A stretch of 64,000 nt of DNA, from the NCBI GenBank assembly GCA_036405175.1, contig DASWYC010000002.1, positions 187,429 to 251,428 on the forward strand, read 5' to 3'. Positions 1 through 64,000 of this stretch are shown here, piece after piece. The first letter of the stretch is position 1, and each line of letters begins with the position of its first letter. The notes under the pieces were generated by a model. It saw nothing but the letters and a program-made list of their open reading frames with translations, was not told the DNA's origin and did not search any database. A program made the position numbers and the translations under genes. This DNA comes from Minisyncoccota bacterium. GTDB taxonomy: Bacteria; Patescibacteriota; Minisyncoccia; Phycocordibacterales; UBA1006.

Positions 1-2
1 GT

Positions 3-146
3 GATATTGATGAAACGTTAGAGCGACTCAAAAAGCACGGCGCAACGGTGGTTGATGAAGTGGTACAGTATGAAAATTCTTACCGGCTTTGCTATATTCG
101 AGGACCTGAGAATCTACTTATTGGGTTGGCGGAAGAGCTACATTAA
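3..146 (+). CDS. C-terminal fragment of a VOC/glyoxalase-family protein; the 5' end lies outside the window
   Basis: Frame 3 reads ...DIDETLERLKKHGATVVDEVVQYENSYRLCYIRGPENLLIGLAEELH*, which resembles the last beta-strands of the glyoxalase/bleomycin-resistance fold. A perfect hairpin terminator follows. Confidence 0.4.
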   Translation, partial: DIDETLERLKKHGATVVDEVVQYENSYRLCYIRGPENLLIGLAEELH

Positions 147-170
147 AATCAATAATAATTGATATATAAC

Positions 171-204
171 AAAAGGCTATTCTTATTTATTAGAATAGCC
201 TTTT
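171..204. terminator. Bidirectional intrinsic terminator between convergent genes
   Basis: aaaaggctattct-tatttatt-agaatagcctttt: a 13-bp perfect stem with A-run and T-run flanks. Confidence 0.7.
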
Positions 205-228
205 AATAATAACTTTAAGTAGCTCTGA

Positions 229-762
229 TTAATTGAGTGTTGACTCTTCAATCTCCTTTTTTAACTTTTCGAACTCTGTATCGTCGATAAGGTTTTCTTC
301 TTTAAAGGATTGAAGAGTGTCCAGTGCATCATCCTGACTCCAGAGATCATCGGATGACTTTGTCTTACTAACGATTTGTCCATGTCGTCCACATGCGCAA
401 ACGTCAAAGTAGGCAATGTCAACCGGTTCTCGCTGCTCTTTGCGGTCTCCTCCCAAAATCATTGCTAAAGCAAATGGGAACCCCATGCTACCAAATGGCC
501 CGCCACCAAATCCCCCAAGTGAAATAACGGTGACCTCAATCGCGGAGCCTGATGAGCTTTCAGTCCAAGGGATTTCCGGTTTTTCCAGAATTGAATCTCG
601 AAGATTTCTAAATTCTGTCGAGGTGAGTTTATTGTCATCAGCAAGAGCTTTTATTAGCTCGAAACCCTCCTTTTTGGATGTAAAAATTTGACTATGCGTA
701 CCATCGCTAAATTTAATAGCGAATCCGTCGCCATCTTGGAGAAGCTCTACTTTACTTTTCAT
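229..762 (-). CDS. Hypothetical protein with SHOCT-like C-terminal motif and Gly-rich middle
   Basis: 177-aa ORF with an ATG start. The C-terminus (DTLQSFKEENLIDDTEFEKLKKEI) matches the SHOCT pattern (L..G.I..EEFE..K..L). The middle has GGFGGGPFGSMGFPF. Confidence 0.55.
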   Translation of the reverse strand: MKSKVELLQDGDGFAIKFSDGTHSQIFTSKKEGFELIKALADDNKLTSTEFRNLRDSILEKPEIPWTESSSGSAIEVTVISLGGFGGGPFGSMGFPFALAMILGGDRKEQREPVDIAYFDVCACGRHGQIVSKTKSSDDLWSQDDALDTLQSFKEENLIDDTEFEKLKKEIEESTLN

Positions 763-987
763 AAGAACTAAGATTGGTTTATTGGTTTGAGAATTTATTT
801 TAAGATATTTACTAGAGTATTATAGCACATATAATACATAGAGTCAAGTATCTGAATAAAAGGTTCTTGTACTTCCAAAAACCCATGCTACAATAAAGGT
901 AATCCGAGCACCCGTGCTCAGAAAACAACCAAACAAGAGCAGGGTGTAAGGACTTCATGCTCTTTAAAAAAACCAAAAATTAAATTA

Positions 988-2463
988 ATGAAAGAATTAA
1001 GTATTTTTGAACAAAATTTGTGGCAGCGGCTACAAATCTACTCACCTGATGATCCTGGATCATCATTCCCATTTTCAAGAAGATTGGCACAGGAAAACTG
1101 GTGGTCAATCGGATACGCATTACGCGTAGTAGAAGAGTTTAAACGATTTGCATTTTTGGCAATCGTTGCAGGGCATACCGTTACGCCACCTATTGCAGTA
1201 GATGAAGCTTGGCACTTGCTTATGATTTATACACGAGAATATTGGAATGTATTTTGCAAAGATATTCTCGGTAAAGAGCTTCATCATGGACCAACTAAAG
1301 GTGGTGTTGAAGAAGATGATAAGTTTGATGGATTATATACTCAGACCAAAGAGTCGTATATAAAGTTTTTTGAAGAAGCGCCGCCTGCAGATATTTGGCC
1401 TTCCAATGATGTTCGATTTGGACAACAGTTTGTACGGTTAAATATTGAAGATCATCTGATTATCAAAAAAGATGACTTTCCATTTGTAACAAAAATAATA
1501 GTTATTTTCTTAAACCTCGTATTAAAAATTAAAAACATGAGAAACAAAATCAAAATCGGAGCAACCATTCTAGGAATGTTGATGCTCGCCATGGTAAGTT
1601 TTGGACAATCAGTACCAAACTTTCCAAGTCGTCCTGTATTGGATCAAGCAAACGTTTTATCTGATCTTCAAGAAAAGAATCTCAATGAACGCATTGGATC
1701 ATTTGAACAAAAAACTTCAATGCAGATTAGATTAGTAACCGTGCATGATGTGAGTCCGTATGCAACAGCATCAGCGTATGCAGAAGATGTGTATCATACA
1801 TGGAAGTTAGGTGATAAAGACAAGCACAATGGATTGTTACTGGTCATTACTCAAAAGATTGCAGGTCAAAGTACTGACATGAAAGACTATTGCAGAATCA
1901 TGACAGGATGGGGAATTGTTGCAATGGTTCCAGATACGGTGGTGATTAACGAGATTAAACATCGCTACATGATGCCAAATCTTCCAAGTCAGCCTTATTT
2001 GGCATTCGATAATTCACTCACAAGAATTTTTTACTACATAGAACGTTGGCAACAAGAACATCCAGAAGATGTGACAGTTCAACAAAAAAGTATTGAGAAT
2101 GTTACGAGCGATTCAGCAACAACATTTCCAATGACCGATGAAAAAGAATTAGATTCAATTTCAGGCGGTCACAAAGAGGAAACATCATGGTGGTCAAATC
2201 ATTGGGGATGGGTTCTTGGAGGAGTTGTATTGTTGATCATAGTGATAATTGGGGTTAATGTAACAGAGGAAAGCTCTGATTCATACTATAGATCGTCATA
2301 TAATGACGGTTCAACAAAAAAGAAAAAAGATAGCGGCTCATCGAGTAGTTCATCATGTGGTAGTTCCTTTGGCAGCTCAGGAGGTGGTTCTTCTGGTTGC
2401 GGGTCCAGCTGCGGAAGCGGTTGTGGTGGAGGAGGCTGCGGAGGTGGTGGATGTGGAAGTTAA
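988..2463 (+). CDS. Fusion ORF with an N-terminal DUF1399-like domain, an internal signal/TM segment, a TPM-domain (TLP18.3/YgcG-like phosphatase fold) region, a TM helix and a Cys/Gly/Ser-rich tail
   Basis: A single 491-aa frame with no stop. The N-terminal block (WWSIGYALRVVEEF...HTVTPPIAVDEAWHLLMIYTREYW...HHGP) is typical of DUF1399. An internal MRNKIKIGATILGMLMLAMVSFGQ looks like a signal peptide, followed by a TPM-like core (VLDQANVLSD...RLVTV...GLLLVI) and the TM segment WGWVLGGVVLLIIVIIG. The tail CGSSFGSSGGGSSGCGSSCGSGCGGGGCGGGGCGS is typical of YgcG/TPM proteins. Confidence 0.6.
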   Translation: MKELSIFEQNLWQRLQIYSPDDPGSSFPFSRRLAQENWWSIGYALRVVEEFKRFAFLAIVAGHTVTPPIAVDEAWHLLMIYTREYWNVFCKDILGKELHHGPTKGGVEEDDKFDGLYTQTKESYIKFFEEAPPADIWPSNDVRFGQQFVRLNIEDHLIIKKDDFPFVTKIIVIFLNLVLKIKNMRNKIKIGATILGMLMLAMVSFGQSVPNFPSRPVLDQANVLSDLQEKNLNERIGSFEQKTSMQIRLVTVHDVSPYATASAYAEDVYHTWKLGDKDKHNGLLLVITQKIAGQSTDMKDYCRIMTGWGIVAMVPDTVVINEIKHRYMMPNLPSQPYLAFDNSLTRIFYYIERWQQEHPEDVTVQQKSIENVTSDSATTFPMTDEKELDSISGGHKEETSWWSNHWGWVLGGVVLLIIVIIGVNVTEESSDSYYRSSYNDGSTKKKKDSGSSSSSSCGSSFGSSGGGSSGCGSSCGSGCGGGGCGGGGCGS

Positions 2464-2547
2464 ACGATGTATACATTGCCATGAAAATGGCGATTTTTTG
2501 TACCCAAAAATCTGACGGCTGATACGATTTTTGATATACTTGCTCAT

Positions 2548-3018
2548 ATGTATAATCAACACTACTCAATTGTTATTAATGCTCCTAAACAAAAGGTTTG
2601 GGAAATTATGTTAGCTGATGCAACGTATCGAGAATGGACTACAGCATTTAGTCCTGATGGATCACATTTTGAAGGAAATTGGGAAGAGGGATCAAAGATT
2701 CGATTTGTTGGATCTGATGAAACCGCAGAGATCCAAGGGATGGTATGTATTGTAAAAGCAAACAAGCCAGGAGAATTTGTATCACTTGAGATTAGTGGAT
2801 TTGCTGGTCCAAATGGTAGCGAAGATACTGAAAGTGATGAGGCAAAGAAATGGAAGGGCGGACTTGAAAACTACACCTTTATTGATCACGCAGATGGAAC
2901 TGAGCTCAAGATTGATCTTATGAATGAGCAAGAGGCTGATCCTGAGTTTGCTGAGCAGATGAAAGCTATGTGGCCAGCAGCACTGAAGAAGTTAAAAGAG
3001 ATTGTTGAATCAAATTAA
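2548..3018 (+). CDS. SRPBCC/AHSA1-like (activator of Hsp90 ATPase homolog) domain protein
   Basis: 156 aa. The opening MYNQHYSIVINAPKQKVWEIM...YREWT is characteristic of the Aha1/SRPBCC START-like fold. TATACT at 2535-2540 sits 7 nt before the ATG. Confidence 0.7.
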   Translation: MYNQHYSIVINAPKQKVWEIMLADATYREWTTAFSPDGSHFEGNWEEGSKIRFVGSDETAEIQGMVCIVKANKPGEFVSLEISGFAGPNGSEDTESDEAKKWKGGLENYTFIDHADGTELKIDLMNEQEADPEFAEQMKAMWPAALKKLKEIVESN

Positions 3019-3131
3019 TACACCAAAATACCTTACAGAAATGTGAGGTGTTTTTGGTATACAGTTTTTTGACTTTTTACCGTAAAAATGCATAATTTGC
3101 TAAACATTTACAAAAAATAAACATCACAATA

Positions 3132-4076
3132 ATGGAAAAAGAAAAAACAGATCAAGAGATTCACCGTGAAATGGTGATCAAATTTCAGGAGGCAATATGG
3201 AATACGGAAGATCTACGAGGTCTCGAACGTAAAGGTTCATATGATGGACATAACGACGTTAAGTCTCGATACTGGACAACTGTACTGTTTAAAACTAATC
3301 CATCCTTGCTATTGCCTAATAACACAAGGTTGGGCTATGGAAGTCTACCAGATTATTCGGTCGTTTTTATTTACGATCATGAGACCGGTAGTTCTACGTA
3401 TGTCAGAGAATGTTTTGATAGTCAGGGTAAAGATTCTTATAAAGATATCTGTACCTTTGCGGAATTCTTTCCTGAAAAGCGTGTTCTTGTTGCTCAATTC
3501 ACAAATAGGCTTATGCTCTATCAATTTAAAGAAGACTCATTTGAGATTTTTGCCAAAATTGATAGTGTTAAGTCTTTTGATAATCTGGATAGATATTTTA
3601 AACAAACTATCCAAAGGGTTATTTTTGAAGAGAACAACCTAAATTATTTAACCTATATTGATAGTGAGGGACATATCTCTTTGCTACGCTTTGATTGGGA
3701 TAAGCTTTCTCTTGAAATAAGCTTGCTGCCTGGATTTAATGTTCGTTTCGGTGGTCTTTATAGCTTAAATATTTACGAGTCTGAATTAGGACTCCTTGCC
3801 GTTATGGGAACATACGGACGACAAAGGTCTGAGCCCGACATGAGTTCTACATTCTTTATTCAATGGGATGTTCAGGATACTCCTCTTTCTCTTCATCACT
3901 ACAAAACTAATGTGTATCAAAGTTGGACACCAGGTAAGGTGACATTCTCTTCTGTAAAGCGAAAAGGTTTTATAAAAGTCAACATATTTCTTTCAGGGAG
4001 AGGGTTACTATCAGCAGACACCGTGCCCGTTAATATGAAATTCCTACAAGAAAAGGAGAAGAAGAAATCAAAGTAA
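3132..4076 (+). CDS. Hypothetical protein (314 aa) with no family I recognise
   Basis: A long clean ORF with an ATG start, followed by a strong hairpin terminator at 4081-4116. Confidence 0.5.
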   Translation: MEKEKTDQEIHREMVIKFQEAIWNTEDLRGLERKGSYDGHNDVKSRYWTTVLFKTNPSLLLPNNTRLGYGSLPDYSVVFIYDHETGSSTYVRECFDSQGKDSYKDICTFAEFFPEKRVLVAQFTNRLMLYQFKEDSFEIFAKIDSVKSFDNLDRYFKQTIQRVIFEENNLNYLTYIDSEGHISLLRFDWDKLSLEISLLPGFNVRFGGLYSLNIYESELGLLAVMGTYGRQRSEPDMSSTFFIQWDVQDTPLSLHHYKTNVYQSWTPGKVTFSSVKRKGFIKVNIFLSGRGLLSADTVPVNMKFLQEKEKKKSK

Positions 4077-4080
4077 TTTT

Positions 4081-4120
4081 AGCTGTTACTTAATAGTATA
4101 TTAGGTAACAGCTTTTAAAT
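4081..4120 (+). terminator. Intrinsic terminator after the 3132-4076 ORF
   Basis: agctgttac-(15 nt loop)-gtaacagct followed by tttaaattt. Confidence 0.6.
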
Positions 4121-4485
4121 TTAAAGTTTATATATTGAATGCAAAGTCGGTGCATTTGGCTACGAAGACAGGGTGTTCTTGTAAGGTGGTGGGTAAGCTT
4201 TGCGCTAGGTAATCCACTGGTAGAAGTATTCGATTTATGCTATTTTAAATGTCTTAACTTCATATTTAATAACACCATATATTTAGAGATGACATATCAT
4301 AGATTTCGTTATGTTGAGTAACGTGAAAAAGATTCCGAGGGTGGTGGCATTATATAGGAAGACGAAACGTAATTGAGAAAAGCAGATGATTATATTTTCT
4401 GCTTTTTTTGTTTGCTTTTCAAAAAACTATCAGTATGCTAAGCTGGCAAAAAGCTATCCAACTTCTAGCTTAACCCGCAGAAGGG

Positions 4486-5127
4486 ATGTTGGATCACCCT
4501 CTGTTTAAAAATAAAAATAATATGAAAATAAGAAGTTTTCAAGATGCTCTTATCTATGTGTGGAGGGAAAATAGAAAATGGGGCATAACATCCGATGATA
4601 ATAGATTTTCTCCTCAAGTTTTCTTAAATAAAATATTTAGACTCTTGTATGAAACAGGTAGTTTTCCTATAAAAACAGAGATGAGAACGATCCCGTCTAA
4701 CTTTGATTTTCTAAATAAGCCTGATAGTGAATTAACCGAGCGTCAAAAGCAGCACAAGGATGATGTTTTAAAACTCATTCTTTACTTTTTATTATTAATA
4801 AATTCAACCGTCCCGTATGAAAATGTTGAACGAGGCGGAACATTCTTTAGAATGAAAAAACTTCCGAATGAGCAAGATATTATTGATATTATTCTACGTA
4901 AAGATGGTAGTAGAAACCATAACGCTCCATCACTGGCTTCATGCTTTGAATACTTTTTGATACGCATGTCAGAGTTAACTGATAATACTCTTAATGCCGG
5001 TGACTTCCATTTGGATCCCTTAAGTGCAACAAAGCATCTTAGTGATCTATACATTTGTATAAGATACTGGCTTAAACACGTCAAAATAGGATTGTTTTTA
5101 TCTGGAATACCAAACATAAAGTTTTAG
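4486..5127 (+). CDS. Hypothetical protein (213 aa) with no family I recognise
   Basis: ORF with an ATG start, separated from the upstream gene by a 400-bp non-coding gap. It converges on topA with a shared hairpin. Confidence 0.45.
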   Translation: MLDHPLFKNKNNMKIRSFQDALIYVWRENRKWGITSDDNRFSPQVFLNKIFRLLYETGSFPIKTEMRTIPSNFDFLNKPDSELTERQKQHKDDVLKLILYFLLLINSTVPYENVERGGTFFRMKKLPNEQDIIDIILRKDGSRNHNAPSLASCFEYFLIRMSELTDNTLNAGDFHLDPLSATKHLSDLYICIRYWLKHVKIGLFLSGIPNIKF

Positions 5128-5157
5128 TTAGTATGAAAGTAAGTTATTTGTGTTTAG

Positions 5158-5192
5158 AAAAATCTCCCCAGAATGTTCCTGGGAGATTTTTT
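5158..5192. terminator. Bidirectional terminator between the 4486 ORF and topA
   Basis: aaaatctcccca-gaatgttc-ctgggagatttttt. Confidence 0.6.
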
Positions 5193-7521
5193 ATTTCACC
5201 TTTTCGTACGCAAGAATTTCTTCAACGGGTGCGTTGAGTGCATCAACTGAGTCGGGAATATAAATACGCTTAAGTCCTTTTTGATAGAACACTCCTTGTT
5301 TTCCTTTAAGGAGACGGATCTCTTTTCCGGTTTTTGGATGTTCAAAACTGCGCACTAATTCTGTTCCTTTTGGAAGTGCTTTTGGGGTATACAAAAGTTT
5401 TATAGCTTCTTCAAGTGTTACTGTTTCAAGTGTCTTTGGTTTTTTAATAGGGCGGAATACTTTACCCATGCCAACGTAAGGGCCGTAACGTCCATCATTT
5501 ACAAATACTTCTTCACCAGTCTTTGGGTCAGTTCCAAGAACTTTTGGATACACCAAAGCGGCAAGTGCTTTTGCAAGAGTCACATTTTCTGGTTTGGTGC
5601 GTCCAAGTGATGCTTTTTTAACTTCTGCATCTTTGTCACCAATAGTTACGTAGGTTCCGTAGCGTCCTTCGTGCAAATAGATTGGCAACTTTGTTTTTGG
5701 ATCTTCGCCAAGCAATACTCCTTGACCCAACGGAAGTCCACTCATGGTGAGTGCACCGGTACAATCCGGGTAGCGAGAACACGACATAAACTTTCCCGTT
5801 TTTCCAATTTTGATAATCATGCCGGCACCACAGACGGGGCATTTAAATTGAGCATCTGCTTCTCCAAGATTTGAAATACGTTCAATTGATTCCTTAGAAA
5901 GCACAGCTTTGTGGAGCGGCTTATACATTTCATCAATAGTTTCAATATAGGTAGCTTTTCCATCAGTGATGTCATCAAGCTTATCTTCCATGTGTGCAGT
6001 AAATACGTCACTGGTATATTCCAAAAAGTGTTCACGCAAGAACTTACTTACAATCATTCCGGTGTCAGTTGGCTTAAGAGAGCGTCCAATCTTTTCTACA
6101 TACGTACGCTCAATCAACGTAGAGATGGTGCTTGCATACGTTGAAGGACGACCAATACCACGCTTTTCAAGTTCTTTAACGAGTCCTGCTTCTGAATAAC
6201 GAGCAGGCGGCTCCGTGTGCTTTTCGGTGCATGAAATACTTTCTTTGGTGAGTTGCTGTCCTTCTTTAAGAGCAGGAAGTGGCTTATCGGTTGCTTCGCC
6301 ATATGTATCGCATTGCATGTAGCCAGCATTTAAGATAATGCTTCCGGTTACCGAGAAGTTATAGTCTTCTTTTTTATAATCAACAGTAATGGTTGCAGTA
6401 GTGCGTTCAACCTGCGCTGCAATCATTTGTGATGCAATGGTGCGCTTCCAGATTAAATCGTAAAGACGTTTTTCGTCCTCGGTACTTCCGCGACTGTAGA
6501 GTGATAAATTAGTTGGACGAATTGCTTCGTGAGCTTCTTGTGCATTTTTTGATTTTGCTTTGAACTGGCGATATTCATGCATTTCTGCTCCGTATCGTTC
6601 CGTTACGACACCTTTAATAATTCCTAACGCATCTTTTGAAAGTGCAGGAGAGTCCGTACGCATGTAAGTGATAAATCCTTGCTCATACAATTTTTGAGCC
6701 ACCATCATGGTCTTTGATGGAGAAAATCCAAGATAGTTTGAAGCCGCTTGTTGAAGTGACGAGGTGGTAAACGGAACTTTTGGTTTTTTCTCAACTTGCG
6801 TTACAGTAATCTTGCTCAGCGAAAACTCTTTGTGTCCATTAAGGAATTTGGTAAAGTCTTCAGAAAATTCACGATCCTCAAAATCTTTAGTTGCGGTAAA
6901 GGTAAGATCGGGGCGAGCAGTATTAATGGCAAGTTCAAAAAACGTAGTACTTTCAAATTTCTCAATTTCTTCCTCGCGCTCAACTAATATATGTAGAGCA
7001 GGAGACTGTACACGCCCAGCAGAAAGGCCGTAGCGGAGCTTTTTCCACAAAAGACCAGAAAGATCGTATCCTACCAAACGATCAAGTACACGGCGCGCTT
7101 CTTGAGCCTCAACGAGATTCATGTCAATCTCACGGGGCTTTTTAAGTGAATCGATGATGGCTTTCTCGGTCACCTCGTTAAAAGTGATGCGCTTGATATT
7201 AGGAAGTTTTTTAACTTTATCCTTAAGAACTTCTTGAATGTGCCAAGAAATCGCTTCACCTTCGCGGTCATTATCCGTTGCAAGATACACCATGTCTGCA
7301 TCTTTGGTGAGTTTTGAAAGTTCGCTAATCACGCTAGTCTTTCCGGTAGAGATTTCATAGTGAGGTTTGTATCCGCCTTCAATATCAACAGCATTTTTGC
7401 TTGATTTAGGAAGGTCACGAATGTGTCCAACACTGGCACGAACAATGAAATTACCTTCTTTTTTAAGGTACTTTTCAATGGTCTTTGCTTTTGATGGGGA
7501 CTCAACGATCACGAGTTGCAT
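5191..7521 (-). CDS. topA: DNA topoisomerase I
   Basis: 776 aa. The MQLVIVESPSKAKTIEKYL Toprim start, the TDNDREGEAISWH motif and the catalytic Tyr region (GFITYMRTDS) are present. The C-terminus carries a Zn-ribbon (CPVCGAGM...CSRYPDCTG) and repeated RYGPYV/RYGTYV topo-I C-terminal repeats. Confidence 0.95.
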   Translation of the reverse strand: MQLVIVESPSKAKTIEKYLKKEGNFIVRASVGHIRDLPKSSKNAVDIEGGYKPHYEISTGKTSVISELSKLTKDADMVYLATDNDREGEAISWHIQEVLKDKVKKLPNIKRITFNEVTEKAIIDSLKKPREIDMNLVEAQEARRVLDRLVGYDLSGLLWKKLRYGLSAGRVQSPALHILVEREEEIEKFESTTFFELAINTARPDLTFTATKDFEDREFSEDFTKFLNGHKEFSLSKITVTQVEKKPKVPFTTSSLQQAASNYLGFSPSKTMMVAQKLYEQGFITYMRTDSPALSKDALGIIKGVVTERYGAEMHEYRQFKAKSKNAQEAHEAIRPTNLSLYSRGSTEDEKRLYDLIWKRTIASQMIAAQVERTTATITVDYKKEDYNFSVTGSIILNAGYMQCDTYGEATDKPLPALKEGQQLTKESISCTEKHTEPPARYSEAGLVKELEKRGIGRPSTYASTISTLIERTYVEKIGRSLKPTDTGMIVSKFLREHFLEYTSDVFTAHMEDKLDDITDGKATYIETIDEMYKPLHKAVLSKESIERISNLGEADAQFKCPVCGAGMIIKIGKTGKFMSCSRYPDCTGALTMSGLPLGQGVLLGEDPKTKLPIYLHEGRYGTYVTIGDKDAEVKKASLGRTKPENVTLAKALAALVYPKVLGTDPKTGEEVFVNDGRYGPYVGMGKVFRPIKKPKTLETVTLEEAIKLLYTPKALPKGTELVRSFEHPKTGKEIRLLKGKQGVFYQKGLKRIYIPDSVDALNAPVEEILAYEKVK

Positions 7522-7647
7522 CTAAGCAAAGTATCATGCAGGATTTAAGATGTAAAGAGCGGGGATAACTAATGTACAGGTTTTATTTGATTATATGAGA
7601 AAACTTTGTTATAAAGATGGAAACTTTCACCTTAATTTCTTAAGCCG

Positions 7648-8124
7648 ATGACAATAATAAATCAAAGCTCGCTGGTGCGTGCTATAGGGTATAAGCCAGA
7701 CTACGATATTGAAAAAGGACCTCGGGCTGTTAAGGTCGTGGACGGACACCTTGCAGGAAAAATAAAAGAAAACTTTCCTGGCGTTGTTCAAAGCGCACTT
7801 CTGGCACTTGTTATGTTTTTCCAGGATATTGGTTACTGGAAAGGATTCACATTAAAGGAATATGTAGATTTTCTTCGAAGCTACTCTGGGCGCTCTGACG
7901 AGCAGGGGATTACAAACTCCTGTTCAATATTTGCAGGGTATGTAATGGATACTAATGGAGAGGTAATTTTGGTACAGGGTTTCATACTTTATGATGCCAG
8001 AACCCAGAGATTCTATCTCACAAATCAAATCCTGCTTTTACTTGAATTTAATAAATCAGATGATGTTTCAAAAAGAGTTTCTAATATTTCCACGCATACA
8101 GAAAAAAAGAAGAAAAAGAAATGA
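7648..8124 (+). CDS. Hypothetical protein (158 aa) with a lysine-rich C-terminus
   Basis: ORF with an ATG start and a TGA stop, followed by a strong bidirectional terminator. Confidence 0.45.
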   Translation: MTIINQSSLVRAIGYKPDYDIEKGPRAVKVVDGHLAGKIKENFPGVVQSALLALVMFFQDIGYWKGFTLKEYVDFLRSYSGRSDEQGITNSCSIFAGYVMDTNGEVILVQGFILYDARTQRFYLTNQILLLLEFNKSDDVSKRVSNISTHTEKKKKKK

Positions 8125-8136
8125 ATGTTCCATTTT

Positions 8137-8170
8137 AAAAGCCTCACAAGAATATTCTTGTGAGGCTTTT
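8137..8170. terminator. Bidirectional intrinsic terminator
   Basis: aaaagcctcacaag-aatatt-cttgtgaggctttt: a 14-bp perfect stem. Confidence 0.75.
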
Positions 8171-8190
8171 ATGGTGAAAAGTTAATCATG

Positions 8191-9378
8191 TTATTTCTTA
8201 AACATAAGACTTAGTGATAATACGATGGCAAGGCCACCAAAAGCTATCCATGCAACTGCATATGAAAATGTGTTGGCAAGATAACCAGAAACAAGCAGTC
8301 CAATACATCCAATAACCATTTGAAATGAGCTAATTACCGAGATCGTCGTTGCTTTGATCTTTGGATCGTGAATGTTATTGATGAGCATTTGACTCCTCAG
8401 TGTTCTAAATATCTCTCTCAAAGTTTGATTGATGATAATGAAGAATATCCAGTACGTACTCAAGAGAATAATTGCAATCATGCTAATCCCAACGCCAATA
8501 TTGATAATCTCAAGTGTGCGATGATTTGCATGAAGCATACGCTTTGCAATTTGTTTACCTAATGCTTGTGATCCAATAAACAGCAAGAATGTTGCACCAA
8601 GGTAGTGAGGTTCAATCTTGAGTGCTACTTGCCACTGCATATTCATGGGTTGATTTGCTAACATAGCTAGTGATCCTGAAAGCGTGATAAGAATAAGAAT
8701 CTTACTATGTATGATGATGCTAGCCGCACGCTTCCCATGGTCCAATGCATCTTGATAATGCTCACGCCATGGTTTTCTTTGAAGTGGTACCATCTCTTCG
8801 TAATCCTTGGTTTTAAAAATAATAAAGAGTGACATTCCACCCGAAAGAATGCTTCCTACCAAAAACGGCAGGTGAATGCTATAGCTATAAAGATAGCTTC
8901 CTAGCAGAACGGCAACCATGTGGCCAATCAGTCCGATAATCTCTACGTTAATACGCATCTTGTTACGCCGTGCTTCAGAAAATCCGCGCAGCTTGAGTGA
9001 CTCGTCAATCCATACCGTAAGTACACCGGTATTAAAGGCTGCGCCAACCGCAAGAATGATTTCTGCAATTGCTGCACTAAATACCGTAGTGCTTGCTGCA
9101 TATACTGCTAATCCAATTGAGTAAATGAATGCGGCTAAAAAGCATGCACGCTTTTTACCAATCATGTCAGCAATGATGCCGGTTGGAATCTCTAAGAGAA
9201 ACGTAAAGATGTAGAAGAATACATTGGGAAGATTTGCTTCAAGCGGACTCATCCCCGCATCAATGAAGAACTTTCCATAAATGGCGCTAATTACAGAGCC
9301 CATCGCAAAAGAAGATAAGAAGCCCATTACAAGGCACATCGTAGCCGAAAGGCCAGGGAATTGATCTGTTTGTTTCAT
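8191..9378 (-). CDS. MFS-type transporter
   Basis: 395 aa with about 12 hydrophobic helices. The MFS motif-A-like GIIADMIGKKRA sits after TM2, and the layout is two-fold symmetric around a central loop. Confidence 0.7.
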   Translation of the reverse strand: MKQTDQFPGLSATMCLVMGFLSSFAMGSVISAIYGKFFIDAGMSPLEANLPNVFFYIFTFLLEIPTGIIADMIGKKRACFLAAFIYSIGLAVYAASTTVFSAAIAEIILAVGAAFNTGVLTVWIDESLKLRGFSEARRNKMRINVEIIGLIGHMVAVLLGSYLYSYSIHLPFLVGSILSGGMSLFIIFKTKDYEEMVPLQRKPWREHYQDALDHGKRAASIIIHSKILILITLSGSLAMLANQPMNMQWQVALKIEPHYLGATFLLFIGSQALGKQIAKRMLHANHRTLEIINIGVGISMIAIILLSTYWIFFIIINQTLREIFRTLRSQMLINNIHDPKIKATTISVISSFQMVIGCIGLLVSGYLANTFSYAVAWIAFGGLAIVLSLSLMFKK

Positions 9379-9400
9379 TGTTATTAAATTTGTAAGATGT

Positions 9401-9424
9401 AAAAAAATCCGGCACTGCGCCGGG
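9401..9424 (-). terminator. Leader intrinsic terminator immediately upstream of the MFS start codon
   Basis: On the minus strand: ccggc-gcagu-gccgg followed by U7, ending about 20 nt before the ATG at 9378. Confidence 0.5.
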
Positions 9425-9649
9425 TTCTGATTACAAGGATGGAGGTTTCAACAATTAGGAGGGGAGAAATTACATCATCTTACAATAAGTTTCCGGAGCA
9501 CTACAAAGTGACGCCATGGTAATAGTGGCGAGCTTGTATGCAAACACTGGTGAACAGTGATTCTTATTGTTTGATGATGACGTTTGTCTCATACCATTTG
9601 AGTATCACTTAATTTTGCAAGAATGTCAATAGTTTGCTAGAATAGCCTT

Positions 9650-10909
9650 ATGAAAACGGATTTTGACGTAATTGTGGTAGGAGGAGGCGCTTCGGGAATG
9701 ATGGCGGCTATTTCTGCTGCACGAAACGGCAAGAAGGTTCTTATTCTTGAAAAAAATCCTCAACTTGGAGCTAAATTGGCTATTTCTGGTGGTGGCCGCT
9801 GTAATATCACTAACGCTACGTTTGATAATCGTGAGATGCTCAAAAACTATGGAAACGTGGAAAAATATCTTTTTTCACTCTTTGATCAATTTAATGCGCA
9901 AAGCACCTTTGATTTTTTTGCCGAGCTTAATTTACCTATTGTGGTTGAGGCTCGTAATCGCTGTTTTCCTAAATCTCAATCATCATTGCATGTGGTTGAA
10001 GTACTTGTGAAAGAAATCGCACGACTTGGAGTGGAAGTTTATCTAAAAGAGTCAGTATCAAAAATTCTTACACAAGAGAGTGGGAGTAAAAAAGTAATTA
10101 CCGGAATTCAAACAAAACAGACTACGTATACTGCTCAGCAATACATTCTTGCAACGGGCGGCATGTCTCATCCAGAAACGGGCTCAACGGGAGATGGATA
10201 CAGATGGCTTAAGGATCTTGGACACACCGTAGTTGATCCAACGCCATCATTGGTGCCACTTGCATGTCCCAATAAGTGGATTCATGATCTTTCAGGAACG
10301 GCATTTGAAAATGCACGCGTAACATTTTTTGTTGATGGTGTTCAAAAGTTTTCTAAAGTTGGAAAAGTATTGTGTACACACTTTGGATTATCTGGTCCGC
10401 AGATTTTGAATCTTTCAAAGAAGGTAAGTGACTTGCTCCATGAAGGTGATGTAGCGGCAACGATTAATGTCTATCCAGATTTAAATGAGAAGCAATTGGA
10501 CGAAAAGTTTTTGAAACTATTGGACAGTAATAAAAATAAATTACTTAAGACGATCATAAAAGACATTATGCCAAATGGGTTTACGGATGTCTTTAAAAAA
10601 TATTTCATAACGGACGAAGAATTAGAAACACCGGTACACAGTGTGTCCGTTACGCTTCGTAAAAAGATTGTTAAAACACTACAAGCATTGCCCGTGTCCG
10701 TTACAGGATTGATGGGATACGATCGTGCAATCATTGCTGATGGAGGAATCCCTCTTTCAGAAATTGATATGCGCACCATGAAATCACGTAAGTGTGAAAA
10801 CTTGTCCGTTACAGGAGATTTGCTTCATGTAATGCGTCCATCAGGAGGATATTCGTTGCAGCTCTGTTGGAGTACTGGGTTTGTGGCAGGGAAAAATACA
10901 GGTGAATAG
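9650..10909 (+). CDS. HI0933/BaiN-family FAD-dependent flavoprotein (aminoacetone oxidase family oxidoreductase)
   Basis: Starts DFDVIVVGGGASGMMAAISAARNGKKVLILEKN...GAKLAISGGGRCNITN, which is diagnostic of the HI0933 family. A -35 TTGCAA (9615-9620) and -10 TAGAAT (9638-9643) lie just upstream. Confidence 0.85.
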   Translation: MKTDFDVIVVGGGASGMMAAISAARNGKKVLILEKNPQLGAKLAISGGGRCNITNATFDNREMLKNYGNVEKYLFSLFDQFNAQSTFDFFAELNLPIVVEARNRCFPKSQSSLHVVEVLVKEIARLGVEVYLKESVSKILTQESGSKKVITGIQTKQTTYTAQQYILATGGMSHPETGSTGDGYRWLKDLGHTVVDPTPSLVPLACPNKWIHDLSGTAFENARVTFFVDGVQKFSKVGKVLCTHFGLSGPQILNLSKKVSDLLHEGDVAATINVYPDLNEKQLDEKFLKLLDSNKNKLLKTIIKDIMPNGFTDVFKKYFITDEELETPVHSVSVTLRKKIVKTLQALPVSVTGLMGYDRAIIADGGIPLSEIDMRTMKSRKCENLSVTGDLLHVMRPSGGYSLQLCWSTGFVAGKNTGE

Positions 10910-10936
10910 CGAGACCTTTTATCTTAACGCGTACAC

Positions 10937-10965
10937 TTGACATATCCTAGATTTAAGTGTAGATT
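10937..10965 (+). promoter_or_regulatory. Sigma70-like promoter (TTGACA-17-TAGATT) in the intergenic region
   Basis: Perfect -35 TTGACA at 10937-10942, a 17-nt spacer, and -10 TAGATT at 10960-10965. Confidence 0.4.
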
Positions 10966-11096
10966 ACTATTAATTTGATTTATTTACGGGACTGATGTGT
11001 GAAAGTGGCTGCAGGGAACTTTATTTGACCGACCCTGTGATGGATGCCAAAAAGTGCGGTGGGATTGTGAGGTCAAACCCTTTAAATTTACACTTG

Positions 11097-11130
11097 AAGG
11101 CAGCGTTAAAAGCGTTGCCTTTATTTTATT
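11097..11130 (+). terminator. Intrinsic terminator
   Basis: aggcagcg-ttaaaa-gcgttgcct followed by ttattttattt. Confidence 0.6.
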
Positions 11131-11166
11131 TACCAAGCTAATATCTGATATACTTATATAACCACT

Positions 11167-12855
11167 ATGGTAAAAAAGGTCCTTCGTTTGGTAAGCAAAG
11201 AAATTTCATCGTTCCATCAATCCGCCCTCATCCTTGGGGCTTTTACCTTGCTTGCACAGTTTATGGGACTTTTCCGTGATCGTTTGTTGGTGCAAGTGGT
11301 TGGTCTTGGGCATGATCTTGATGTATATAACGCATCATTCAAGATTCCAGACATCATGTTTGCATTGGGTGCATCGCTCATATCGGTGAATATTCTTATT
11401 CCATTTTTACGTACTAAAAAGAATGAGCTTGCAAACGGTGAAAGTGAATACGGTTCACTCTACAGCATTTTGATGACCTTTGGAATTGTGATGGTCTCGC
11501 TTTGTATTATTCTCTTTTTTACTATTCCATATTTTGCACCGCTCTTGGTTCCAGGATTTTCTCCGGAGCAAACTCATGACTATATTCAAATGGTACGCAT
11601 TATTTTACTATCACCAATTTTGATGGGACTTGCATCAAAATTCTCAGCAATTCTTCAGTATGAGCATAAAATTGTTCCAGTAGCAGTTGCACCAGTGCTC
11701 TACAATGTTGGAATTATTTTTGGAACATTGGCACTCTATCCAATTATGGGACCAAACGGGCTTGCACTTGGTGTGATCGCCGGAGCACTCCTTTCATTTG
11801 TGTTCCAAGGAAGTATCTCATTTGAATCACTCAAAAAAGTATTTTCGCATGTTCGCTATCATTTTGCTGATGTTAAATCAGTATTTGCATCATCAGTTCC
11901 ACGAACACTTACCTTAATGATGTCTACAATCACCTTTACCGGTCTTACTGCAATTGCATCACTTATTGCACCAGGATCAATCTCACGTCTGCAGTTTGCG
12001 TACATTTTGCAGGGAGTTCCGCTTTCATTAGTTGGAATTAGCTTTGCTGTTGCAGCATTTCCACGGCTTGCAGAATATTTTGGTGATAAAAAAATGCCTG
12101 AGTTTGGCAAACTATTAAGCAATGTTGTTTCTTCAATCATTGTGTGGATTTCACCGCTTATGGTACTTATGATTTTACTTCGTGCACACGTGGTACGTTT
12201 GGTATTTGGAGTGTCAAATGTGACCTGGGCATCAACGCGTATTATTGCTGCAGCATTAGGACTCTTCTCAATCTCACTCTTGGCACAAGGAATTTTGCAG
12301 TTGGCGCTCCGTACGTATTATGCGATCGGAGAAACACGACGTCCATTTTTGCAGTCAATTATTTCCGGAGTAGTTACGATTGGCTCAGGAATTGGCTTGC
12401 TTACCTATGCACAGAATAACGGTGACTGGTGGATTTGGTTTGCACAAACTATTAAAATTCCTGCAACGCCAGAATCATATATTGTATTGTTGGCCCTTGC
12501 ATTCTCAATTGGATCGCTTATTAACATGATGATTGCATGGTTGCCACTCGTTGAACGATTCATGAAGGGGCAAGATGATTCATTTAATAGAATCTGCTTG
12601 CAGGTTGCATTAGCACTTACTGGAGCCGTTGCTGCTGCGCGTATTGTGCTTCATTTTATTGGATCAATTGTGACACTTGATACCGGACTTGCGGTGTTGT
12701 TGCACGGAGGAGCAGCTGCGCTTGCTGCAATTGCAATATATGTACTGGTGATGGTCTTGCTTGATAACGAAGAAGTGCTCAATATGATCATTTCAATCCG
12801 TCAGAAGTTTGGAGTAAAGGAGGCTGCATATTTAGAGGAGGATTCACTTGAATAA
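11167..12855 (+). CDS. murJ: Lipid II flippase MurJ (MviN)
   Basis: 562 aa polytopic membrane protein. The N-terminus (SALILGAFTLLAQFMGLFRDRLL...G..LDVYN.SFKIPD) is typical MurJ. A TATACT/TTATAT -10 lies 6-12 nt upstream. Confidence 0.8.
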   Translation: MVKKVLRLVSKEISSFHQSALILGAFTLLAQFMGLFRDRLLVQVVGLGHDLDVYNASFKIPDIMFALGASLISVNILIPFLRTKKNELANGESEYGSLYSILMTFGIVMVSLCIILFFTIPYFAPLLVPGFSPEQTHDYIQMVRIILLSPILMGLASKFSAILQYEHKIVPVAVAPVLYNVGIIFGTLALYPIMGPNGLALGVIAGALLSFVFQGSISFESLKKVFSHVRYHFADVKSVFASSVPRTLTLMMSTITFTGLTAIASLIAPGSISRLQFAYILQGVPLSLVGISFAVAAFPRLAEYFGDKKMPEFGKLLSNVVSSIIVWISPLMVLMILLRAHVVRLVFGVSNVTWASTRIIAAALGLFSISLLAQGILQLALRTYYAIGETRRPFLQSIISGVVTIGSGIGLLTYAQNNGDWWIWFAQTIKIPATPESYIVLLALAFSIGSLINMMIAWLPLVERFMKGQDDSFNRICLQVALALTGAVAAARIVLHFIGSIVTLDTGLAVLLHGGAAALAAIAIYVLVMVLLDNEEVLNMIISIRQKFGVKEAAYLEEDSLE

Positions 12856-12911
12856 ATAGATAAAAAAAGGTATAGTTTTTAGTATCATTCATCCTTAAAA
12901 TTCATAGTGAC

Positions 12912-13241
12912 ATGTTCGAAGAAAAAACCATTACGTGCAGTCAGTCTATTTTTACGCATGAACTCTTTGGTTCAATGCAGACATTTACATTGCCAATCGG
13001 AGACAATATCCACATCAAGATGTTCTTTCCTATAAGAAATGGGACGTTGATTAGGATTCCCTACAAGATCCTAAGAGAAACAGTGTCGCCGGGTAGGTCA
13101 CTAAAAATAGAGTGCCTTCCTGCACATGTTAGGAGGCACGGAGTATTATTGTCCTATCAAGGCAGATTGAGTAATCCAAGTGCTGGAATTGGATTTAAAG
13201 ATCAAAAACAGCTCCTCGAAGAGCTATTGCTGTGGGGTTAA
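12912..13241 (+). CDS. Hypothetical small protein (109 aa), weak call
   Basis: ORF between murJ and the terminator at 13260. It has no recognisable motifs. Confidence 0.25.
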   Translation: MFEEKTITCSQSIFTHELFGSMQTFTLPIGDNIHIKMFFPIRNGTLIRIPYKILRETVSPGRSLKIECLPAHVRRHGVLLSYQGRLSNPSAGIGFKDQKQLLEELLLWG

Positions 13242-13259
13242 TGCAAATTCTTAAGAGAG

Positions 13260-13293
13260 AGGCATCACAAGAAAAATCTTGTGATGCCTTTTA
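13260..13293. terminator. Bidirectional intrinsic terminator
   Basis: aggcatcacaag-aaaaat-cttgtgatgcct followed by ttt. Confidence 0.7.
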
Positions 13294-13318
13294 AATTACT
13301 TCACCAGTAAACTTACTA

Positions 13319-15055
13319 TTACAACTCCCGTGATCGGGTACTAATAAGATTCTGGACATGCTGCACAAACTCATCAGCGGCCATTTCTTGTTTGTCTCCG
13401 GTGCGAAGCTCAATAGTAAGCTTTCCTGATTCCATTTCTTTATCTCCAACAACAATCGCGTACGGAGTTTTTTCAGTCTTAGCTTGGCGAATACGCTTTC
13501 CAAGAGAATCATCCATCAATAACTCAACATTCATACCAGCTGCACGCATTTGCTTCTGAATACCTTCAGCAAATTCTTTGTGAGATTCTCCAACTGGAAT
13601 AATCGCAGCATGCGTTGGGCTCATCCAAAGAGGGAATGCGCCACCGTAGTGTTCAATAGCAAGCGCCATAAAACGTTCCAATGATCCAATCAATGCACGG
13701 TGAATCATAATTGGTGTTTTTAATTGCCCATCTTTATCTTTGTATTCAAGCTTAAATCGCACTGGCTGATTAAAGTCCACTTGAATCGTTGAGATCTGCC
13801 ATTCACGTCCAAGTGCATCAACGGCCATAATGTCCATCTTTGGTCCGTAGAATGCAGCTTCTCCAATTCCTTCAACAAATGGAATCTCAAGTTTTTCAAG
13901 AAGCTTACGCAATAATCCTTCTGCTTTTTCCCATACTGATGCATCACCAAGATACTTTTCTTTTTCTGCAGGATCATGAAGTGAAAGACGAATATGATAT
14001 TTAAATCCATAGGTGGTAAGTGCTTTTTTAATCGCATTCAATACCAAAATGAATTCATCTTCAAGTTGATCTTCGGTACAAAATGCATGGCCATCATCTT
14101 GAGCAAATGCACGTGCACGGGTAAGTCCAGACAATTCTCCTGGGCGTTCATCACGGTAAAGCATTGCAAAGTCTGCATATTTAATAGGAAGATCGCGGTA
14201 ACTGCGTGGTTCAGATGCAAAGATCTGTGTGTGTTGTGGGCAGTTCATTGGTTTCAAGAAGAACTCATCATCAGAATAGTGCGAATGAACTTCAAACATA
14301 TCTTCTTTATATTTGTCGTAGTGTCCAGACACTTTAAAGAGTTCAGCCTTGTTCATGTTAGGAGTATTCACTTCAAGATATCCACATTCTTGGTTAAGCT
14401 CTCGTGAGAAATCTGCAATCTTATTACGAAGATATGAACCTTTTGGTGTATAGAGTGGAAGCCCTGATCCAACCAAATCAGAAAATACAAACAATCCTAA
14501 TTCTTTTCCAAGCTTGCGGTGATCACGCTCTTTAGCAAGTTCGCGATTACTCAAAAAGGTATCAAGCTCATCTTTGGTGTCAAAGGCAATTCCATAGACA
14601 CGGGTAAGCATAGTGTTGTTTTCATTTCCACGCCAGTACGCACCAGAAATTCTATCAAGCACCCATGAATCATTTTCAATCTGATTCATATTTTCAACGT
14701 GTCCACCTTTACAAAGATCAGTAAATTCTCCGGAAGTGTAGGTGGTAATAGCTTCACCGTTCTTTGCAATGTCAGCAATAAGTTCAAGTTTGTATTTGTT
14801 GTTCTTGAATAATTCCTCAGCTTCAGTAGTGGTGAGGGTAGTAGGAGTGAAGGTTGACCATGTAGCAATGGTTGTCTTCATGATTTCAGTAAGTTTTGGT
14901 AAATCATCAAGTGAGAGGGTTTCTCCTTGAAGGTCAACATCGTAATAAAATCCGTTTTCCACAGCAGGACCAATGGTCAAGAGGGCAGACGGTTTGAGTT
15001 TAATAATGGCATCACCCAGCAGATGGGCAAGCGAATGTCGTTTTTCTGAAATCAT
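13319..15055 (-). CDS. thrS: Threonine--tRNA ligase, lacking the N-terminal TGS domain
   Basis: Class II motifs are present: HRDLPIKYADFAMLYRDE, GLTRARAFAQDDGHAFC and the zinc-site RHSLAHLL. The ORF-track start at 15106 is TTG. The ATG at 15055 sits 7 nt downstream of a TATACT -10 on the minus strand. Confidence 0.9.
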   Translation of the reverse strand: MISEKRHSLAHLLGDAIIKLKPSALLTIGPAVENGFYYDVDLQGETLSLDDLPKLTEIMKTTIATWSTFTPTTLTTTEAEELFKNNKYKLELIADIAKNGEAITTYTSGEFTDLCKGGHVENMNQIENDSWVLDRISGAYWRGNENNTMLTRVYGIAFDTKDELDTFLSNRELAKERDHRKLGKELGLFVFSDLVGSGLPLYTPKGSYLRNKIADFSRELNQECGYLEVNTPNMNKAELFKVSGHYDKYKEDMFEVHSHYSDDEFFLKPMNCPQHTQIFASEPRSYRDLPIKYADFAMLYRDERPGELSGLTRARAFAQDDGHAFCTEDQLEDEFILVLNAIKKALTTYGFKYHIRLSLHDPAEKEKYLGDASVWEKAEGLLRKLLEKLEIPFVEGIGEAAFYGPKMDIMAVDALGREWQISTIQVDFNQPVRFKLEYKDKDGQLKTPIMIHRALIGSLERFMALAIEHYGGAFPLWMSPTHAAIIPVGESHKEFAEGIQKQMRAAGMNVELLMDDSLGKRIRQAKTEKTPYAIVVGDKEMESGKLTIELRTGDKQEMAADEFVQHVQNLISTRSREL

Positions 15056-15183
15056 ACCTACGCAGTATAGCTTAAAACCAAGCTGATTTCCAGGATCTTT
15101 TAACAATATCTTTTGATAATTAGTGAGTAAATCTGGGCGAGTAGACTCTTGTGTGATATTATCAAGCTATAATGCCGGGATGG

Positions 15184-15267
15184 TGGAATCGGTAGACACG
15201 AGGGACTTAAAATCCCTTTCTAGCAATAGAGTGCGGGTTCGATTCCCGCTCTCGGCACCCGAAGAAT
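15184..15267 (+). tRNA. tRNA-Leu (anticodon TAA), class II with a long variable arm
   Basis: Cloverleaf read by eye: acceptor GCCGGGA/TCTCGGC, anticodon loop CTTAAAA, T-arm GCGGGTTCGATTCCCGC. No CCA is encoded (ACCC). Confidence 0.85.
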
Positions 15268-15714
15268 AAATAATAAGAACTTTAGTAAAATCCTGTATGA
15301 AAATATGGGATTTTGCATTGACAAGTTGCTCAAGAGTGAAGTGCAATGTTTTTGGTGGCTGGCCTTAGTGTAAAGAAAAGCTTTTAAGAAATTCCAAGAT
15401 AACTCTATTGGACACTATAAAGGACATGTTGGACAAGTACTGAAAAGCATGCTCTCAGCTTTATGTCCATTAGAGTACGTATGTTGTCCTATAGAAGAAT
15501 AGATAGGAAATATAAAGTTTCACGCTTATGATTAACATAAGTTTATGCCAAGAAATAAAGAGTGGTACATGAAACACCTTTTGATATTATAAAACCATCA
15601 AAAAGCTGGGCAAAAAATAACAAAAACATTTGTTAAAATTTGCTTGTTTTTCAGAGCATGACCTCGTATTCTGGGCTAATAAGCGCTAAAAACGCTTGAA
15701 TTTATAAGCCCCTT

Positions 15715-18700
15715 ATGATAGCCTGCCGTTATAATATGAATAGTCACAAAGTTACCTTCGCTGCAGTCTTACCAACTGTTTCTTATAAGGTTTTTCAGCG
15801 TCTTTTGACGTATTTTTTATTACTATTTTTTACCATTAATCCATTCGTCTCCATTGTATCTGCCGCTGAGATTGGTCATAATCCACAAGTCTCAAGCTAT
15901 GATACGGTGGTGGATGGTATTGGGCAGTCGCCGAATACTTCCGTAACTACTCCTTCTGGAGCTTTGCCCTTAAATACGCCAGTGGCACCTCTTTCATCTT
16001 CAGCACAAGTTGAAATTTCCTCAGGAGCATTTGTCGATGCATATGACTTTAATCTTCCTAAGGGACCTGGAGGTATTATCCCGCCCCTTGCACTTTCATA
16101 CGATTCACGTCGCAGAAATTATGATGGGTCTTTTGGTATAGGGTTTACTCTGGATATTCCGACCATTTCTCGTATTAATAAGTTTGGTATTGATCGCATG
16201 TATGAAGATAGCTCTTTTTCTTCCAGCATTCATGGTGAGTTGGTAAAGTTAAGTAAAGAACAAGATGCATACGGAGTGTATGGAGTGAAGAATGGTTATG
16301 GACGCTACATATTTAATCGAGACAATTCATGGAGTTATATCAACAAAGAAGGTGTAACCTATGTATTTGGGGCAAAGAGTACAGAGCGTGAATTTATCTC
16401 AACTGATGATACAAAGATTTCCCAATGGAATCTTTCAACAATTACTGATCCGTATAAGCACACGTATAGATATGTTTACGATAAGGTGTCAGAAAAACTT
16501 TTCCCAATTGCCATCTTGTATCCAAATGATATTTATAAAGTTGATATCGGGTGGAATCGTGCACCTCAAACGACGCTAACTTACGAAAATGGGTATGGAC
16601 AAGGTGTTGGTTCTCGTCGTGCTACTCAGGTTACGTTGAGCGCTTTAGGTGTTATGTATAGGACTCATGCATTTACATTCAATCCATCTACGCTCCGTTT
16701 GGAAAAAATTACAGATTCTGTGTTGGGTGATACAGTATTCACGTATACAGACATTGAAAATCCTCGCAATGCAGTTGTTGTAGAAAAGCCATTGTGGAAT
16801 GTCACTCAGCATCGTGTGGATATTGACGGTGATGGCCAGCAAGATATTTATCGAGTAGAAGCTAATACTACACCCACCAAGCGAACACTTACTATTGGCA
16901 CTACGGTATACCAGAACATGCCGCAGTTTGATGGCTTTGCTGATATAAATAATGACGGTGCTGTAGATGGATATAGTACTGATGGATGTTATCGAACGTA
17001 TCAGGGTAATGGGGTGTTTAGTGCAGCAATTTGTAATCTTGGGCTTATTGTTGGAGATAAGATGATTTTTGAAGATATTAATAATGATGGAATTATCGAA
17101 TATATTACTGCTGCTCAGGGGCACCTCAAAGTATATACGTTCAAGGATGGGAAATATACATTAAATCCATCTATGAAAGCTGTTGGGGGAACTATGTGGG
17201 ACGACCTAACAAATAGCTATATGGCAACTTTTGATGTGAACGGCGATAATCAAAAAGATATTTTGATTGGCGGCGATGCATATCTTAATAGAGGAGTGTT
17301 CTTTGAATTTTCAAATAACTACCAAGTAGATACTTCAAATAGATATTATTTCCCTAATGCCGGAAAGTTGGAATATCAATATATATTAACGCCCGTTGAT
17401 TATAACGGTGATGGTCTGCTTGAAATTAAAATCGATGAAAACTGGAAAGAACAATGTTCAAGTAGCGGTACAGGCTGGTGCGCAAAAGTGAATACTCAGA
17501 AATTCTTGAATAGCGGGCACGGATGGATTGCTGTTAATGTTGATTATTGGAATAACTTTACTTCATTTACTCAAGAAAAGGTTCCTCTTATTACAAAAGT
17601 TGCGGATGCTCGTCTTGAGACAGATGTTGTTTATGGACTCGAAGATATTGCAAAAAGTAATATTTTAGGAAGTATTAAGAAGGTTATTGTTGTGAAATCA
17701 ATCACAAGTCCATATAGTCAAACAAATTATAGTTACACCAATGGAAAGTACTACTTTAACCAGAAAGAACAAACCAGTGAGTTTGCCGGCTTTGAGACGG
17801 TGGTGGCCACTGACGGGTTAGGGCGCAAATCAATTTCGTATTTCCATCAGGGAAATGATACGAATACCGCCAAGGGAGAATTTGAAGATTCGCGCTATAA
17901 AATTGGGCGAACATTCCGCCAAGAATTCTATGGTGCTACCGGAACATTACTCAAAACTATCACCACTAAGTGGATTCAGGCGGATTTAGGATCTGAACGA
18001 TATTTGGTGGTGCCGGAATACACCTCACAGCTGATTGATGGTGTAGGTACGGCGGTTGGCTATACGTATGATACTGCGGTGGGAGAGTTGGTTCGCCAAT
18101 ATAATTTTGGTGACGCAACGGTGAATACTGACGGATCATTCACTGATGTTGGCATCGACCTTGTGATTACTAAATATCATTACAAAACCAATGGAGCGTT
18201 GGTAGTGCGTGATGAAGAGCAGCGTGAACGTAATGGTGAGCAGCTTTTTCATGGGCGCTATACATATAACCCGGCATTAACTCAACTGGTTAAAGAAGAA
18301 GTATCAGAAATGCCCGGATCATTTGCGAGCAGAACTTTCTCATACACAAGTGATGGAAGCTTGAGTAGCTCTACTGATTTTATGGGGAATACTACTACCT
18401 ATACATATGATAGCTATAAATTCCTTCCAAAGACAATCACTAATGCGCTGGGTCATATAACGACGCTTGAGTATAACTATGTAGTTCAAAAACCAATCAA
18501 AGTTGTTACACCTGATGCTATTACGTCAACCTATGTCTATGATCTGCTTGGTAATGAGCTTGAATACTACCGCAATGGAGTAAAAGAAAGAGTTGCTTCT
18601 GTTTCAAATAACTTTAAAGATTACACATATTCTCAAACTCTTAATACGAGTACCAGTATCCCTGCAAGTGACACATATGTTCAAAAAGTAGTTAATCATG

Positions 18701-21700
18701 ATGGGCTTATGCGTCCTGTCTATGAGCGTGATACTGACGGTAACCATATAGCGACTACATACGATCAGTATGGACGCGTGGCAGAGAAAACTATTCCCTA
18801 CACAGGTATGCTTACTGATAGTAAAAAAATAAGATTTACATATGACGATTTAGATCGTGTGATTACTCAGACTACTGTGGATGGCGTAACTCGCTATGCT
18901 TATAACGGACGTACGGTGACGATAACCAGTCCGTCGGACACGATAAAAATGATGGAATATGATAGCGCAGGTAACTTAATTGCGGCGACTGAAGGTGGAT
19001 TTACAACACGGTATACCTATAACGGTAATAATAATCTTGTTAAGCTCGTTGATCAGGAAGGAAATATTAAAGAACAGTCATTTAATCTGCTTGGTCGCAA
19101 ACTCATGACAACTGACCTTCGTAAATCAATAGCCGCTGACTATGGGCGATACTATTTTGTGTATGATCGCAACGGTAATCTTACTCAAGAAATAAAACCA
19201 GGAAATGTAACCGTACTTCATACTTATGATACGCTTGGCCGCTCAAAAACTACCACATCAGGAGAGGATACTATTACGTATACATATGATACCTGTATGC
19301 CAGGCAAACTCTGTTCAGAAACACGCGGAGCGTATTATTCAAAAACTTATACATATACTCCTAAGGGGCAAATAAAAACAGTTACTGAAAAGATTCATGA
19401 TAAAACCAGTATTGTTCAATATGAATATATGGGTGCAGGGGATTTGGTAACAAAAATTACCTACCCTGGCAATATTATCATCACATATGAATATCAAAAG
19501 GATAAATTGGTGCAGATAAAGAAAAATGGAACGTCGCTATTAAGCTCTGTTCAGTACGACTTTGGACGTCTTAAACAACTTCAGTTTGCAAACGGTCTTA
19601 AAACGGTAAATGCGTATAATGAAAATAATTTATATCGCCTTTCGCAGCGTGTGACTACAAATAGTGGAAATACAAAGTTACAAGATATTGGCTATACGTA
19701 TAACTCTTTAGGAATGATTGCTAGCCTTGTTGATTCATCAGATACTCCAACTAAAAAATCAGTTACCTACGTATATGATGATGTGCAGCGTCTCCTAACT
19801 GTTACATATACTATTAGCTCTGATACTACTACAGAAAACTTCACTTACTCTCCATCAGGTAACTTACTTAGTTCGCCTCGTGGAACAATGACGTATGGAG
19901 AAACTGTATCGCCTCAACAGATGAATATGGAGGTGATTGTACCCGAAGAAGAGCAAGCTCAGTCATCTCAGCAGGCCTCAGAGAATCCACCGATTATTCA
20001 TCCAGAAAACCCAGAGTCACCTATCATGCCAACGGTGCCTTCAGGAAATAGTAATGGTCGTAATGATGAAGTTTCATATCGCCATTCCAAATGGAACCCA
20101 GGTGGCTTGCTTAAGGCAACAATCGCATATGCAGAAGAAGTTAAAGTAGGTGAAGAGTCGGGCAGAAATGATCAAGAAATAGCATTAGATTTGGATCAAG
20201 AGCCCGAGTCATCGTTACAAAACCAAACTCTACAGGAAAAAGCCTTGTCTACCTGTGGTGAAGATGGAGTGTTAATCGCTGATTGTGTTATTTCACAACA
20301 ACAAGCTGATCCTATTGAATGTCTGCCGCCAGGTATTTTGGCATCTGGGCGATGCCTCATGCCCGAATCATGGACAAATTCAGAAACTTCTTGTCCTCCT
20401 GCATCTGAAAGATGCTCCGCTATAGTGAATGTTAACTGTTTGGAAAATGAAGTGCCCACCGATGGTGGATGTGCAAGAAAAGTGACGGCAATGCTTGCTT
20501 CTGACAGTGTCGACAGTGATCCGCTCACTCTTGATCAATTGGTTGATCGTCTGCGTGGCAAACTTATTACCATTTATCAAACAGGTAGTGGTATGCTCAT
20601 GACTCTTATTAATGGTGAATCAGGTGAAACAGGGGTGCGTATCCGTAATGATATTGCAGGCAAAGTTGTAATGCCACGCGATGCACAAACTATTGCCGTC
20701 AGCTTTGAAAAGGCGCTTTCCGTAGTACCAACTATTACTATTACACCTCAGGGTCCGATTACTGGAACACCATATATTACCAGCGTAAGCACTACTGGAT
20801 TCACAATTAATGTGACGTCGCCAGTGTTGCAAGATGTGATATTCCATTACTATGCATTTGGTATCCCAGAGTCAGAGTTACAAACTGTGGGAACCATTCC
20901 TCAGCCAACAACTCCAACCGAGCCGTCGGAAACTGAATGTCCTCTTGGATTTGAAAAAGATGCACAACAAAATTGTATTCCCGAGGTGGACACAAGTGAT
21001 CCTGTAGAAGTAGTACATCCACATGCCGTAACCTCCCAAGAAAAAGATGGGAGTGTTACAAGCTACACCTATGATGCGCGAGGTAATCTCTTGAATGATG
21101 GAACTTATACGTATGTGTGGAGTAATCTTAATGAATTGATGTCATCTCAAGATACTAATACAACAGTTCGTTATAACTACTCACCATCACATGATAAGAT
21201 TTATGAGGAAGAAGTGAGTGGTGACACAGGCTCACCGATGATTAATAAAACATACTTCTTTAGCTCTTTAATTAATCGTAATGGAATGATTGAGATTGCA
21301 TTGCCATACGGTATTGTGTTAAAAAATGGCACACCAATATATACGTTTACTGATCATCTTGGTACGGTACAGGTAATTGCTAATCAAGCCGGAGTCGCAA
21401 CTGATGTATTTGATACGTATGCTTATGGTGATGAGCGAGTGAAAACCGGTACGACAGATGCCAAGTACGCACTTCATGAGTACGACAATAATCTTATTTA
21501 TATGAAAGCGCGCTATTATGATCCAGCAACCGGTTCATTTATCTCACAGGACCCAACCGTCTTGCTTGCACCAGAACAATATATTGGGGATCCATTACAG
21601 CTTAATGCGTATGGATATGCGCGCGGGAATCCAGTGATGCATAATGATCCAGATGGAAATCAAGCTGTAGCTGCTATGGTAATTGCACCCGCTCTTGAAT

Positions 21701-22278
21701 CTTCTGCTATGCTTGCTCTTTTAGGAAGCTCTGCAACATGGTTGAGTAGGAGCCGCGATACGATGCTTCTGCCGCTTATGGGTATGCATTATTTGATGAG
21801 TAGGGCGACCGAGAATAACCAGCCGCTTCCTATTCCGCAAGGTTTATCGCTTCCATATGTGCCAAATCCTGAAGATCCAGATGATTTTCTAAAATCTGTA
21901 GATGAATCTAGACGAAATGGGCATGTGAGAAGTAAGCACGTCAAAAATAGTAGAAGTAATCTACTGCAGGAGCTTGAGAGTAATCCAAATTCTGATGGAG
22001 CAACAAGCTTTCGCTCAAGTAAGACTGCTGAGCAAGCTATTAAGAATGGTCTAAATAATAATCAAAGTCATATCAATAACTTTTTGAATAACGAAAGGGT
22101 GGGTGAAAGAACATTTATTGATTATAATACAGGCAATAGTATTGGGTATGGATACACAAAGTTGGCTACAGGAGAAATAATTAAAGTAAATTCAATTAAA
22201 GTAGTTAGAATTGTGATAGAAAAAATGTCGAGAGCGAATTATAAGATAATTACAAGTTTTCCAAAAGCTGGAATATAG
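15715..22278 (+). CDS. Giant secreted polymorphic toxin, Tc-toxin TcB/TcC-like. From N to C it has a SpvB-type domain, an FG-GAP-like beta-propeller, YD/RHS repeats with a Cys-rich insertion, an RHS repeat-associated core ending in DPDGN, and a variable C-terminal toxin domain
   Basis: 2187 aa. There is an N-terminal signal/TM segment (FLLLFFTINPFVSIVSAAEIG). The SpvB signature is SSGAFVDAYDFNLPKGPGGIIPPLALSYDSRRRNYDGSFGIGFTLDIPTISRI. FG-GAP-like repeats include DIDGDGQQDIY, DINNDGAVDGY, DINNDGIIEYI, DVNGDNQKDILIGG and DYNGDGLLEI. Many YD repeats are present (YTYD.., YVYDRNGNL.., YTYDARGNLL). The RHS core reads TDHLGTVQVIAN...ARYYDPATGSFISQDP...NAYGYARGNPVMHNDPDGN, followed by a 205-aa unique tail. 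Confidence 0.9.
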   Translation: MIACRYNMNSHKVTFAAVLPTVSYKVFQRLLTYFLLLFFTINPFVSIVSAAEIGHNPQVSSYDTVVDGIGQSPNTSVTTPSGALPLNTPVAPLSSSAQVEISSGAFVDAYDFNLPKGPGGIIPPLALSYDSRRRNYDGSFGIGFTLDIPTISRINKFGIDRMYEDSSFSSSIHGELVKLSKEQDAYGVYGVKNGYGRYIFNRDNSWSYINKEGVTYVFGAKSTEREFISTDDTKISQWNLSTITDPYKHTYRYVYDKVSEKLFPIAILYPNDIYKVDIGWNRAPQTTLTYENGYGQGVGSRRATQVTLSALGVMYRTHAFTFNPSTLRLEKITDSVLGDTVFTYTDIENPRNAVVVEKPLWNVTQHRVDIDGDGQQDIYRVEANTTPTKRTLTIGTTVYQNMPQFDGFADINNDGAVDGYSTDGCYRTYQGNGVFSAAICNLGLIVGDKMIFEDINNDGIIEYITAAQGHLKVYTFKDGKYTLNPSMKAVGGTMWDDLTNSYMATFDVNGDNQKDILIGGDAYLNRGVFFEFSNNYQVDTSNRYYFPNAGKLEYQYILTPVDYNGDGLLEIKIDENWKEQCSSSGTGWCAKVNTQKFLNSGHGWIAVNVDYWNNFTSFTQEKVPLITKVADARLETDVVYGLEDIAKSNILGSIKKVIVVKSITSPYSQTNYSYTNGKYYFNQKEQTSEFAGFETVVATDGLGRKSISYFHQGNDTNTAKGEFEDSRYKIGRTFRQEFYGATGTLLKTITTKWIQADLGSERYLVVPEYTSQLIDGVGTAVGYTYDTAVGELVRQYNFGDATVNTDGSFTDVGIDLVITKYHYKTNGALVVRDEEQRERNGEQLFHGRYTYNPALTQLVKEEVSEMPGSFASRTFSYTSDGSLSSSTDFMGNTTTYTYDSYKFLPKTITNALGHITTLEYNYVVQKPIKVVTPDAITSTYVYDLLGNELEYYRNGVKERVASVSNNFKDYTYSQTLNTSTSIPASDTYVQKVVNHDGLMRPVYERDTDGNHIATTYDQYGRVAEKTIPYTGMLTDSKKIRFTYDDLDRVITQTTVDGVTRYAYNGRTVTITSPSDTIKMMEYDSAGNLIAATEGGFTTRYTYNGNNNLVKLVDQEGNIKEQSFNLLGRKLMTTDLRKSIAADYGRYYFVYDRNGNLTQEIKPGNVTVLHTYDTLGRSKTTTSGEDTITYTYDTCMPGKLCSETRGAYYSKTYTYTPKGQIKTVTEKIHDKTSIVQYEYMGAGDLVTKITYPGNIIITYEYQKDKLVQIKKNGTSLLSSVQYDFGRLKQLQFANGLKTVNAYNENNLYRLSQRVTTNSGNTKLQDIGYTYNSLGMIASLVDSSDTPTKKSVTYVYDDVQRLLTVTYTISSDTTTENFTYSPSGNLLSSPRGTMTYGETVSPQQMNMEVIVPEEEQAQSSQQASENPPIIHPENPESPIMPTVPSGNSNGRNDEVSYRHSKWNPGGLLKATIAYAEEVKVGEESGRNDQEIALDLDQEPESSLQNQTLQEKALSTCGEDGVLIADCVISQQQADPIECLPPGILASGRCLMPESWTNSETSCPPASERCSAIVNVNCLENEVPTDGGCARKVTAMLASDSVDSDPLTLDQLVDRLRGKLITIYQTGSGMLMTLINGESGETGVRIRNDIAGKVVMPRDAQTIAVSFEKALSVVPTITITPQGPITGTPYITSVSTTGFTINVTSPVLQDVIFHYYAFGIPESELQTVGTIPQPTTPTEPSETECPLGFEKDAQQNCIPEVDTSDPVEVVHPHAVTSQEKDGSVTSYTYDARGNLLNDGTYTYVWSNLNELMSSQDTNTTVRYNYSPSHDKIYEEEVSGDTGSPMINKTYFFSSLINRNGMIEIALPYGIVLKNGTPIYTFTDHLGTVQVIANQAGVATDVFDTYAYGDERVKTGTTDAKYALHEYDNNLIYMKARYYDPATGSFISQDPTVLLAPEQYIGDPLQLNAYGYARGNPVMHNDPDGNQAVAAMVIAPALESSAMLALLGSSATWLSRSRDTMLLPLMGMHYLMSRATENNQPLPIPQGLSLPYVPNPEDPDDFLKSVDESRRNGHVRSKHVKNSRSNLLQELESNPNSDGATSFRSSKTAEQAIKNGLNNNQSHINNFLNNERVGERTFIDYNTGNSIGYGYTKLATGEIIKVNSIKVVRIVIEKMSRANYKIITSFPKAGI

Positions 22279-22302
22279 CTATGTAAGTAATAAATATTAT
22301 TT

Positions 22303-22662
22303 ATGAATAACTTTCAAGACAAAGGAGTTAATACATTATGGGATACTCTCACGGGTGCGTACTTAGATCAGCATTATCCCTATGAATTTGGAACATATGA
22401 GAATGCAATACGTGAGTTTATAAAGTTTTATATTTTAGAAATTGATGAATTTATTAAAAACACCGAAGCAATGATTCAAAATGAAGCAGACTTAAAGTTT
22501 TTTATGTCCAATTCAGACTTTAAAATACATCGTAGTGAGGAATTTAAAAAGATGAATCCGCACTATGAAGAGTATCAGATGAAAAGATTCCTTAAAATCT
22601 TTGAAGATTTGAAATCTCAGTATCAAAAGATGAAGGAAGAAGGTTCAATTTCTAAGGCATAA
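22303..22662 (+). CDS. Putative cognate immunity protein for the upstream RHS C-terminal toxin
   Basis: A 119-aa acidic ORF starting 24 nt after the toxin stop. It has an ATG start and a strong terminator right after it. The position is typical of Rhs/CDI immunity genes. I recognise no family. Confidence 0.5.
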   Translation: MNNFQDKGVNTLWDTLTGAYLDQHYPYEFGTYENAIREFIKFYILEIDEFIKNTEAMIQNEADLKFFMSNSDFKIHRSEEFKKMNPHYEEYQMKRFLKIFEDLKSQYQKMKEEGSISKA

Positions 22663-22666
22663 ACTC

Positions 22667-22699
22667 AAATCAAAAACCACTTTTCGTGGTTTTTGATTT
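22667..22699 (+). terminator. Intrinsic terminator
   Basis: aaatcaaaaaccac-ttttc-gtggtttttgattt. Confidence 0.75.
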
Positions 22700-22713
22700 A
22701 CTAGCCAAATTTG

Positions 22714-23322
22714 ATGAAAGGTGTACACTACAAGAGTATGAAGAAATACACCAATATCATCATTCTTTTAAGTATTATCATAATTGGACTTGTAGTTTAT
22801 ATTATCGCTAATAACCGTAAGAGCGTTGACGTTGACACCATGACCACATCGGAGGAAATGGTAACAACGCCCGTTGGTGAACAATCCACCACTACTACGT
22901 CTTCAACACCGGTAAAAAAGACTACAACCTCAACACCTAAGAAGACAACCACCGCAACAACGTCTCCAACACCATCAATTAACAAGACATTGTTGGAGAA
23001 TAATCCCTACGTACCATACGGATTCTATATCCAAACACCAACCGGGTATCGTTTGCGACCTTCAACTGATTCTGTAACCGGAAACGTAACGGTTGGATAT
23101 CCAGATGGAGTAATTATGTATGTTAAAGATGCCGCTAAGTATGAGCAATCAACCGTTGTTCCAAAGTATAAATATCTAGGAACAACTAAGGTTGGAGGAA
23201 ATACCTTTAAGACCTATACCTACGGAACCATGACCTACTACTGGATCACTGATGGCAATGAAGGATACGAAATCATTACCACCAAAAAAGATTCATTAAG
23301 TACGTTTGAGATTTTAGAATAA
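22714..23322 (+). CDS. Membrane-anchored protein with a Thr/Ser/Pro-rich (mucin-like) linker and a beta-rich C-terminal domain
   Basis: The N-terminal TM is IIILLSIIIIGLVVYII, then TTPVGEQSTTTTSSTPVKKTTTSTPKKTTTATTSPTPS, then a roughly 110-aa Tyr/Gly/Thr-rich domain. The track start at 22711 is TTG, and an ATG lies at 22714. Confidence 0.5.
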   Translation: MKGVHYKSMKKYTNIIILLSIIIIGLVVYIIANNRKSVDVDTMTTSEEMVTTPVGEQSTTTTSSTPVKKTTTSTPKKTTTATTSPTPSINKTLLENNPYVPYGFYIQTPTGYRLRPSTDSVTGNVTVGYPDGVIMYVKDAAKYEQSTVVPKYKYLGTTKVGGNTFKTYTYGTMTYYWITDGNEGYEIITTKKDSLSTFEILE

Positions 23323-23340
23323 AAACATGCTTATTCACGT

Positions 23341-23376
23341 AAAACCCACCAGAGATGGTGGGTTTTGACTTTTTTA
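23341..23376 (+). terminator. Intrinsic terminator
   Basis: aaaacccacc-agagat-ggtgggtttt followed by gactttttt. Confidence 0.7.
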
Positions 23377-23429
23377 AATAGTGTGATATTTTTGAGATAT
23401 CATTTCACCTTAAACAAAATATACCTAAA

Positions 23430-24029
23430 ATGCAGCTGATTAATATATTTCATAATCAAGTCTTTGCTCAGGCTATGATTGTATTGATATTTCTCCTTAT
23501 AGTAGCCGTATGGTCTTACTTTGGAAATATTGATAAAACAAGCCCTGGGTACATCGCTAAACAAATTAAAAAACAGGATAAGCGGAATATTCGATATATA
23601 AAAGATATCCTAAAAGGTCACTACATAAAACTAACCAAGGAGCAAATAGCTCAATTTATCGAAAAGTATTCCGTATGGGTCCAACAAGAAAAACAGCTTG
23701 TATCAACAACTTCTAAAGAGCGATTATTCAGACAAGGACAATATCGCAATGAATTTAAAGTTAGTTTTATGTTTCTTGATGAATTATTGCCCGAAGAAGA
23801 GTCTCCGTTCAAGCTTGCCTTTAAAGATGCATTTACTGAACCATTTCCTTCAACTCATGATATGGACGATTGGGCATTTGTAAATAAAGTAACAGATATT
23901 CTTGCTTTGAAAGGATATAACCCTCGGGAAGAACGCCTTGTTGCTTTGGTACACAAAAAAGAACATTTTGTGAATCATGATATTACAACGGGAATCATTA
24001 TTTTTGATATCTACCTTCTTGAAGAATAA
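23430..24029 (+). CDS. Hypothetical membrane-anchored protein (199 aa)
   Basis: N-terminal TM (FAQAMIVLIFLLIVAVWSYF). I recognise no family. Confidence 0.45.
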   Translation: MQLINIFHNQVFAQAMIVLIFLLIVAVWSYFGNIDKTSPGYIAKQIKKQDKRNIRYIKDILKGHYIKLTKEQIAQFIEKYSVWVQQEKQLVSTTSKERLFRQGQYRNEFKVSFMFLDELLPEEESPFKLAFKDAFTEPFPSTHDMDDWAFVNKVTDILALKGYNPREERLVALVHKKEHFVNHDITTGIIIFDIYLLEE

Positions 24030-24055
24030 AACAATGGTCAGACAAATAAAACTTA

Positions 24056-24082
24056 AAAAAGCCGCATTTCCTGCGGCATTTT
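24056..24082. terminator. Bidirectional terminator before the rbfA 3' end
   Basis: aaaaagccgca-tttcc-tgcggcattttttatt. Confidence 0.6.
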
Positions 24083-24373
24083 TTATTCCCCAAAAGAATT
24101 TAATCTAAAGGTAAAGAAGGGAACGTGCTTTGCACGGCGCTTCTTTAAAATATTATGGCGGATGTCAGAGATATTACGTTCCAAAAAGAGCATTACTTCG
24201 GGTGCTTTTTCTGTTGGGAGCACAGAAACATAGATCAACATATCAGAACGATCACGTCCTGCTTTTGCTCCGGTTAATGTAATAAGCGATGTTTTATTAG
24301 AAAGTTTTTGAACTTCCTCGGCTACATCTTTCAACATCTCTTCTTCAAATGATTTATCTCGATAATTACTCAT
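24083..24373 (-). CDS. rbfA: Ribosome-binding factor A
   Basis: Directly downstream of infB. The pattern (...VQKLSNKTSLITLTGAKAGRDRSDMLIYVSVLP...HNILKKRRAKHVPFFTFRLN) matches RbfA. The track start at 24385 is TTG, and an ATG lies at 24373. Confidence 0.7.
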   Translation of the reverse strand: MSNYRDKSFEEEMLKDVAEEVQKLSNKTSLITLTGAKAGRDRSDMLIYVSVLPTEKAPEVMLFLERNISDIRHNILKKRRAKHVPFFTFRLNSFGE

Positions 24374-25850
24374 ATGCAATTTCAAATGATTCTAATAAGC
24401 TTCCTTCTTCGATCTCGCCTTTAACTTCAACCATAGCACCAAATTCACCATCCTTTAAAACCTGAATAGGTGCTTTGGCTTGCTGCATGGTCATAAGTTT
24501 TCCATACACGCTTACGCCTTCTTGATTGGTAATTTTAATGCGATCGCCAGTCTTGAGTTGTCCTTCTTTAAGTGATCCACCAATCAGGTGTTCGGTTTTC
24601 TTTGAGCTAAATACTTTTAAGATCTTTGCCGATCCATTAATACGTTCGGTTTTTTCACGTTTAATGCGTTTTTCGCGTTCTTCTTCAAGATATTCGGTTG
24701 CCTTATAGATAATATTAAATGATTTAATCGTTACATTTTCCTGAGCAAGATCAGCAGCGGCTTTATCTACGCCAACGTTAAAGGCAATCACAATAGCGCC
24801 GTTATCGGTGAGGGCAAGTTTAATATCTGCTTCTGATACAGTTCCAACACCTGAGTAAACAATCTTATAGAGAACTCTGTCTGATGAAAGTGTTGAAATA
24901 ATTGATTCAAGTGCTTCACGAGTTCCGGCAACATCAGCTTTAATAATGAGAGGAACTACCGCACGTGTATCATCTTCATCAACAGCGGTAAATGCACGTT
25001 CCTTTTCAAGAAGTTCACGTGTTTCTGCAATAAAGTTTTCTGCTTCTTTTTTGTCTTTGCATACAATAAATTCTGATCCAGCTTCTGGAAGATTATCAAA
25101 TCCAACGAGTGTAACAGGGGTAGAGAAGGTTGCTGATTCAATTGGCTTTTGATACGTAGTATCAAGCACAATACGGCTTGGTGTCATAGCAAGACCGGCA
25201 ACAATAATATCACCACGCTTGAGCGTTCCTTTTTTAATGATGAGTGTTGCGCTGATTCCTTTTTTATCATCTCTGTGTGCTTCAATCACGAATCCTTCTG
25301 CTGGCGCATCTTCTTCGGCAGTAAATTCTTCTAGTTGCGCAACCAATAAAATCATATCAAGCAACTCAGAAACTCCCGTTCCTTTTTTTGCAGAGATCTT
25401 TGCTACGGGAGTATCTCCTCCGTAGCCTTCACAATACACTTCATGTTCAGCAAGTGCCCAAAGAACGCGATCAATATTCGCATCAGGAAGATCAATTTTA
25501 TTCACCGCCACCACAAACGGCACCTTATTTTCTTTAATAGTTTGAAGCGCTTCAAGCGTCTGAGGTTTGATACCTTCAACAGCAGACACAATTAAAATCG
25601 CAATATCTGCGATGGTTGCTCCGCGTGAACGCATGCCAGAAAATGCTGCGTGACCAGGAGTGTCAATAAAGGTGATAAGAGAGGAGTATCCTTCCGGGGT
25701 GGTGTGAGAAACTTCATACGCAGAAAGATACTGGGTAATTCCTCCAGCTTCACCGGCAACAATGTTGGTTTTTCTGATGAAATCGAGAAGGGTTGATTTG
25801 CCGTGGTCAACGTGTCCCATGATTGCAACAATAGGTGGTCGAGTCTTCAT
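24366..25850 (-). CDS. infB: Translation initiation factor IF-2, short form of about 494 aa with the N-terminal half missing
   Basis: Opens with the G-domain: RPPIVAIMGHVDHGKSTLLD, DTPGH, NKID. Domains II to IV follow to the C-terminus. The track start at 25868 is TTG, and the likely ATG is at 25850 (MKTRPP). Confidence 0.9.
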   Translation of the reverse strand: MKTRPPIVAIMGHVDHGKSTLLDFIRKTNIVAGEAGGITQYLSAYEVSHTTPEGYSSLITFIDTPGHAAFSGMRSRGATIADIAILIVSAVEGIKPQTLEALQTIKENKVPFVVAVNKIDLPDANIDRVLWALAEHEVYCEGYGGDTPVAKISAKKGTGVSELLDMILLVAQLEEFTAEEDAPAEGFVIEAHRDDKKGISATLIIKKGTLKRGDIIVAGLAMTPSRIVLDTTYQKPIESATFSTPVTLVGFDNLPEAGSEFIVCKDKKEAENFIAETRELLEKERAFTAVDEDDTRAVVPLIIKADVAGTREALESIISTLSSDRVLYKIVYSGVGTVSEADIKLALTDNGAIVIAFNVGVDKAAADLAQENVTIKSFNIIYKATEYLEEEREKRIKREKTERINGSAKILKVFSSKKTEHLIGGSLKEGQLKTGDRIKITNQEGVSVYGKLMTMQQAKAPIQVLKDGEFGAMVEVKGEIEEGSLLESFEIAYE

Positions 25851-25918
25851 ATATATGTATATCCCCAAGTAGTTTGACGATTTTCAGATTATAATGCAAA
25901 ATAATAAAATAAGCAATT

Positions 25919-27169
25919 ATGATGAATTTCTTCAAAAAACTTCACCACAAGCGCCAATTGGCGAAGTTTTTTGATTATGCCGCGCATACTCCCATGCGTG
26001 ATGAGGTGATACAAGTAATGGAAGATGAAATCCGTGAGTACGGCAATCCGTCATCAATTCATGGTTATGGAGTAGCTGCTCAGAAAAAGATTGAAGATGC
26101 CCGCACTCGCATTGCAAATATTTTTAAAGTTTCATCTAGTGAGATAATTTTTACCCCAGGAGGAACCGCATCAATCAACTTGGCAATCCAAGGAGTATTG
26201 GGTGCATTCTCTCAACAATTTCCCGATAGAACCCCTCATATTATTACCAGTAATGTTGAGCACTCTGCCGTACGTCAGACCGTACGCAATTTAACGGAGC
26301 TTGGCGTGATAACTTCAACAGAACTGCCCGTAAATGAATTTGGTATAGTAGCTGCTGCGGATGTTATTAGCGCGGTTACCGAAGATACCGTATTAGTAAC
26401 GATGATGATGGTGAACAACGAATACGGAGCAGTCTTTCCGATTCAAGAAATTGGAAAAGCATTATTTGTATATAAAAAAGAAACGAGTGTGCAGTATCCA
26501 CTCTTTCATGTTGATGCATCACAGGCATTTTTACCGTTTGAAATTATTCCGCGATCACTGCATATTGATGTGTTGTCATGTTCAAGTGCAAAAACCTACG
26601 GACCAGCACATGGGGGCGTTTTGTATGCACGCAAGGGAATTAAATTAAGTGAAATTATGTATGGCGGATCGCAAGAACAAAAATTGTGGCCGGGTACACA
26701 ATCGGTGGCAGATATAGTTGCGGCAGTTGCATCGTTTGAGTTAGCTGCTCGTGAACGTGAACAAGAAGTTATGCGCGTGTCAGAATTGCAATCATATGTG
26801 CGCGAGCAATTGCAAAGTTCTTTGGCGCAAGAATTTGGATTACAATTTTCTTTACCTCTTGAAAATGTATCACCATATATTTTGCATGGATACATTGAAG
26901 GAGTTTCAAGTGAGCGTTTATTATTGGAGCTTGATGCGTACGGATATTCAATCAGTGCACAGGCAGCATGTGATTCTGATAAAGAAGGAATTTCAGAAGC
27001 AGTAAAAGCGCTCTGGTCTGCACAAGGAAATAGTTCTTATGAAGGAGACCGTGCCGTATTTAGAATTTCATTTGGATTATATTCAAACAAAAAGGGAATT
27101 GATGGGTTTATCCAAGCGCTCAATAACATCTTAAAGAAGTTTCAGCAAGAACAAGGGTTACTTAAATAA
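25919..27169 (+). CDS. Class V aminotransferase / cysteine desulfurase-like (NifS/IscS family) protein
   Basis: DYAAHTPMRDEV...GNPSSIHGYG...IIFTPGGTASINLAIQG...SCSSAKTYGPAHGGVLYARKG fits the fold-type I PLP cysteine-desulfurase pattern. I did not confirm the catalytic Cys loop. Confidence 0.65.
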   Translation: MMNFFKKLHHKRQLAKFFDYAAHTPMRDEVIQVMEDEIREYGNPSSIHGYGVAAQKKIEDARTRIANIFKVSSSEIIFTPGGTASINLAIQGVLGAFSQQFPDRTPHIITSNVEHSAVRQTVRNLTELGVITSTELPVNEFGIVAAADVISAVTEDTVLVTMMMVNNEYGAVFPIQEIGKALFVYKKETSVQYPLFHVDASQAFLPFEIIPRSLHIDVLSCSSAKTYGPAHGGVLYARKGIKLSEIMYGGSQEQKLWPGTQSVADIVAAVASFELAAREREQEVMRVSELQSYVREQLQSSLAQEFGLQFSLPLENVSPYILHGYIEGVSSERLLLELDAYGYSISAQAACDSDKEGISEAVKALWSAQGNSSYEGDRAVFRISFGLYSNKKGIDGFIQALNNILKKFQQEQGLLK

Positions 27170-27289
27170 AAGCCTCACTAGTAAGACTTTTATTTGCATG
27201 AGGTAATATTGACATTATATAGTATTAGTGATATAATATTTATCTAATCTTTAATAAAATATTCATTCATCTTAAAACATATTTTTCCA

Positions 27290-28252
27290 ATGAAAAATTT
27301 AATTTTCCTAATTGCTTTCTTTGTAAGCACTACAACTTTTGCCCAATATTATTCTGAGACAGCCCCAGACTTTATTACAGTCAAAGGGTCCGCAAGATTT
27401 GGAGATGGCTGGGGTAACTCAAGCTCATTTGGTAAGAAGAGTTTCGCCGCAGGCCTCAACAATACCGTAACTGGTGAAAATTCAATTGCGTGCGGTGTTG
27501 GATTAAATATTCGAACACCTAATCAGGTTGTTCTGGGTACGTATAACATTGCTTACGGCAGTAGCACAAGTGGTACAACTGGCACAGACCCGTTAGTAAT
27601 AATAGGGAATGGCGTTGCCTCATGGGCACCAAGTAATGCCATGGTTATATTGCGGAATGGCAATATCGGTATTGGACCACATACTTGGCCACCAACAGCG
27701 CAATTACACATAGCTTACGACGAGTATAAGAATCCAGATGAAGCTGCCTTCAGAGCTGATGGAAGTACATACAGTACTACTATACATGATGATATGTATG
27801 AAGACGTCAACATCAATGGTGGTAACGATTACTCATTTGTGAACCTCGCCCGACCTGCTGGTCAAAGGGTTGGCATTGGTGCTAATCCCGATAACGGACC
27901 TGAAAAACTTTATGTTAAAGGTCATATGAAGGTCACCGGTTATGTTGGGTCAACCGAAGGGTTTTATATCTATAATACTGAACCCACAACAGGCTCTTTG
28001 GTACCAAATCAAAAAAGTTTCCTACAGAGACTAAATGAGATGGCGGTTGTATCTTATAAGAAAGATTCAGTAGTTGTTAAGCAATATCTCAGTATTAATC
28101 CAGCTGAAACATCAATTGTTAGCAGTGTTGGCAAAACTGAAAAGGCGAAGGACTATATACAAGTAGTAAACACTCTTGTTGGCGCGGTTAAGGAACTTGC
28201 CGAAGGGAACAAGCTACTTAAAGCAGAAATTGAAAAATTAAAAAAGAAGTAA
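27290..28252 (+). CDS. Secreted fibre-like protein with a YadA-head-like/tail-fibre-like repeat region and a C-terminal domain like the endosialidase chaperone (peptidase S74) with a coiled coil
   Basis: The signal peptide is MKNLIFLIAFFVSTTTFAQ. Degenerate S.A.G..N.A.G..S repeats (KKSFAAGLNNTVTGENSIACGVGLN) are present. NAMVILRNGNIGIGP...AQLHIA resembles tail-fibre collar segments. The C-terminus (LNEMAVVSYKKD...LVGAVKELAEGNKLLKAEIEKLKKK) resembles the S74 intramolecular chaperone domain. Confidence 0.5.
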   Translation: MKNLIFLIAFFVSTTTFAQYYSETAPDFITVKGSARFGDGWGNSSSFGKKSFAAGLNNTVTGENSIACGVGLNIRTPNQVVLGTYNIAYGSSTSGTTGTDPLVIIGNGVASWAPSNAMVILRNGNIGIGPHTWPPTAQLHIAYDEYKNPDEAAFRADGSTYSTTIHDDMYEDVNINGGNDYSFVNLARPAGQRVGIGANPDNGPEKLYVKGHMKVTGYVGSTEGFYIYNTEPTTGSLVPNQKSFLQRLNEMAVVSYKKDSVVVKQYLSINPAETSIVSSVGKTEKAKDYIQVVNTLVGAVKELAEGNKLLKAEIEKLKKK

Positions 28253-28271
28253 GATAGTAATCTTTTATGGA

Positions 28272-28305
28272 GAGCCATACGCAATTGGGTGTATGGTTCT
28301 TTTTA
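28272..28305 (+). terminator. Intrinsic terminator
   Basis: gagccatac-gcaattgggt-gtatggttc followed by tttttatt. Confidence 0.6.
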
Positions 28306-28394
28306 TTGACAAGATTACATATATATGGTAATATGTCTTTGAATCATATTACCAATAAAATCATAAATTTCTCACTTTAAATTCAAATAAATCA

Positions 28395-30035
28395 ATGAAA
28401 AAACAACTATTGTTCGCATTACTGTGCACTCTCTCTGTAAGTGCTTTTGCTCAATTTGAAGCATGTCCAGGTCTCATTTGGACAAAGGGTGCCGTTAAAA
28501 TTGGTGCAGAACCTAATTACTATCCTTTGCCAAAAGAGGGAGAATTGCTGCAAGTTCGTGGTAGTGGATACGTAACAGACGACCTCACCGCAACGAGAAT
28601 CTATTCTCAAATGAGTGATAGAGGTGTTCCTGTTAGTAGCCCCTATCCTTCGTTAAATAAAGTATTGAGAATAGGTGTTTTATCAAGTATTGAATTTGGT
28701 AAACTCGTAACTCGACTTAATGGGGCAGATTTAGAAAGAGAATTTCCTAATGGTGTTACTGAAAGGAAGACAGTTGGGAAGTTTTTTAACTACGATGAGA
28801 TGAACGCAGCAGTGATTAACTCAATCCAAGCACTTTATGAAAAGGTTGTTAATCTGGAAGCAGAGAACACAGCTCTTAAATCAAGGGTTGCTAAACTTGA
28901 AAAACAAAATGACCCTTGTCTTAAAGTTACTGCGCGTATTAGTGAGAGTGCTGATAATCCTACATCAAAGACTCTTATTGCCAATAGGTCCACTGCTTCC
29001 TCTGCAATGCTTATTCATGCATTTACTATTAAACCCAAGGATGGAGATGCTGTATTAAAAAACATTCCTGTAAAAATTACCCTTGCCGAAGTGATGGGTG
29101 GAACTCAAACCATCAATTCTTCAGAAGGCTTCGGAGCGTTATTTAATGCAATGGTTGAGTCTGTCTGGGTCGAAGTAAATGGTCACTTTGCTACTGAAGC
29201 TATTGCCTCGATCTCGCACACTTCGACCACAGGTCAAGTTTCAGATGTGGAAGTTAATAGTATTAACTTTGATATCAATGGTAATATAACCATTCCAAAC
29301 GGATCAACCGCTGTGGTTAAAGTTTATGTAAGACTGGCACCAATGCCTGATAATGGAGGCGCTATGAATGCTAACTCAGGAGTAACGATCTCTTCGTCGG
29401 TAAATGGAGACTCAATAGTTCTTGGAACCCCTAATTGCGATGCTATCCCGCCATTCTCAATAACAGGATCATCGACGGGTTATACCCATACTATTCGCAC
29501 CGCGGGTGTTATCTCCGTTATGGGTACTGCCTCCATAGAACCCACTAAGTATATCGAGACAGGCAAAACAAAGTATGTGGTATATACGATTCCGATAACA
29601 CTTACGGCTGTCAGTAAGACTTTCTATGTGGGACAATCGGCTGAATGGGCTACTCGTTCAGGTTCAGGTACTGCTGCTGTTGCATTTGCACTTCAATCAG
29701 CATCTGCGCCCAGTACGGATATAACCAGTCTGGATGAATGCGCTATTACAAATGGGTCAGGTTCTTCAGGGGCAGTTGGGTATATATTTTCGTCACCGCA
29801 GGCCCCTGTGCAAAATCTCGGATATCGTATCGATGAAGGCGTATCGAGAACTTTCATACTCCAGGTGGTGGTAAGTCCGGGTTCAGGTCCTGAAATTCAG
29901 AATGAAGCTCTTCGTGTAGCGCTTAAATCTATTAAATATTACACGAACGATTCGCTTTCGGCTGGTGAGACAATAGATATTGTTCGCATTGTTGAAAATA
30001 ATAGGACTGACTTTGAGCTATATATTGTCAACTAA
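28395..30035 (+). CDS. Secreted protein with an N-terminal segment like the endosialidase chaperone, a coiled coil, and a roughly 350-aa beta-rich C-terminal domain
   Basis: The signal peptide is MKKQLLFALLCTLSVSAFAQ. SDRGVPV...LEREFPNGV...GKFFNYDEMNAAVINSIQALYEKVVNLEAENTALKSRVAKLEKQ parallels the S74 chaperone consensus (GFIAQEV..VFPELV...VNY..L.P.L.EAIKEL...LKA.LEKL). A long Ser/Thr/Gly/Val-rich domain follows. Confidence 0.5.
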   Translation: MKKQLLFALLCTLSVSAFAQFEACPGLIWTKGAVKIGAEPNYYPLPKEGELLQVRGSGYVTDDLTATRIYSQMSDRGVPVSSPYPSLNKVLRIGVLSSIEFGKLVTRLNGADLEREFPNGVTERKTVGKFFNYDEMNAAVINSIQALYEKVVNLEAENTALKSRVAKLEKQNDPCLKVTARISESADNPTSKTLIANRSTASSAMLIHAFTIKPKDGDAVLKNIPVKITLAEVMGGTQTINSSEGFGALFNAMVESVWVEVNGHFATEAIASISHTSTTGQVSDVEVNSINFDINGNITIPNGSTAVVKVYVRLAPMPDNGGAMNANSGVTISSSVNGDSIVLGTPNCDAIPPFSITGSSTGYTHTIRTAGVISVMGTASIEPTKYIETGKTKYVVYTIPITLTAVSKTFYVGQSAEWATRSGSGTAAVAFALQSASAPSTDITSLDECAITNGSGSSGAVGYIFSSPQAPVQNLGYRIDEGVSRTFILQVVVSPGSGPEIQNEALRVALKSIKYYTNDSLSAGETIDIVRIVENNRTDFELYIVN

Positions 30036-30069
30036 CGTTTAAAACTAAAAACAAATTATAAAAGCTAGA

Positions 30070-30105
30070 GAGCCTTTCGCACTAATTGTGAAAGGTTCTT
30101 TTTAT
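30070..30105 (+). terminator. Intrinsic terminator
   Basis: gagcctttcgcac-taatt-gtgaaaggttc followed by tttttatttc. Confidence 0.6.
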
Positions 30106-30172
30106 TTCTCAAAAATCTAGCAAATGAAAACAAAATGAAGCTTTTGACAGTAAAGTAACGCCCGTAGATTTC

Positions 30173-30200
30173 TTGTCAAAAACTTTTGTCATGATATACT
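30173..30200 (+). promoter_or_regulatory. Candidate clpB promoter with TTGTCA direct repeats
   Basis: TTGTCA at 30173-30178, then 16 nt, then an extended -10 TGaTATACT ending at 30200. A second TTGTCA lies at 30186-30191 and an inverted TGACAG at 30155-30160. Confidence 0.35.
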
Positions 30201-30290
30201 GAGTACAACATTTTTCATACCTTGCAAAGAGTTTTAATCATTATTTGGTCGTCAAACTCAGTAATAACGTATGAAAAATAACTATATAAT

Positions 30291-32993
30291 ATGTTTCCAC
30301 CATTTAATCAATTTACCACTCCCGCAAAACAAGCTATTCAAAAAGCGCATGAGCTTGCACTTGAACGTGGTCTTACAGACGTAACCGCACTTCATTTATT
30401 GTGTGCACTCCTTTTGCAGGATGACAGCTTGCCGCTCGCACTTCTTGAAAAATCTGGTGCATCTGCTAATCGTATTTCAGAAACAGTGATTGAAATTGTT
30501 GATGCTCAAGCAAAGGAGGATCAGACTGAGGCAACACTTGATACTAACGTTCAGGTATTTCTTACCCAAGATATGGCACTCACCATTGAACGTGCAGTAA
30601 AAGAAGCAAAAGATTTGAATGAAGAATTTATTGGGACCGAACATCTATTTCTTGCTATTTTTGATGTACCATCAGAAGCACAAATGTTGTTGAATGAGTT
30701 TGGTGTAACAAAAGAATCTGTTACTAAAACTATTAAAGAAGCAAAGATTGAAATGGAAAAAAATAACACCAATGAGGACAAGGCATATAAACTGCTTCAA
30801 AAGTATGCTATCAATCTTACGCAAAAAGCTAAGCAAGAAAAACTCGATCCAGTGATTGGTCGTGATGCAGAAATTATGCGTGTGATTCAGATTCTTTCTC
30901 GTCGTACTAAAAACAATCCAATCTTAATTGGTGAACCGGGTGTTGGAAAGACTGCACTTGTTGAAGGTCTTGCAATTAGAATGGCAAAAAATGATGTACC
31001 AGATTCTTTAAAAGATAAAGAGTTGGTGCTTCTTGATCTTGGAATGTTGATTGCAGGCACTAAGTATCGTGGTGAATTTGAAGAGCGTCTTAAAAAGCTC
31101 ATGAAAGAAGTTGAAAGCTCAGAAGGAAAGGTAATCATGTTTATTGATGAGATTCACACGATTGTTGGCGCAGGAGCATCTGATGGATCAATGGATGCTG
31201 CAAATCTTTTAAAGCCGGCACTTGCACGTGGAGACATTCACACTATTGGTGCAACAACCCTTAATGAGTATCAAAAGTATTTTGAAAAAGATCCAGCATT
31301 GGCACGTCGCTTCCAACCGGTCTATGTTGATGAACCATCAGAAGAAGACGCCATTGCAATCTTGCGTGGACTTAAGCAGAAATATGAAATTTTCCACGGA
31401 GTGCGCATTCATGATGATGCAATCATCTCTGCTGTGACACTTTCTTCTCGCTATATTACCAGCCGATTCCTTCCCGATAAAGCCGTTGATTTGATTGATG
31501 AAGCGGCGGCATCGCTAAAAATCTCTCTCCAAAACAAACCTGCAGAACTTGAAGAGGCTCATAGAAAGATTATGCGTTTTGAAATTGAGCTTGAGGCGCT
31601 TAAGCGTGAAGCAGAAGGTAGTGACGATGATGCTCAAAAAGCACAATCACGCATTGAACATATTAAGTCTGAGATTGCTGATCTTAAATCAGGAACCAAA
31701 GAGCTTGAAGTTAAATGGCTTAACGAGAAGAAGCTCGTAGGGGATGTGGCGACGCTTAAAAAAGAGCTTTCTCATGTGCGTGTTGAAGCAGAGAATGCAG
31801 AAATGCGTGGAGATCTTGCCCATGTTGCAGAGATTCGCTACGGCAAGATCCCACTTCTTGAAAAGAAAATCAATGATCTTCAAACAAAGCTTGGAAAGAT
31901 TCATAAGCAACGTCGTGTGCTGCGTGAAGAAGTTACCGCTGGAGATGTGAGTACGGTAGTATCACGCTGGACCGGAATCCCGACTGATAAATTAGTGGAA
32001 GGTGAATCAGCTCGCTTATCTCATATGGAAGAAGATTTAAAGAAACGTGTAAAAGGACAGGATGAAGCGATTGAAAAAATTTCACACGCTATTCGTCGTT
32101 CACGTGTTGGAATCTCTGACCCAAAACGACCAATTGGAAGCTTTATGTTCCTTGGGCCAACAGGAGTTGGAAAAACCGAGCTCACCAAAGCACTTGCAGA
32201 GTTTTTGTTTAACAAAGATGATGCACTCATCCGTGTAGATATGTCTGAATTTATGGAGCGTCACTCAGTGTCTAAATTGGTTGGCTCTCCACCAGGATAT
32301 GTTGGCTATGAAGAATCTGGAAAGTTTACCGAAGCCGTTCGCCATCGTCCCTACTCAATTGTGCTGTTTGATGAGATTGAAAAAGCACATCCAGATGTGT
32401 TTAACATTCTCTTGCAAGTGCTTGATGATGGACGTCTTACTGATGGAAAAGGCCGTGTGATCAACTTTAAAAATACCGTGATTATTATGACCTCGAACAT
32501 TGGATCACATCATATTCAAAAGATGCAGACACTTGGATTCTCTAATCATGACGACAAGCAAGAATATGAATATGTAAAAGAGAAAGTGATTGACTCGTTG
32601 AAAGATCGATTCAAGCCAGAATTCTTGAATCGTCTTGATGATATTATTGTATTTGATGCGCTGAGCCAAGAGCATATCAATGACATTGTTCGTGCGCAGA
32701 TTGAATTGGTACGCGAACGATTAATTGCACGAGATATTCAAATTCAGTGTACCGATGCTGTGCTTGAATACTTGGGTAAAAAAGGATTTGATAAACAATA
32801 CGGTGCTCGTCCGCTTAAACGCGTTATCCAGAATGAGATCTTGAATAAAATTGCACTCATGATGGTGAATAACCAGGTGACCAGCGGATCAGTTGTATCA
32901 TTTGATATTGATAAAAAAGGCGAATTGGTAATTTCTTCAAAAAAGAAATCGCCAATTAAAAAAATTGCTGAATCAATTCAAGAAGTTCAATAA
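30291..32993 (+). CDS. clpB: ATP-dependent chaperone ClpB (Hsp100, two AAA+ modules with a coiled-coil M-domain)
   Basis: 900 aa. N-domain repeats, Walker [10 protein letters not shown], the long coiled-coil middle domain, and a second Walker [17 protein letters not shown] is near the C-terminus. Confidence 0.95.
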
Positions 32994-33022
32994 AAAAGCC
33001 TCCTGAATAAGGAGGTTTTTTA
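32992..33022. terminator. Bidirectional terminator after clpB
   Basis: aaaaagcctcc-tgaataa-ggaggtttttt. Confidence 0.75.
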
Positions 33023-33047
33023 TGATTACATCTTTAGTTTATTGAGC

Positions 33048-33560
33048 TTATTCAGCGTTTGCTTGTTCGTTGAGGAATTGTTGTAAGTTCGCTCTAAATA
33101 AATGTAAGAAGTTTTCCTCAAACTTTGAAATTTGTGTAAGTGAGAAAGGGTTTCTAAGAAGCTTATTCGCATAACAACAATCAAAAAGATGATTGATGAT
33201 TGATTTTGAAGACTCCTGCAGTCCGGCAACTTTTCGATAAAATAATTGTTTCTCTGAGATTGCATGGTCCAGGATGTTTTCTCGTAAAGACATTGTTGTC
33301 TGTAGTGTTGTTATTCTAAGTTGAAATGCTTGCGTGGGGGTTGCTTGGCGCAGAAAGAGTATTTTGTCTCCATTATTAATTGCTGGTACTTTTTTCGATC
33401 TTGTTAAGAGTGTCCAAACAATAATAAAGTAATCCGCAGGTTGCCCCATTTCATTTAGTAAACGTGATTCATTAGAAGGATTGCTCCGAGCAACTGTTTC
33501 TACGATAAGTCTTTCAAAGAGCGTTAGGGTATTGGTAAGACTTTCTGAACTGATTTTCAT
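33048..33560 (-). CDS. Hypothetical protein (170 aa)
   Basis: ORF with an ATG start. I recognise no family. Confidence 0.45.
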   Translation of the reverse strand: MKISSESLTNTLTLFERLIVETVARSNPSNESRLLNEMGQPADYFIIVWTLLTRSKKVPAINNGDKILFLRQATPTQAFQLRITTLQTTMSLRENILDHAISEKQLFYRKVAGLQESSKSIINHLFDCCYANKLLRNPFSLTQISKFEENFLHLFRANLQQFLNEQANAE

Positions 33561-33694
33561 ATGAGGAAGAAGGTTTTATTGTGTAAAAAGAATGACTTTA
33601 TAATAGTGAAAATCTGAGAAAAGTCAAATAATAGCTGGAAAAGATATGGAAGGTGTGTTATAGTTTTTGTACTGCGAAAGCAGAAAACCACCAT

Positions 33695-33781
33695 GCGTCG
33701 GTGGTAGAGTGGTCAATTACACCTGACTGTAAATCAGGCGCCTATATGGCTTCGTTGGTTCAAGTCCAACCCGGCGCACCA
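33695..33781 (+). tRNA. tRNA-Tyr (anticodon GTA), long variable arm, CCA encoded
   Basis: Acceptor GCGTCGG/CCGGCGC, anticodon stem-loop CCTGA-CTGTAAA-TCAGG, T-arm GTTGG-TTCAAGT-CCAAC, then A-CCA. A hairpin terminator follows. Confidence 0.85.
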
Positions 33782-33784
33782 TCA

Positions 33785-33816
33785 AAATCTCCCGTACGGG
33801 AGATTTTGCATTTTTT
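33785..33816 (+). terminator. Intrinsic terminator after tRNA-Tyr
   Basis: aaatctcccg-tacg-ggagattt followed by tgcatttttt. Confidence 0.7.
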
Positions 33817-33843
33817 AGTATTTATGCTATAGTTATCCCACTT

Positions 33844-34029
33844 ATGTCACAGCTACATTTAGTAACCCTCAAGTCAAAGGAAACCGGAGAATATGTAATG
33901 ACCCGCGTAAACGCTAAGCGTCGTCTTAACTATTCTCAGAAGAACTTTAAGCTTAAGCTTATGAAGTTCTCAAAACTCCTCCGAAAACACGTTCTCTTTG
34001 AGGAAACCAAAAAGATCTTTAAGAAATAA
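33844..34029 (+). CDS. rpmG: 50S ribosomal protein bL33
   Basis: 61 aa. LVTLKSKETGEYVMTRVNAKRR...KLKLMKFSKLLRKHVLFEETKKI aligns with E. coli L33 ([46 protein letters not shown]). It sits between tRNA-Tyr and tRNA-Gly, which is the canonical context. Confidence 0.75.
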   Translation: MSQLHLVTLKSKETGEYVMTRVNAKRRLNYSQKNFKLKLMKFSKLLRKHVLFEETKKIFKK

Positions 34030-34112
34030 TCTTGCTTCGGCAGGATTTTTCTTTTGTATACAAAGAAAGGGTAATTTACGATACGCCTCCAGCATGATAC
34101 TATACATAAATT

Positions 34113-34186
34113 GGGCGATTAGTTTAGTGGTAGAACAGCGGTCTCCAAAACCGCTGGTAGAGGTTCGATTCCTCTATCGCCCGCCA
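34113..34186 (+). tRNA. tRNA-Gly (anticodon TCC), CCA encoded
   Basis: Acceptor GGGCGAT/ATCGCCC, D-arm AGTTTAGTGGTAGAAC, anticodon loop CTCCAAA, T-arm AGAGGTTCGATTCCTCT. Confidence 0.85.
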
Positions 34187-34257
34187 AATATAGCTATTAA
34201 GAAATAATAGAGATCCATATATTTCTTTTTAAAAGTTTCCCGTGTTAAAATTATTAC

Positions 34258-34899
34258 ATGAAAGAATCAATGGAGTTCTATGACTCAAGCACAGAGAGCG
34301 AAGAAAGTATTGAGAATAAAGAGGAGATAAAACCTGAAATAGATTGGAAATCTCCTTCAGCTGATGATCAAATAAAATTCTTTGAAGCACTTAATTCTGC
34401 TGAGAATAATACTGGAGATGTTCATGAGGTGCCAGACTTATTCATTGATGGAAAGTTTAATAAAGAATTATTCGCAGGATTATTGCTTTTTAGAGCTCCA
34501 AAATATGTGTTAGTGGGGAGTGAGAATGCTGAAAAAGTAATTGGCTTTTTTACTCAATTAAATAAAAAGCTTAATAGTCCATTATTGGGATCAACCATTG
34601 AATACTTTAATGAACAAGTACCCTATTTGAATGCAGCTAATAATATTCAAGAAAATGCCTTTGCAAAATTCGAAACGATTAAGAATAAGGCAGGTGAGAT
34701 TGAATGGTTTGAGGGAGATGTGGAGGCTAAGGGTGATGTGTTGGTAGAAGCTAGTAAGGCACAGTCACTGCAAGTAAAAGTTGAAGTATTTTTTACTAAT
34801 CTTGTGAATAGAACTTACGATGCTCTCTGGGATGAGTATTTGGTTAAAAAAGAAGATGATAATAAAAGTCTTAATAGTGAAAGTAAGCTTCTCAATTAA
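34258..34899 (+). CDS. Hypothetical acidic protein (213 aa)
   Basis: ORF with an ATG start. I recognise no family. Confidence 0.45.
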   Translation: MKESMEFYDSSTESEESIENKEEIKPEIDWKSPSADDQIKFFEALNSAENNTGDVHEVPDLFIDGKFNKELFAGLLLFRAPKYVLVGSENAEKVIGFFTQLNKKLNSPLLGSTIEYFNEQVPYLNAANNIQENAFAKFETIKNKAGEIEWFEGDVEAKGDVLVEASKAQSLQVKVEVFFTNLVNRTYDALWDEYLVKKEDDNKSLNSESKLLN

Positions 34900-35131
34900 C
34901 AAAGAGTTGCTTTGGTAAGAAAAACAAAATAAAAAACCTTCCATCAAATGGTCGGTTTTTTGTAATAAGATTCTTATCTGCTTTCCGTAGAAGCTTTGGG
35001 ACAGCGTAACGGTTTTTTCTAACATTTTCTTTTATGATGGCACTTTCAGTTTTAGTGGGCTTGGGGCCTGCTTTTACCTGAAGACTCACAACAAAAATAA
35101 AACCCAGAGCGAAGATAAGTTTCAATTTCAT
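34892..35131 (-). CDS. Possible small secreted protein (about 79 aa), weak call
   Basis: An internal Met gives MKLKLIFALGFIFVVSLQVKA (signal-peptide-like), then a basic segment. It overlaps the end of the previous gene by a few nt. Confidence 0.25.
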   Translation of the reverse strand: MKLKLIFALGFIFVVSLQVKAGPKPTKTESAIIKENVRKNRYAVPKLLRKADKNLITKNRPFDGRFFILFFLPKQLFVN

Positions 35132-35253
35132 GTTATTAAAGTATAGATTGTACCTAAACAGTATATCATATAAATGAGACAAAGTCAAGTCATTGTGGAC
35201 GTAGTACGCAAAGTATTGTATAATAATTTAGAATTTTAAAATCCACAAATTTA

Positions 35254-35517
35254 ATGAAAAATTTAAACAAAAAGATTCTTGTTAGATTTACACTATTTAA
35301 CATTAATCCTGCTAGTGACAAAGTTTTTGAAATAAGAACTGCTGGGATTCTTGAAACCGAACTCAATGAGAATTTCGGAGAAATTATTGTCAAACTGGGG
35401 AATGATCCGCATGTAATTAATCCAAAAAGTATTTCTGTAGAATCGGATGATAAGGTCTATGTGAAATCAAAAGGTGGAATTTACTTGCTGGAAAAGTATC
35501 CTCAGGAATTTTATTAA
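35254..35517 (+). CDS. Hypothetical small protein (87 aa), weak call
   Basis: ORF followed by a hairpin terminator. I recognise no family. Confidence 0.3.
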   Translation: MKNLNKKILVRFTLFNINPASDKVFEIRTAGILETELNENFGEIIVKLGNDPHVINPKSISVESDDKVYVKSKGGIYLLEKYPQEFY

Positions 35518-35521
35518 GATT

Positions 35522-35551
35522 AAATCCCTCATTCTATTGGATGAGGGATTT
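35522..35551. terminator. Bidirectional terminator overlapping the miaA stop
   Basis: aaatccctcat-tctattgg-atgagggattt. Confidence 0.65.
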
Positions 35552-36427
35552 AATAATTTCTTCGTTTGAAGTTGTAAGCGGATTAAACCATTGAATATCT
35601 TGATTTCGCTTAAACCAAGTTTCTTGCCGCTTAGCATATTGGCAAATTTTGTGAAAGAGTTGTTGTTGAAATTCTTCAAGAGAAAGTTCGCCTTTAATAT
35701 ATTGAGCTGCAAGTTTGTATTCTAGGCCAAGTTCTTCACAACGCTCAAGAGTTAAAAAATTTGCATCAAGAAGTTGTTGAGCTTCTGCAATAATTGCTTC
35801 TGTGCGTTCACGTGTTGCTCGAGAATTTTTAATAAGTTCTTGATGCTCATTGCGGGGAATTGAAAGTCCAATCCATGTCCATTCAATGGGTTGAGAAAAT
35901 TTAACGGGAATTTTTGCAGGAATTGTACCCATATGGTCAATAATTGAAAGTGCACGAATCATGCGATCACGATTAGTTGTATCAATCGAAAGGGCAAGAA
36001 TAGGATCGAGCTTACGCACATGCTCTTTAATTTCTTCAGTAGATAGGGAAGTATATTTTTCTAATGTATTATCAGAAACTTCTGGAACGTCGGGCAACAT
36101 TTCTTTAATAAATGCATCAATATAAAATCCAGTACCGCCAACAATAATCGGAGTAATATTGCGTGCCATACAATCTTCAATCACCACATGTGCTTGTGTT
36201 GCAACATCAACCACTGATGCGCGGTATGATGGTTCAAAAATATCAATCAAATGATGAGGGATTTCCTGCGTTTCTTCGGGGGTGACTTTTGCCGTTCCGA
36301 TATTTAAGTATTTATAGATTTGACGAGAATCAGCAGAAATAATCTCGCCATGCACTTTTTTAGCGAGTTCAATACCAAGGTTTGTTTTTCCGGTTGCGGT
36401 TGCACCGCATATAACATAGCCGATCAT
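35534..36427 (-). CDS. miaA: tRNA dimethylallyltransferase
   Basis: P-loop VICGATATGKT, then ...ISADSRQIYKYLNIGTAKVT and HHLIDI. The track start at 36439 is TTG, and an ATG (MIGYVICG) lies at 36427. Confidence 0.9.
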   Translation of the reverse strand: MIGYVICGATATGKTNLGIELAKKVHGEIISADSRQIYKYLNIGTAKVTPEETQEIPHHLIDIFEPSYRASVVDVATQAHVVIEDCMARNITPIIVGGTGFYIDAFIKEMLPDVPEVSDNTLEKYTSLSTEEIKEHVRKLDPILALSIDTTNRDRMIRALSIIDHMGTIPAKIPVKFSQPIEWTWIGLSIPRNEHQELIKNSRATRERTEAIIAEAQQLLDANFLTLERCEELGLEYKLAAQYIKGELSLEEFQQQLFHKICQYAKRQETWFKRNQDIQWFNPLTTSNEEIIKSLIQ

Positions 36428-36428
36428 A

Positions 36429-36875
36429 TTATCGTCCAATCAACTTTTTAAGACGATCAATCATGCGAGAATCCTCACGCTTTTTAATTGCTTGGCGTTT
36501 ATCGTACAGCTTTTTACCTTTTGCAAGTGCACATGAAAGCACAATACGTTGACCCTGCAAACCAATTGCAAGTGGCACAAGGGTGAGTCCACCTTCTTTG
36601 CGCTTGCGAGCAAACTCAAGAAGCTCATCTTTGGTTAAGAGAAGCTCGCGGTCACGATATTGCATTTGTTCTGACGTTTTAATTTGATATCCAGGGATGA
36701 ATGCCTTAGTAAGGTACATGCGTCCATGCTTTTCGGTAATATATGAACCAGCTAGTTTTGCACGACCGTTTCTGAGGCTGCGCACCTCACTACCAAGAAG
36801 CTTCATGCCGGCGGTGAAGGTTTCGATAATGTCATAGTGGTGCCCCACACCTTGATTTTCTATGATTGGTTTCAT
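36429..36875 (-). CDS. smpB: SsrA-binding protein SmpB
   Basis: 148 aa. YDIIETFTAGMKLLGSEVRSLR...KLAGSYI... and the basic C-terminal tail typical of SmpB. Confidence 0.9.
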   Translation of the reverse strand: MKPIIENQGVGHHYDIIETFTAGMKLLGSEVRSLRNGRAKLAGSYITEKHGRMYLTKAFIPGYQIKTSEQMQYRDRELLLTKDELLEFARKRKEGGLTLVPLAIGLQGQRIVLSCALAKGKKLYDKRQAIKKREDSRMIDRLKKLIGR

Positions 36876-36979
36876 GAGAATACTTTATCATAATTGAGGG
36901 TAAATTGACAGTTGTTTAAATATGTGATAAATAATAATTAAATTAACATAAAAATAAACAATTTTAACAAAATATACTT

Positions 36980-37594
36980 ATGAAATTAAAAGATATCCAG
37001 CATTATTTTTTGCTAAAAGAACCAATGGCTGAAAAGTCCAACGAAGAGATTATTAAAATAATTGAAAGCGATTCGACTCCTAATCTAAATGGTATAGCAT
37101 TCTGGCAACTATCTACGTATGGGATTAAGCAGCTTCCACTAAGCCTTAAGTTTTATTCACCAGATTTTCCGAAAAGAATATGGACACTTTTGGATCTTTT
37201 GGTTGAAGTGGAGGATTCAGAAATTGATAATCTCTTCGGAATAAGACAAACCGAGGTTGTGTATGATCCGATAACAAAGGTTTCAAATCCGCACTATATG
37301 ACGTCCGTTAGGCTTACAAAGGTGCAAAATATCGACACCGAGTGTACGCTTATAACGATCGTACAAAAAGGTGATAACCTTTTTTCTGCCATTCTCAATG
37401 AAAGTCCATCTTCAAGGCTGGAAAAAGGAAAAGTTTTTGGTGGTCATATGGTGCCTGAAGTTATTGCCATTGCTCGAGCACTAAAGACAGGGAACTGTAG
37501 TATTTTAAGTCCGGAAGACATAGTTTATGGGGATAAAATTCCAATAACATACCTACGCACTATTGAAGGTGTGGTTGCATCAAATGTCGCCTAA
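36980..37594 (+). CDS. Hypothetical protein (204 aa)
   Basis: ORF with an ATG start. It is not adk or map as the ribosomal-operon context would predict. Confidence 0.45.
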   Translation: MKLKDIQHYFLLKEPMAEKSNEEIIKIIESDSTPNLNGIAFWQLSTYGIKQLPLSLKFYSPDFPKRIWTLLDLLVEVEDSEIDNLFGIRQTEVVYDPITKVSNPHYMTSVRLTKVQNIDTECTLITIVQKGDNLFSAILNESPSSRLEKGKVFGGHMVPEVIAIARALKTGNCSILSPEDIVYGDKIPITYLRTIEGVVASNVA

Positions 37595-37657
37595 CCTAAA
37601 AAGAATATGTAATTTTAAGAATCAGTCCGAATTCGTTGTGGATTTGGGCTTTTTTCT

Positions 37658-37686
37658 TGACTATTTTCAAAAAAAGCATTATATTA
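37658..37686 (+). promoter_or_regulatory. Sigma70-like promoter (TTGACT-17-TATATT) for the infA-rpmJ-rpsM-rpsK-rpsD-rpoA-rplQ-rplM-rpsI operon
   Basis: -35 TTGACT at 37658-37663, a 17-nt spacer, -10 TATATT at 37681-37686, and the infA ATG at 37700. Confidence 0.45.
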
Positions 37687-37699
37687 TACCCATTCCGTA

Positions 37700-38038
37700 A
37701 TGAGTACTGAAGAACCTAACAACATAATCACTGGCGTCGTTGTAGAAGCGTTACCAAACGCTATGTTTCGCGTTCTATTAGATCAGCAAAACGAACCTGC
37801 AACCACCGTAGTAGACACTTCTGCGGGGTCAGACAATACCAGCGAAACAGATGCTGTAACCTCTGGGTCACCTAAGCGTGAACCTATCGTTGCGTATCTT
37901 GCGGGGAAAATGAAATTTCACCGTATTCGCGTTATAGTGGGTGATAGTGTTGATGTGCTCCTCGATTCATACGGAGGAAAAGGCCGAATCGTTCGTCGAC
38001 ATTCGATGCCTGACAAACGTATTACGAATAAAAAATAA
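37700..38038 (+). CDS. infA: Translation initiation factor IF-1 with a roughly 28-aa Ser/Thr/Asp-rich insertion
   Basis: GVVVEALPNAMFRVLL...VAYLAGKMKFHRIRVIVGDSVDVLLDSYGGKGRIVRR aligns with E. coli IF-1 (GTVLETLPNTMFRV...[36 protein letters not shown]). The extra segment is PATTVVDTSAGSDNTSETDAVTSGSPKR. Confidence 0.8.
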   Translation: MSTEEPNNIITGVVVEALPNAMFRVLLDQQNEPATTVVDTSAGSDNTSETDAVTSGSPKREPIVAYLAGKMKFHRIRVIVGDSVDVLLDSYGGKGRIVRRHSMPDKRITNKK

Positions 38039-38103
38039 TCGTATAACCGAGTTTTTACACAAAAGCTCAGGTTTTTTGTGTTTAAACTCTCATATATTTA
38101 ATT

Positions 38104-38220
38104 ATGAAAGTTGTTTCATCACTTAAAGCGGTGACGAAAGACGATAAGATAGTTCGTAGACGTGGTCGCCTTTACAGAATTAACAAAAAAAATCCTCGTC
38201 GCAAAGCGCGACAGGGATAG
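38104..38220 (+). CDS. rpmJ: 50S ribosomal protein bL36
   Basis: 38-aa [41 protein letters not shown]. It matches L36 (MKVRASVKK.C..CKI.RR.G...V.C...P.HKQRQG), is below the ORF-track size cutoff, and sits in the canonical infA-rpmJ-rpsM position. The Zn-binding Cys residues are replaced. Confidence 0.8.
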
Positions 38221-38231
38221 CATAATCATCT

Positions 38232-38612
38232 ATGCGTATTCTTGGAATTAATATTCCTGATAACAAGAGACTTGAATATGCTTTGACTGCTGTATATGGA
38301 ATCGGGCTTTCTCGCGCGCAAAAGATCCTTAAAGAGGTGAAGATTGATGCAGGAGCTAAAGCCGCTGACCTTTCTACTGAGGAAGAAAATAACATTCGTG
38401 CTCAGATTGAAGGAATGGTTCTAGAAGGAGACCTTCGTCGTGAAGTAAGTCAAACTATCAAACGTCTCAAAGACATTGGAAGCTTCCGTGGTTCACGCCA
38501 CGCACATGGCCTTCCAACGCGTGGACAACGCACCAAAACAAATTCCCGAACTGTTCGCGGTAACAAGCGATCAACCATGGGATCTGGTCGAAGAAAGGTT
38601 GAGAAAACCTAG
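38232..38612 (+). CDS. rpsM: 30S ribosomal protein uS13
   Basis: MRILGINIPDNKRLEYALTAVYGIGLSRAQKIL... and the basic C-terminal tail. Confidence 0.95.
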   Translation: MRILGINIPDNKRLEYALTAVYGIGLSRAQKILKEVKIDAGAKAADLSTEEENNIRAQIEGMVLEGDLRREVSQTIKRLKDIGSFRGSRHAHGLPTRGQRTKTNSRTVRGNKRSTMGSGRRKVEKT

Positions 38613-38636
38613 GATTAACATAAATCTCTATTTACT

Positions 38637-39071
38637 ATGGGAAAAAAACGTATTGTTAAACAATCAGGACAACGTGCCAACAGCTCACTTAAAAACCGTG
38701 CGCTCTCACGTTTGCCAAAAACCAAGCTTGCACAGGGAATTCTCTCTATTCAAGCAACCTATAACAACACCATCGTTTCTTTGACCGATAAAAATGGTAA
38801 TGCTCTCACCGCTTCTTCATCAGGCGCCCTTGGATTTAAGGGAGCTAAGAAGGGAACTCCGTTTGCTGCGGCAAAAGTTGGAGAACTCATCGGAGAGAAA
38901 GCACAACTTATTGGAATCAAAGAAGTTGATGTAGTAGTTAAAGGAGTTGGATCTGGTCGAGAATCAGTAATCCGAGCATTTTCTGGTCAGGGGATCGATA
39001 TCACTTCAATTAGTGATAAGACTCCAGTTCCTCACAACGGGGTACGACCACCAAAAGCTCGTCGCGTGTAA
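38637..39071 (+). CDS. rpsK: 30S ribosomal protein uS11
   Basis: IQATYNNTIVSLTDKNGNALTASSSGALGFKGAKKGTPFAA...VRPPKARRV. Confidence 0.95.
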   Translation: MGKKRIVKQSGQRANSSLKNRALSRLPKTKLAQGILSIQATYNNTIVSLTDKNGNALTASSSGALGFKGAKKGTPFAAAKVGELIGEKAQLIGIKEVDVVVKGVGSGRESVIRAFSGQGIDITSISDKTPVPHNGVRPPKARRV

Positions 39072-39074
39072 TAT

Positions 39075-39689
39075 ATGCCGATACTTAAAAAATATAAGGT
39101 GTGTCGCCGCATGGGGGTAGGTCTCTATGAGAAATGCCAGACCAAGCAATTTGCGGATTCTGTTGAACGCATTCGCTCAAATAAAAAGAGTGCACCAAAG
39201 CGTCAATCAGACTTTGCAAAGCAGCACCTTGAAAAGCAAAAAGCACGTTTTATGTACGGAGTATCAGAAAAGCAATTTTCTGGTTATGTGCAAGAAGCGC
39301 TTGAAAAAGCAATGAAGCACAAGAGTACGCCTGCTCTTTACGTATTTCAAAAACTTGAAACACGTTTGGATAACACGGTATACCGCCTTGGCCTTGCAAA
39401 ATCACGCAGAATGGCGCGCCAGCTTGTATCACACGGTCACATTGCTGTGAACGGACGCAAGCTCACCATTCCTTCTTACTCTGTTAAGCAAGATGATCTT
39501 ATTGAAGTTCGTGAAGGCAGTAAGTCATCAAAACTATTCCTTGAAATCGAAGAAAGTCTTAAAGCGAATAAATCACCTGAATGGGTACTCTGGGATGCTA
39601 AATTCAAATCAGCAACCGTTAAGGGTTCTCCTTCTAATCCCGATCCTCTCTTAAACTTCCAAGCTGTGATTGAATATTATTCACGATAA
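39075..39689 (+). CDS. rpsD: 30S ribosomal protein uS4
   Basis: RLDNTVYRLGLAKSRRMARQLVSHGHIAVNGRKLTIPSY (S4 domain). Confidence 0.95.
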   Translation: MPILKKYKVCRRMGVGLYEKCQTKQFADSVERIRSNKKSAPKRQSDFAKQHLEKQKARFMYGVSEKQFSGYVQEALEKAMKHKSTPALYVFQKLETRLDNTVYRLGLAKSRRMARQLVSHGHIAVNGRKLTIPSYSVKQDDLIEVREGSKSSKLFLEIEESLKANKSPEWVLWDAKFKSATVKGSPSNPDPLLNFQAVIEYYSR

Positions 39690-39723
39690 TAGTTGTTCTT
39701 TATTAAGTAATTATATAAACACT

Positions 39724-40713
39724 ATGATTGATACCCAAATTCTTTTGCCTTCAAAGTATCATGTGATCAAAACATCTGCACATGAAGGAGTTTTCTCTGT
39801 AGAAGGTCTTTATCCGGGTTACGGTCACACGCTTGGTAACTCACTTCGAAGAATCATTCTTTCTTCAATGAAGGGAACCGCGGTAACACGCATCAAAATT
39901 ACTGATGCACCTCACGAATTCACTACGATTGAAGGAATCAAAGAAGACGTAATGTCTATCATCCTCAATCTTAAAAAGGCACGCTTTGGATTTGTTGGAG
40001 ATGAGCCTCAAACGCTTACTCTTTCAATTAAAGGAGCACAAACCGTAACAGCTGGATCATTCACCAAGAATGGATCAGTTGAAATTCTTACTCCAGATCA
40101 ATATATCTGTGAACTTACTACCAAAACTGCAAAGCTTGATCTTGAGATCACGCTTGAAAAGGGAATTGGATTTGTTACCAGTGATCTTATGAGTAAGGAG
40201 AAAATCCCAGTAGGCACCATGGTGCTTGATGCGGTATTCTCACCGGTGAAAAAAGTGAGCTACGAGGTAGATGATATGCGTGTTGGTAATCGCGTTGACT
40301 ACAACCGATTGTCTATCACCATTCAAACCGACGGAAGCGTTACTCCAGAAGAAGTATTTAAGGAATCTGTACACATCATGATTAATCAGTTGCGTGCAGT
40401 ACTTGAACTCTCTCTTGAAGAAATGCCTCAGAAGAAAGAATCATCAGATATTCTTGCATCAATTGGAACATCTGCAGAACCAGCGTCTGCATTTAGCCAA
40501 GATGAAATGAATGATCTTTTGAAGACAAGAATTGAATCACTTTCACTTTCTGCACGAACACAAAACATTCTCTCAGATTCTAATATTAGAACTCTTGGAG
40601 GATTGGTGCGAAAGTCTGAAGCTGATCTTCTTGAATTGCCAGGTTTCGGGCAAAAGGCGCTTGATGAGATTATCGAAGCACTCGCTCAGAAAAATCTCAA
40701 ATTGCGTGATTAA
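39724..40713 (+). CDS. rpoA: DNA-directed RNA polymerase subunit alpha
   Basis: [26 protein letters not shown]... is the N-terminal domain, and the alpha-CTD has [13 protein letters not shown]. The ATG at 39724 is preferred over the track start at 39670, which overlaps rpsD. A TATATA -10 lies 6 nt upstream. Confidence 0.9.
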   Translation: [329 protein letters not shown]

Positions 40714-40736
40714 TAGCTAAGAAAGCACTAATTGAT

Positions 40737-41087
40737 ATGCGACATCATCACGGACAACGAGTCTTTTCACTACGGCCAGACACCGCAACTCTTATGCGCT
40801 CTCTTGCCCGTGAACTTATAGTGCGCAATTCTATCAACACCACGCTTGCAAAAGCAAAGGAATTGCGTCCGTTCATTGAACGACTCGTAACACACGCAAA
40901 GAAAGATACTATCCATACGCTTCGTCTTACCCGAGCATTCTTGCATAACGATGTAGTTATTGCGAAGAAGCTTGCAGCGAAGAGTAAGGTATTCGAAGGT
41001 CGAAACGGAGGTTACACCCGTATTACTAAAACTGGACGACGAACTTCTGATGGGGCACAAATGGCTCAGATCGAGTTTGTTGACTAA
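40737..41087 (+). CDS. rplQ: 50S ribosomal protein bL17
   Basis: MRHHHGQRVFSLRPDTATLMRSLAREL... and GGYTRITKTGRR. Confidence 0.9.
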   Translation: MRHHHGQRVFSLRPDTATLMRSLARELIVRNSINTTLAKAKELRPFIERLVTHAKKDTIHTLRLTRAFLHNDVVIAKKLAAKSKVFEGRNGGYTRITKTGRRTSDGAQMAQIEFVD

Positions 41088-41090
41088 TGT

Positions 41091-41441
41091 ATGAATATCT
41101 CAATGATTACCATTGATGCAGCCGGTAAAAAACTTGGACGTCTTGCGACTGAAATTGCAGTAGCACTTCGTCGTAAGGACAGCGCAGATTTTGCTCCGCA
41201 AGAAATGCCGCAAGTTATGGTTACCGTTAAGAATGCATCAAAAATTGACATGTCAGACAAGAAAGGCGAGCACAAACTTAAGTCATATTCTGGATATCCA
41301 GGAGGACTTAAAGAAGAAACTGCCGCTCACTTGATTATGCGACGTGGCATCAAGCCGGTACTTGAGCATGCAGTGTCGGGTATGCTTCCTAAAAACAAAC
41401 TTCGTCAGCGTTTTATTCAAATGCTTACGATTGAAGACTAA
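41091..41441 (+). CDS. rplM: 50S ribosomal protein uL13
   Basis: IDAAGKKLGRLATEIAVALRRK... and GMLPKNKLRQ. Confidence 0.9.
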   Translation: MNISMITIDAAGKKLGRLATEIAVALRRKDSADFAPQEMPQVMVTVKNASKIDMSDKKGEHKLKSYSGYPGGLKEETAAHLIMRRGIKPVLEHAVSGMLPKNKLRQRFIQMLTIED

Positions 41442-41443
41442 TT

Positions 41444-41950
41444 ATGGATGAACTCAATAAGCAAGCTGAACAAGACGCCGCTCTTGATGCACTTGAAACC
41501 ATGAATGCTCCTGAAGAAATTGTTTTTGAAGGAAAAGACATTGTTATCAAAGAGCTCAAGAAAGGAGAATATGTAGAAGCAGTAGGACGCCGTAAAACAG
41601 CATCTGCTCGCGTACGTATTTTCTCTGGCAAAGGTAAAAAGCTTACCGTTAACGACCAGGATTACCAAAAATACTTCAAGAATCTTATTGAATGGAAGGC
41701 CGTAATGGAGCCACTTTCAAAGACGAAGATTGATGGCGTAGAGATCACCGCTCATGTTATGGGAGGTGGAGCTCACGCTCAGGCTGAAGGAATTGCACTT
41801 GCAATTGCACGTGCTTTGACCAAGCTTTCACCAGAATATCGCGGCGTTCTTAAAAAACTTGGACTTCTTAAACGAGATCCTCGTAAAAAGGAACGCAAGA
41901 AATTTGGACTCAAAGCAGCGCGTAAAGCGTCACAATGGGCAAAGCGTTAA
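41444..41950 (+). CDS. rpsI: 30S ribosomal protein uS9
   Basis: GRRKTASARVRIFSGKGKKLTVN... and GGGAHAQAEGIALAIARAL...RDPRKKERKKFGLKAARKASQWAKR. Confidence 0.95.
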   Translation: MDELNKQAEQDAALDALETMNAPEEIVFEGKDIVIKELKKGEYVEAVGRRKTASARVRIFSGKGKKLTVNDQDYQKYFKNLIEWKAVMEPLSKTKIDGVEITAHVMGGGAHAQAEGIALAIARALTKLSPEYRGVLKKLGLLKRDPRKKERKKFGLKAARKASQWAKR

Positions 41951-41980
41951 TTTGGATTGCAGACATGTATATGGATGCGC

Positions 41981-42005
41981 AAAAAACACCTTCGGGTGTT
42001 TTTTG
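41981..42005 (+). terminator. Intrinsic terminator after the ribosomal operon
   Basis: aaaaaacacc-ttcg-ggtgtttttt, nested inside an outer ggatgc/gcatcc stem. Confidence 0.8.
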
Positions 42006-42080
42006 TTTTGAGTGCATCCGTTTGACTTTTTAAGTGATATGTGAGATTTTATAAGTTGTAAATCTTAAAAATTTATTACT

Positions 42081-42374
42081 ATGAAAATCGAAAATACTTT
42101 AGGAAGTCCTCCTAATATTAGATCTGATCAGCAGCCTTTATTGGACGCTTTTACATCAGGTAGAATAATCAAACAGATAACGTATCACAGTGTAACGTCT
42201 TCTGGTAAGACAAAATATGTGACCAGATATAATTTTTACGCCCATAGATACATCGCAAACTATAGTACAACTGGAGGGGTGAGGCGGGATCTCGTTCAGG
42301 GTTTGCCGCCAACAAAAAAACATCCAAAAAGAACACAGTTTTGCATGGATGAGGTGTCATCATTCCAGATTTAG
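42081..42374 (+). CDS. Hypothetical small protein (97 aa)
   Basis: ORF with its own strong terminator immediately downstream. Confidence 0.4.
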   Translation: MKIENTLGSPPNIRSDQQPLLDAFTSGRIIKQITYHSVTSSGKTKYVTRYNFYAHRYIANYSTTGGVRRDLVQGLPPTKKHPKRTQFCMDEVSSFQI

Positions 42375-42393
42375 ATTGTAAGAATTTTTCTGA

Positions 42394-42420
42394 AGCCCGC
42401 CACAGTTAATTGGCGGGTTT
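42394..42420 (+). terminator. Intrinsic terminator
   Basis: cccgcc-acagttaatt-ggcggg followed by ttttt. Confidence 0.75.
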
Positions 42421-43509
42421 TTGGTTTGTAGTACAATAGATACACTTATGCTTACACCATTTGCTTCGGTATTTCTGCCGTCCATTATTACTTTTTTCGT
42501 TGCAGTTCTCTTGGTTGAGCCTTTTACAACATTTTTATACAAGCATCGTCTCTGGAAAAAAACGAGGCGCGAAGATAATAACCCTGATGAAATTTCTCAG
42601 GCATATATGCAGATTCATGATGGCGCTAAAGAAGTTAAAACACCTCGCATGGGTGGAATGCTGATTTGGCTTTCAGTGCTTGCGGTTGTAATACTGTTTT
42701 TCTTGTTGCCATCAGTCGCTCCTAATGATGCGATTACGCGTTTGAACGTGCTCAGTAAAGAGCAGACGCTTATGGTTGCACTTGGATTCTTTGCAGGTGC
42801 ACTCATTGGACTTATTGATGATCTTACGAGTGTAAAAGTTATCGTTGGGAAGTTCTTTGAACATGGTATTCCTCGTTGGCTCTTTTTTACTATTATGTTT
42901 GCCGTAGCTATTGCTTCTGGGTGGTGGCTTTTTGCAAAGCTTGGGATGACAACACTTCTTATTCCGCTCATGGGAACTATTAGTATTGGCTGGCTTATCA
43001 TTCCACTTTTTGTGATTGTGATGCTCGGGCTGTTCTCGAGCGGTGTGATTGATGGAATTGATGGTCTTGCTGGCGGTGTGATGACGATTATTTATGCAGC
43101 ATACGGTGTAATTGCACTCTTGCAAGCACAGTATGATTTGGCAGGGTTCTTGTTTGCCATCATGGCAGCACTGTTGGTATTTTTATGGTTCAATATTCCG
43201 CCAGCTCGTTTTTATTTGGGAGAAACGGGGATGCTTGCGCTGACCATGGGTCTTGCATATGCGGTATTTATTACTAAGCAAGTAGTAGTATTGATTATTA
43301 TTGCATTACCGCTGGTTGCAACATCCCTTTCATCACTTATTCAAATTTATTCAAAAAAATATTTGGGCAAGAAAGTATTTAAGGTAGCACCACTCCATCA
43401 TCATTTTCAGGCTATTGGATGGACGAATGAAAAGGTGGTAATGCGTTACTGGGTAGTAACTATTGCCTGTGCAATTATTGGAATTGCACTTACACAATTG
43501 GTGGTATAA
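42421..43509 (+). CDS. mraY: Phospho-N-acetylmuramoyl-pentapeptide transferase
   Basis: KTPRMGG, the DD motif (LIGLIDDLTSVK) and GVIDGIDGLAGG are present, with about 10 TM helices. Confidence 0.85.
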   Translation: MVCSTIDTLMLTPFASVFLPSIITFFVAVLLVEPFTTFLYKHRLWKKTRREDNNPDEISQAYMQIHDGAKEVKTPRMGGMLIWLSVLAVVILFFLLPSVAPNDAITRLNVLSKEQTLMVALGFFAGALIGLIDDLTSVKVIVGKFFEHGIPRWLFFTIMFAVAIASGWWLFAKLGMTTLLIPLMGTISIGWLIIPLFVIVMLGLFSSGVIDGIDGLAGGVMTIIYAAYGVIALLQAQYDLAGFLFAIMAALLVFLWFNIPPARFYLGETGMLALTMGLAYAVFITKQVVVLIIIALPLVATSLSSLIQIYSKKYLGKKVFKVAPLHHHFQAIGWTNEKVVMRYWVVTIACAIIGIALTQLVV

Positions 43510-43513
43510 ACAT

Positions 43514-44665
43514 ATGCGCATTAAGAACGTCTTCATCTACAAACCATTTTTTATAACCTTCCTGGTAATCTTAGGTTTGGGATTTTTGGTGTTCTTGTCG
43601 AGTTTGTTCTCGGTGCTTTCAGAAAGTAAACAGCTTTTCTTTGAGATTCTTATTTCTCAAGTTGCAATGGGACTCATTGGTGGTGCCTTAGTTGGATGGG
43701 TACTGTTTTATATCCCACCACGATTCTATGAAAAGGTTGCATATCCATTATTTATCTTTGCAGTAGTATTGTCACTCTTAGTATTTATTCCTGGTCTTGG
43801 AGTGTATCATGGAGGGGCTCATCGATGGCTTAATCTTGGATTTACTACATTCCAGCCGGGAGAACTTTTAAAAGTTGCGGCTATCTTGGCATTTGCAAAG
43901 TTCTTTTCAACACGCGTACCACGCATTCATCATAAAAAACATGCTGAAGAAGAGGTGTCGGAGAAATCAAGTTGGAAAGAAATGTTTTTACCCCTTGCAA
44001 CTATGCTGTGTGTTTTGGCAGGAATCTTTTTGGGTCAACGTGATACAGACAACTTAGTGGTAATTTCAAGCGCCCTGATTATTATGTACTTTGTGTGGGG
44101 TGCACCACTTAAACATTTTGGTGCATTGTTAATCGGAGGAATTGCCTCACTTGGAGCATTGGTACTGGCGCGTCCATATGTATTAGCGCGCTTTAAAACA
44201 TTCTGGAGTCCAGAAATTGATCCATTAGGGGCATCGTATCAGGTACGCCAGTCCTTGATTGCAATTGGAAGCGGAGGACTTTGGGGTAAGGGATATGGAA
44301 TGAGTATTCAAAAGTTTAGTTATTTGCCTGAACCATTAGGGGACTCAATTTTTGCTGTGATTGGGGAAGAGTTTGGGTTTATTGGAACAATTCTCCTGAT
44401 TACGCTCTTTATTCTCTTTTTATATTTTGGTATGCGCCAATTACGATTTATCCATGGAAACTTTGAGCGACTGGTAATCATTGGAGTTATTTGTGGCATT
44501 GTGATGCAGGCATTTTTGAATATTGGTGGGGTGATTCAGATTTTCCCAATGGCAGGAAACGCGTTGCCGTTTGTGAGTCAGGGAGGAACTGCACTCTTCT
44601 TGCATATTGCATCTATTGGAATGATTTTGGGGTTAGTATCGCATAATGCACGAGGGAAGATTTAA
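43514..44665 (+). CDS. ftsW: SEDS-family peptidoglycan glycosyltransferase FtsW/RodA
   Basis: GGAHRWLNLGFTTFQPGELLKVAAILAFA..., SQGGTA... and the polytopic layout. The track start at 43463 is TTG, and an ATG lies at 43514. Confidence 0.85.
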   Translation: MRIKNVFIYKPFFITFLVILGLGFLVFLSSLFSVLSESKQLFFEILISQVAMGLIGGALVGWVLFYIPPRFYEKVAYPLFIFAVVLSLLVFIPGLGVYHGGAHRWLNLGFTTFQPGELLKVAAILAFAKFFSTRVPRIHHKKHAEEEVSEKSSWKEMFLPLATMLCVLAGIFLGQRDTDNLVVISSALIIMYFVWGAPLKHFGALLIGGIASLGALVLARPYVLARFKTFWSPEIDPLGASYQVRQSLIAIGSGGLWGKGYGMSIQKFSYLPEPLGDSIFAVIGEEFGFIGTILLITLFILFLYFGMRQLRFIHGNFERLVIIGVICGIVMQAFLNIGGVIQIFPMAGNALPFVSQGGTALFLHIASIGMILGLVSHNARGKI

Positions 44666-44729
44666 AGTGAGATGAATTTCGTTTCAATCGTAAAGGGTGG
44701 CAGGAATTTACCCATGATATAATGGCGAT

Positions 44730-45860
44730 ATGAAAATTGCCTATACAGGAGGAGGAACTGGTGGACATGTATATCCGATTATTGCCGTAAATGAAGAACT
44801 GATGGATATCTACGATGATGAAAAATTTATCGATCAAGGAGTGTATTTTTTCTCAAACACTCCATATAACGAAGAACTCCTTCAGCGAAACTTTATCGAA
44901 TACATACATGTTCCAGCAGGAAAGATGCGCATGTATCCATCATTTCAAAATTTCATTGATATTTTTAAAACACTCTACGGAATCATTGTTGCGTTTGTGA
45001 AGCTGTATAAAATTATGCCGGATGTGGTATTTGGAAAAGGCGGCTATTCAAGTTTTCCAACTGTCTTTGCTGCATGGATGATTGGTATTCCTATTGTGAT
45101 TCATGAGTCAGATGTTGCTCCAGGGCGTGCCAACACACTCTGCGGACGCTTTGCAACCTTTATCTGTGTGTCCTATGAAGAAGCTCGAGAATACTTTGCT
45201 AAAAAAGATAAGGTGATCCATACGGGACAACCAATCCGTCGTGCATTGCAAACGCGTCTTGATGAGGAATTTGCCTATGAGGGAATTAATCATAATAAAA
45301 AGACATTGTTGGTAATTGGGGGAAGCCAGGGGGCACAGATTTTTAATAATCTTATGATTCAGCTTGCACCAAATTTGGTGAAGACTCATAATATTTTGCA
45401 TATTGCCGGTGCTAAAAACTATGCCAATCAAAAGCAGGTAATTGATTCAGTACTTGCTCGTAATCCTGATAAAGACTCATACATTTTATTTGAATATGTT
45501 GATGAGATTTTGCTCCGTAAACTCTATTCTGCCGCTGATGCTGCGCTTACTCGTGCAGGTTCAACGCTCTTTGAAATTGCATGTTTTGCCGTGCCATCAA
45601 TCGTGGTGCCATTTACGGTTTCTAATAGAGACCACGCACGCAAGAATGCATTTGCATTTGCAGCAACAGGGGCTGGAACGGTAATTGAAGAAGCCAATCT
45701 GTCCGATGAAATCTTCATGCAAGAGCTCACGTTTATTGAAACTGATGAACGATTCAAACAAGCAGCAGAAACATTTCCATCACTACAACTTCACCGTCAT
45801 GCGGCAAAAACAATTGCTGAGCTTTTGATTACGGTTGCCAAAGAGCACTATAAACAGTAA
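44730..45860 (+). CDS. murG: UDP-N-acetylglucosamine--N-acetylmuramyl-(pentapeptide) pyrophosphoryl-undecaprenol GlcNAc transferase
   Basis: MKIAYTGGGTGGHVYPIIAV is diagnostic. The second-domain GGSQGAQ and TRAG are present. An extended -10 TGATATAAT sits 6 nt before the ATG. Confidence 0.9.
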   Translation: MKIAYTGGGTGGHVYPIIAVNEELMDIYDDEKFIDQGVYFFSNTPYNEELLQRNFIEYIHVPAGKMRMYPSFQNFIDIFKTLYGIIVAFVKLYKIMPDVVFGKGGYSSFPTVFAAWMIGIPIVIHESDVAPGRANTLCGRFATFICVSYEEAREYFAKKDKVIHTGQPIRRALQTRLDEEFAYEGINHNKKTLLVIGGSQGAQIFNNLMIQLAPNLVKTHNILHIAGAKNYANQKQVIDSVLARNPDKDSYILFEYVDEILLRKLYSAADAALTRAGSTLFEIACFAVPSIVVPFTVSNRDHARKNAFAFAATGAGTVIEEANLSDEIFMQELTFIETDERFKQAAETFPSLQLHRHAAKTIAELLITVAKEHYKQ

Positions 45861-45869
45861 ACTGAATAA

Positions 45870-47315
45870 ATGAAAACGAACCAAGTTGTAACACGTTTTG
45901 CACCAAGTCCAACGGGATTTATGCACGTTGGTGGTGTGCGCACGGCATTGTACGCGTGGCTTTTTGCCCGTAAAAATGGCGGAAAATTTATCCTTCGTAT
46001 TGAAGATACTGACAAAGAACGTGAAGTGCAGGGTTCTATTGAACATATTATGAAGTCACTCAAATGGCTTGGCATTGAGTGGAATGAAGGGCCGGATATT
46101 GGCGGACCAAATGCACCCTATATTCAATCTGAGCGCAAAGCATCACATCAAAAATATGCACAGCAATTGATTGATAAAGGACTAGCATATGCTGATCCAT
46201 ATACTGAGGAAGAGGTTGAAGGATTCCGCAAACAAGCAGAAGAAGCTAAGAAGCCATTTTTGTATCGTGATTATCGTCCGGAGAATCCACCAGTATGGGA
46301 TGGGTCACAACCGCTTCGTCTTAAAATTGTTGATCCAAAAGAATCACATTGGCACGATTTAGTGCGCGGAGATTTATCTGCAGGACCAGAAGCGCTTGAT
46401 GATTTTGTGATCATTAAATCTGACGGATACCCAACATATAACTTTGCTCATATTATTGATGATCTTGAAATGGGGGTTACGCACATTATGCGTTCTGATG
46501 AGTTCATCTCGTCAACGCCAAAATATTTGGCACTCTACGAGGCGCTTGGTATTGAGCGTCCAGAGTTTGTCATGTTGCCACCAATTATGGGGGCAGATGG
46601 AAAGAAAAAGTTGGGAAAGCGTGATGGCGCAAAAGATGCTATGGATTATCAGCGTGAAGGATACTTGCCACAAGCACTCATGAACTTTTTAGCATTTATT
46701 GGATGGAATCCTGGTGGCGAGAAGGAAGTATTTACCCCACAAGAACTCATTGAAGAGTTCAGTATTGAACGTATTCATACCAGTGGAGGAAAATTTAATG
46801 AAGAGAAATTGAAGTGGTTTAATAAGGAACATCTTAAATTGATGCTCGAGGATGCTCAAAAAGAATATATTCGTCCAGCAGTGGTTGGATTAAATGTGAC
46901 TCAGGATGCGGGGCGTATCGAACGTTCACTTCTTTCTACTCTTGAGCGTATTTCATACAGTGGAGAAGTGGCAGGATTACTCGAAAATGGAGAGCTTAAC
47001 TACTTACGTGATGAAATTGTTCTTGATCCAGCACTTATTGCATGGAAGCAGTCTACTCAACAAGATGCATATAATCATTTAGGTGTTGTGTTAGATAAGC
47101 TTGCTGGCGTACCCTCAATTACTCAAGCGTTTACTGATGATCTGCTTGCCTATGCAACTGAGCACGGAAAGGGAAATGTTCTATGGCCGCTACGCTACGT
47201 ATTGAGTGGCAGTCAAAAATCTCCTGATCCATTTACACTTTTGACGATTCTTGAAAAAGAAGAAGCTGTTAAACGTATTGAGGCTGGACGTACACAGCTT
47301 GCTGGAATCCTCTAA
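45870..47315 (+). CDS. gltX: Glutamate--tRNA ligase
   Basis: VTRFAPSPTGFMHVGGVRTALYAWLFARKNGGKFILRIEDTDKERE, HIGH and KLGKR (KMSKS-like) motifs. Confidence 0.95.
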   Translation: MKTNQVVTRFAPSPTGFMHVGGVRTALYAWLFARKNGGKFILRIEDTDKEREVQGSIEHIMKSLKWLGIEWNEGPDIGGPNAPYIQSERKASHQKYAQQLIDKGLAYADPYTEEEVEGFRKQAEEAKKPFLYRDYRPENPPVWDGSQPLRLKIVDPKESHWHDLVRGDLSAGPEALDDFVIIKSDGYPTYNFAHIIDDLEMGVTHIMRSDEFISSTPKYLALYEALGIERPEFVMLPPIMGADGKKKLGKRDGAKDAMDYQREGYLPQALMNFLAFIGWNPGGEKEVFTPQELIEEFSIERIHTSGGKFNEEKLKWFNKEHLKLMLEDAQKEYIRPAVVGLNVTQDAGRIERSLLSTLERISYSGEVAGLLENGELNYLRDEIVLDPALIAWKQSTQQDAYNHLGVVLDKLAGVPSITQAFTDDLLAYATEHGKGNVLWPLRYVLSGSQKSPDPFTLLTILEKEEAVKRIEAGRTQLAGIL

Positions 47316-47319
47316 AAAT

Positions 47320-47350
47320 AAAAACTCGCTAGTTAGGCGAGTTTTTATTT
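47320..47350. terminator. Bidirectional terminator
   Basis: aaaactcgc-tagttagg-gcgagttttt followed by attttt. Confidence 0.75.
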
Positions 47351-47368
47351 TTAAATTTAGTAACTTAC

Positions 47369-47710
47369 TTATCTTAATAGGGTAAGTAGAACGAGTACAG
47401 AAAAAAAGAAAAATCCTCCTAAAAGAATATTTACTTTAGAAATCTTCTTTCCAAAGAACTTATGTATATAAAATTGTATAAATTCATCATCAGAGTTTAT
47501 TTTTTTATCGTAAATTCTCCTCAAGTTAAATTCCCACTTGGTAGGTGGGCAGTATCCCAAGAAAATCCAACAAGACATCCAAATCACTAATGAAACTAAA
47601 TAGAAATACTTAAATTCTGGGAATAACCATCCAGCAAGAAATACAATGCCAAGAAGTACGTGAAGGACAAAAAGAAGATTGGCGAACCCAAGGATTATAA
47701 TCTTTTTCAC
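47369..47710 (-). CDS. Small integral membrane protein, DUF2784-like
   Basis: 113 aa with 3-4 TM helices and a GYCPPTKWE motif resembling the DUF2784 CPLT..E signature. The start is GTG, 6 nt downstream of an extended -10 TGATATATT on the minus strand. Confidence 0.5.
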   Translation of the reverse strand: MKKIIILGFANLLFVLHVLLGIVFLAGWLFPEFKYFYLVSLVIWMSCWIFLGYCPPTKWEFNLRRIYDKKINSDDEFIQFYIHKFFGKKISKVNILLGGFFFFSVLVLLTLLR

Positions 47711-47764
47711 TCCTTTAATATATCATGGACTCAAAAAGTTTTAATGAATATTTTATTTCCTCAA

Positions 47765-47875
47765 AGTGAGCAGTCGCGCAGTGGCTGATAGAGAGTGCCG
47801 CTGCAGCGCTTCGGCACGACCATATCAGACCGCGAGCGTAGGGCCAATAGAGCCCGCTGCGAACGAGAGGAAATA
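47765..47875. ncRNA. Candidate structured RNA element, GC-rich, of unknown class; strand undetermined
   Basis: A 110-nt GC-rich island sits in an AT-rich divergent intergenic region, upstream of both flanking -10 boxes. It contains nested helices (CTGATA/TATCAG, GTGCCG/CGGCAC, GGGC/GCCC) and a UUCG loop. Confidence 0.3.
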
Positions 47876-47927
47876 GCATTTTGCATTAAACTTTAGGTGC
47901 TACCGCTATAGTATACTGAGAAGAACT

Positions 47928-49211
47928 ATGCAGCGCGTGGCTTTTATAATGTTTTCTCTTGCAATAATTGGTGTAACGCCACTTATTACTCATGCATCCG
48001 CAAAAGAAGAATCGTTAAAAGTTCAAAAAACTATTACTACGCTTGAGCAGCAAAAACAAGATTTGCTGGATCAGCAACTGCAGCGCAAAGAAGAGCACAT
48101 GAATATTAAAAATAAACTTAAATATAATGAGCTCAATAAAGAAGAGACACTCTTGCTAATTGCAGAAGAAATGAATGAATTAGAATCAAGTGGCAGCACC
48201 ATCTCAACGCTTACCAAAGGAATCATCTCGCAAGAGCGACTGGTAAAAAATCTCGTACGCCGTATTTATATGCTGCAAAGCCAGAATCGTTTCTTGACGT
48301 ATCTTTCTCAAAAGAAACTTTTGGATGATTCAAAAACTTCATATGTTGGGGTGCTTAATAATCTCCACTCAAATATTACGCAATACAAAAATCTTTTAGC
48401 TGCGCTCTCTCAAATTCAGGATAGTCATGAATTGTCTCAACTCAACCTTGATCGTCTTGAAGAAATTTATCAATTTAGAATGACGGAGCTTCAGCAAGTC
48501 ATTGAAGCTGATACACGAGAAATGCAAAGCCGCAGCGAGCAGCTCAAGCAACTTGATCAAACCATCAACAAGCAGAAAGAACACTATGCGGAACTCCAAA
48601 TAGAGATCGAAGCCGATTTGATTATGGCTGAGAATCGTAATGTGTCATACAAAGCACCGGAACCAGGTGAATTGTTCTCGTGGCCCCTCAAAGAAATATT
48701 AGTAACACAGATGTTTGGACAAACCAAAGATGCTAAGCGTTTGTATGTATCGGGCAGTCATAGTGGGGTAGATTTTAGAGCAAACTATGACACCATTCTT
48801 TCAATTGGAAAAGGAGTAGTTGCGGCTGTGGGTGATACCGACTTGGCATGCAGTAGATCATCATTTGGAAAATGGATTTTGATTGAATATCCGGAAGGAG
48901 TGTCAGTAACCTATGCACACTTGTCTAAAGTATTTGTGTCACCTGGTGATGTAGTTGGTGTAGGTGATGCAATTGCAGTATCAGGAAATACCGGACGCAC
49001 TACGGGGCCGCACCTTCACCTGGGAATGTATACCACGTATGATAATCTGGGTAAAAAAGTGGTACATGTTGAAGGAAAGGAGAGTACAGTTTGCAAGGGA
49101 AAGATTTTAGTACAGCCACGTGCGCCACGTAGTGCGTATTTGGATCCTCTTGAGTATCTACCCAAACTCCAAAAAGGTATGGCAAAGGTAGGATCAACTC
49201 ATAATCATTGA
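47928..49211 (+). CDS. M23-family peptidoglycan endopeptidase with an N-terminal signal peptide and a long coiled coil (EnvC/LytM-like)
   Basis: A signal peptide, about 230 aa of coiled coil, then the M23 domain: GVDFRA..., the HxxxD region and GRTTGPHLHLGMY (HxH). The agtatact -10 lies 10 nt upstream. Confidence 0.8.
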   Translation: MQRVAFIMFSLAIIGVTPLITHASAKEESLKVQKTITTLEQQKQDLLDQQLQRKEEHMNIKNKLKYNELNKEETLLLIAEEMNELESSGSTISTLTKGIISQERLVKNLVRRIYMLQSQNRFLTYLSQKKLLDDSKTSYVGVLNNLHSNITQYKNLLAALSQIQDSHELSQLNLDRLEEIYQFRMTELQQVIEADTREMQSRSEQLKQLDQTINKQKEHYAELQIEIEADLIMAENRNVSYKAPEPGELFSWPLKEILVTQMFGQTKDAKRLYVSGSHSGVDFRANYDTILSIGKGVVAAVGDTDLACSRSSFGKWILIEYPEGVSVTYAHLSKVFVSPGDVVGVGDAIAVSGNTGRTTGPHLHLGMYTTYDNLGKKVVHVEGKESTVCKGKILVQPRAPRSAYLDPLEYLPKLQKGMAKVGSTHNH

Positions 49212-49213
49212 TT

Positions 49214-49245
49214 CAATAAAACCACTCATCTGAGTGGTTTTATTG
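49214..49245. terminator. Bidirectional terminator
   Basis: caataaaaccact-catctg-agtggttttattg. Confidence 0.75.
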
Positions 49246-49773
49246 AATTGGTGCAAATCTAAAATTATTCTTTTGATAGAGCTCAACAGAAACTCCAAGT
49301 GAAGGCTCGAGAGGAATCACGGTACGCGTATACTTTGAAACAACATCGTGATTTGCAAAATGAATCATACGTTCTTGCTGAAGCTGGCTAAATTCTGCAA
49401 TAGCAAGCGTAGCCCCATGCTTAAGGATTCTGTGAACTTCGGTAAGGAGGCTTTTCTCATGAATAAATTCATGGAATGAGTTCGAAAAAATCACCAGATC
49501 GGCACTTTCATCAGGAAGCTGGGTAGAGAAGATCACAGGTGTCGCCATGTAAAGGATAGTGATGTTTGAATATTCTGCGTATGCTTTTGAAAGCTTAGCG
49601 TGTTGATCCTTTGAATGAGTTACACCAAGGTATAAGTCTCCGGTTTTGAGTGCTTCTTCAATAAGCGGTGGATGCCCGTATGATGAGAATACACCAAACT
49701 CAACAATTCTATACCCACGGAATTGCGGATTAAGGATCATTTTTTGAATTTGAAGCGGCAAAGCAAACCACAT
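49240..49773 (-). CDS. Class I SAM-dependent methyltransferase-like protein
   Basis: ADLVIFSNSFHEF...LLTEVHRILKHGATLAIAEF is a methyltransferase post-motif-II/III region. The track start at 49821 is an ATG sharing a CATG with the divergent ABC gene start and has no promoter. The internal ATG at 49773, with TACAAT upstream, is preferred. Confidence 0.5.
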   Translation of the reverse strand: MWFALPLQIQKMILNPQFRGYRIVEFGVFSSYGHPPLIEEALKTGDLYLGVTHSKDQHAKLSKAYAEYSNITILYMATPVIFSTQLPDESADLVIFSNSFHEFIHEKSLLTEVHRILKHGATLAIAEFSQLQQERMIHFANHDVVSKYTRTVIPLEPSLGVSVELYQKNNFRFAPIQ

Positions 49774-49819
49774 ATCATGTTTATTGTAGCATGATGGTGA
49801 GGATGGTATATTTAGTATC

Positions 49820-51616
49820 ATGTCTCAAGCCTCTGAAACAAAAACTAATACTATTTTAAGAACTTTAGGTAAAATAAATAAAATTGCTATTCAGGAGTAT
49901 CCTTGGTTTCTGTTTGGAATCCTGATACTAACTCTTGTGCTATCTGCAGCACCATATATGTTCTCATTTGTACAAGGAATATTTGTTGATCGCCTTGTAG
50001 ACTACGTAAACCTTGGGTCCAATACTCTTAAAAGTATTTATACAATTCTTGGTGTTTTTGTAGGCGTTTATTTGATTCAAGAAATTATTGGAGTATTTTT
50101 AAGTTTTATTGATCGTAGATTTGGTGTAAAAATTGATGGAACGACCTCACTACTGCTTCTTAAAAAGAAGGGAGAACTTAGTGTTGCTGATTACGATAAC
50201 AGTGAAATTTGGTCGAGTGTCACCAAAGCAACAGAAGCCCAAGGTTCAATCCGGGCAACTATTTATGCACAAAATCAAATCCTTAAACAGATTATCAGCT
50301 TGGTGATCGGAGCAGTGATTGTGGCTCGATTTTCAGGTCTTTCTCTTCTTATTGCACTCCTTGCATCTGCTCCTTCTGCAATTATTAGTTTTCTTGAGAA
50401 TAATGCAGATTGGAAGCGTTGGCTTCAGGATACAACCATGAGAAAACATATTAACTATATTTATGGACTTTTCGGCACAGAGAGAACGCTTGCTGAGATG
50501 AAATTTTTTCAAGTTGGATCTAAGTTAACTTCAAAATGGGATACAGAGCGAAAAGAGCATATTGAGAAGAAGATTTTTGCTATCCAAAACAGATTTGCCC
50601 CTCTCTTCAGTCTTGCATCTGTTTTTTCTGCACTCGGATATATGGCAATTTTTTACATCCTTACCCAACAGGGGATTAAAGGAGAAATTTCTATAGGAGA
50701 TATTATCTTTTATATCTCAAGTATTTTTGGTTTGAGTAATGCGTTCTCAGGACTTCTTTCAAGTATTGGAATGAACTATCAAAACGTTCTTAAGCTTAAA
50801 GAATATGTTGACTTTCTTGAAATAAAGCCGTCAATGGTTGATGGGACAAACTCTCCAGTTCAGCTCATTCATCCACCTTTGATGACAATTAAAGATTTAT
50901 ATTTTGGATATCAAGATAAAAAAGTACTCAAAGGAGTTTCGGCAATAATTAAACCGGGAGAAAAGATTGCAATTGTTGGTTTAAATGGAGCAGGAAAGAC
51001 AACACTCATTAAAATGATCACCAAGGTATACAACCCAGATTCAGGTTCAATTAAAATTAATGAACATGATCTTGAAGATCTTGCATCATCGTGGTGGTAT
51101 GGACATTTAGGTGTGCTCTCTCAAGAATATACTAATTACAGTTTTACGGTTGAAGAATCTATTGCAGTGGGAAGCAATGATCCTATGAACGAAGATCGCG
51201 TGATTGAATCTGCAAAGCTTGCTCAGATTCATGACACGATTATGGAATTGCCACTTGGATACAAAACACAGCTCGGGCGTCAATTTAAAGATGGACATAA
51301 CTTCTCAATTGGACAGTGGCAGAAGTTAGCAATTGCGCGTGCGCTCTACCGCAAGCCAAAAGTACTCATTTTGGATGAACCAACCTCAGCCGTTGATGCA
51401 GAGGCAGAAGAAGCTATCTTTAATAACCTTCATGATCTTTCAAAAGAAACCACGCTTATCTTCGTCTCACACAGATTCTCAACGATTCGTCGTGCAGACC
51501 GCATTCTCTTGGTATCTGATGGGAAAATCAGTGAACAGGGAGCCCACGAGGATCTCATGAAGATGAAGGGTGAATATTCGCGACTCTTTACTCTTCAGGC
51601 TAAGTCGTATCAATAA
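49820..51616 (+). CDS. ABC transporter permease/ATP-binding protein (type I exporter half-transporter)
   Basis: 598 aa. A 6-TM domain, then an NBD with Walker A GLNGAGKTT, the Q-loop, the signature-like FSIGQWQKLAIARAL and Walker B ILILDEPTSAVD. Confidence 0.9.
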   Translation: MSQASETKTNTILRTLGKINKIAIQEYPWFLFGILILTLVLSAAPYMFSFVQGIFVDRLVDYVNLGSNTLKSIYTILGVFVGVYLIQEIIGVFLSFIDRRFGVKIDGTTSLLLLKKKGELSVADYDNSEIWSSVTKATEAQGSIRATIYAQNQILKQIISLVIGAVIVARFSGLSLLIALLASAPSAIISFLENNADWKRWLQDTTMRKHINYIYGLFGTERTLAEMKFFQVGSKLTSKWDTERKEHIEKKIFAIQNRFAPLFSLASVFSALGYMAIFYILTQQGIKGEISIGDIIFYISSIFGLSNAFSGLLSSIGMNYQNVLKLKEYVDFLEIKPSMVDGTNSPVQLIHPPLMTIKDLYFGYQDKKVLKGVSAIIKPGEKIAIVGLNGAGKTTLIKMITKVYNPDSGSIKINEHDLEDLASSWWYGHLGVLSQEYTNYSFTVEESIAVGSNDPMNEDRVIESAKLAQIHDTIMELPLGYKTQLGRQFKDGHNFSIGQWQKLAIARALYRKPKVLILDEPTSAVDAEAEEAIFNNLHDLSKETTLIFVSHRFSTIRRADRILLVSDGKISEQGAHEDLMKMKGEYSRLFTLQAKSYQ

Positions 51617-51685
51617 TATTGACATTATCTATTAATATGTTATACTGAAATCTGTAATATAAATTAACATTTAAATATCATATTA

Positions 51686-53512
51686 ATGGAAAAATTGAAT
51701 AATATCGACCTCTACAAACAGATTATTGGCTTCGCAAAGCCTTTCAAAAAGCCCTTCATATGGGTGTTCACCTGCATTGCTATTGCAAATGCTGCAAGCG
51801 CTCTTGCGGCTTGGTGTTTCAGTAAGATATTTAATATCATACAAGAACATCGGACAGATAAGGAATATCTCTATGTCAGCTTAGGTCTTACGGTAGTATC
51901 AGGAGTATTCTTCTTGATAAGAATACTTGTAACAACTAAGCAAGGAAAGATTGAAGTAAAGTATTTGGATTATCTAATTCAGAATTATTTAAATCATGCA
52001 TCGGTCGCCAAATTCTTTTCTTTTTCAGGAGGTCAGCACTTGAACGAACATTCAGGAGTTAAACAAAGTATCGTAAATAATGGAGTATCGTCATTAAAGT
52101 CTCAAATTGAAGAACTTATCTACGACCTTACTCCCAATGCATTACGATTTCTCATGGCGCTATTCCTACTAATGTATGCAAACTTATTGGTAGGATTATT
52201 GTTTATTATTGTATCTGTGATATTCGGATTAATGATGCATAGATATAATTTAAAGCTTGTGCCTGGAATTCGTAAGCTGCGAGACTACAACATCGTTAGA
52301 TCCCGCTTTACCTCTGAACTGTTTAGGTTTGTTGGTCTTGTTAAAAGTGAAAGTCAAGAAAAACGTTCGCTCACAGAACTCAATGGGGTACAATCAACCG
52401 GTCAAGAAATTTATGCAGAAACTTGGAATCCAGCCATCGATAGGATGAGGGTCATACGGTTTATCGTAACAAGTTTGCGCTATGGACTTATTGCTCTTGG
52501 GGTTTATTTATTTTTTGATAATAAGCTTGGGGCAGGCGATTTATTCTTAATCTTTACATGGTCAACCACCTTTATTGACAGCTTGTGGGAGTTTACTGAT
52601 TTTCATAAAAGATTTCTGCTTGATAAGATAAATATTGAGAAATACTTTCAGATACTAAATGTTAAGCCTGATATTCTTATTGTTGAGAATCCAATAAAAA
52701 TTCCCAATCTAAAAGGGGTTATTGAGTTTAAAGATGTTACTTTTGGTTATCCTAGACGAAAAGATTCTCATGAAAGTATCGAAAACGATGAAGAACCTTT
52801 TCAAAATGTTCTTCATAAAATATCTTTTAAGATATATCCTGGAGAAAAAATAGGAATTGTGGGGGAATCAGGTTCAGGAAAGTCAACTTTGGGATCATTA
52901 ATATTGAGAAGTTTTGATCCTCAAGAAGGCCAAATATTCATTGATGGTAATGACTTGCGTTTACTTGATCTTGGTCTATATCTTAAACAAGTAGGCGTTG
53001 TTCCTCAGCAGGTAGATCTTCTCGACCGTTCCATTAAAGATAATATTCTTTTTGGACTGAACGAAGGGGCAGAAATACTCTCAGATGAACAACTCAAAGA
53101 AATTGCAGAAATGGCTGGCATTAACGGTTTCTTTTCTCGATTAGAACATGGATTTGATACACTTGCTGGTGAACGTGGTATAAAGCTTTCTGGCGGAGAA
53201 CGTCAAAGGATTGGAATCGCTCGAGCTTTAGCAAAGAATCCTCAAATTATGATTTTTGATGAAGCAACATCTGCGCTGGATACAGTAAATGAAAAGATTG
53301 TTCAAGACGCAATAAATAGGGCATGTAAAGATAAAACAGCTCTGATTATTGCTCATCGCTTATCTACGGTTAAAAGTTGTGACAAAATTATGGTCTTTAG
53401 GGCTGGATATCTTGTTGATATTGGCTCTCACGAAGATTTATTAAAAAGATGTGACTATTACTCTGAGCTTGTTGCTCATCAAATCGAGCAAGTTACATTT
53501 AGTTTAAATTAA
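51686..53512 (+). CDS. ABC transporter permease/ATP-binding protein (type I exporter half-transporter), likely the heterodimer partner of the upstream gene
   Basis: 608 aa. A TMD plus an NBD with Walker A GESGSGKST, the signature LSGGERQRIGIARAL and Walker B MIFDEATSALD. Confidence 0.9.
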   Translation: MEKLNNIDLYKQIIGFAKPFKKPFIWVFTCIAIANAASALAAWCFSKIFNIIQEHRTDKEYLYVSLGLTVVSGVFFLIRILVTTKQGKIEVKYLDYLIQNYLNHASVAKFFSFSGGQHLNEHSGVKQSIVNNGVSSLKSQIEELIYDLTPNALRFLMALFLLMYANLLVGLLFIIVSVIFGLMMHRYNLKLVPGIRKLRDYNIVRSRFTSELFRFVGLVKSESQEKRSLTELNGVQSTGQEIYAETWNPAIDRMRVIRFIVTSLRYGLIALGVYLFFDNKLGAGDLFLIFTWSTTFIDSLWEFTDFHKRFLLDKINIEKYFQILNVKPDILIVENPIKIPNLKGVIEFKDVTFGYPRRKDSHESIENDEEPFQNVLHKISFKIYPGEKIGIVGESGSGKSTLGSLILRSFDPQEGQIFIDGNDLRLLDLGLYLKQVGVVPQQVDLLDRSIKDNILFGLNEGAEILSDEQLKEIAEMAGINGFFSRLEHGFDTLAGERGIKLSGGERQRIGIARALAKNPQIMIFDEATSALDTVNEKIVQDAINRACKDKTALIIAHRLSTVKSCDKIMVFRAGYLVDIGSHEDLLKRCDYYSELVAHQIEQVTFSLN

Positions 53513-53520
53513 TTTCTTAA

Positions 53521-53551
53521 AAAGACTCTCAAGCATCTTGAGAGTCTTTTT
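53521..53551 (+). terminator. Intrinsic terminator after the ABC pair
   Basis: aaagactctcaag-catc-ttgagagtcttttt. Confidence 0.75.
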
Positions 53552-53580
53552 GTATGAATATCAAGATTTTTTGTTAAAAA

Positions 53581-53607
53581 ATCCACCTGCAGACCGGTGG
53601 GTTTTTT
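53581..53607 (+). terminator. Second tandem hairpin/terminator
   Basis: atccacc-tgcagacc-ggtgggtttttt. Confidence 0.55.
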
Positions 53608-53624
53608 GGTATACTAGTTCCGTT

Positions 53625-54824
53625 ATGTCATCACTCTACAAGGACGCAATTTACTGGATTGAAACCGATCAAATCCAACCAAACCCTTACCAGCCTCGTA
53701 AAGAATTTGATGAGGCCGCTTTGCTTGATTTGGCAGATTCTATTCGCCAGTATGGGATTTTGCAGCCTTTGGTGGTGACCCGTGTTGAAGATATTAATCC
53801 AGAAGGTGGAATGGACGTTCGCTATGAGTTGATTGCAGGAGAACGTCGTTTGCGTGCTTCTAAGATTGCGGGGCTGTATCAAGTACCGGTGATTATTCGT
53901 AAAAATGAAGACAATAAAGCAAAATTTGAGTTGGCAATTATTGAAAACCTTCAGCGCGAAGATTTGAACGCAATTGATCGCGCTATTGCGTTTGATCGTT
54001 TGGTAAATGAATTTGGATTAACGCATGCTCAGGTTGGAAAGCGTATGGGAAAGTCGCGCGAGTATGTTACCAACACCTTGCGTTTGTTGGCACTTCCTGA
54101 AGAGATTAAGCAAGCGGTGATGAGTCGTCGCCTTCCAGAAGGACACTGTCGTCCTTTGTTGATGTTGAGTGAGCGCCCAGAAGAACAAATGACCCTCTTT
54201 CATGAGATAGTTATTAAAAAACTAACCGTACGTGATGCGGAACGTATTGCACGTGGAATTGCTCAGGATAAAGTTCGCAAACCAAACGCTGAGCCGCGTG
54301 ATTTGGATCTTGAAAAGCGAGAACAGGAGGTTTCTAAGAAAATTGGTGCACGCGTGACGGTTGAAAAGCATCGCGGACAAGGTGGACGATTAGTGGTGGA
54401 AGTGATGTCTGAAGAAGATATTGAGCAGATCATGAAAGCTTTGGAAGCACTTGGAACATTGCCAGGGGCTGAACTGTTGAAGTCTCAACTTGCTGGATCA
54501 ATTGAAGATTTTAATAAGAAGCGTATGAGTCAGGGTGGTGGTGTGTTTGAATCAGCCGGAACTCACACAACCGATGAATCTTCAACCGGATCAATTGAAC
54601 AGGCGCTTGAAATTGCACAAGAAGAAAAAGAGGAAGAAGCTTCTACTTCTAAAGCGATTAACTATGATGATTTTTCATACGCAGAAGATGACTATTCAGT
54701 ATTTGGAGGCTCAGTATTAGAAACTCCGCCTGATGAATCAGATTTTGGATCGTATGCAACCCAAACGCCTGCAGCAGATAAGCAGCAGGATGATAATGAT
54801 CCTTCAATCACGTTTACCGTATAA
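53625..54824 (+). CDS. parB: ParB/Spo0J-family partition protein with an extended acidic C-terminal tail
   Basis: GILQPLVV and the ParB box II GERRLRASKIAG, plus an HTH region. The last roughly 120 aa are acidic and low-complexity. The ATG at 53625 follows GGTATACT (53608-53615) by 9 nt. The track start at 53538 lies inside the terminator region. Confidence 0.85.
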   Translation: MSSLYKDAIYWIETDQIQPNPYQPRKEFDEAALLDLADSIRQYGILQPLVVTRVEDINPEGGMDVRYELIAGERRLRASKIAGLYQVPVIIRKNEDNKAKFELAIIENLQREDLNAIDRAIAFDRLVNEFGLTHAQVGKRMGKSREYVTNTLRLLALPEEIKQAVMSRRLPEGHCRPLLMLSERPEEQMTLFHEIVIKKLTVRDAERIARGIAQDKVRKPNAEPRDLDLEKREQEVSKKIGARVTVEKHRGQGGRLVVEVMSEEDIEQIMKALEALGTLPGAELLKSQLAGSIEDFNKKRMSQGGGVFESAGTHTTDESSTGSIEQALEIAQEEKEEEASTSKAINYDDFSYAEDDYSVFGGSVLETPPDESDFGSYATQTPAADKQQDDNDPSITFTV

Positions 54825-55375
54825 TGGAACGCTATTTTTTGAAAGAACTGGGAATTGAATATGTGGTAAAGCAGAGCACTCGCGCAAAACGAGTGTCCAT
54901 TGCGGTGCATCATACCCATGAGGTTGTGGTGACTAAACCGCGACGTATTTCGCTATCCTCAATTCATGATATTGTGAGGCAGAATATCGGTGTAATTGAA
55001 AAGATGCGAGCTAAAATTGCAACGTCAGATAAAATTAGTTTAGGTGCTTCGCGAGAAGATTATCTAAAAAATAAAAAGCTGGCAGAGGACCTGCTTGCAC
55101 CGCGTGTAAAAGCATTGGCGCATCTTATGGATATTAAATATGAAAAACTAACAGTACGATATCAGGTAAGCAGGTGGGGAAGCTGTTCAAGCACGGGAAC
55201 AATCAGTCTTAATTACAAACTTATTAAACTTCCTATTCATCTCCAAGATTATGTAATTATTCATGAGTTGGCGCATAGAAAAGAAATGAACCACTCATCT
55301 CGCTTTTGGAAACTCGTTGAACAATTTGATCCACAGTATAAACAAAACAGAAAAGAACTCCAGAGGTATTTTTAA
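54824..55375 (+). CDS. YgjP/DUF45-like (SprT-like) zinc metallopeptidase-fold protein
   Basis: WGSCSSTGTISLNYKLIKLP...IIHELAHRKEMNHSSRFW carries the HExxH motif typical of the YgjP family. Its start overlaps the parB stop (TAATG). Confidence 0.75.
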   Translation: MERYFLKELGIEYVVKQSTRAKRVSIAVHHTHEVVVTKPRRISLSSIHDIVRQNIGVIEKMRAKIATSDKISLGASREDYLKNKKLAEDLLAPRVKALAHLMDIKYEKLTVRYQVSRWGSCSSTGTISLNYKLIKLPIHLQDYVIIHELAHRKEMNHSSRFWKLVEQFDPQYKQNRKELQRYF

Positions 55376-55400
55376 GCCACTCATTACTGAGCGGTTTAAT

Positions 55401-56909
55401 TTATTTAAAGAATCGCATAAACAAGCTGGCCTCTTTTGATTTATTACGAAGATTGCGCTTGGCAAAGCTGGTCTTTGCAAACGGCAATAACTTATAACTT
55501 GGTTTAGCCTTTGGATCCACTTCAACATGCACTACATCATTAGAGTGAAGTTCAGTTTTTAAAGAAGAATATTTTCCATTAATAGTTATGGCGTGGGCGT
55601 GATCACCGATATCAGTGTGTACGGCATAAGCAAAATCAATACCCGTTGAGCCGTGTGGCAAATCAATAACGTCACCTTTAGGGGTAAATACAAAGATACG
55701 ATCTTCAAAAAAATCGGTCTTTAACGATTTTAAATATGAATCAGGATCCTTTGATTCGCTCTTAAGATCAGATAAATCCGAAAGCCATGACAATGCATGG
55801 TATTTTTCTTTTTTAGTATCAATATTAATAATTGAATTTTTGTATGCAAAGTGTGCGGCAATTCCAAATTCTGATTGCTCGTGCATCTTGTGCGTTCTAA
55901 TCTGAATTTCCGCAACACCGCCATCACCGGTAAATACCGTAGTATGAAGCGATTGATAGCCGTTTGGTTTTGGAAGCGCAATGAAATCTTTAATACGTCC
56001 CGGTACTGGTTTAAGGTGGGCATGAATAATCCCGAGTGCGCGATAACAATCTTCCGGCGTATCAACTAAAACACGCAATGCAATCATGTCAGAGACTTCG
56101 TCTACCGAGTATCCTTTGCGGGTCATCTTTTTATACAGTGAAAAGACTCCTTTAATGCGGTGAGTAGTTGAGTTGGCAATACCGTTATCGCTTAAAATGC
56201 GTTTAAGTTTTTTGAAGAGCTTTTCAACCATTTCCTCATTTTTCTTAGCACGGGAACTCATCACCGTCATGAGCTTTTGATATTCTTCTGGATAGGCATA
56301 GGGGAATGCTGCATCCTGAAGTTCTCCAGAAAGTTTTGCCATTCCCAATCGTCCTGCTAATGGTGCATAAATCTCAATACTTTCAAGTGCAATACGTGGG
56401 CGCTTGTCCGGGCGTACGCCGTCAAGTGTTTGCAGGTTATGAAGACGGTCACAGAGTTTAATGATCACCACACGCACATCTGCTGCGGAGGCAATAAAGA
56501 ATTTGCGGAGTGATTCCACATGACGATCACGTCCTTGATATTTTAGCTTTCCAAGTTTGGTAACTCCTTGTACAAGGCTAGTAATCTCGTCGCCAAATTT
56601 AGCACGCAATTCATCCTCAGTAAGTGAGGTATCTTCAAGAGTATCGTGCAGAAGTGCAGCGGCAATGGTTGTGGCGCCCAATCCATAACGAGCAACGTTG
56701 CATGCCGTCTCAAATACATGATACACATACGGCTCGCCACTGTTGCGCTCCTGTCCATCGTGATAGGTAATAGCAGTATCTAGGGCACGTTCCAAAAGCT
56801 CCACTTTGTCCGCCGTAAATTCACGCCCCCAGGCTTTTGAAGAGGTTTCAACAAGTTTTGCCACGCTCAAATCCTTGCGAGGATCTTTGGTGATTGCACG
56901 GGTTGTCAT
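55401..56909 (-). CDS. rel: Short RelA/SpoT-homologue (p)ppGpp synthetase/hydrolase with HD, synthetase and TGS domains and no ACT domain
   Basis: The HD domain has HDTLEDT. The synthetase domain has DMIALRVLV...GYQSLHTTV. TGS is the C-terminal FTPKGDVIDLPHGSTGIDFAYAVHTDIG. Confidence 0.9.
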   Translation of the reverse strand: MTTRAITKDPRKDLSVAKLVETSSKAWGREFTADKVELLERALDTAITYHDGQERNSGEPYVYHVFETACNVARYGLGATTIAAALLHDTLEDTSLTEDELRAKFGDEITSLVQGVTKLGKLKYQGRDRHVESLRKFFIASAADVRVVIIKLCDRLHNLQTLDGVRPDKRPRIALESIEIYAPLAGRLGMAKLSGELQDAAFPYAYPEEYQKLMTVMSSRAKKNEEMVEKLFKKLKRILSDNGIANSTTHRIKGVFSLYKKMTRKGYSVDEVSDMIALRVLVDTPEDCYRALGIIHAHLKPVPGRIKDFIALPKPNGYQSLHTTVFTGDGGVAEIQIRTHKMHEQSEFGIAAHFAYKNSIINIDTKKEKYHALSWLSDLSDLKSESKDPDSYLKSLKTDFFEDRIFVFTPKGDVIDLPHGSTGIDFAYAVHTDIGDHAHAITINGKYSSLKTELHSNDVVHVEVDPKAKPSYKLLPFAKTSFAKRNLRNKSKEASLFMRFFK

Positions 56910-56955
56910 TGACTCATCATATCAAAAATATCCCTAATATGGTATAGTTTGAAAC

Positions 56956-58287
56956 ATGAAACGCATTGATCCAGAAACCGCCAAAGGGGTAGAGGATTAC
57001 CTTCCGGCACAAGCAACGCTTAAGAAAAATCTTATTCAAACTATTAGTGCAGTATGTGAGCGGCATGGATTTGAATATCTTGAAACACCAATTTTAGAAA
57101 ATATTACCACGCTGAAAACTGCGGAGAGTGACTTTAGAATTTTTAATGCACTTACTGGTGAGGATGATGCATGGGATACGGGCCTTCGTTTTGATCTTAC
57201 GGTTCCGCTGGCACGCGTAGTTGCTATGCACTGGAATGATCTTTCAAAACCCTTTAAGCGATATCAGGTGGGTGAAGTATTCCGTGGCGAGAAGCCTCAA
57301 AAGGGACGCTTGCGCCAATTTACGCAGTTTGATTGTGATATTGTAGGTACTCAGAATAAAGATGCTGATGTGAGCTTGCTTTTGTTGGCACGTAATGTGT
57401 TCGACGAGCTTAAGCTTGGACAAAAAGCTACGCTTCATATTAACTCAAAAGAATATTTTTATGCTTTACAAGATGTTCTTAAGATTTCTGATGAAACGTT
57501 GGAAGAGTTAGTAAAATTGTTTGATAAAAAAGCAAAAATTAGTGCAGAAGAATGCGAGCAATCACTTGTTGCACTTATTACTGATTCAGCGGGGCAAGAG
57601 GTATGCCGCAAAATCCTTAATCATACTCCTTCAGAAGACTTTGAAACCATGTTGAGTTATCTTTCTTCTAATACGCTTGTAAATATTTATGATAATGGAG
57701 GTCGGCTTGAAAAGCTGCGTGATGAATTTGCTGCATTAGAAGATGTTCTTTCTAATAACGAAGCAAGTACCTCATTTGTATTTAATCCAACCATCGCGCG
57801 TGGCTTTGGCTACTATACTGGCATGGTATGTGAGGTGATAATCGATGGGTTTAACTTCTCAGTCCTTGGTGGCGGACGCTACGACAAACTTACTGAACGT
57901 TTTTCTCCACAAAATTTCCCAGCGGTGGGTATCTCATTTGGCGTAGATCGCATTCTAATTGTTCTTAATGAACTTGGCCTTACTCTTACACCAATCCAGA
58001 AAACTCATGTCGTTGTTGGATATATTAATGAGTCAGCTCGCGCCTACGCATTTTCTGTATTAACTGGCTTAGATGCGTACAAAGACTCTATTGCATCAGA
58101 AATGTATATTGGTGATCAGATTGATGCGCGCAGTATTCTTATGTATGCACTTGCAAAGCAAGCAACCCATATGGTGGTAGTAGGTGAAGATGAAATGGAA
58201 AATAGTAATGTAACGGTAAAGAATCTTGCAGCCAAAGAACAAACAACCATTCCTGTTGATGTTCTTGAAAGTTATCTTCGTGGATAG
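56956..58287 (+). CDS. hisS: Histidine--tRNA ligase
   Basis: Class II motifs: KRYQVGEVFRGEKPQKGRLRQFTQFDCDIVG, GGGRYDKL and the C-terminal anticodon-binding domain. Confidence 0.85.
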   Translation: MKRIDPETAKGVEDYLPAQATLKKNLIQTISAVCERHGFEYLETPILENITTLKTAESDFRIFNALTGEDDAWDTGLRFDLTVPLARVVAMHWNDLSKPFKRYQVGEVFRGEKPQKGRLRQFTQFDCDIVGTQNKDADVSLLLLARNVFDELKLGQKATLHINSKEYFYALQDVLKISDETLEELVKLFDKKAKISAEECEQSLVALITDSAGQEVCRKILNHTPSEDFETMLSYLSSNTLVNIYDNGGRLEKLRDEFAALEDVLSNNEASTSFVFNPTIARGFGYYTGMVCEVIIDGFNFSVLGGGRYDKLTERFSPQNFPAVGISFGVDRILIVLNELGLTLTPIQKTHVVVGYINESARAYAFSVLTGLDAYKDSIASEMYIGDQIDARSILMYALAKQATHMVVVGEDEMENSNVTVKNLAAKEQTTIPVDVLESYLRG

Positions 58288-58301
58288 GGTATACTGTATT
58301 C

Positions 58302-58673
58302 ATGAATAGAATCCTTCTTTGGATTGTTGAACACATCAGTACTTTTGTGGCATATGCTCAACAGCAAACCCCGGCTGCAGGGCCAATCTTAAATATTCCT
58401 AAGTTTGAAAATCCACTTGCAAAGGCTGGTATTAATGACCTTCCATCATTTATTGAAACTATTCTTAAATTTGTTGTTGATCTTGGAACACCGCTCATTG
58501 CTATTGCATTTATCTGGACAGGGCTCCAGTATGTATTGGCGCAAGGAAATCCTGAGAAGCTTAAGAATGCTCACCGTGCCGCAAAGTATACATTTATTGG
58601 AGCAATACTTATTTTGGGAGCCTTTGTGGTAACGAAGGTAATCTCTGCAACGATTGGAGAAGTTATTGATTAA
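58302..58673 (+). CDS. Small secreted two-helix membrane protein, T4SS pilin-like (VirB2/TrbC-like, PF18895-like); array member 1
   Basis: 123 aa. A signal peptide ending FVAYAQ, then two hydrophobic helices separated by a short W/basic loop (LIAIAFIWTGLQYVLAQGNPEK...FIGAILILGAFVVTKVI). GGGTATACT sits 6 nt before the ATG. Confidence 0.6.
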   Translation: MNRILLWIVEHISTFVAYAQQQTPAAGPILNIPKFENPLAKAGINDLPSFIETILKFVVDLGTPLIAIAFIWTGLQYVLAQGNPEKLKNAHRAAKYTFIGAILILGAFVVTKVISATIGEVID

Positions 58674-58682
58674 AATATTTTT

Positions 58683-59042
58683 ATGAACATCATTTCATTT
58701 ATCTCAACGTATTTTTCACCAGCAATTATTGCTGAAGCTGCATGTACCAGCCCATCATGTGTTGGCTCATTTGGTACTTTCGTTGAATATGTAATTTATC
58801 TGATTAGTAAGGTAGCTATTCCAGTTTTACTTACTGCTGCGGTTGTTGTATTTTTCTACGGTATTATTAGAACCTATATTTGGGAAACTGACCCGGCAAC
58901 AATTAATAAAAATAAATTTTATGTAGCATGGGGTCTTGGAGGAATCTTTGTGATGCTTGCTATCTGGGGAATCATTAATGTGATCTCAAGCAGCATTGGT
59001 ATTGGAATTGGTGGGGATATCGTTATTCCACAGTTTAAATAA
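58683..59042 (+). CDS. T4SS pilin-like small membrane protein; array member 2
   Basis: 119 aa. A signal-like N-terminus (AIIAEAA), helix 1 IPVLLTAAVVVFFYGIIRTYIWE, then helix 2 WGLGGIFVMLAIWGIINVISSSIGIGIGG. It is a close paralog of member 3. Confidence 0.6.
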   Translation: MNIISFISTYFSPAIIAEAACTSPSCVGSFGTFVEYVIYLISKVAIPVLLTAAVVVFFYGIIRTYIWETDPATINKNKFYVAWGLGGIFVMLAIWGIINVISSSIGIGIGGDIVIPQFK

Positions 59043-59115
59043 CTTGATGAAGTTTGTAGGTGTATACTTAAGGGGTATCAGTTAATCATTACGGATATCA
59101 ATTAATTTTTTTATT

Positions 59116-59496
59116 ATGAAGACATTACAGAAATACGGAGTATCCCTCATGTCATTGGTGTGGATAGTTCCTTCATTTGCATACGCACAGGTTATTCCTG
59201 GTGGACGTTCTCTTTGGGATATCGCAGGTGAATACATTAAGTACATCACCAACAACCTTATTCCAATCTTGGTGACGATTGCAGTGATCGTACTCATTGT
59301 TAACATCATCCGCTACATTCTCTGGAACAACAAAGGAGAAATCGAGCACAAGAAGGCTGCATCTCAGCTTGCATGGAGCATCGGAGGACTCTTTATCATC
59401 CTTGCCATCTGGGGAATCATTGCGGTAATCTCTAAGACTCTTGGTATCGGAATTGGAGGAAATCCAATTGATCTTCCTGGAGTTCCATTTCCGTAA
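59116..59496 (+). CDS. T4SS pilin-like small membrane protein; array member 3
   Basis: 126 aa. The signal is ...VPSFAYAQ, helix 1 is IPILVTIAVIVLIVNIIRYILWNNKGE, and helix 2 is WSIGGLFIILAIWGIIAVISKTLGIGIGG. Its own terminator follows. Confidence 0.6.
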   Translation: MKTLQKYGVSLMSLVWIVPSFAYAQVIPGGRSLWDIAGEYIKYITNNLIPILVTIAVIVLIVNIIRYILWNNKGEIEHKKAASQLAWSIGGLFIILAIWGIIAVISKTLGIGIGGNPIDLPGVPFP

Positions 59497-59515
59497 GAGA
59501 TTTTCACTCCTTATT

Positions 59516-59540
59516 AAAAACAGCATTCGTGCTGTTTTTA
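59516..59540 (+). terminator. Intrinsic terminator inside the pilin-like array
   Basis: aaaaacagca-ttcg-tgctgttttt. Confidence 0.7.
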
Positions 59541-59592
59541 ATTTTCCACGTGTATCATTTTTGATACAACGTACACGGTATACTGTATCTAT

Positions 59593-59805
59593 ATGTTAAT
59601 CAACACAGTACTTTTGCACGGATTTCCTATTGCAGTTGGTGTGGTAGTTGCAATTATTATCGCAAGTATCCTTAGATATCACCACGCAAAGAAGAAAAAT
59701 AAAAAAGAAGCTAAAAAGCGTCTCAATAAGCGAATCGGTTGGTATATTGCAACCTTGCTCGCTATTGGTATTTTGTGGATGCTTATGATTATAGGCACTC
59801 GATAA
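59593..59805 (+). CDS. Small two-TM membrane protein with a basic loop; array member 4, divergent
   Basis: 70 aa. Two hydrophobic helices flank the basic loop RYHHAKKKNKKEAKKRLNKR. CGGTATACT sits 8 nt before the ATG. Confidence 0.5.
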   Translation: MLINTVLLHGFPIAVGVVVAIIIASILRYHHAKKKNKKEAKKRLNKRIGWYIATLLAIGILWMLMIIGTR

Positions 59806-59892
59806 TCAAAAAACAACTTATAAACATTGGCATCAACGCCGGTGTTTTTGTATACACAAATAATTAGTGAATAGGTGCGCTATACTATGTAC

Positions 59893-60282
59893 ATGAATCT
59901 CATAGAACTCATATCGATCATCACTCCTACTGCAGAAGCAGCAACTGCTGTTGAAACAGCGAACAAAGCCATATCAAAATTATTTACCGCGATTATTAAT
60001 CCAGTCATTAAGCTTGCATTCGTAGTAGGTATTTTCTTCTTCTTTTATACAATTATCCGTCGTGTATTGTGGGAACGAGGAAAGACCGATGAGTTTGGTT
60101 GGAAAGAAGGGCGCGGAGGTGTCATGGTATGGGGAATCCTCGGACTCTTTATTATGATTGCCGCTGCAGGAATCATTGGAACCATGAAAACTGGAATTCT
60201 TAAATTTGGTAAAGCAACAACCGGAGGAGGAAATACTACGACTCCAGTAGCTCCTGAACCAGATTTTACGCTTCCTAATTAG
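59893..60282 (+). CDS. T4SS pilin-like small membrane protein; array member 5
   Basis: The signal is ...TPTAEAATA. Helix 1 is AFVVGIFFFFYTIIRRVLWERGK and helix 2 is VWGILGLFIMIAAAGIIGTM, then a Gly/Thr tail. The track start at 59875 is GTG. An ATG at 59893 sits 7 nt after TATACT (59881-59886). Confidence 0.55.
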   Translation: MNLIELISIITPTAEAATAVETANKAISKLFTAIINPVIKLAFVVGIFFFFYTIIRRVLWERGKTDEFGWKEGRGGVMVWGILGLFIMIAAAGIIGTMKTGILKFGKATTGGGNTTTPVAPEPDFTLPN

Positions 60283-60310
60283 ACCTTATTTGATGGTATA
60301 CTAACCATGT

Positions 60311-60574
60311 ATGCTCTTTGACCTTATCTTGCAATCACCAGAATTTTTCAACGGTGCGTTCAATTTTTTTGTAGGCTATATTTTATTGCCAATCGTTGGT
60401 GTGCTTGCAGGGTTTTCATTTATTATATTTCTCTACGGATACGTTAAAAGCGTCCACCTGGGAGATTATTACAGTAAAGGTGAAGACGAAGGCAAAGAAC
60501 TTATGGGGAAGGGCCTCCTGTTCATGGCGCTCTGTGCAGGAATTTTTATCATTTCATATTACTTTCTTGTGTAA
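60311..60574 (+). CDS. Small two-TM membrane protein; array member 6
   Basis: 87 aa. Two hydrophobic helices around an acidic loop (GDYYSKGEDEGKE). TGGTATACT (60294-60302) lies upstream. Confidence 0.5.
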   Translation: MLFDLILQSPEFFNGAFNFFVGYILLPIVGVLAGFSFIIFLYGYVKSVHLGDYYSKGEDEGKELMGKGLLFMALCAGIFIISYYFLV

Positions 60575-60580
60575 CCCTGT

Positions 60581-61381
60581 ATGAAAAAGCCAATGTATCG
60601 TGATTTGCTGGTTATTGTTGGACTGGTGGCTATTGTTGCCGGATCACTTATTATTTACAAAAAGAAATCACCGCTCAGCGTTGCTGTATGTGATGAAAAT
60701 ACCTATCTTATCTCAGAAAAGAAGGTTACCTTTAATGAGAAAACTGATACTTATGAAATTGAGGTTGATTTACCATTGCCTCAATCATCTGAACTTGAAA
60801 CATTTATTAGAAAAGTTGCCAATGAACGCATTGATGGATTTAGAAAAGGAATTACTCAACCATCAGAAGGAGATATTACCAATGGATCAGGAAATCCTTC
60901 ACAACAAATTCTTAAAGGAGAGCTTTCTACCTCAACCTCGTTCGTAAATTACCAACTCCTTAACTATGTATATACTGGTGGAGCTCACGGCATGCCACTT
61001 ACCGAAACATTTGTATTCTCACGTGCTAATCCAACCAAGACCATTGAATTTGGAGATCTTTTTACCGCATCAGAACAATTTATTCCGATAGTCACATCGG
61101 TAGTTATTCCAAAGATTCTTGAGCAATACCGTGATATCTATATGGAATCAACAGTATATACTCCAGAAGAACTCACCAATGCACTCACGCAAGGCACCGA
61201 ATGGTCTGAATATTTTAAGAATTTTATTCTTACCGATGAAGGTATCACATTTATCTTTAGCGCATACTCAATTGCACCATATTCAGAAGGAGAGCCAGAA
61301 ATTACTGTCCCATGGAGTGCCGTCGATTCAATCCTTACCGAAGAAATGCACGAGCTTCTTAAAGTGTGTGCAAAAAAGTAA
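60581..61381 (+). CDS. DUF3298/DUF4163 (RsiV/PdaC-like) domain membrane-anchored protein
   Basis: An N-terminal TM (LLVIVGLVAIVAGSLIIY), then YVYTGGAHGMPL, which matches the DUF3298 YxGGAHG signature. Confidence 0.6.
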   Translation: MKKPMYRDLLVIVGLVAIVAGSLIIYKKKSPLSVAVCDENTYLISEKKVTFNEKTDTYEIEVDLPLPQSSELETFIRKVANERIDGFRKGITQPSEGDITNGSGNPSQQILKGELSTSTSFVNYQLLNYVYTGGAHGMPLTETFVFSRANPTKTIEFGDLFTASEQFIPIVTSVVIPKILEQYRDIYMESTVYTPEELTNALTQGTEWSEYFKNFILTDEGITFIFSAYSIAPYSEGEPEITVPWSAVDSILTEEMHELLKVCAKK

Positions 61382-61427
61382 CATGAACTGTTGTATACTT
61401 GATGCATATTAGTAATGTTTGATAGCT

Positions 61428-61502
61428 ATGGCAAAAGGACAGAATCGTGACGCAAAAAACAAAAATGTAAAGAAGCCAAAAAAGACAGCGGTAAAGAAAT
61501 AG
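61428..61502 (+). CDS. Candidate tiny lysine-rich peptide (24 aa), weak call
   Basis: MAKGQNRDAKNKNVKKPKKTAVKK*. It is preceded by an extended -10 TGTATACT (61392-61399) and followed immediately by a perfect hairpin terminator. Confidence 0.3.
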   Translation: MAKGQNRDAKNKNVKKPKKTAVKK

Positions 61503-61505
61503 AAA

Positions 61506-61533
61506 AAAGACTCTCTTAACGAGAGTCTTTTTT
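61506..61533. terminator. Bidirectional terminator with the same stem as the terminator at 53521
   Basis: aaagactctc-ttaac-gagagtctttttt. Confidence 0.75.
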
Positions 61534-62082
61534 AATACGAGCGATTTCTTGCTGAAGTTCTTCAAGGAGTGACTCAATCTTGTTAATACTGTCAGGTTCT
61601 TTTTGCGTGGATGATGTAGGTGTTTCTTCTTCGTCTAAGTCTTCTTGAATATCACCAATATCTTCCTGGATCTCGTCAATGTCATGAGCAACTTCATCCA
61701 TATCTTCTTGAATGTCTTCAATATCATCATGAATCTCATCAACATCCTTTTGGATTTCATCAATGTCTTGGGCCACCTCATCGATATCTTTCTGGATATC
61801 TTCAAGATCATCTGATACTTCACTAATATCTTCAGACACCGTGGTAAGTTGTTCCTCTGCACGATTTACTGACATTTGAATAAAAATAGAAAGATAGATA
61901 GCTTCGAGCGACACGATGGTTGTAAGAATAAGGAGAACTTTATTAGTATCAAAACCCAAGAGAATCAACACCATAAAGGTAACAAAAATAATAGTATGCA
62001 AAAGGAGCGATATTGATGACCCGATAAATCGAGTAGATTTTTGTGAGATTTCTTCGATTTTTTTGAGTAGACGCTCCTTCAT
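61516..62082 (-). CDS. DUF1003-family membrane protein with a C-terminal acidic heptad-repeat tail
   Basis: The N-terminus (FIGSSISLLLHTIIFVTFMVLILLGFD...LLILTTIVSLEAIYLSIFIQMSVNRAEEQ) matches the DUF1003 core (...LS..AA.QAP.I.MSQNRQ). About nine D[ILM]xE[IV]xx heptads follow (DIDEIQK, DVDEIHD, DIEDIQE, DMDEVAH...). Confidence 0.65.
   Translation of the reverse strand: MKERLLKKIEEISQKSTRFIGSSISLLLHTIIFVTFMVLILLGFDTNKVLLILTTIVSLEAIYLSIFIQMSVNRAEEQLTTVSEDISEVSDDLEDIQKDIDEVAQDIDEIQKDVDEIHDDIEDIQEDMDEVAHDIDEIQEDIGDIQEDLDEEETPTSSTQKEPDSINKIESLLEELQQEIARIKKDSR
61575..61860. repeat. Imperfect 21-bp tandem repeats inside the DUF1003 gene, encoding acidic heptads
   Basis: Units of the form atcttc(t/c)tg(a/g)at(a/c)tc(a/g)tc(a/c)at recur in the DNA, consistent with the protein-level heptads. 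Confidence 0.6.
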
Positions 62083-62371
62083 AGTGTTTAATATATACCA
62101 TAAAATACTAATATTGGCAATATCAGGCAGCGTGAGTGAAAAAGAGGTATTATGAAAGTATTAAATCTTTATACAAAATGACCAGAATTGGTATACCAGG
62201 ATCCGTACATCTATCGCTTGAGGACCATACGTGCATATTCGCATTAATGATCCAATCGCTCCTTGAACTGTCCAAGAACGGACAATTAGGACCTTTTGAT
62301 GAATATGATTGAAAAAGTGCCTCGTAAATTAATTTACGAGGCTTTAGTGTATACGTGCTACACTTTTATAT

Positions 62372-62764
62372 ATGCAAACTCTTAAAACTCTCCTTGCAAT
62401 CATTATTCCACTTATTGTGATTGACGGTCTTTGGTTGTTTACTGCTGGTAAAGCAATCTATCCAAAATTTATTGGTCATTTGATGGCGCCAGATACTACC
62501 TGGATTCCAATTATTATTTTTTATCTTTTGTATACGGTTGGACTTTTTGTATATGTGGTAAATCCATCACTTCATGCCAACACCACCTGGATTGTGGTAT
62601 TAGTAAAAGGACTTTTGTTTGGATTGGTAGCGTACGGTGCATATGATTTAACTAATCACGCCACACTACTTAATTGGAAGACCCCTATGACCATCATTGA
62701 TATGGCATGGGGAGCAACCGTGACTGGGCTTGCAAGCTTGATTGCGTATTTGTGGGTAAAGTAA
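62372..62764 (+). CDS. Small integral membrane protein (130 aa, 4 TM), DUF2177-like
   Basis: Four hydrophobic helices with a conserved-looking AYGAYDLTNHATL segment. The family assignment is tentative. Confidence 0.5.
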   Translation: MQTLKTLLAIIIPLIVIDGLWLFTAGKAIYPKFIGHLMAPDTTWIPIIIFYLLYTVGLFVYVVNPSLHANTTWIVVLVKGLLFGLVAYGAYDLTNHATLLNWKTPMTIIDMAWGATVTGLASLIAYLWVK

Positions 62765-62790
62765 AATCCCTAAAAATAATTATAGGGATT
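62765..62790. terminator. Bidirectional hairpin between convergent membrane-protein genes
   Basis: aatcccta-aaaataatta-tagggatt. Confidence 0.55.
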
Positions 62791-62793
62791 AAC

Positions 62794-63228
62794 TTAACCA
62801 TATGTCAGATAGCAACTTAGAAAGATTGCTTGACCACCCACTGTTACCATAAGCATTAGTGTTTCTTGTTTATCGGATGATTTTTTTCTGGTCCTCTCTA
62901 CTTTTGGGTACATATTCTTTTTTAGAAAAAAGATTGTACATCTCACAAGCAGATATAAATGTGCTACTAGGACACAGATATTGATTAAAGTATAAAGGCC
63001 AAATAGTATCTTTACAGCCATTGGAGCGCTAAACCCCAAACCTTTGATTCCTAATTGAGCCTGTAATCCGTGCAGGAATACAAACGCAATCAATAAAAAG
63101 GCAAGTGGGATGAAACGATTTCTACGATCCATGCAGTCAGCGCTGTTATAAAAACGAAATATTAATAACCCGATTACTGCTTTTCCTACAAAAGGAAGCT
63201 TGCCAATCATTTTTGTAAAATTTTTCAT
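62794..63228 (-). CDS. Hypothetical integral membrane protein (144 aa)
   Basis: ORF with an ATG start and 3-4 hydrophobic helices. I recognise no family. Confidence 0.45.
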   Translation of the reverse strand: MKNFTKMIGKLPFVGKAVIGLLIFRFYNSADCMDRRNRFIPLAFLLIAFVFLHGLQAQLGIKGLGFSAPMAVKILFGLYTLINICVLVAHLYLLVRCTIFFLKKNMYPKVERTRKKSSDKQETLMLMVTVGGQAIFLSCYLTYG

Positions 63229-63389
63229 TGTAAAGAAAGTTTAATGTAATCCTGTACTATATAGCTTTAGGTCTTACGGTTTAATGAAATAATAGCATAT
63301 TATCTCATACTTGTCAATATATCAGTTATGTTCACACCATGAACACTTTTTTGCTTTTCTGTCAAAAATAAGCTAAAATCAATCACATT

Positions 63390-64000
63390 ATGGCTAAAGA
63401 CGCAGTAGTAATTCGCTTTGAAAACGTATCGTTTGATTACGGACCACACAAACAAACACTTGATGATGTGTCATTTTCAGTGCGCACCAAATCAAAAATC
63501 ACCCTCATGGGGCAAAACGGAGCAGGAAAGTCTACGCTTTTTGGACTCATTACCGGCGATCTTGAGCCAACTGAAGGTCGCATTCTCCGTGAACATGGCG
63601 CAACCGTGGCTATTGCTCGTCAGGTAATTCCTCGCACCCATCTTGATATGACCGTACGTGAATTTTTCCAATCAGGATTCAAAGAAAAAATCTATGACAT
63701 TGATCCACGCATCAAGAAAGTATTGGAAGCGGTAAATTTTGATACACCGTATGATCGTATTGTTCGTACGTTTTCTGGAGGACAGCAGGCACGTCTTCTT
63801 TTGGCATCAGCACTCATTCTTGAGCCAGATATTTTGTTGCTCGACGAGCCAACCAACAATCTTGATCATGCAGGTATTGAACACCTCACGCAATTTCTTG
63901 TTGACTACTCAAAGACCGTGATTGTTATTTCTCACGATGCAGACTTCCTTAATAAATTCACCCAAGGCGTGTTGTATTTGGATGTGTATACCAAAAAGAT
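63390..64000 (+). CDS. ABC-F family ATPase (EttA/Uup-like translation factor), N-terminal part; the 3' end lies outside the window
   Basis: Read by hand from the ATG at 63390: MAKDAVVIRFENVSFDYGPHKQTLDDVSFSV...LMGQNGAGKSTLFGLITGDLEPTEG (Walker A), then FSGGQQARLLLASALILEPDILLLDEPTNNLD (signature plus Walker B). There are no TM segments. TAAAAT at 63374-63379 lies upstream. Confidence 0.8.
   Translation, partial: MAKDAVVIRFENVSFDYGPHKQTLDDVSFSVRTKSKITLMGQNGAGKSTLFGLITGDLEPTEGRILREHGATVAIARQVIPRTHLDMTVREFFQSGFKEKIYDIDPRIKKVLEAVNFDTPYDRIVRTFSGGQQARLLLASALILEPDILLLDEPTNNLDHAGIEHLTQFLVDYSKTVIVISHDADFLNKFTQGVLYLDVYTKK

What the first reader, a model, noticed from the sequence alone, without database searches (positions are those of the whole stretch)
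58302..60574. Tandem array of six small two-helix membrane proteins resembling VirB2/TrbC-type T4SS pilins, each with a GGTATACT promoter box
There are six consecutive ORFs of 70-135 aa. Four of them share the same build: a cleavable signal peptide (ending AYAQ or AEAA), a first hydrophobic helix ending in I(I/V)R.(Y/V)(I/L)WE, a short charged loop, a second Gly-rich helix (WG(I/L)GG(L/I)F...LAIWGII.VI) and a variable tail. Members 2 and 3 are clear paralogs, for example LAIWGIINVISSSIGIGIGG against LAIWGIIAVISKTLGIGIGG. This matches the fold and size of conjugative or T4SS pilins (TrbC/VirB2). It also matches the pilin-like family reported from Patescibacteria (PF18895-like), where multi-copy arrays occur. 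No VirB4, VirB6 or VirD4 gene is in the window. TATACT boxes preceded by GG sit 6-8 nt before the starts of members 1, 4 and 6 and before parB, suggesting co-regulated leaderless transcripts. An array of divergent pilin paralogs in an episymbiont suggests antigenic or host-range variation of a surface filament. Alternatively these could be class II bacteriocin-like or holin-like peptides.
Basis: partly seen in the sequence, partly recalled or inferred. Interest (0 to 1): 0.8.

Follow-up and report, generated by a model that had tools for sequence, protein, structure and literature searches.

The report
Six-gene VirB2-like pilin array
Six neighbouring small membrane-protein genes in a Paceibacterota (CPR) genome belong to the VirB2-like "T4SS pilin" gene arrays already described in these ultrasmall bacteria, so this is a real but ordinary new example of a known feature.

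Summary
The six ORFs exist as described. All are conserved, purifying-selected genes (dN/dS 0.02-0.10; m4 not computable, dS saturated). Member 1 passes Pfam's cut-off for PF18895 (T4SS_pilin). Members 2 and 3 hit it below cut-off. Members 4, 5 and 6 join the family only through paralogy and profile comparison. Homologous arrays occur in all 13 related MAG loci fetched, where 44 of 53 members hit PF18895 and 41 of 53 hit a Mycoplasma-ICE pilin-like family.

The pilin reading holds, but it is published. Quinonero-Coronel et al. 2025 report 441 such arrays, and Wang et al. 2023 found an essential pilin series in Southlakia.

The GGTATACT box is this genome's general leaderless -10 element, not an array signal. 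Antigenic variation is not supported: the paralogs are ancient, keep a fixed order across classes, and the array is identical in six samples. Bacteriocin and holin readings have no support.

No T4SS gene lies within about 58 kb upstream or 10 kb downstream. Whether the genome encodes VirB4 could not be tested. The pilus itself remains an inference.

Verdict: new member of a known kind, low interest.

The parts
58302..58673 (+). m1: 123-aa pilin precursor. Leader ends AYA|Q, followed by a two-helix hairpin with a QGNPEKL loop.
   Evidence: PF18895 37 bits (cut-off 26.6) and TrbC 26.0 bits (cut-off 27.9). NCBI already names it 'pilin', HEY1041369.1. AF2 gives helices 47-79 and 84-122 at pLDDT about 80. 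It has a reciprocal best hit in all 15 related loci.
58683..59042 (+). m2: 119-aa pilin paralogue. Leader ends AEA|A, the mature N-terminus has a CxxxxC pair, and the tail carries GIGIGG. It starts 9 nt after m1 with no promoter box of its own, so it is probably co-transcribed with m1.
   Evidence: PF18895 18.1 bits, below cut-off. 46% identical to m3, E 1e-22. 88% identical orthologue, dN/dS 0.07.
59116..59496 (+). m3: 126-aa pilin paralogue with the most canonical Sec leader (MKTLQKYG...FAYA|Q).
   Evidence: PF18895 25.5 bits, just under cut-off. AF2 gives a signal helix plus a hairpin at 33-72 and 78-109. 94% identical orthologue.
59593..59805 (+). m4: 70-aa two-helix protein without a signal peptide and with a very basic loop (KKKNKKEAKKRLNKR). 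It is a lineage-specific, divergent pilin-like paralogue.
   Evidence: No Pfam hit. BLASTP to m3 E 1e-7. hhalign to the family core gives 88% probability, E 3e-6, in register. Orthologue found only in the sister species, 74% identical.
59893..60282 (+). m5: 129-aa pilin paralogue. Leader ends AEA|A and the C-terminal tail is long and rich in Gly, Thr and Pro. The ORF could formally start at GTG 59875.
   Evidence: No Pfam pilin hit. BLASTP to m2 E 4e-11. Its reciprocal best hit is the last gene of the array in five distant loci.
60311..60574 (+). m6: 87-aa two-helix protein without a signal peptide, a divergent pilin-like paralogue. A PdaC/DUF3298 gene starts 6 nt after its stop.
   Evidence: No Pfam or NCBIfam hit. 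hhalign to the family core gives 94% probability, E 2e-7. Orthologues in L007 (92% identical) and L011, dN/dS 0.02.
58290..58295 (+). TATACT -10 box, 6 nt before the m1 ATG (leaderless start).
59063..59068 (+). TATACT box (TGTATACT), 47 nt before the m3 ATG. Possible internal promoter with a leader.
59513..59542 (+). Intrinsic terminator hairpin after m3 (AAAAACAGCA-UUCG-UGCUGUUUUU).
   Evidence: Within the 64-nt fold of 59497-59560: -15.6 kcal/mol, z -5.7, 0 of 200 shuffles as stable.
59579..59584 (+). TATACT -10 box, 8 nt before the m4 ATG.
59822..59847 (+). Terminator-like hairpin followed by a U run, after m4.
   Evidence: -12.9 kcal/mol, z -3.6.
59881..59886 (+). TATACT -10 box, 6 nt before the m5 ATG at 59893.
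60297..60302 (+). TATACT -10 box (TGGTATACT, extended -10 form), 8 nt before the m6 ATG.

Best explanation
The six genes encode members of the Patescibacteria 'T4SS_pilin' family (PF18895). These are small alpha-helical hairpin membrane proteins distantly related to TrbC/VirB2 conjugative pilins and to the pilin-like protein of Mycoplasma ICEs.

Shown:
- All six are conserved, purifying-selected genes of one family.
- Four (m1, m2, m3, m5) carry an N-terminal hydrophobic leader ending in a conserved AxA motif, followed by two hydrophobic helices joined by a short charged loop.
- Two (m4, m6) are shorter, leader-less, lineage-specific versions.
- The paralogues are ancient and keep a fixed order (m1-like, m2-like, m3-like, m5-like) from Paceibacteria to Saccharimonadia.
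- They are transcribed as several units from this genome's usual TATACT leaderless promoters.

Inferred:
- The precursors are inserted by Sec or YidC and cut by signal peptidase I.
- This leaves N-out/C-out hairpins pooled in the cytoplasmic membrane.
- A VirB4-driven, monoderm-type (MPF-FATA-like) T4SS encoded elsewhere in the genome extracts them and assembles them into a pilus-like or conduit structure at the host interface.
- The paralogues act together as non-redundant, specialised subunits, comparable to major and minor pilins, not as interchangeable antigenic variants.
For: - Family membership: (m1 above the PF18895 cut-off; m3 and m2 below it). (44 of 53 members of homologous arrays hit PF18895, 17 hit TrbC, best E 1.5e-8). 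(41 of 53 hit NF045849, the Mycoplasma ICE pilin-like family, best E 9e-11). (local jackhmmer over 1298 ORFs gave 78 hits, all inside contiguous arrays, including all six window genes). (hhalign for m4 and m6).
- Fold: (leader helix plus helical hairpin, pLDDT 70-84 in the hairpin).
- Real genes.
- Ancient ordered paralogues.
- Link to a T4SS in a relative: in L023 (Saccharimonadales) six pilin genes sit about 7 kb from a VirB4 gene and are divergently transcribed from it.
- Literature: the pilin series inside the Southlakia T4SS cluster is essential (PMC10633639), which PMC12857230 describes as six VirB2-like pilins; 441 arrays were found in 383 assemblies, and a Patescibacteria-clade VirB4 in 2,407 of 3,035 assemblies (PMC12102498).
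- Family size: 12,804 representative clusters at E <= 1e-3.
Against: - No T4SS gene was found in the 58 kb of the window upstream or the 10 kb downstream of the array.
- VirB4 in this genome could not be checked.
- Only m1 passes a curated cut-off. m4 to m6 rest on profile and paralogy evidence, in hydrophobic sequence where scores are inflated.
- Structure searches returned only generic helical hairpins and no solved pilin.
- None of the papers read here reports an observed T4SS pilus in any Patescibacterium, so 'pilin' is itself an inference.
- In 11 of the 13 related MAG loci fetched the array follows gyrA, a methyltransferase and a solute-binding protein, not T4SS genes.
Confidence: 0.7

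Rival explanations
1. Variation array. The paralogues are interchangeable versions of one pilus subunit, kept to vary the surface antigenically or to switch host range.
For: The paralogues are highly divergent, about 15-46% identical. Several have their own promoter and terminator, which would allow differential expression. Bartonella and Anaplasma offer precedents, cited in PMC12102498.
Against: Each paralogue has its own orthologue in the same position across classes. dN/dS is 0.02-0.10, no higher than in neighbouring housekeeping genes. There are no long identical repeats that could drive conversion. The array is 100% identical over 2,460 bp in six samples. The Southlakia pilin series is reported as essential (PMC10633639), which argues against redundancy.
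Confidence: 0.1
2. Non-filament membrane assembly. The hairpins form a fixed-stoichiometry hetero-oligomeric ring, stalk or channel in the membrane. It could be part of the T4SS translocon or independent of it, possibly tied to solute uptake, and it would not be an extended pilus.
For: The ordered paralogue set is conserved. The array sits in housekeeping neighbourhoods away from virB4, and in 11 of 13 related loci directly after a membrane-anchored SBP_bac_8 protein. Many library relatives are single polypeptides with 2-8 tandem pilin domains and one leader, which would hold the hairpins side by side. None of the papers read here reports an observed pilus.
Against: Homology points to TrbC/VirB2 and to ICE pilin-like proteins. 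Arrays lie next to VirB4 in Saccharimonadales and in 1,135 of 1,948 assemblies (PMC12102498). VirB2 homologues are not known to act without a T4SS.
Confidence: 0.18
3. Class II bacteriocin-like or holin-like peptides.
For: They are small, hydrophobic, glycine-rich and occur in tandem.
Against: The leaders end in AxA, not GG. The nearby ABC transporters show no C39 peptidase domain. PHROGs gives no holin hit and there is no phage context. Family-level hits go to pilin families. The genes have been conserved as chromosomal genes across classes.
Confidence: 0.02

Closest known systems
Patescibacteria VirB2-like pilin arrays (PF18895): the pilin series of Ca. Southlakia epibionticum ML1 (six per PMC12857230), the 'Sec-secreted array' of Ca. 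Nanosynbacter lyticus TM7x, and the 441 arrays catalogued by Quinonero-Coronel et al. 2025
   Same: Same protein family and the same tandem layout of 2-11 divergent paralogues. Identity here is about 15-46%, against a published mean of 25% and maximum of 54%. Both have Sec-type leaders and a chromosomal location in a CPR genome.
   Different: Here the array is not in or near a T4SS cluster but lies between hisS and a PdaC/DUF3298 gene. Two members lack a leader and are invisible to Pfam. By the paper's criteria (i-E < 0.001, coverage > 50%) only m1 and m3 would be counted. The organism is a Paceibacterota MAG, while arrays were reported as most abundant in Microgenomatia and Saccharimonadia.
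TrbC/VirB2 conjugative pilins (PF04956), for example Agrobacterium VirB2 and RP4 TrbC
   Same: Small size, a leader peptide, two hydrophobic helices and a short charged loop. m1 scores 26.0 bits on PF04956, and 17 of 53 array relatives hit it.
   Different: m1 is below the curated cut-off of 27.9. There is no detectable sequence match to any solved pilin. The host is a monoderm with no outer-membrane T4SS core. Cyclisation and pilus formation are unknown.
Mbov_0395 / MMCAP2_0565 pilin-like conjugal transfer protein of Mycoplasma ICEs (NCBIfam NF045849)
   Same: It is the best NCBIfam hit for m1 to m4 and for 41 of 53 array relatives (best E 9e-11). It comes from a monoderm MPF-FATA-type T4SS, the class to which Patescibacteria VirB4 is phylogenetically closest (PMC12102498).
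   Different: All window members score below the 40-bit cut-off (15-25 bits). The ICE protein is a single copy inside a mobile conjugation module, not a chromosomal array.
VirB2 paralogue arrays of Bartonella (Trw) and Anaplasma
   Same: Tandem amplification of divergent VirB2-like genes.
   Different: Those arrays are thought to serve antigenic or host-receptor variation. Here the paralogues are ancient, positionally orthologous and under purifying selection.

Membership tests
PF18895 T4SS_pilin (Patescibacteria VirB2-like pilins) | Score at or above Pfam's gathering threshold (26.6 bits) | tested here: met
   m1 scores 37.0 bits. m3 (25.5) and m2 (18.1) fall below, and m4, m5 and m6 have no hit. 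For those five, membership rests on paralogy and profile evidence only.
PF18895 T4SS_pilin (Patescibacteria VirB2-like pilins) | Leader peptide followed by a two-helix hydrophobic hairpin with a short polar loop | tested here: met
   Hydropathy and AF2 models of m1 and m3 agree. The AxA site is conserved in orthologues. m4 and m6 have the hairpin but no leader. No dedicated signal-peptide predictor was available.
PF18895 T4SS_pilin (Patescibacteria VirB2-like pilins) | Tandem array of divergent paralogues | tested here: met
   Six genes here. Arrays of 2-6 genes occur in all 15 related loci.
PF18895 T4SS_pilin (Patescibacteria VirB2-like pilins) | Genomic association with virB4 or other T4SS genes (within about 20 genes) | tested here: not met
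   None within 58 kb upstream or 10 kb downstream. This is not a strict family requirement: 813 of the 1,948 VirB4-containing assemblies with pilins do not have the pilin gene near virB4 (PMC12102498).
PF18895 T4SS_pilin (Patescibacteria VirB2-like pilins) | A VirB4-type T4SS encoded in the same genome | not testable with these tools
   Only 64 kb of the 667,975-bp contig is visible. The VirB4 homologue search listed only Saccharimonadales proteins. The paper's supplement does not list this MAG.
TrbC/VirB2 pilin (PF04956) | Score at or above Pfam's gathering threshold (27.9 bits) | tested here: not met
   m1 scores 26.0 bits, m3 12.0 and m5 7.7. The relationship is distant homology, not membership.
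TrbC/VirB2 pilin (PF04956) | Polymerises into an extracellular T4SS pilus | not testable with these tools
   This needs microscopy or surface-fraction proteomics. Fold searches were uninformative.
NF045849 Mbov_0395 pilin-like conjugal transfer protein | Score at or above the NCBIfam cut-off (40 bits) | tested here: not met
   m1 to m4 score 15-25 bits. The family-level signal is consistent: 41 of 53 relatives at E <= 0.01.
Class II bacteriocin | Double-glycine leader and a C39-peptidase ABC exporter nearby | tested here: not met
   Leaders end in AYA or AEA. The ABC proteins at 49820-51616 and 51686-53512 show only ABC_tran-type ATPase domain matches (ABC_tran, SMC_N, AAA_21) at E <= 1e-5.
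Phage holin | Match to holin families, or a lysis-cassette or prophage context | tested here: not met
   PHROGs gives no holin hit. The neighbours are hisS, relA, parB and a PdaC-like gene.

The most novel reading that the evidence does not exclude
The conserved, ordered set of four core paralogues (m1, m2, m3 and m5 types, plus lineage-specific leader-less extras) is not a homopolymeric conjugative-type pilus. It is a fixed-composition heteromeric assembly of VirB2-like hairpins, a membrane conduit or stalk. It has become a housekeeping organelle uncoupled from the T4SS gene cluster, and in most lineages is genetically coupled to a membrane-anchored solute-binding protein, used to take up host-derived molecules. 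The poly-pilin fusion proteins (2-8 domains in one chain) would be the covalent version of the same assembly.
Probability: 0.2. Interest if true: 0.7.

Novelty: new member of a known kind. Interest (0 to 1): 0.3.

Why it matters
T4SS pilin arrays are among the few envelope features shown to be essential for the epibiotic life of a cultured Patescibacterium, and their function is unknown. This locus adds no new kind of system. It does give three modest pointers:

- Standard HMM criteria recognise only two of the six members, so published array sizes are probably underestimates.
- The paralogues are ancient, positionally orthologous and under purifying selection. This favours a multi-subunit machine over antigenic variation.
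- The family is consistently similar to a Mycoplasma-ICE pilin-like protein. The pilin may therefore have come with the monoderm-type T4SS and need not have been borrowed from diderm systems.

Tried and rejected
- VirB4 in the same genome. I took a VirB4 from L023 and searched the 5.8-billion-protein set, hoping for a hit with longest_contig = 667,975. Only Saccharimonadales VirB4s were listed. The supplement of PMC12102498 contains no HEY1041 or VGE63 identifiers. The MAG itself was not among the GTDB representative loci returned.
- Profile search of PDB sequences with a 53-member alignment returned only non-specific transmembrane matches.
- I first guessed that the conserved ~820-aa gene upstream of arrays in other loci was VirB4. 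Its sequence shows the GyrA motifs, and the ~430-aa gene next to the arrays is a solute-binding protein, not VirB6.
- The sigma-70 consensus scan missed the TATACT boxes because -35 elements are not conserved.
- PHROGs gave no holin.
- The DNA repeat search found only 72-80% identical 50-89-nt stretches in the second-helix coding region.
Full report
**1. Observation**

For m5 the likelier start is ATG 59893 (129 aa).

The quoted leader ends (AYA|Q, AEA|A) and the shared helix motifs are present in m2, m3 and m5. m1 has the same build but different motifs. BLASTP among members gives:
- m2-m3: 46% identity, E 1e-22
- m2-m5: E 4e-11
- m3-m5 and m3-m4: E 1e-7
- m1-m3: E 3e-4
- m6: at best E 1e-4, to m2

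Kyte-Doolittle profiles show two hydrophobic helices in every member, plus an N-terminal hydrophobic leader in m1, m2, m3 and m5.

**2. Are they genes?**

The protein database identifies the source as an NCBI MAG, 'Candidatus Paceibacterota bacterium', on a 667,975-bp contig. m1 is already annotated 'pilin' (HEY1041369.1). m3 is annotated 'hypothetical protein VGE63_01460'.

A sister species (L007, L008, L009) carries the same array between hisS and a PdaC/DUF3298 gene. Its orthologues are 74-94% identical, and the flanking genes are 72-97% identical. Nei-Gojobori dN/dS is 0.09, 0.07, 0.10, 0.07 and 0.02 for m1, m2, m3, m5 and m6. For m4 dS is saturated, with dN 0.14. The neighbours range from 0.02 to 0.13.

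All six are therefore expressed-protein genes under purifying selection. That includes m6, which the gene caller skipped in the Logan assemblies of this organism.

**3. What family?**

Pfam results:
- m1 hits PF18895 (T4SS_pilin) at 37.0 bits, above the 26.6 cut-off, and TrbC/VirB2 PF04956 at 26.0 bits, below the 27.9 cut-off.
- m3 hits PF18895 at 25.5 bits and m2 at 18.1 bits.
- m4, m5 and m6 have no pilin hit.

In NCBIfam, the best hit of m1, m2, m3 and m4 is NF045849, the Mbov_0395 pilin-like conjugal transfer protein of Mycoplasma ICEs. All four score below its cut-off.

A scan of GTDB representative genomes with an m1 alignment returned 13 loci from Paceibacterota, Nomurabacteria, Minisyncoccia and Saccharibacteria MAGs. 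Local jackhmmer over all 1,298 ORFs of these loci plus the window converged from m1, m2, m3 or m5 on the same 77-78 ORFs (78 in all). Every one lies inside a contiguous same-strand array of 2-6 genes, and none lies elsewhere. The set includes m4 and m6.

Of 53 short array members, 44 hit PF18895 and 17 hit TrbC (best E 1.5e-8). 41 hit NF045849 (best E 9e-11). hhalign of the m6 and m4 orthologue groups against the family core gives 94% (E 2e-7) and 88% (E 3e-6), aligned in register over both helices.

A profile of the window proteins and their close relatives finds 12,804 representative clusters at E <= 1e-3 among 1.84 billion. So the six genes are one family, the Patescibacteria VirB2-like pilins. 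m4 and m6 are divergent, leader-less members.

**4. Structure**

The AF2 models have moderate confidence, with mean pLDDT 69 for m1 and 66 for m3 and 70-84 in the core. Each shows a leader helix, then a helical hairpin: 47-79 and 84-122 in m1, 33-72 and 78-109 in m3.

**5. Surroundings**

Thirty-nine of the 49 ORFs of at least 120 aa outside the array were scanned against Pfam. They are housekeeping genes or genes of unknown function: TopA, MurJ, ThrRS, IF-2, ClpB, RpoA, MraY, FtsW, MurG, two ABC ATPases, ParB-like, RelA/SpoT and HisRS. There is also one RHS toxin. None is VirB4, VirB6 or VirD4. The ten not scanned are shorter ORFs (126-481 aa); hydropathy shows no transmembrane segment in any of them. 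The only polytopic proteins of previously unknown identity are MraY-like and FtsW-like. The 10 kb beyond the window also lacks T4SS genes.

In 11 of the 13 more distant loci the array follows gyrA, a methyltransferase and a membrane-anchored SBP_bac_8 protein. In L023 (Saccharimonadales) six pilin genes lie about 7 kb from a 657-aa VirB4 (P-loop_TraG, AAA_10, DUF87) and are divergently transcribed from it. That VirB4 is 80-95% identical to the listed proteins, many of which JGI annotates as VirB4 or TraC.

I could not determine whether this MAG has a VirB4. The literature prior is high: 2,407 of 3,035 Patescibacteria assemblies carry the clade-specific VirB4. Among the 1,948 VirB4-containing assemblies with VirB2-like pilins, the pilin gene is near virB4 in only 1,135 (PMC12102498).

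**6. Promoters**

GGTATACT occurs four times, before m1, m4, m6 and parB. However, TATACT lies 3-12 nt upstream of the ATG of an ORF of at least 70 aa in 11 of its 39 occurrences, against a 3.1% background. For TATAAT the figure is 1 of 44. The TATACT sites include MurJ, ThrRS, ParB and the ORFs at 2548 and 47928.

It is therefore the genome's ordinary -10 box for leaderless mRNAs, often in the extended form TGnTATACT. It is not an array-specific regulatory signal.

Strong hairpin-plus-U terminators follow m3 (z -5.7) and m4 (z -3.6). The likely transcription units are m1-m2(-m3), m4, m5, and m6 with the PdaC-like gene.

**7. Variation or specialisation?**

Reciprocal best hits show positional orthology:
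- The m1 type is found in all 15 loci, at position 1 or 2.
- The m2 type usually lies immediately after the m1 type (a reciprocal best hit in 9 of the 15 loci).
- The m5 type is the last gene in five distant arrays.
- m4 occurs only in the sister species.
- m6 occurs only in the two closest lineages.

The duplications are old. The only DNA similarity is 72-80% over 50-89 nt. The 2,460-bp array is 100% identical in assemblies from six samples. Wang et al. [quoted passage not shown]

All of this favours non-redundant, specialised subunits. It argues against an antigenic-variation cassette, although differential expression cannot be excluded.

**8. Comparison with what is known**

The phenomenon is published:
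- PMC10633639 reports a series of essential predicted pilins in the Southlakia T4SS cluster.
- PMC12102498 reports 441 VirB2 arrays of 2-11 genes in 383 assemblies, with mean identity 25%.

This locus is a new member of that kind. Its particulars are:
- It is detached from any T4SS cluster.
- It contains two leader-less short paralogues that curated HMMs miss.
- Only two of its six genes would pass the published detection criteria.

**9. Verdict**

The pilin-family interpretation is supported. The co-regulation, antigenic-variation and bacteriocin ideas are not. Assembly by a T4SS into a pilus-like structure is the most likely mechanism, but it is inferred and not shown. Novelty is low.

Noticed in passing
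Public protein library: P0133 (333 aa), P0139 (555 aa), P0134 (820 aa): Many relatives are single polypeptides with 2-8 tandem pilin domains ('poly-pilins'). They have one N-terminal leader followed by repeated helix-loop-helix units with linkers of roughly 30 aa. More than half of the 150 best representative hits have at least 2 domains. I did not see this mentioned in the papers read.
   Followed up: partly
L012-L022 (e.g. L012:5401-6690): In 11 of 13 related MAG loci a membrane-anchored solute-binding protein of about 430 aa (SBP_bac_8/SBP_bac_1) lies immediately upstream of the pilin array. It is preceded by a methyltransferase and, in the loci that reach far enough upstream, usually by gyrA. 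The window has no homologue of this protein.
   Followed up: partly
L010:1-2163; also L013:9188-10261 and L014:1863-2969: Some arrays begin with long proteins (over 710, 357 and 368 aa) whose C-terminus is a PF18895 pilin domain. The large N-terminal extracellular part has no Pfam match (scanned for the L010 protein only). These may be adhesin-like pilin fusions.
   Followed up: partly
window 15715-22278 (+): A 2,187-aa RHS/YD-repeat protein with SpvB and FG-GAP domains and a C-terminal CdiA-CT RNase A toxin domain. The small membrane ORFs downstream (22711-23322, 23430-24029) could encode immunity proteins.
   Followed up: no
window-wide, e.g. 2535, 11149, 15069(-), 47912, 53610: TATACT, not TATAAT, is the preferred -10 hexamer placed 6-12 nt before start codons. 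This implies widespread leaderless mRNAs, often with a TGn extension and no recognisable -35.
   Followed up: partly
window 60581-61381 (+): A membrane-anchored PdaC/DUF3298 protein starts 6 nt after m6. The m6-PdaC pairing is conserved in L007 and L011.
   Followed up: no
window 27290-28252 and 28395-30035 (+): Two secreted proteins (320 and 546 aa) with typical signal peptides ending FAQ and no Pfam match.
   Followed up: no
window 61516-62082 (-): A DUF1003-like membrane protein with a highly acidic, repetitive coiled-coil tail (repeats of the form DIDEIQ(K/E)D).
   Followed up: no
A5 members versus NCBIfam NF045849: Patescibacteria pilins are consistently similar (41 of 53, best E 9e-11) to the pilin-like protein of Mycoplasma ICEs. 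This bears on the published statement that monoderm MPF-FATA systems lack VirB2 homologues.
   Followed up: partly
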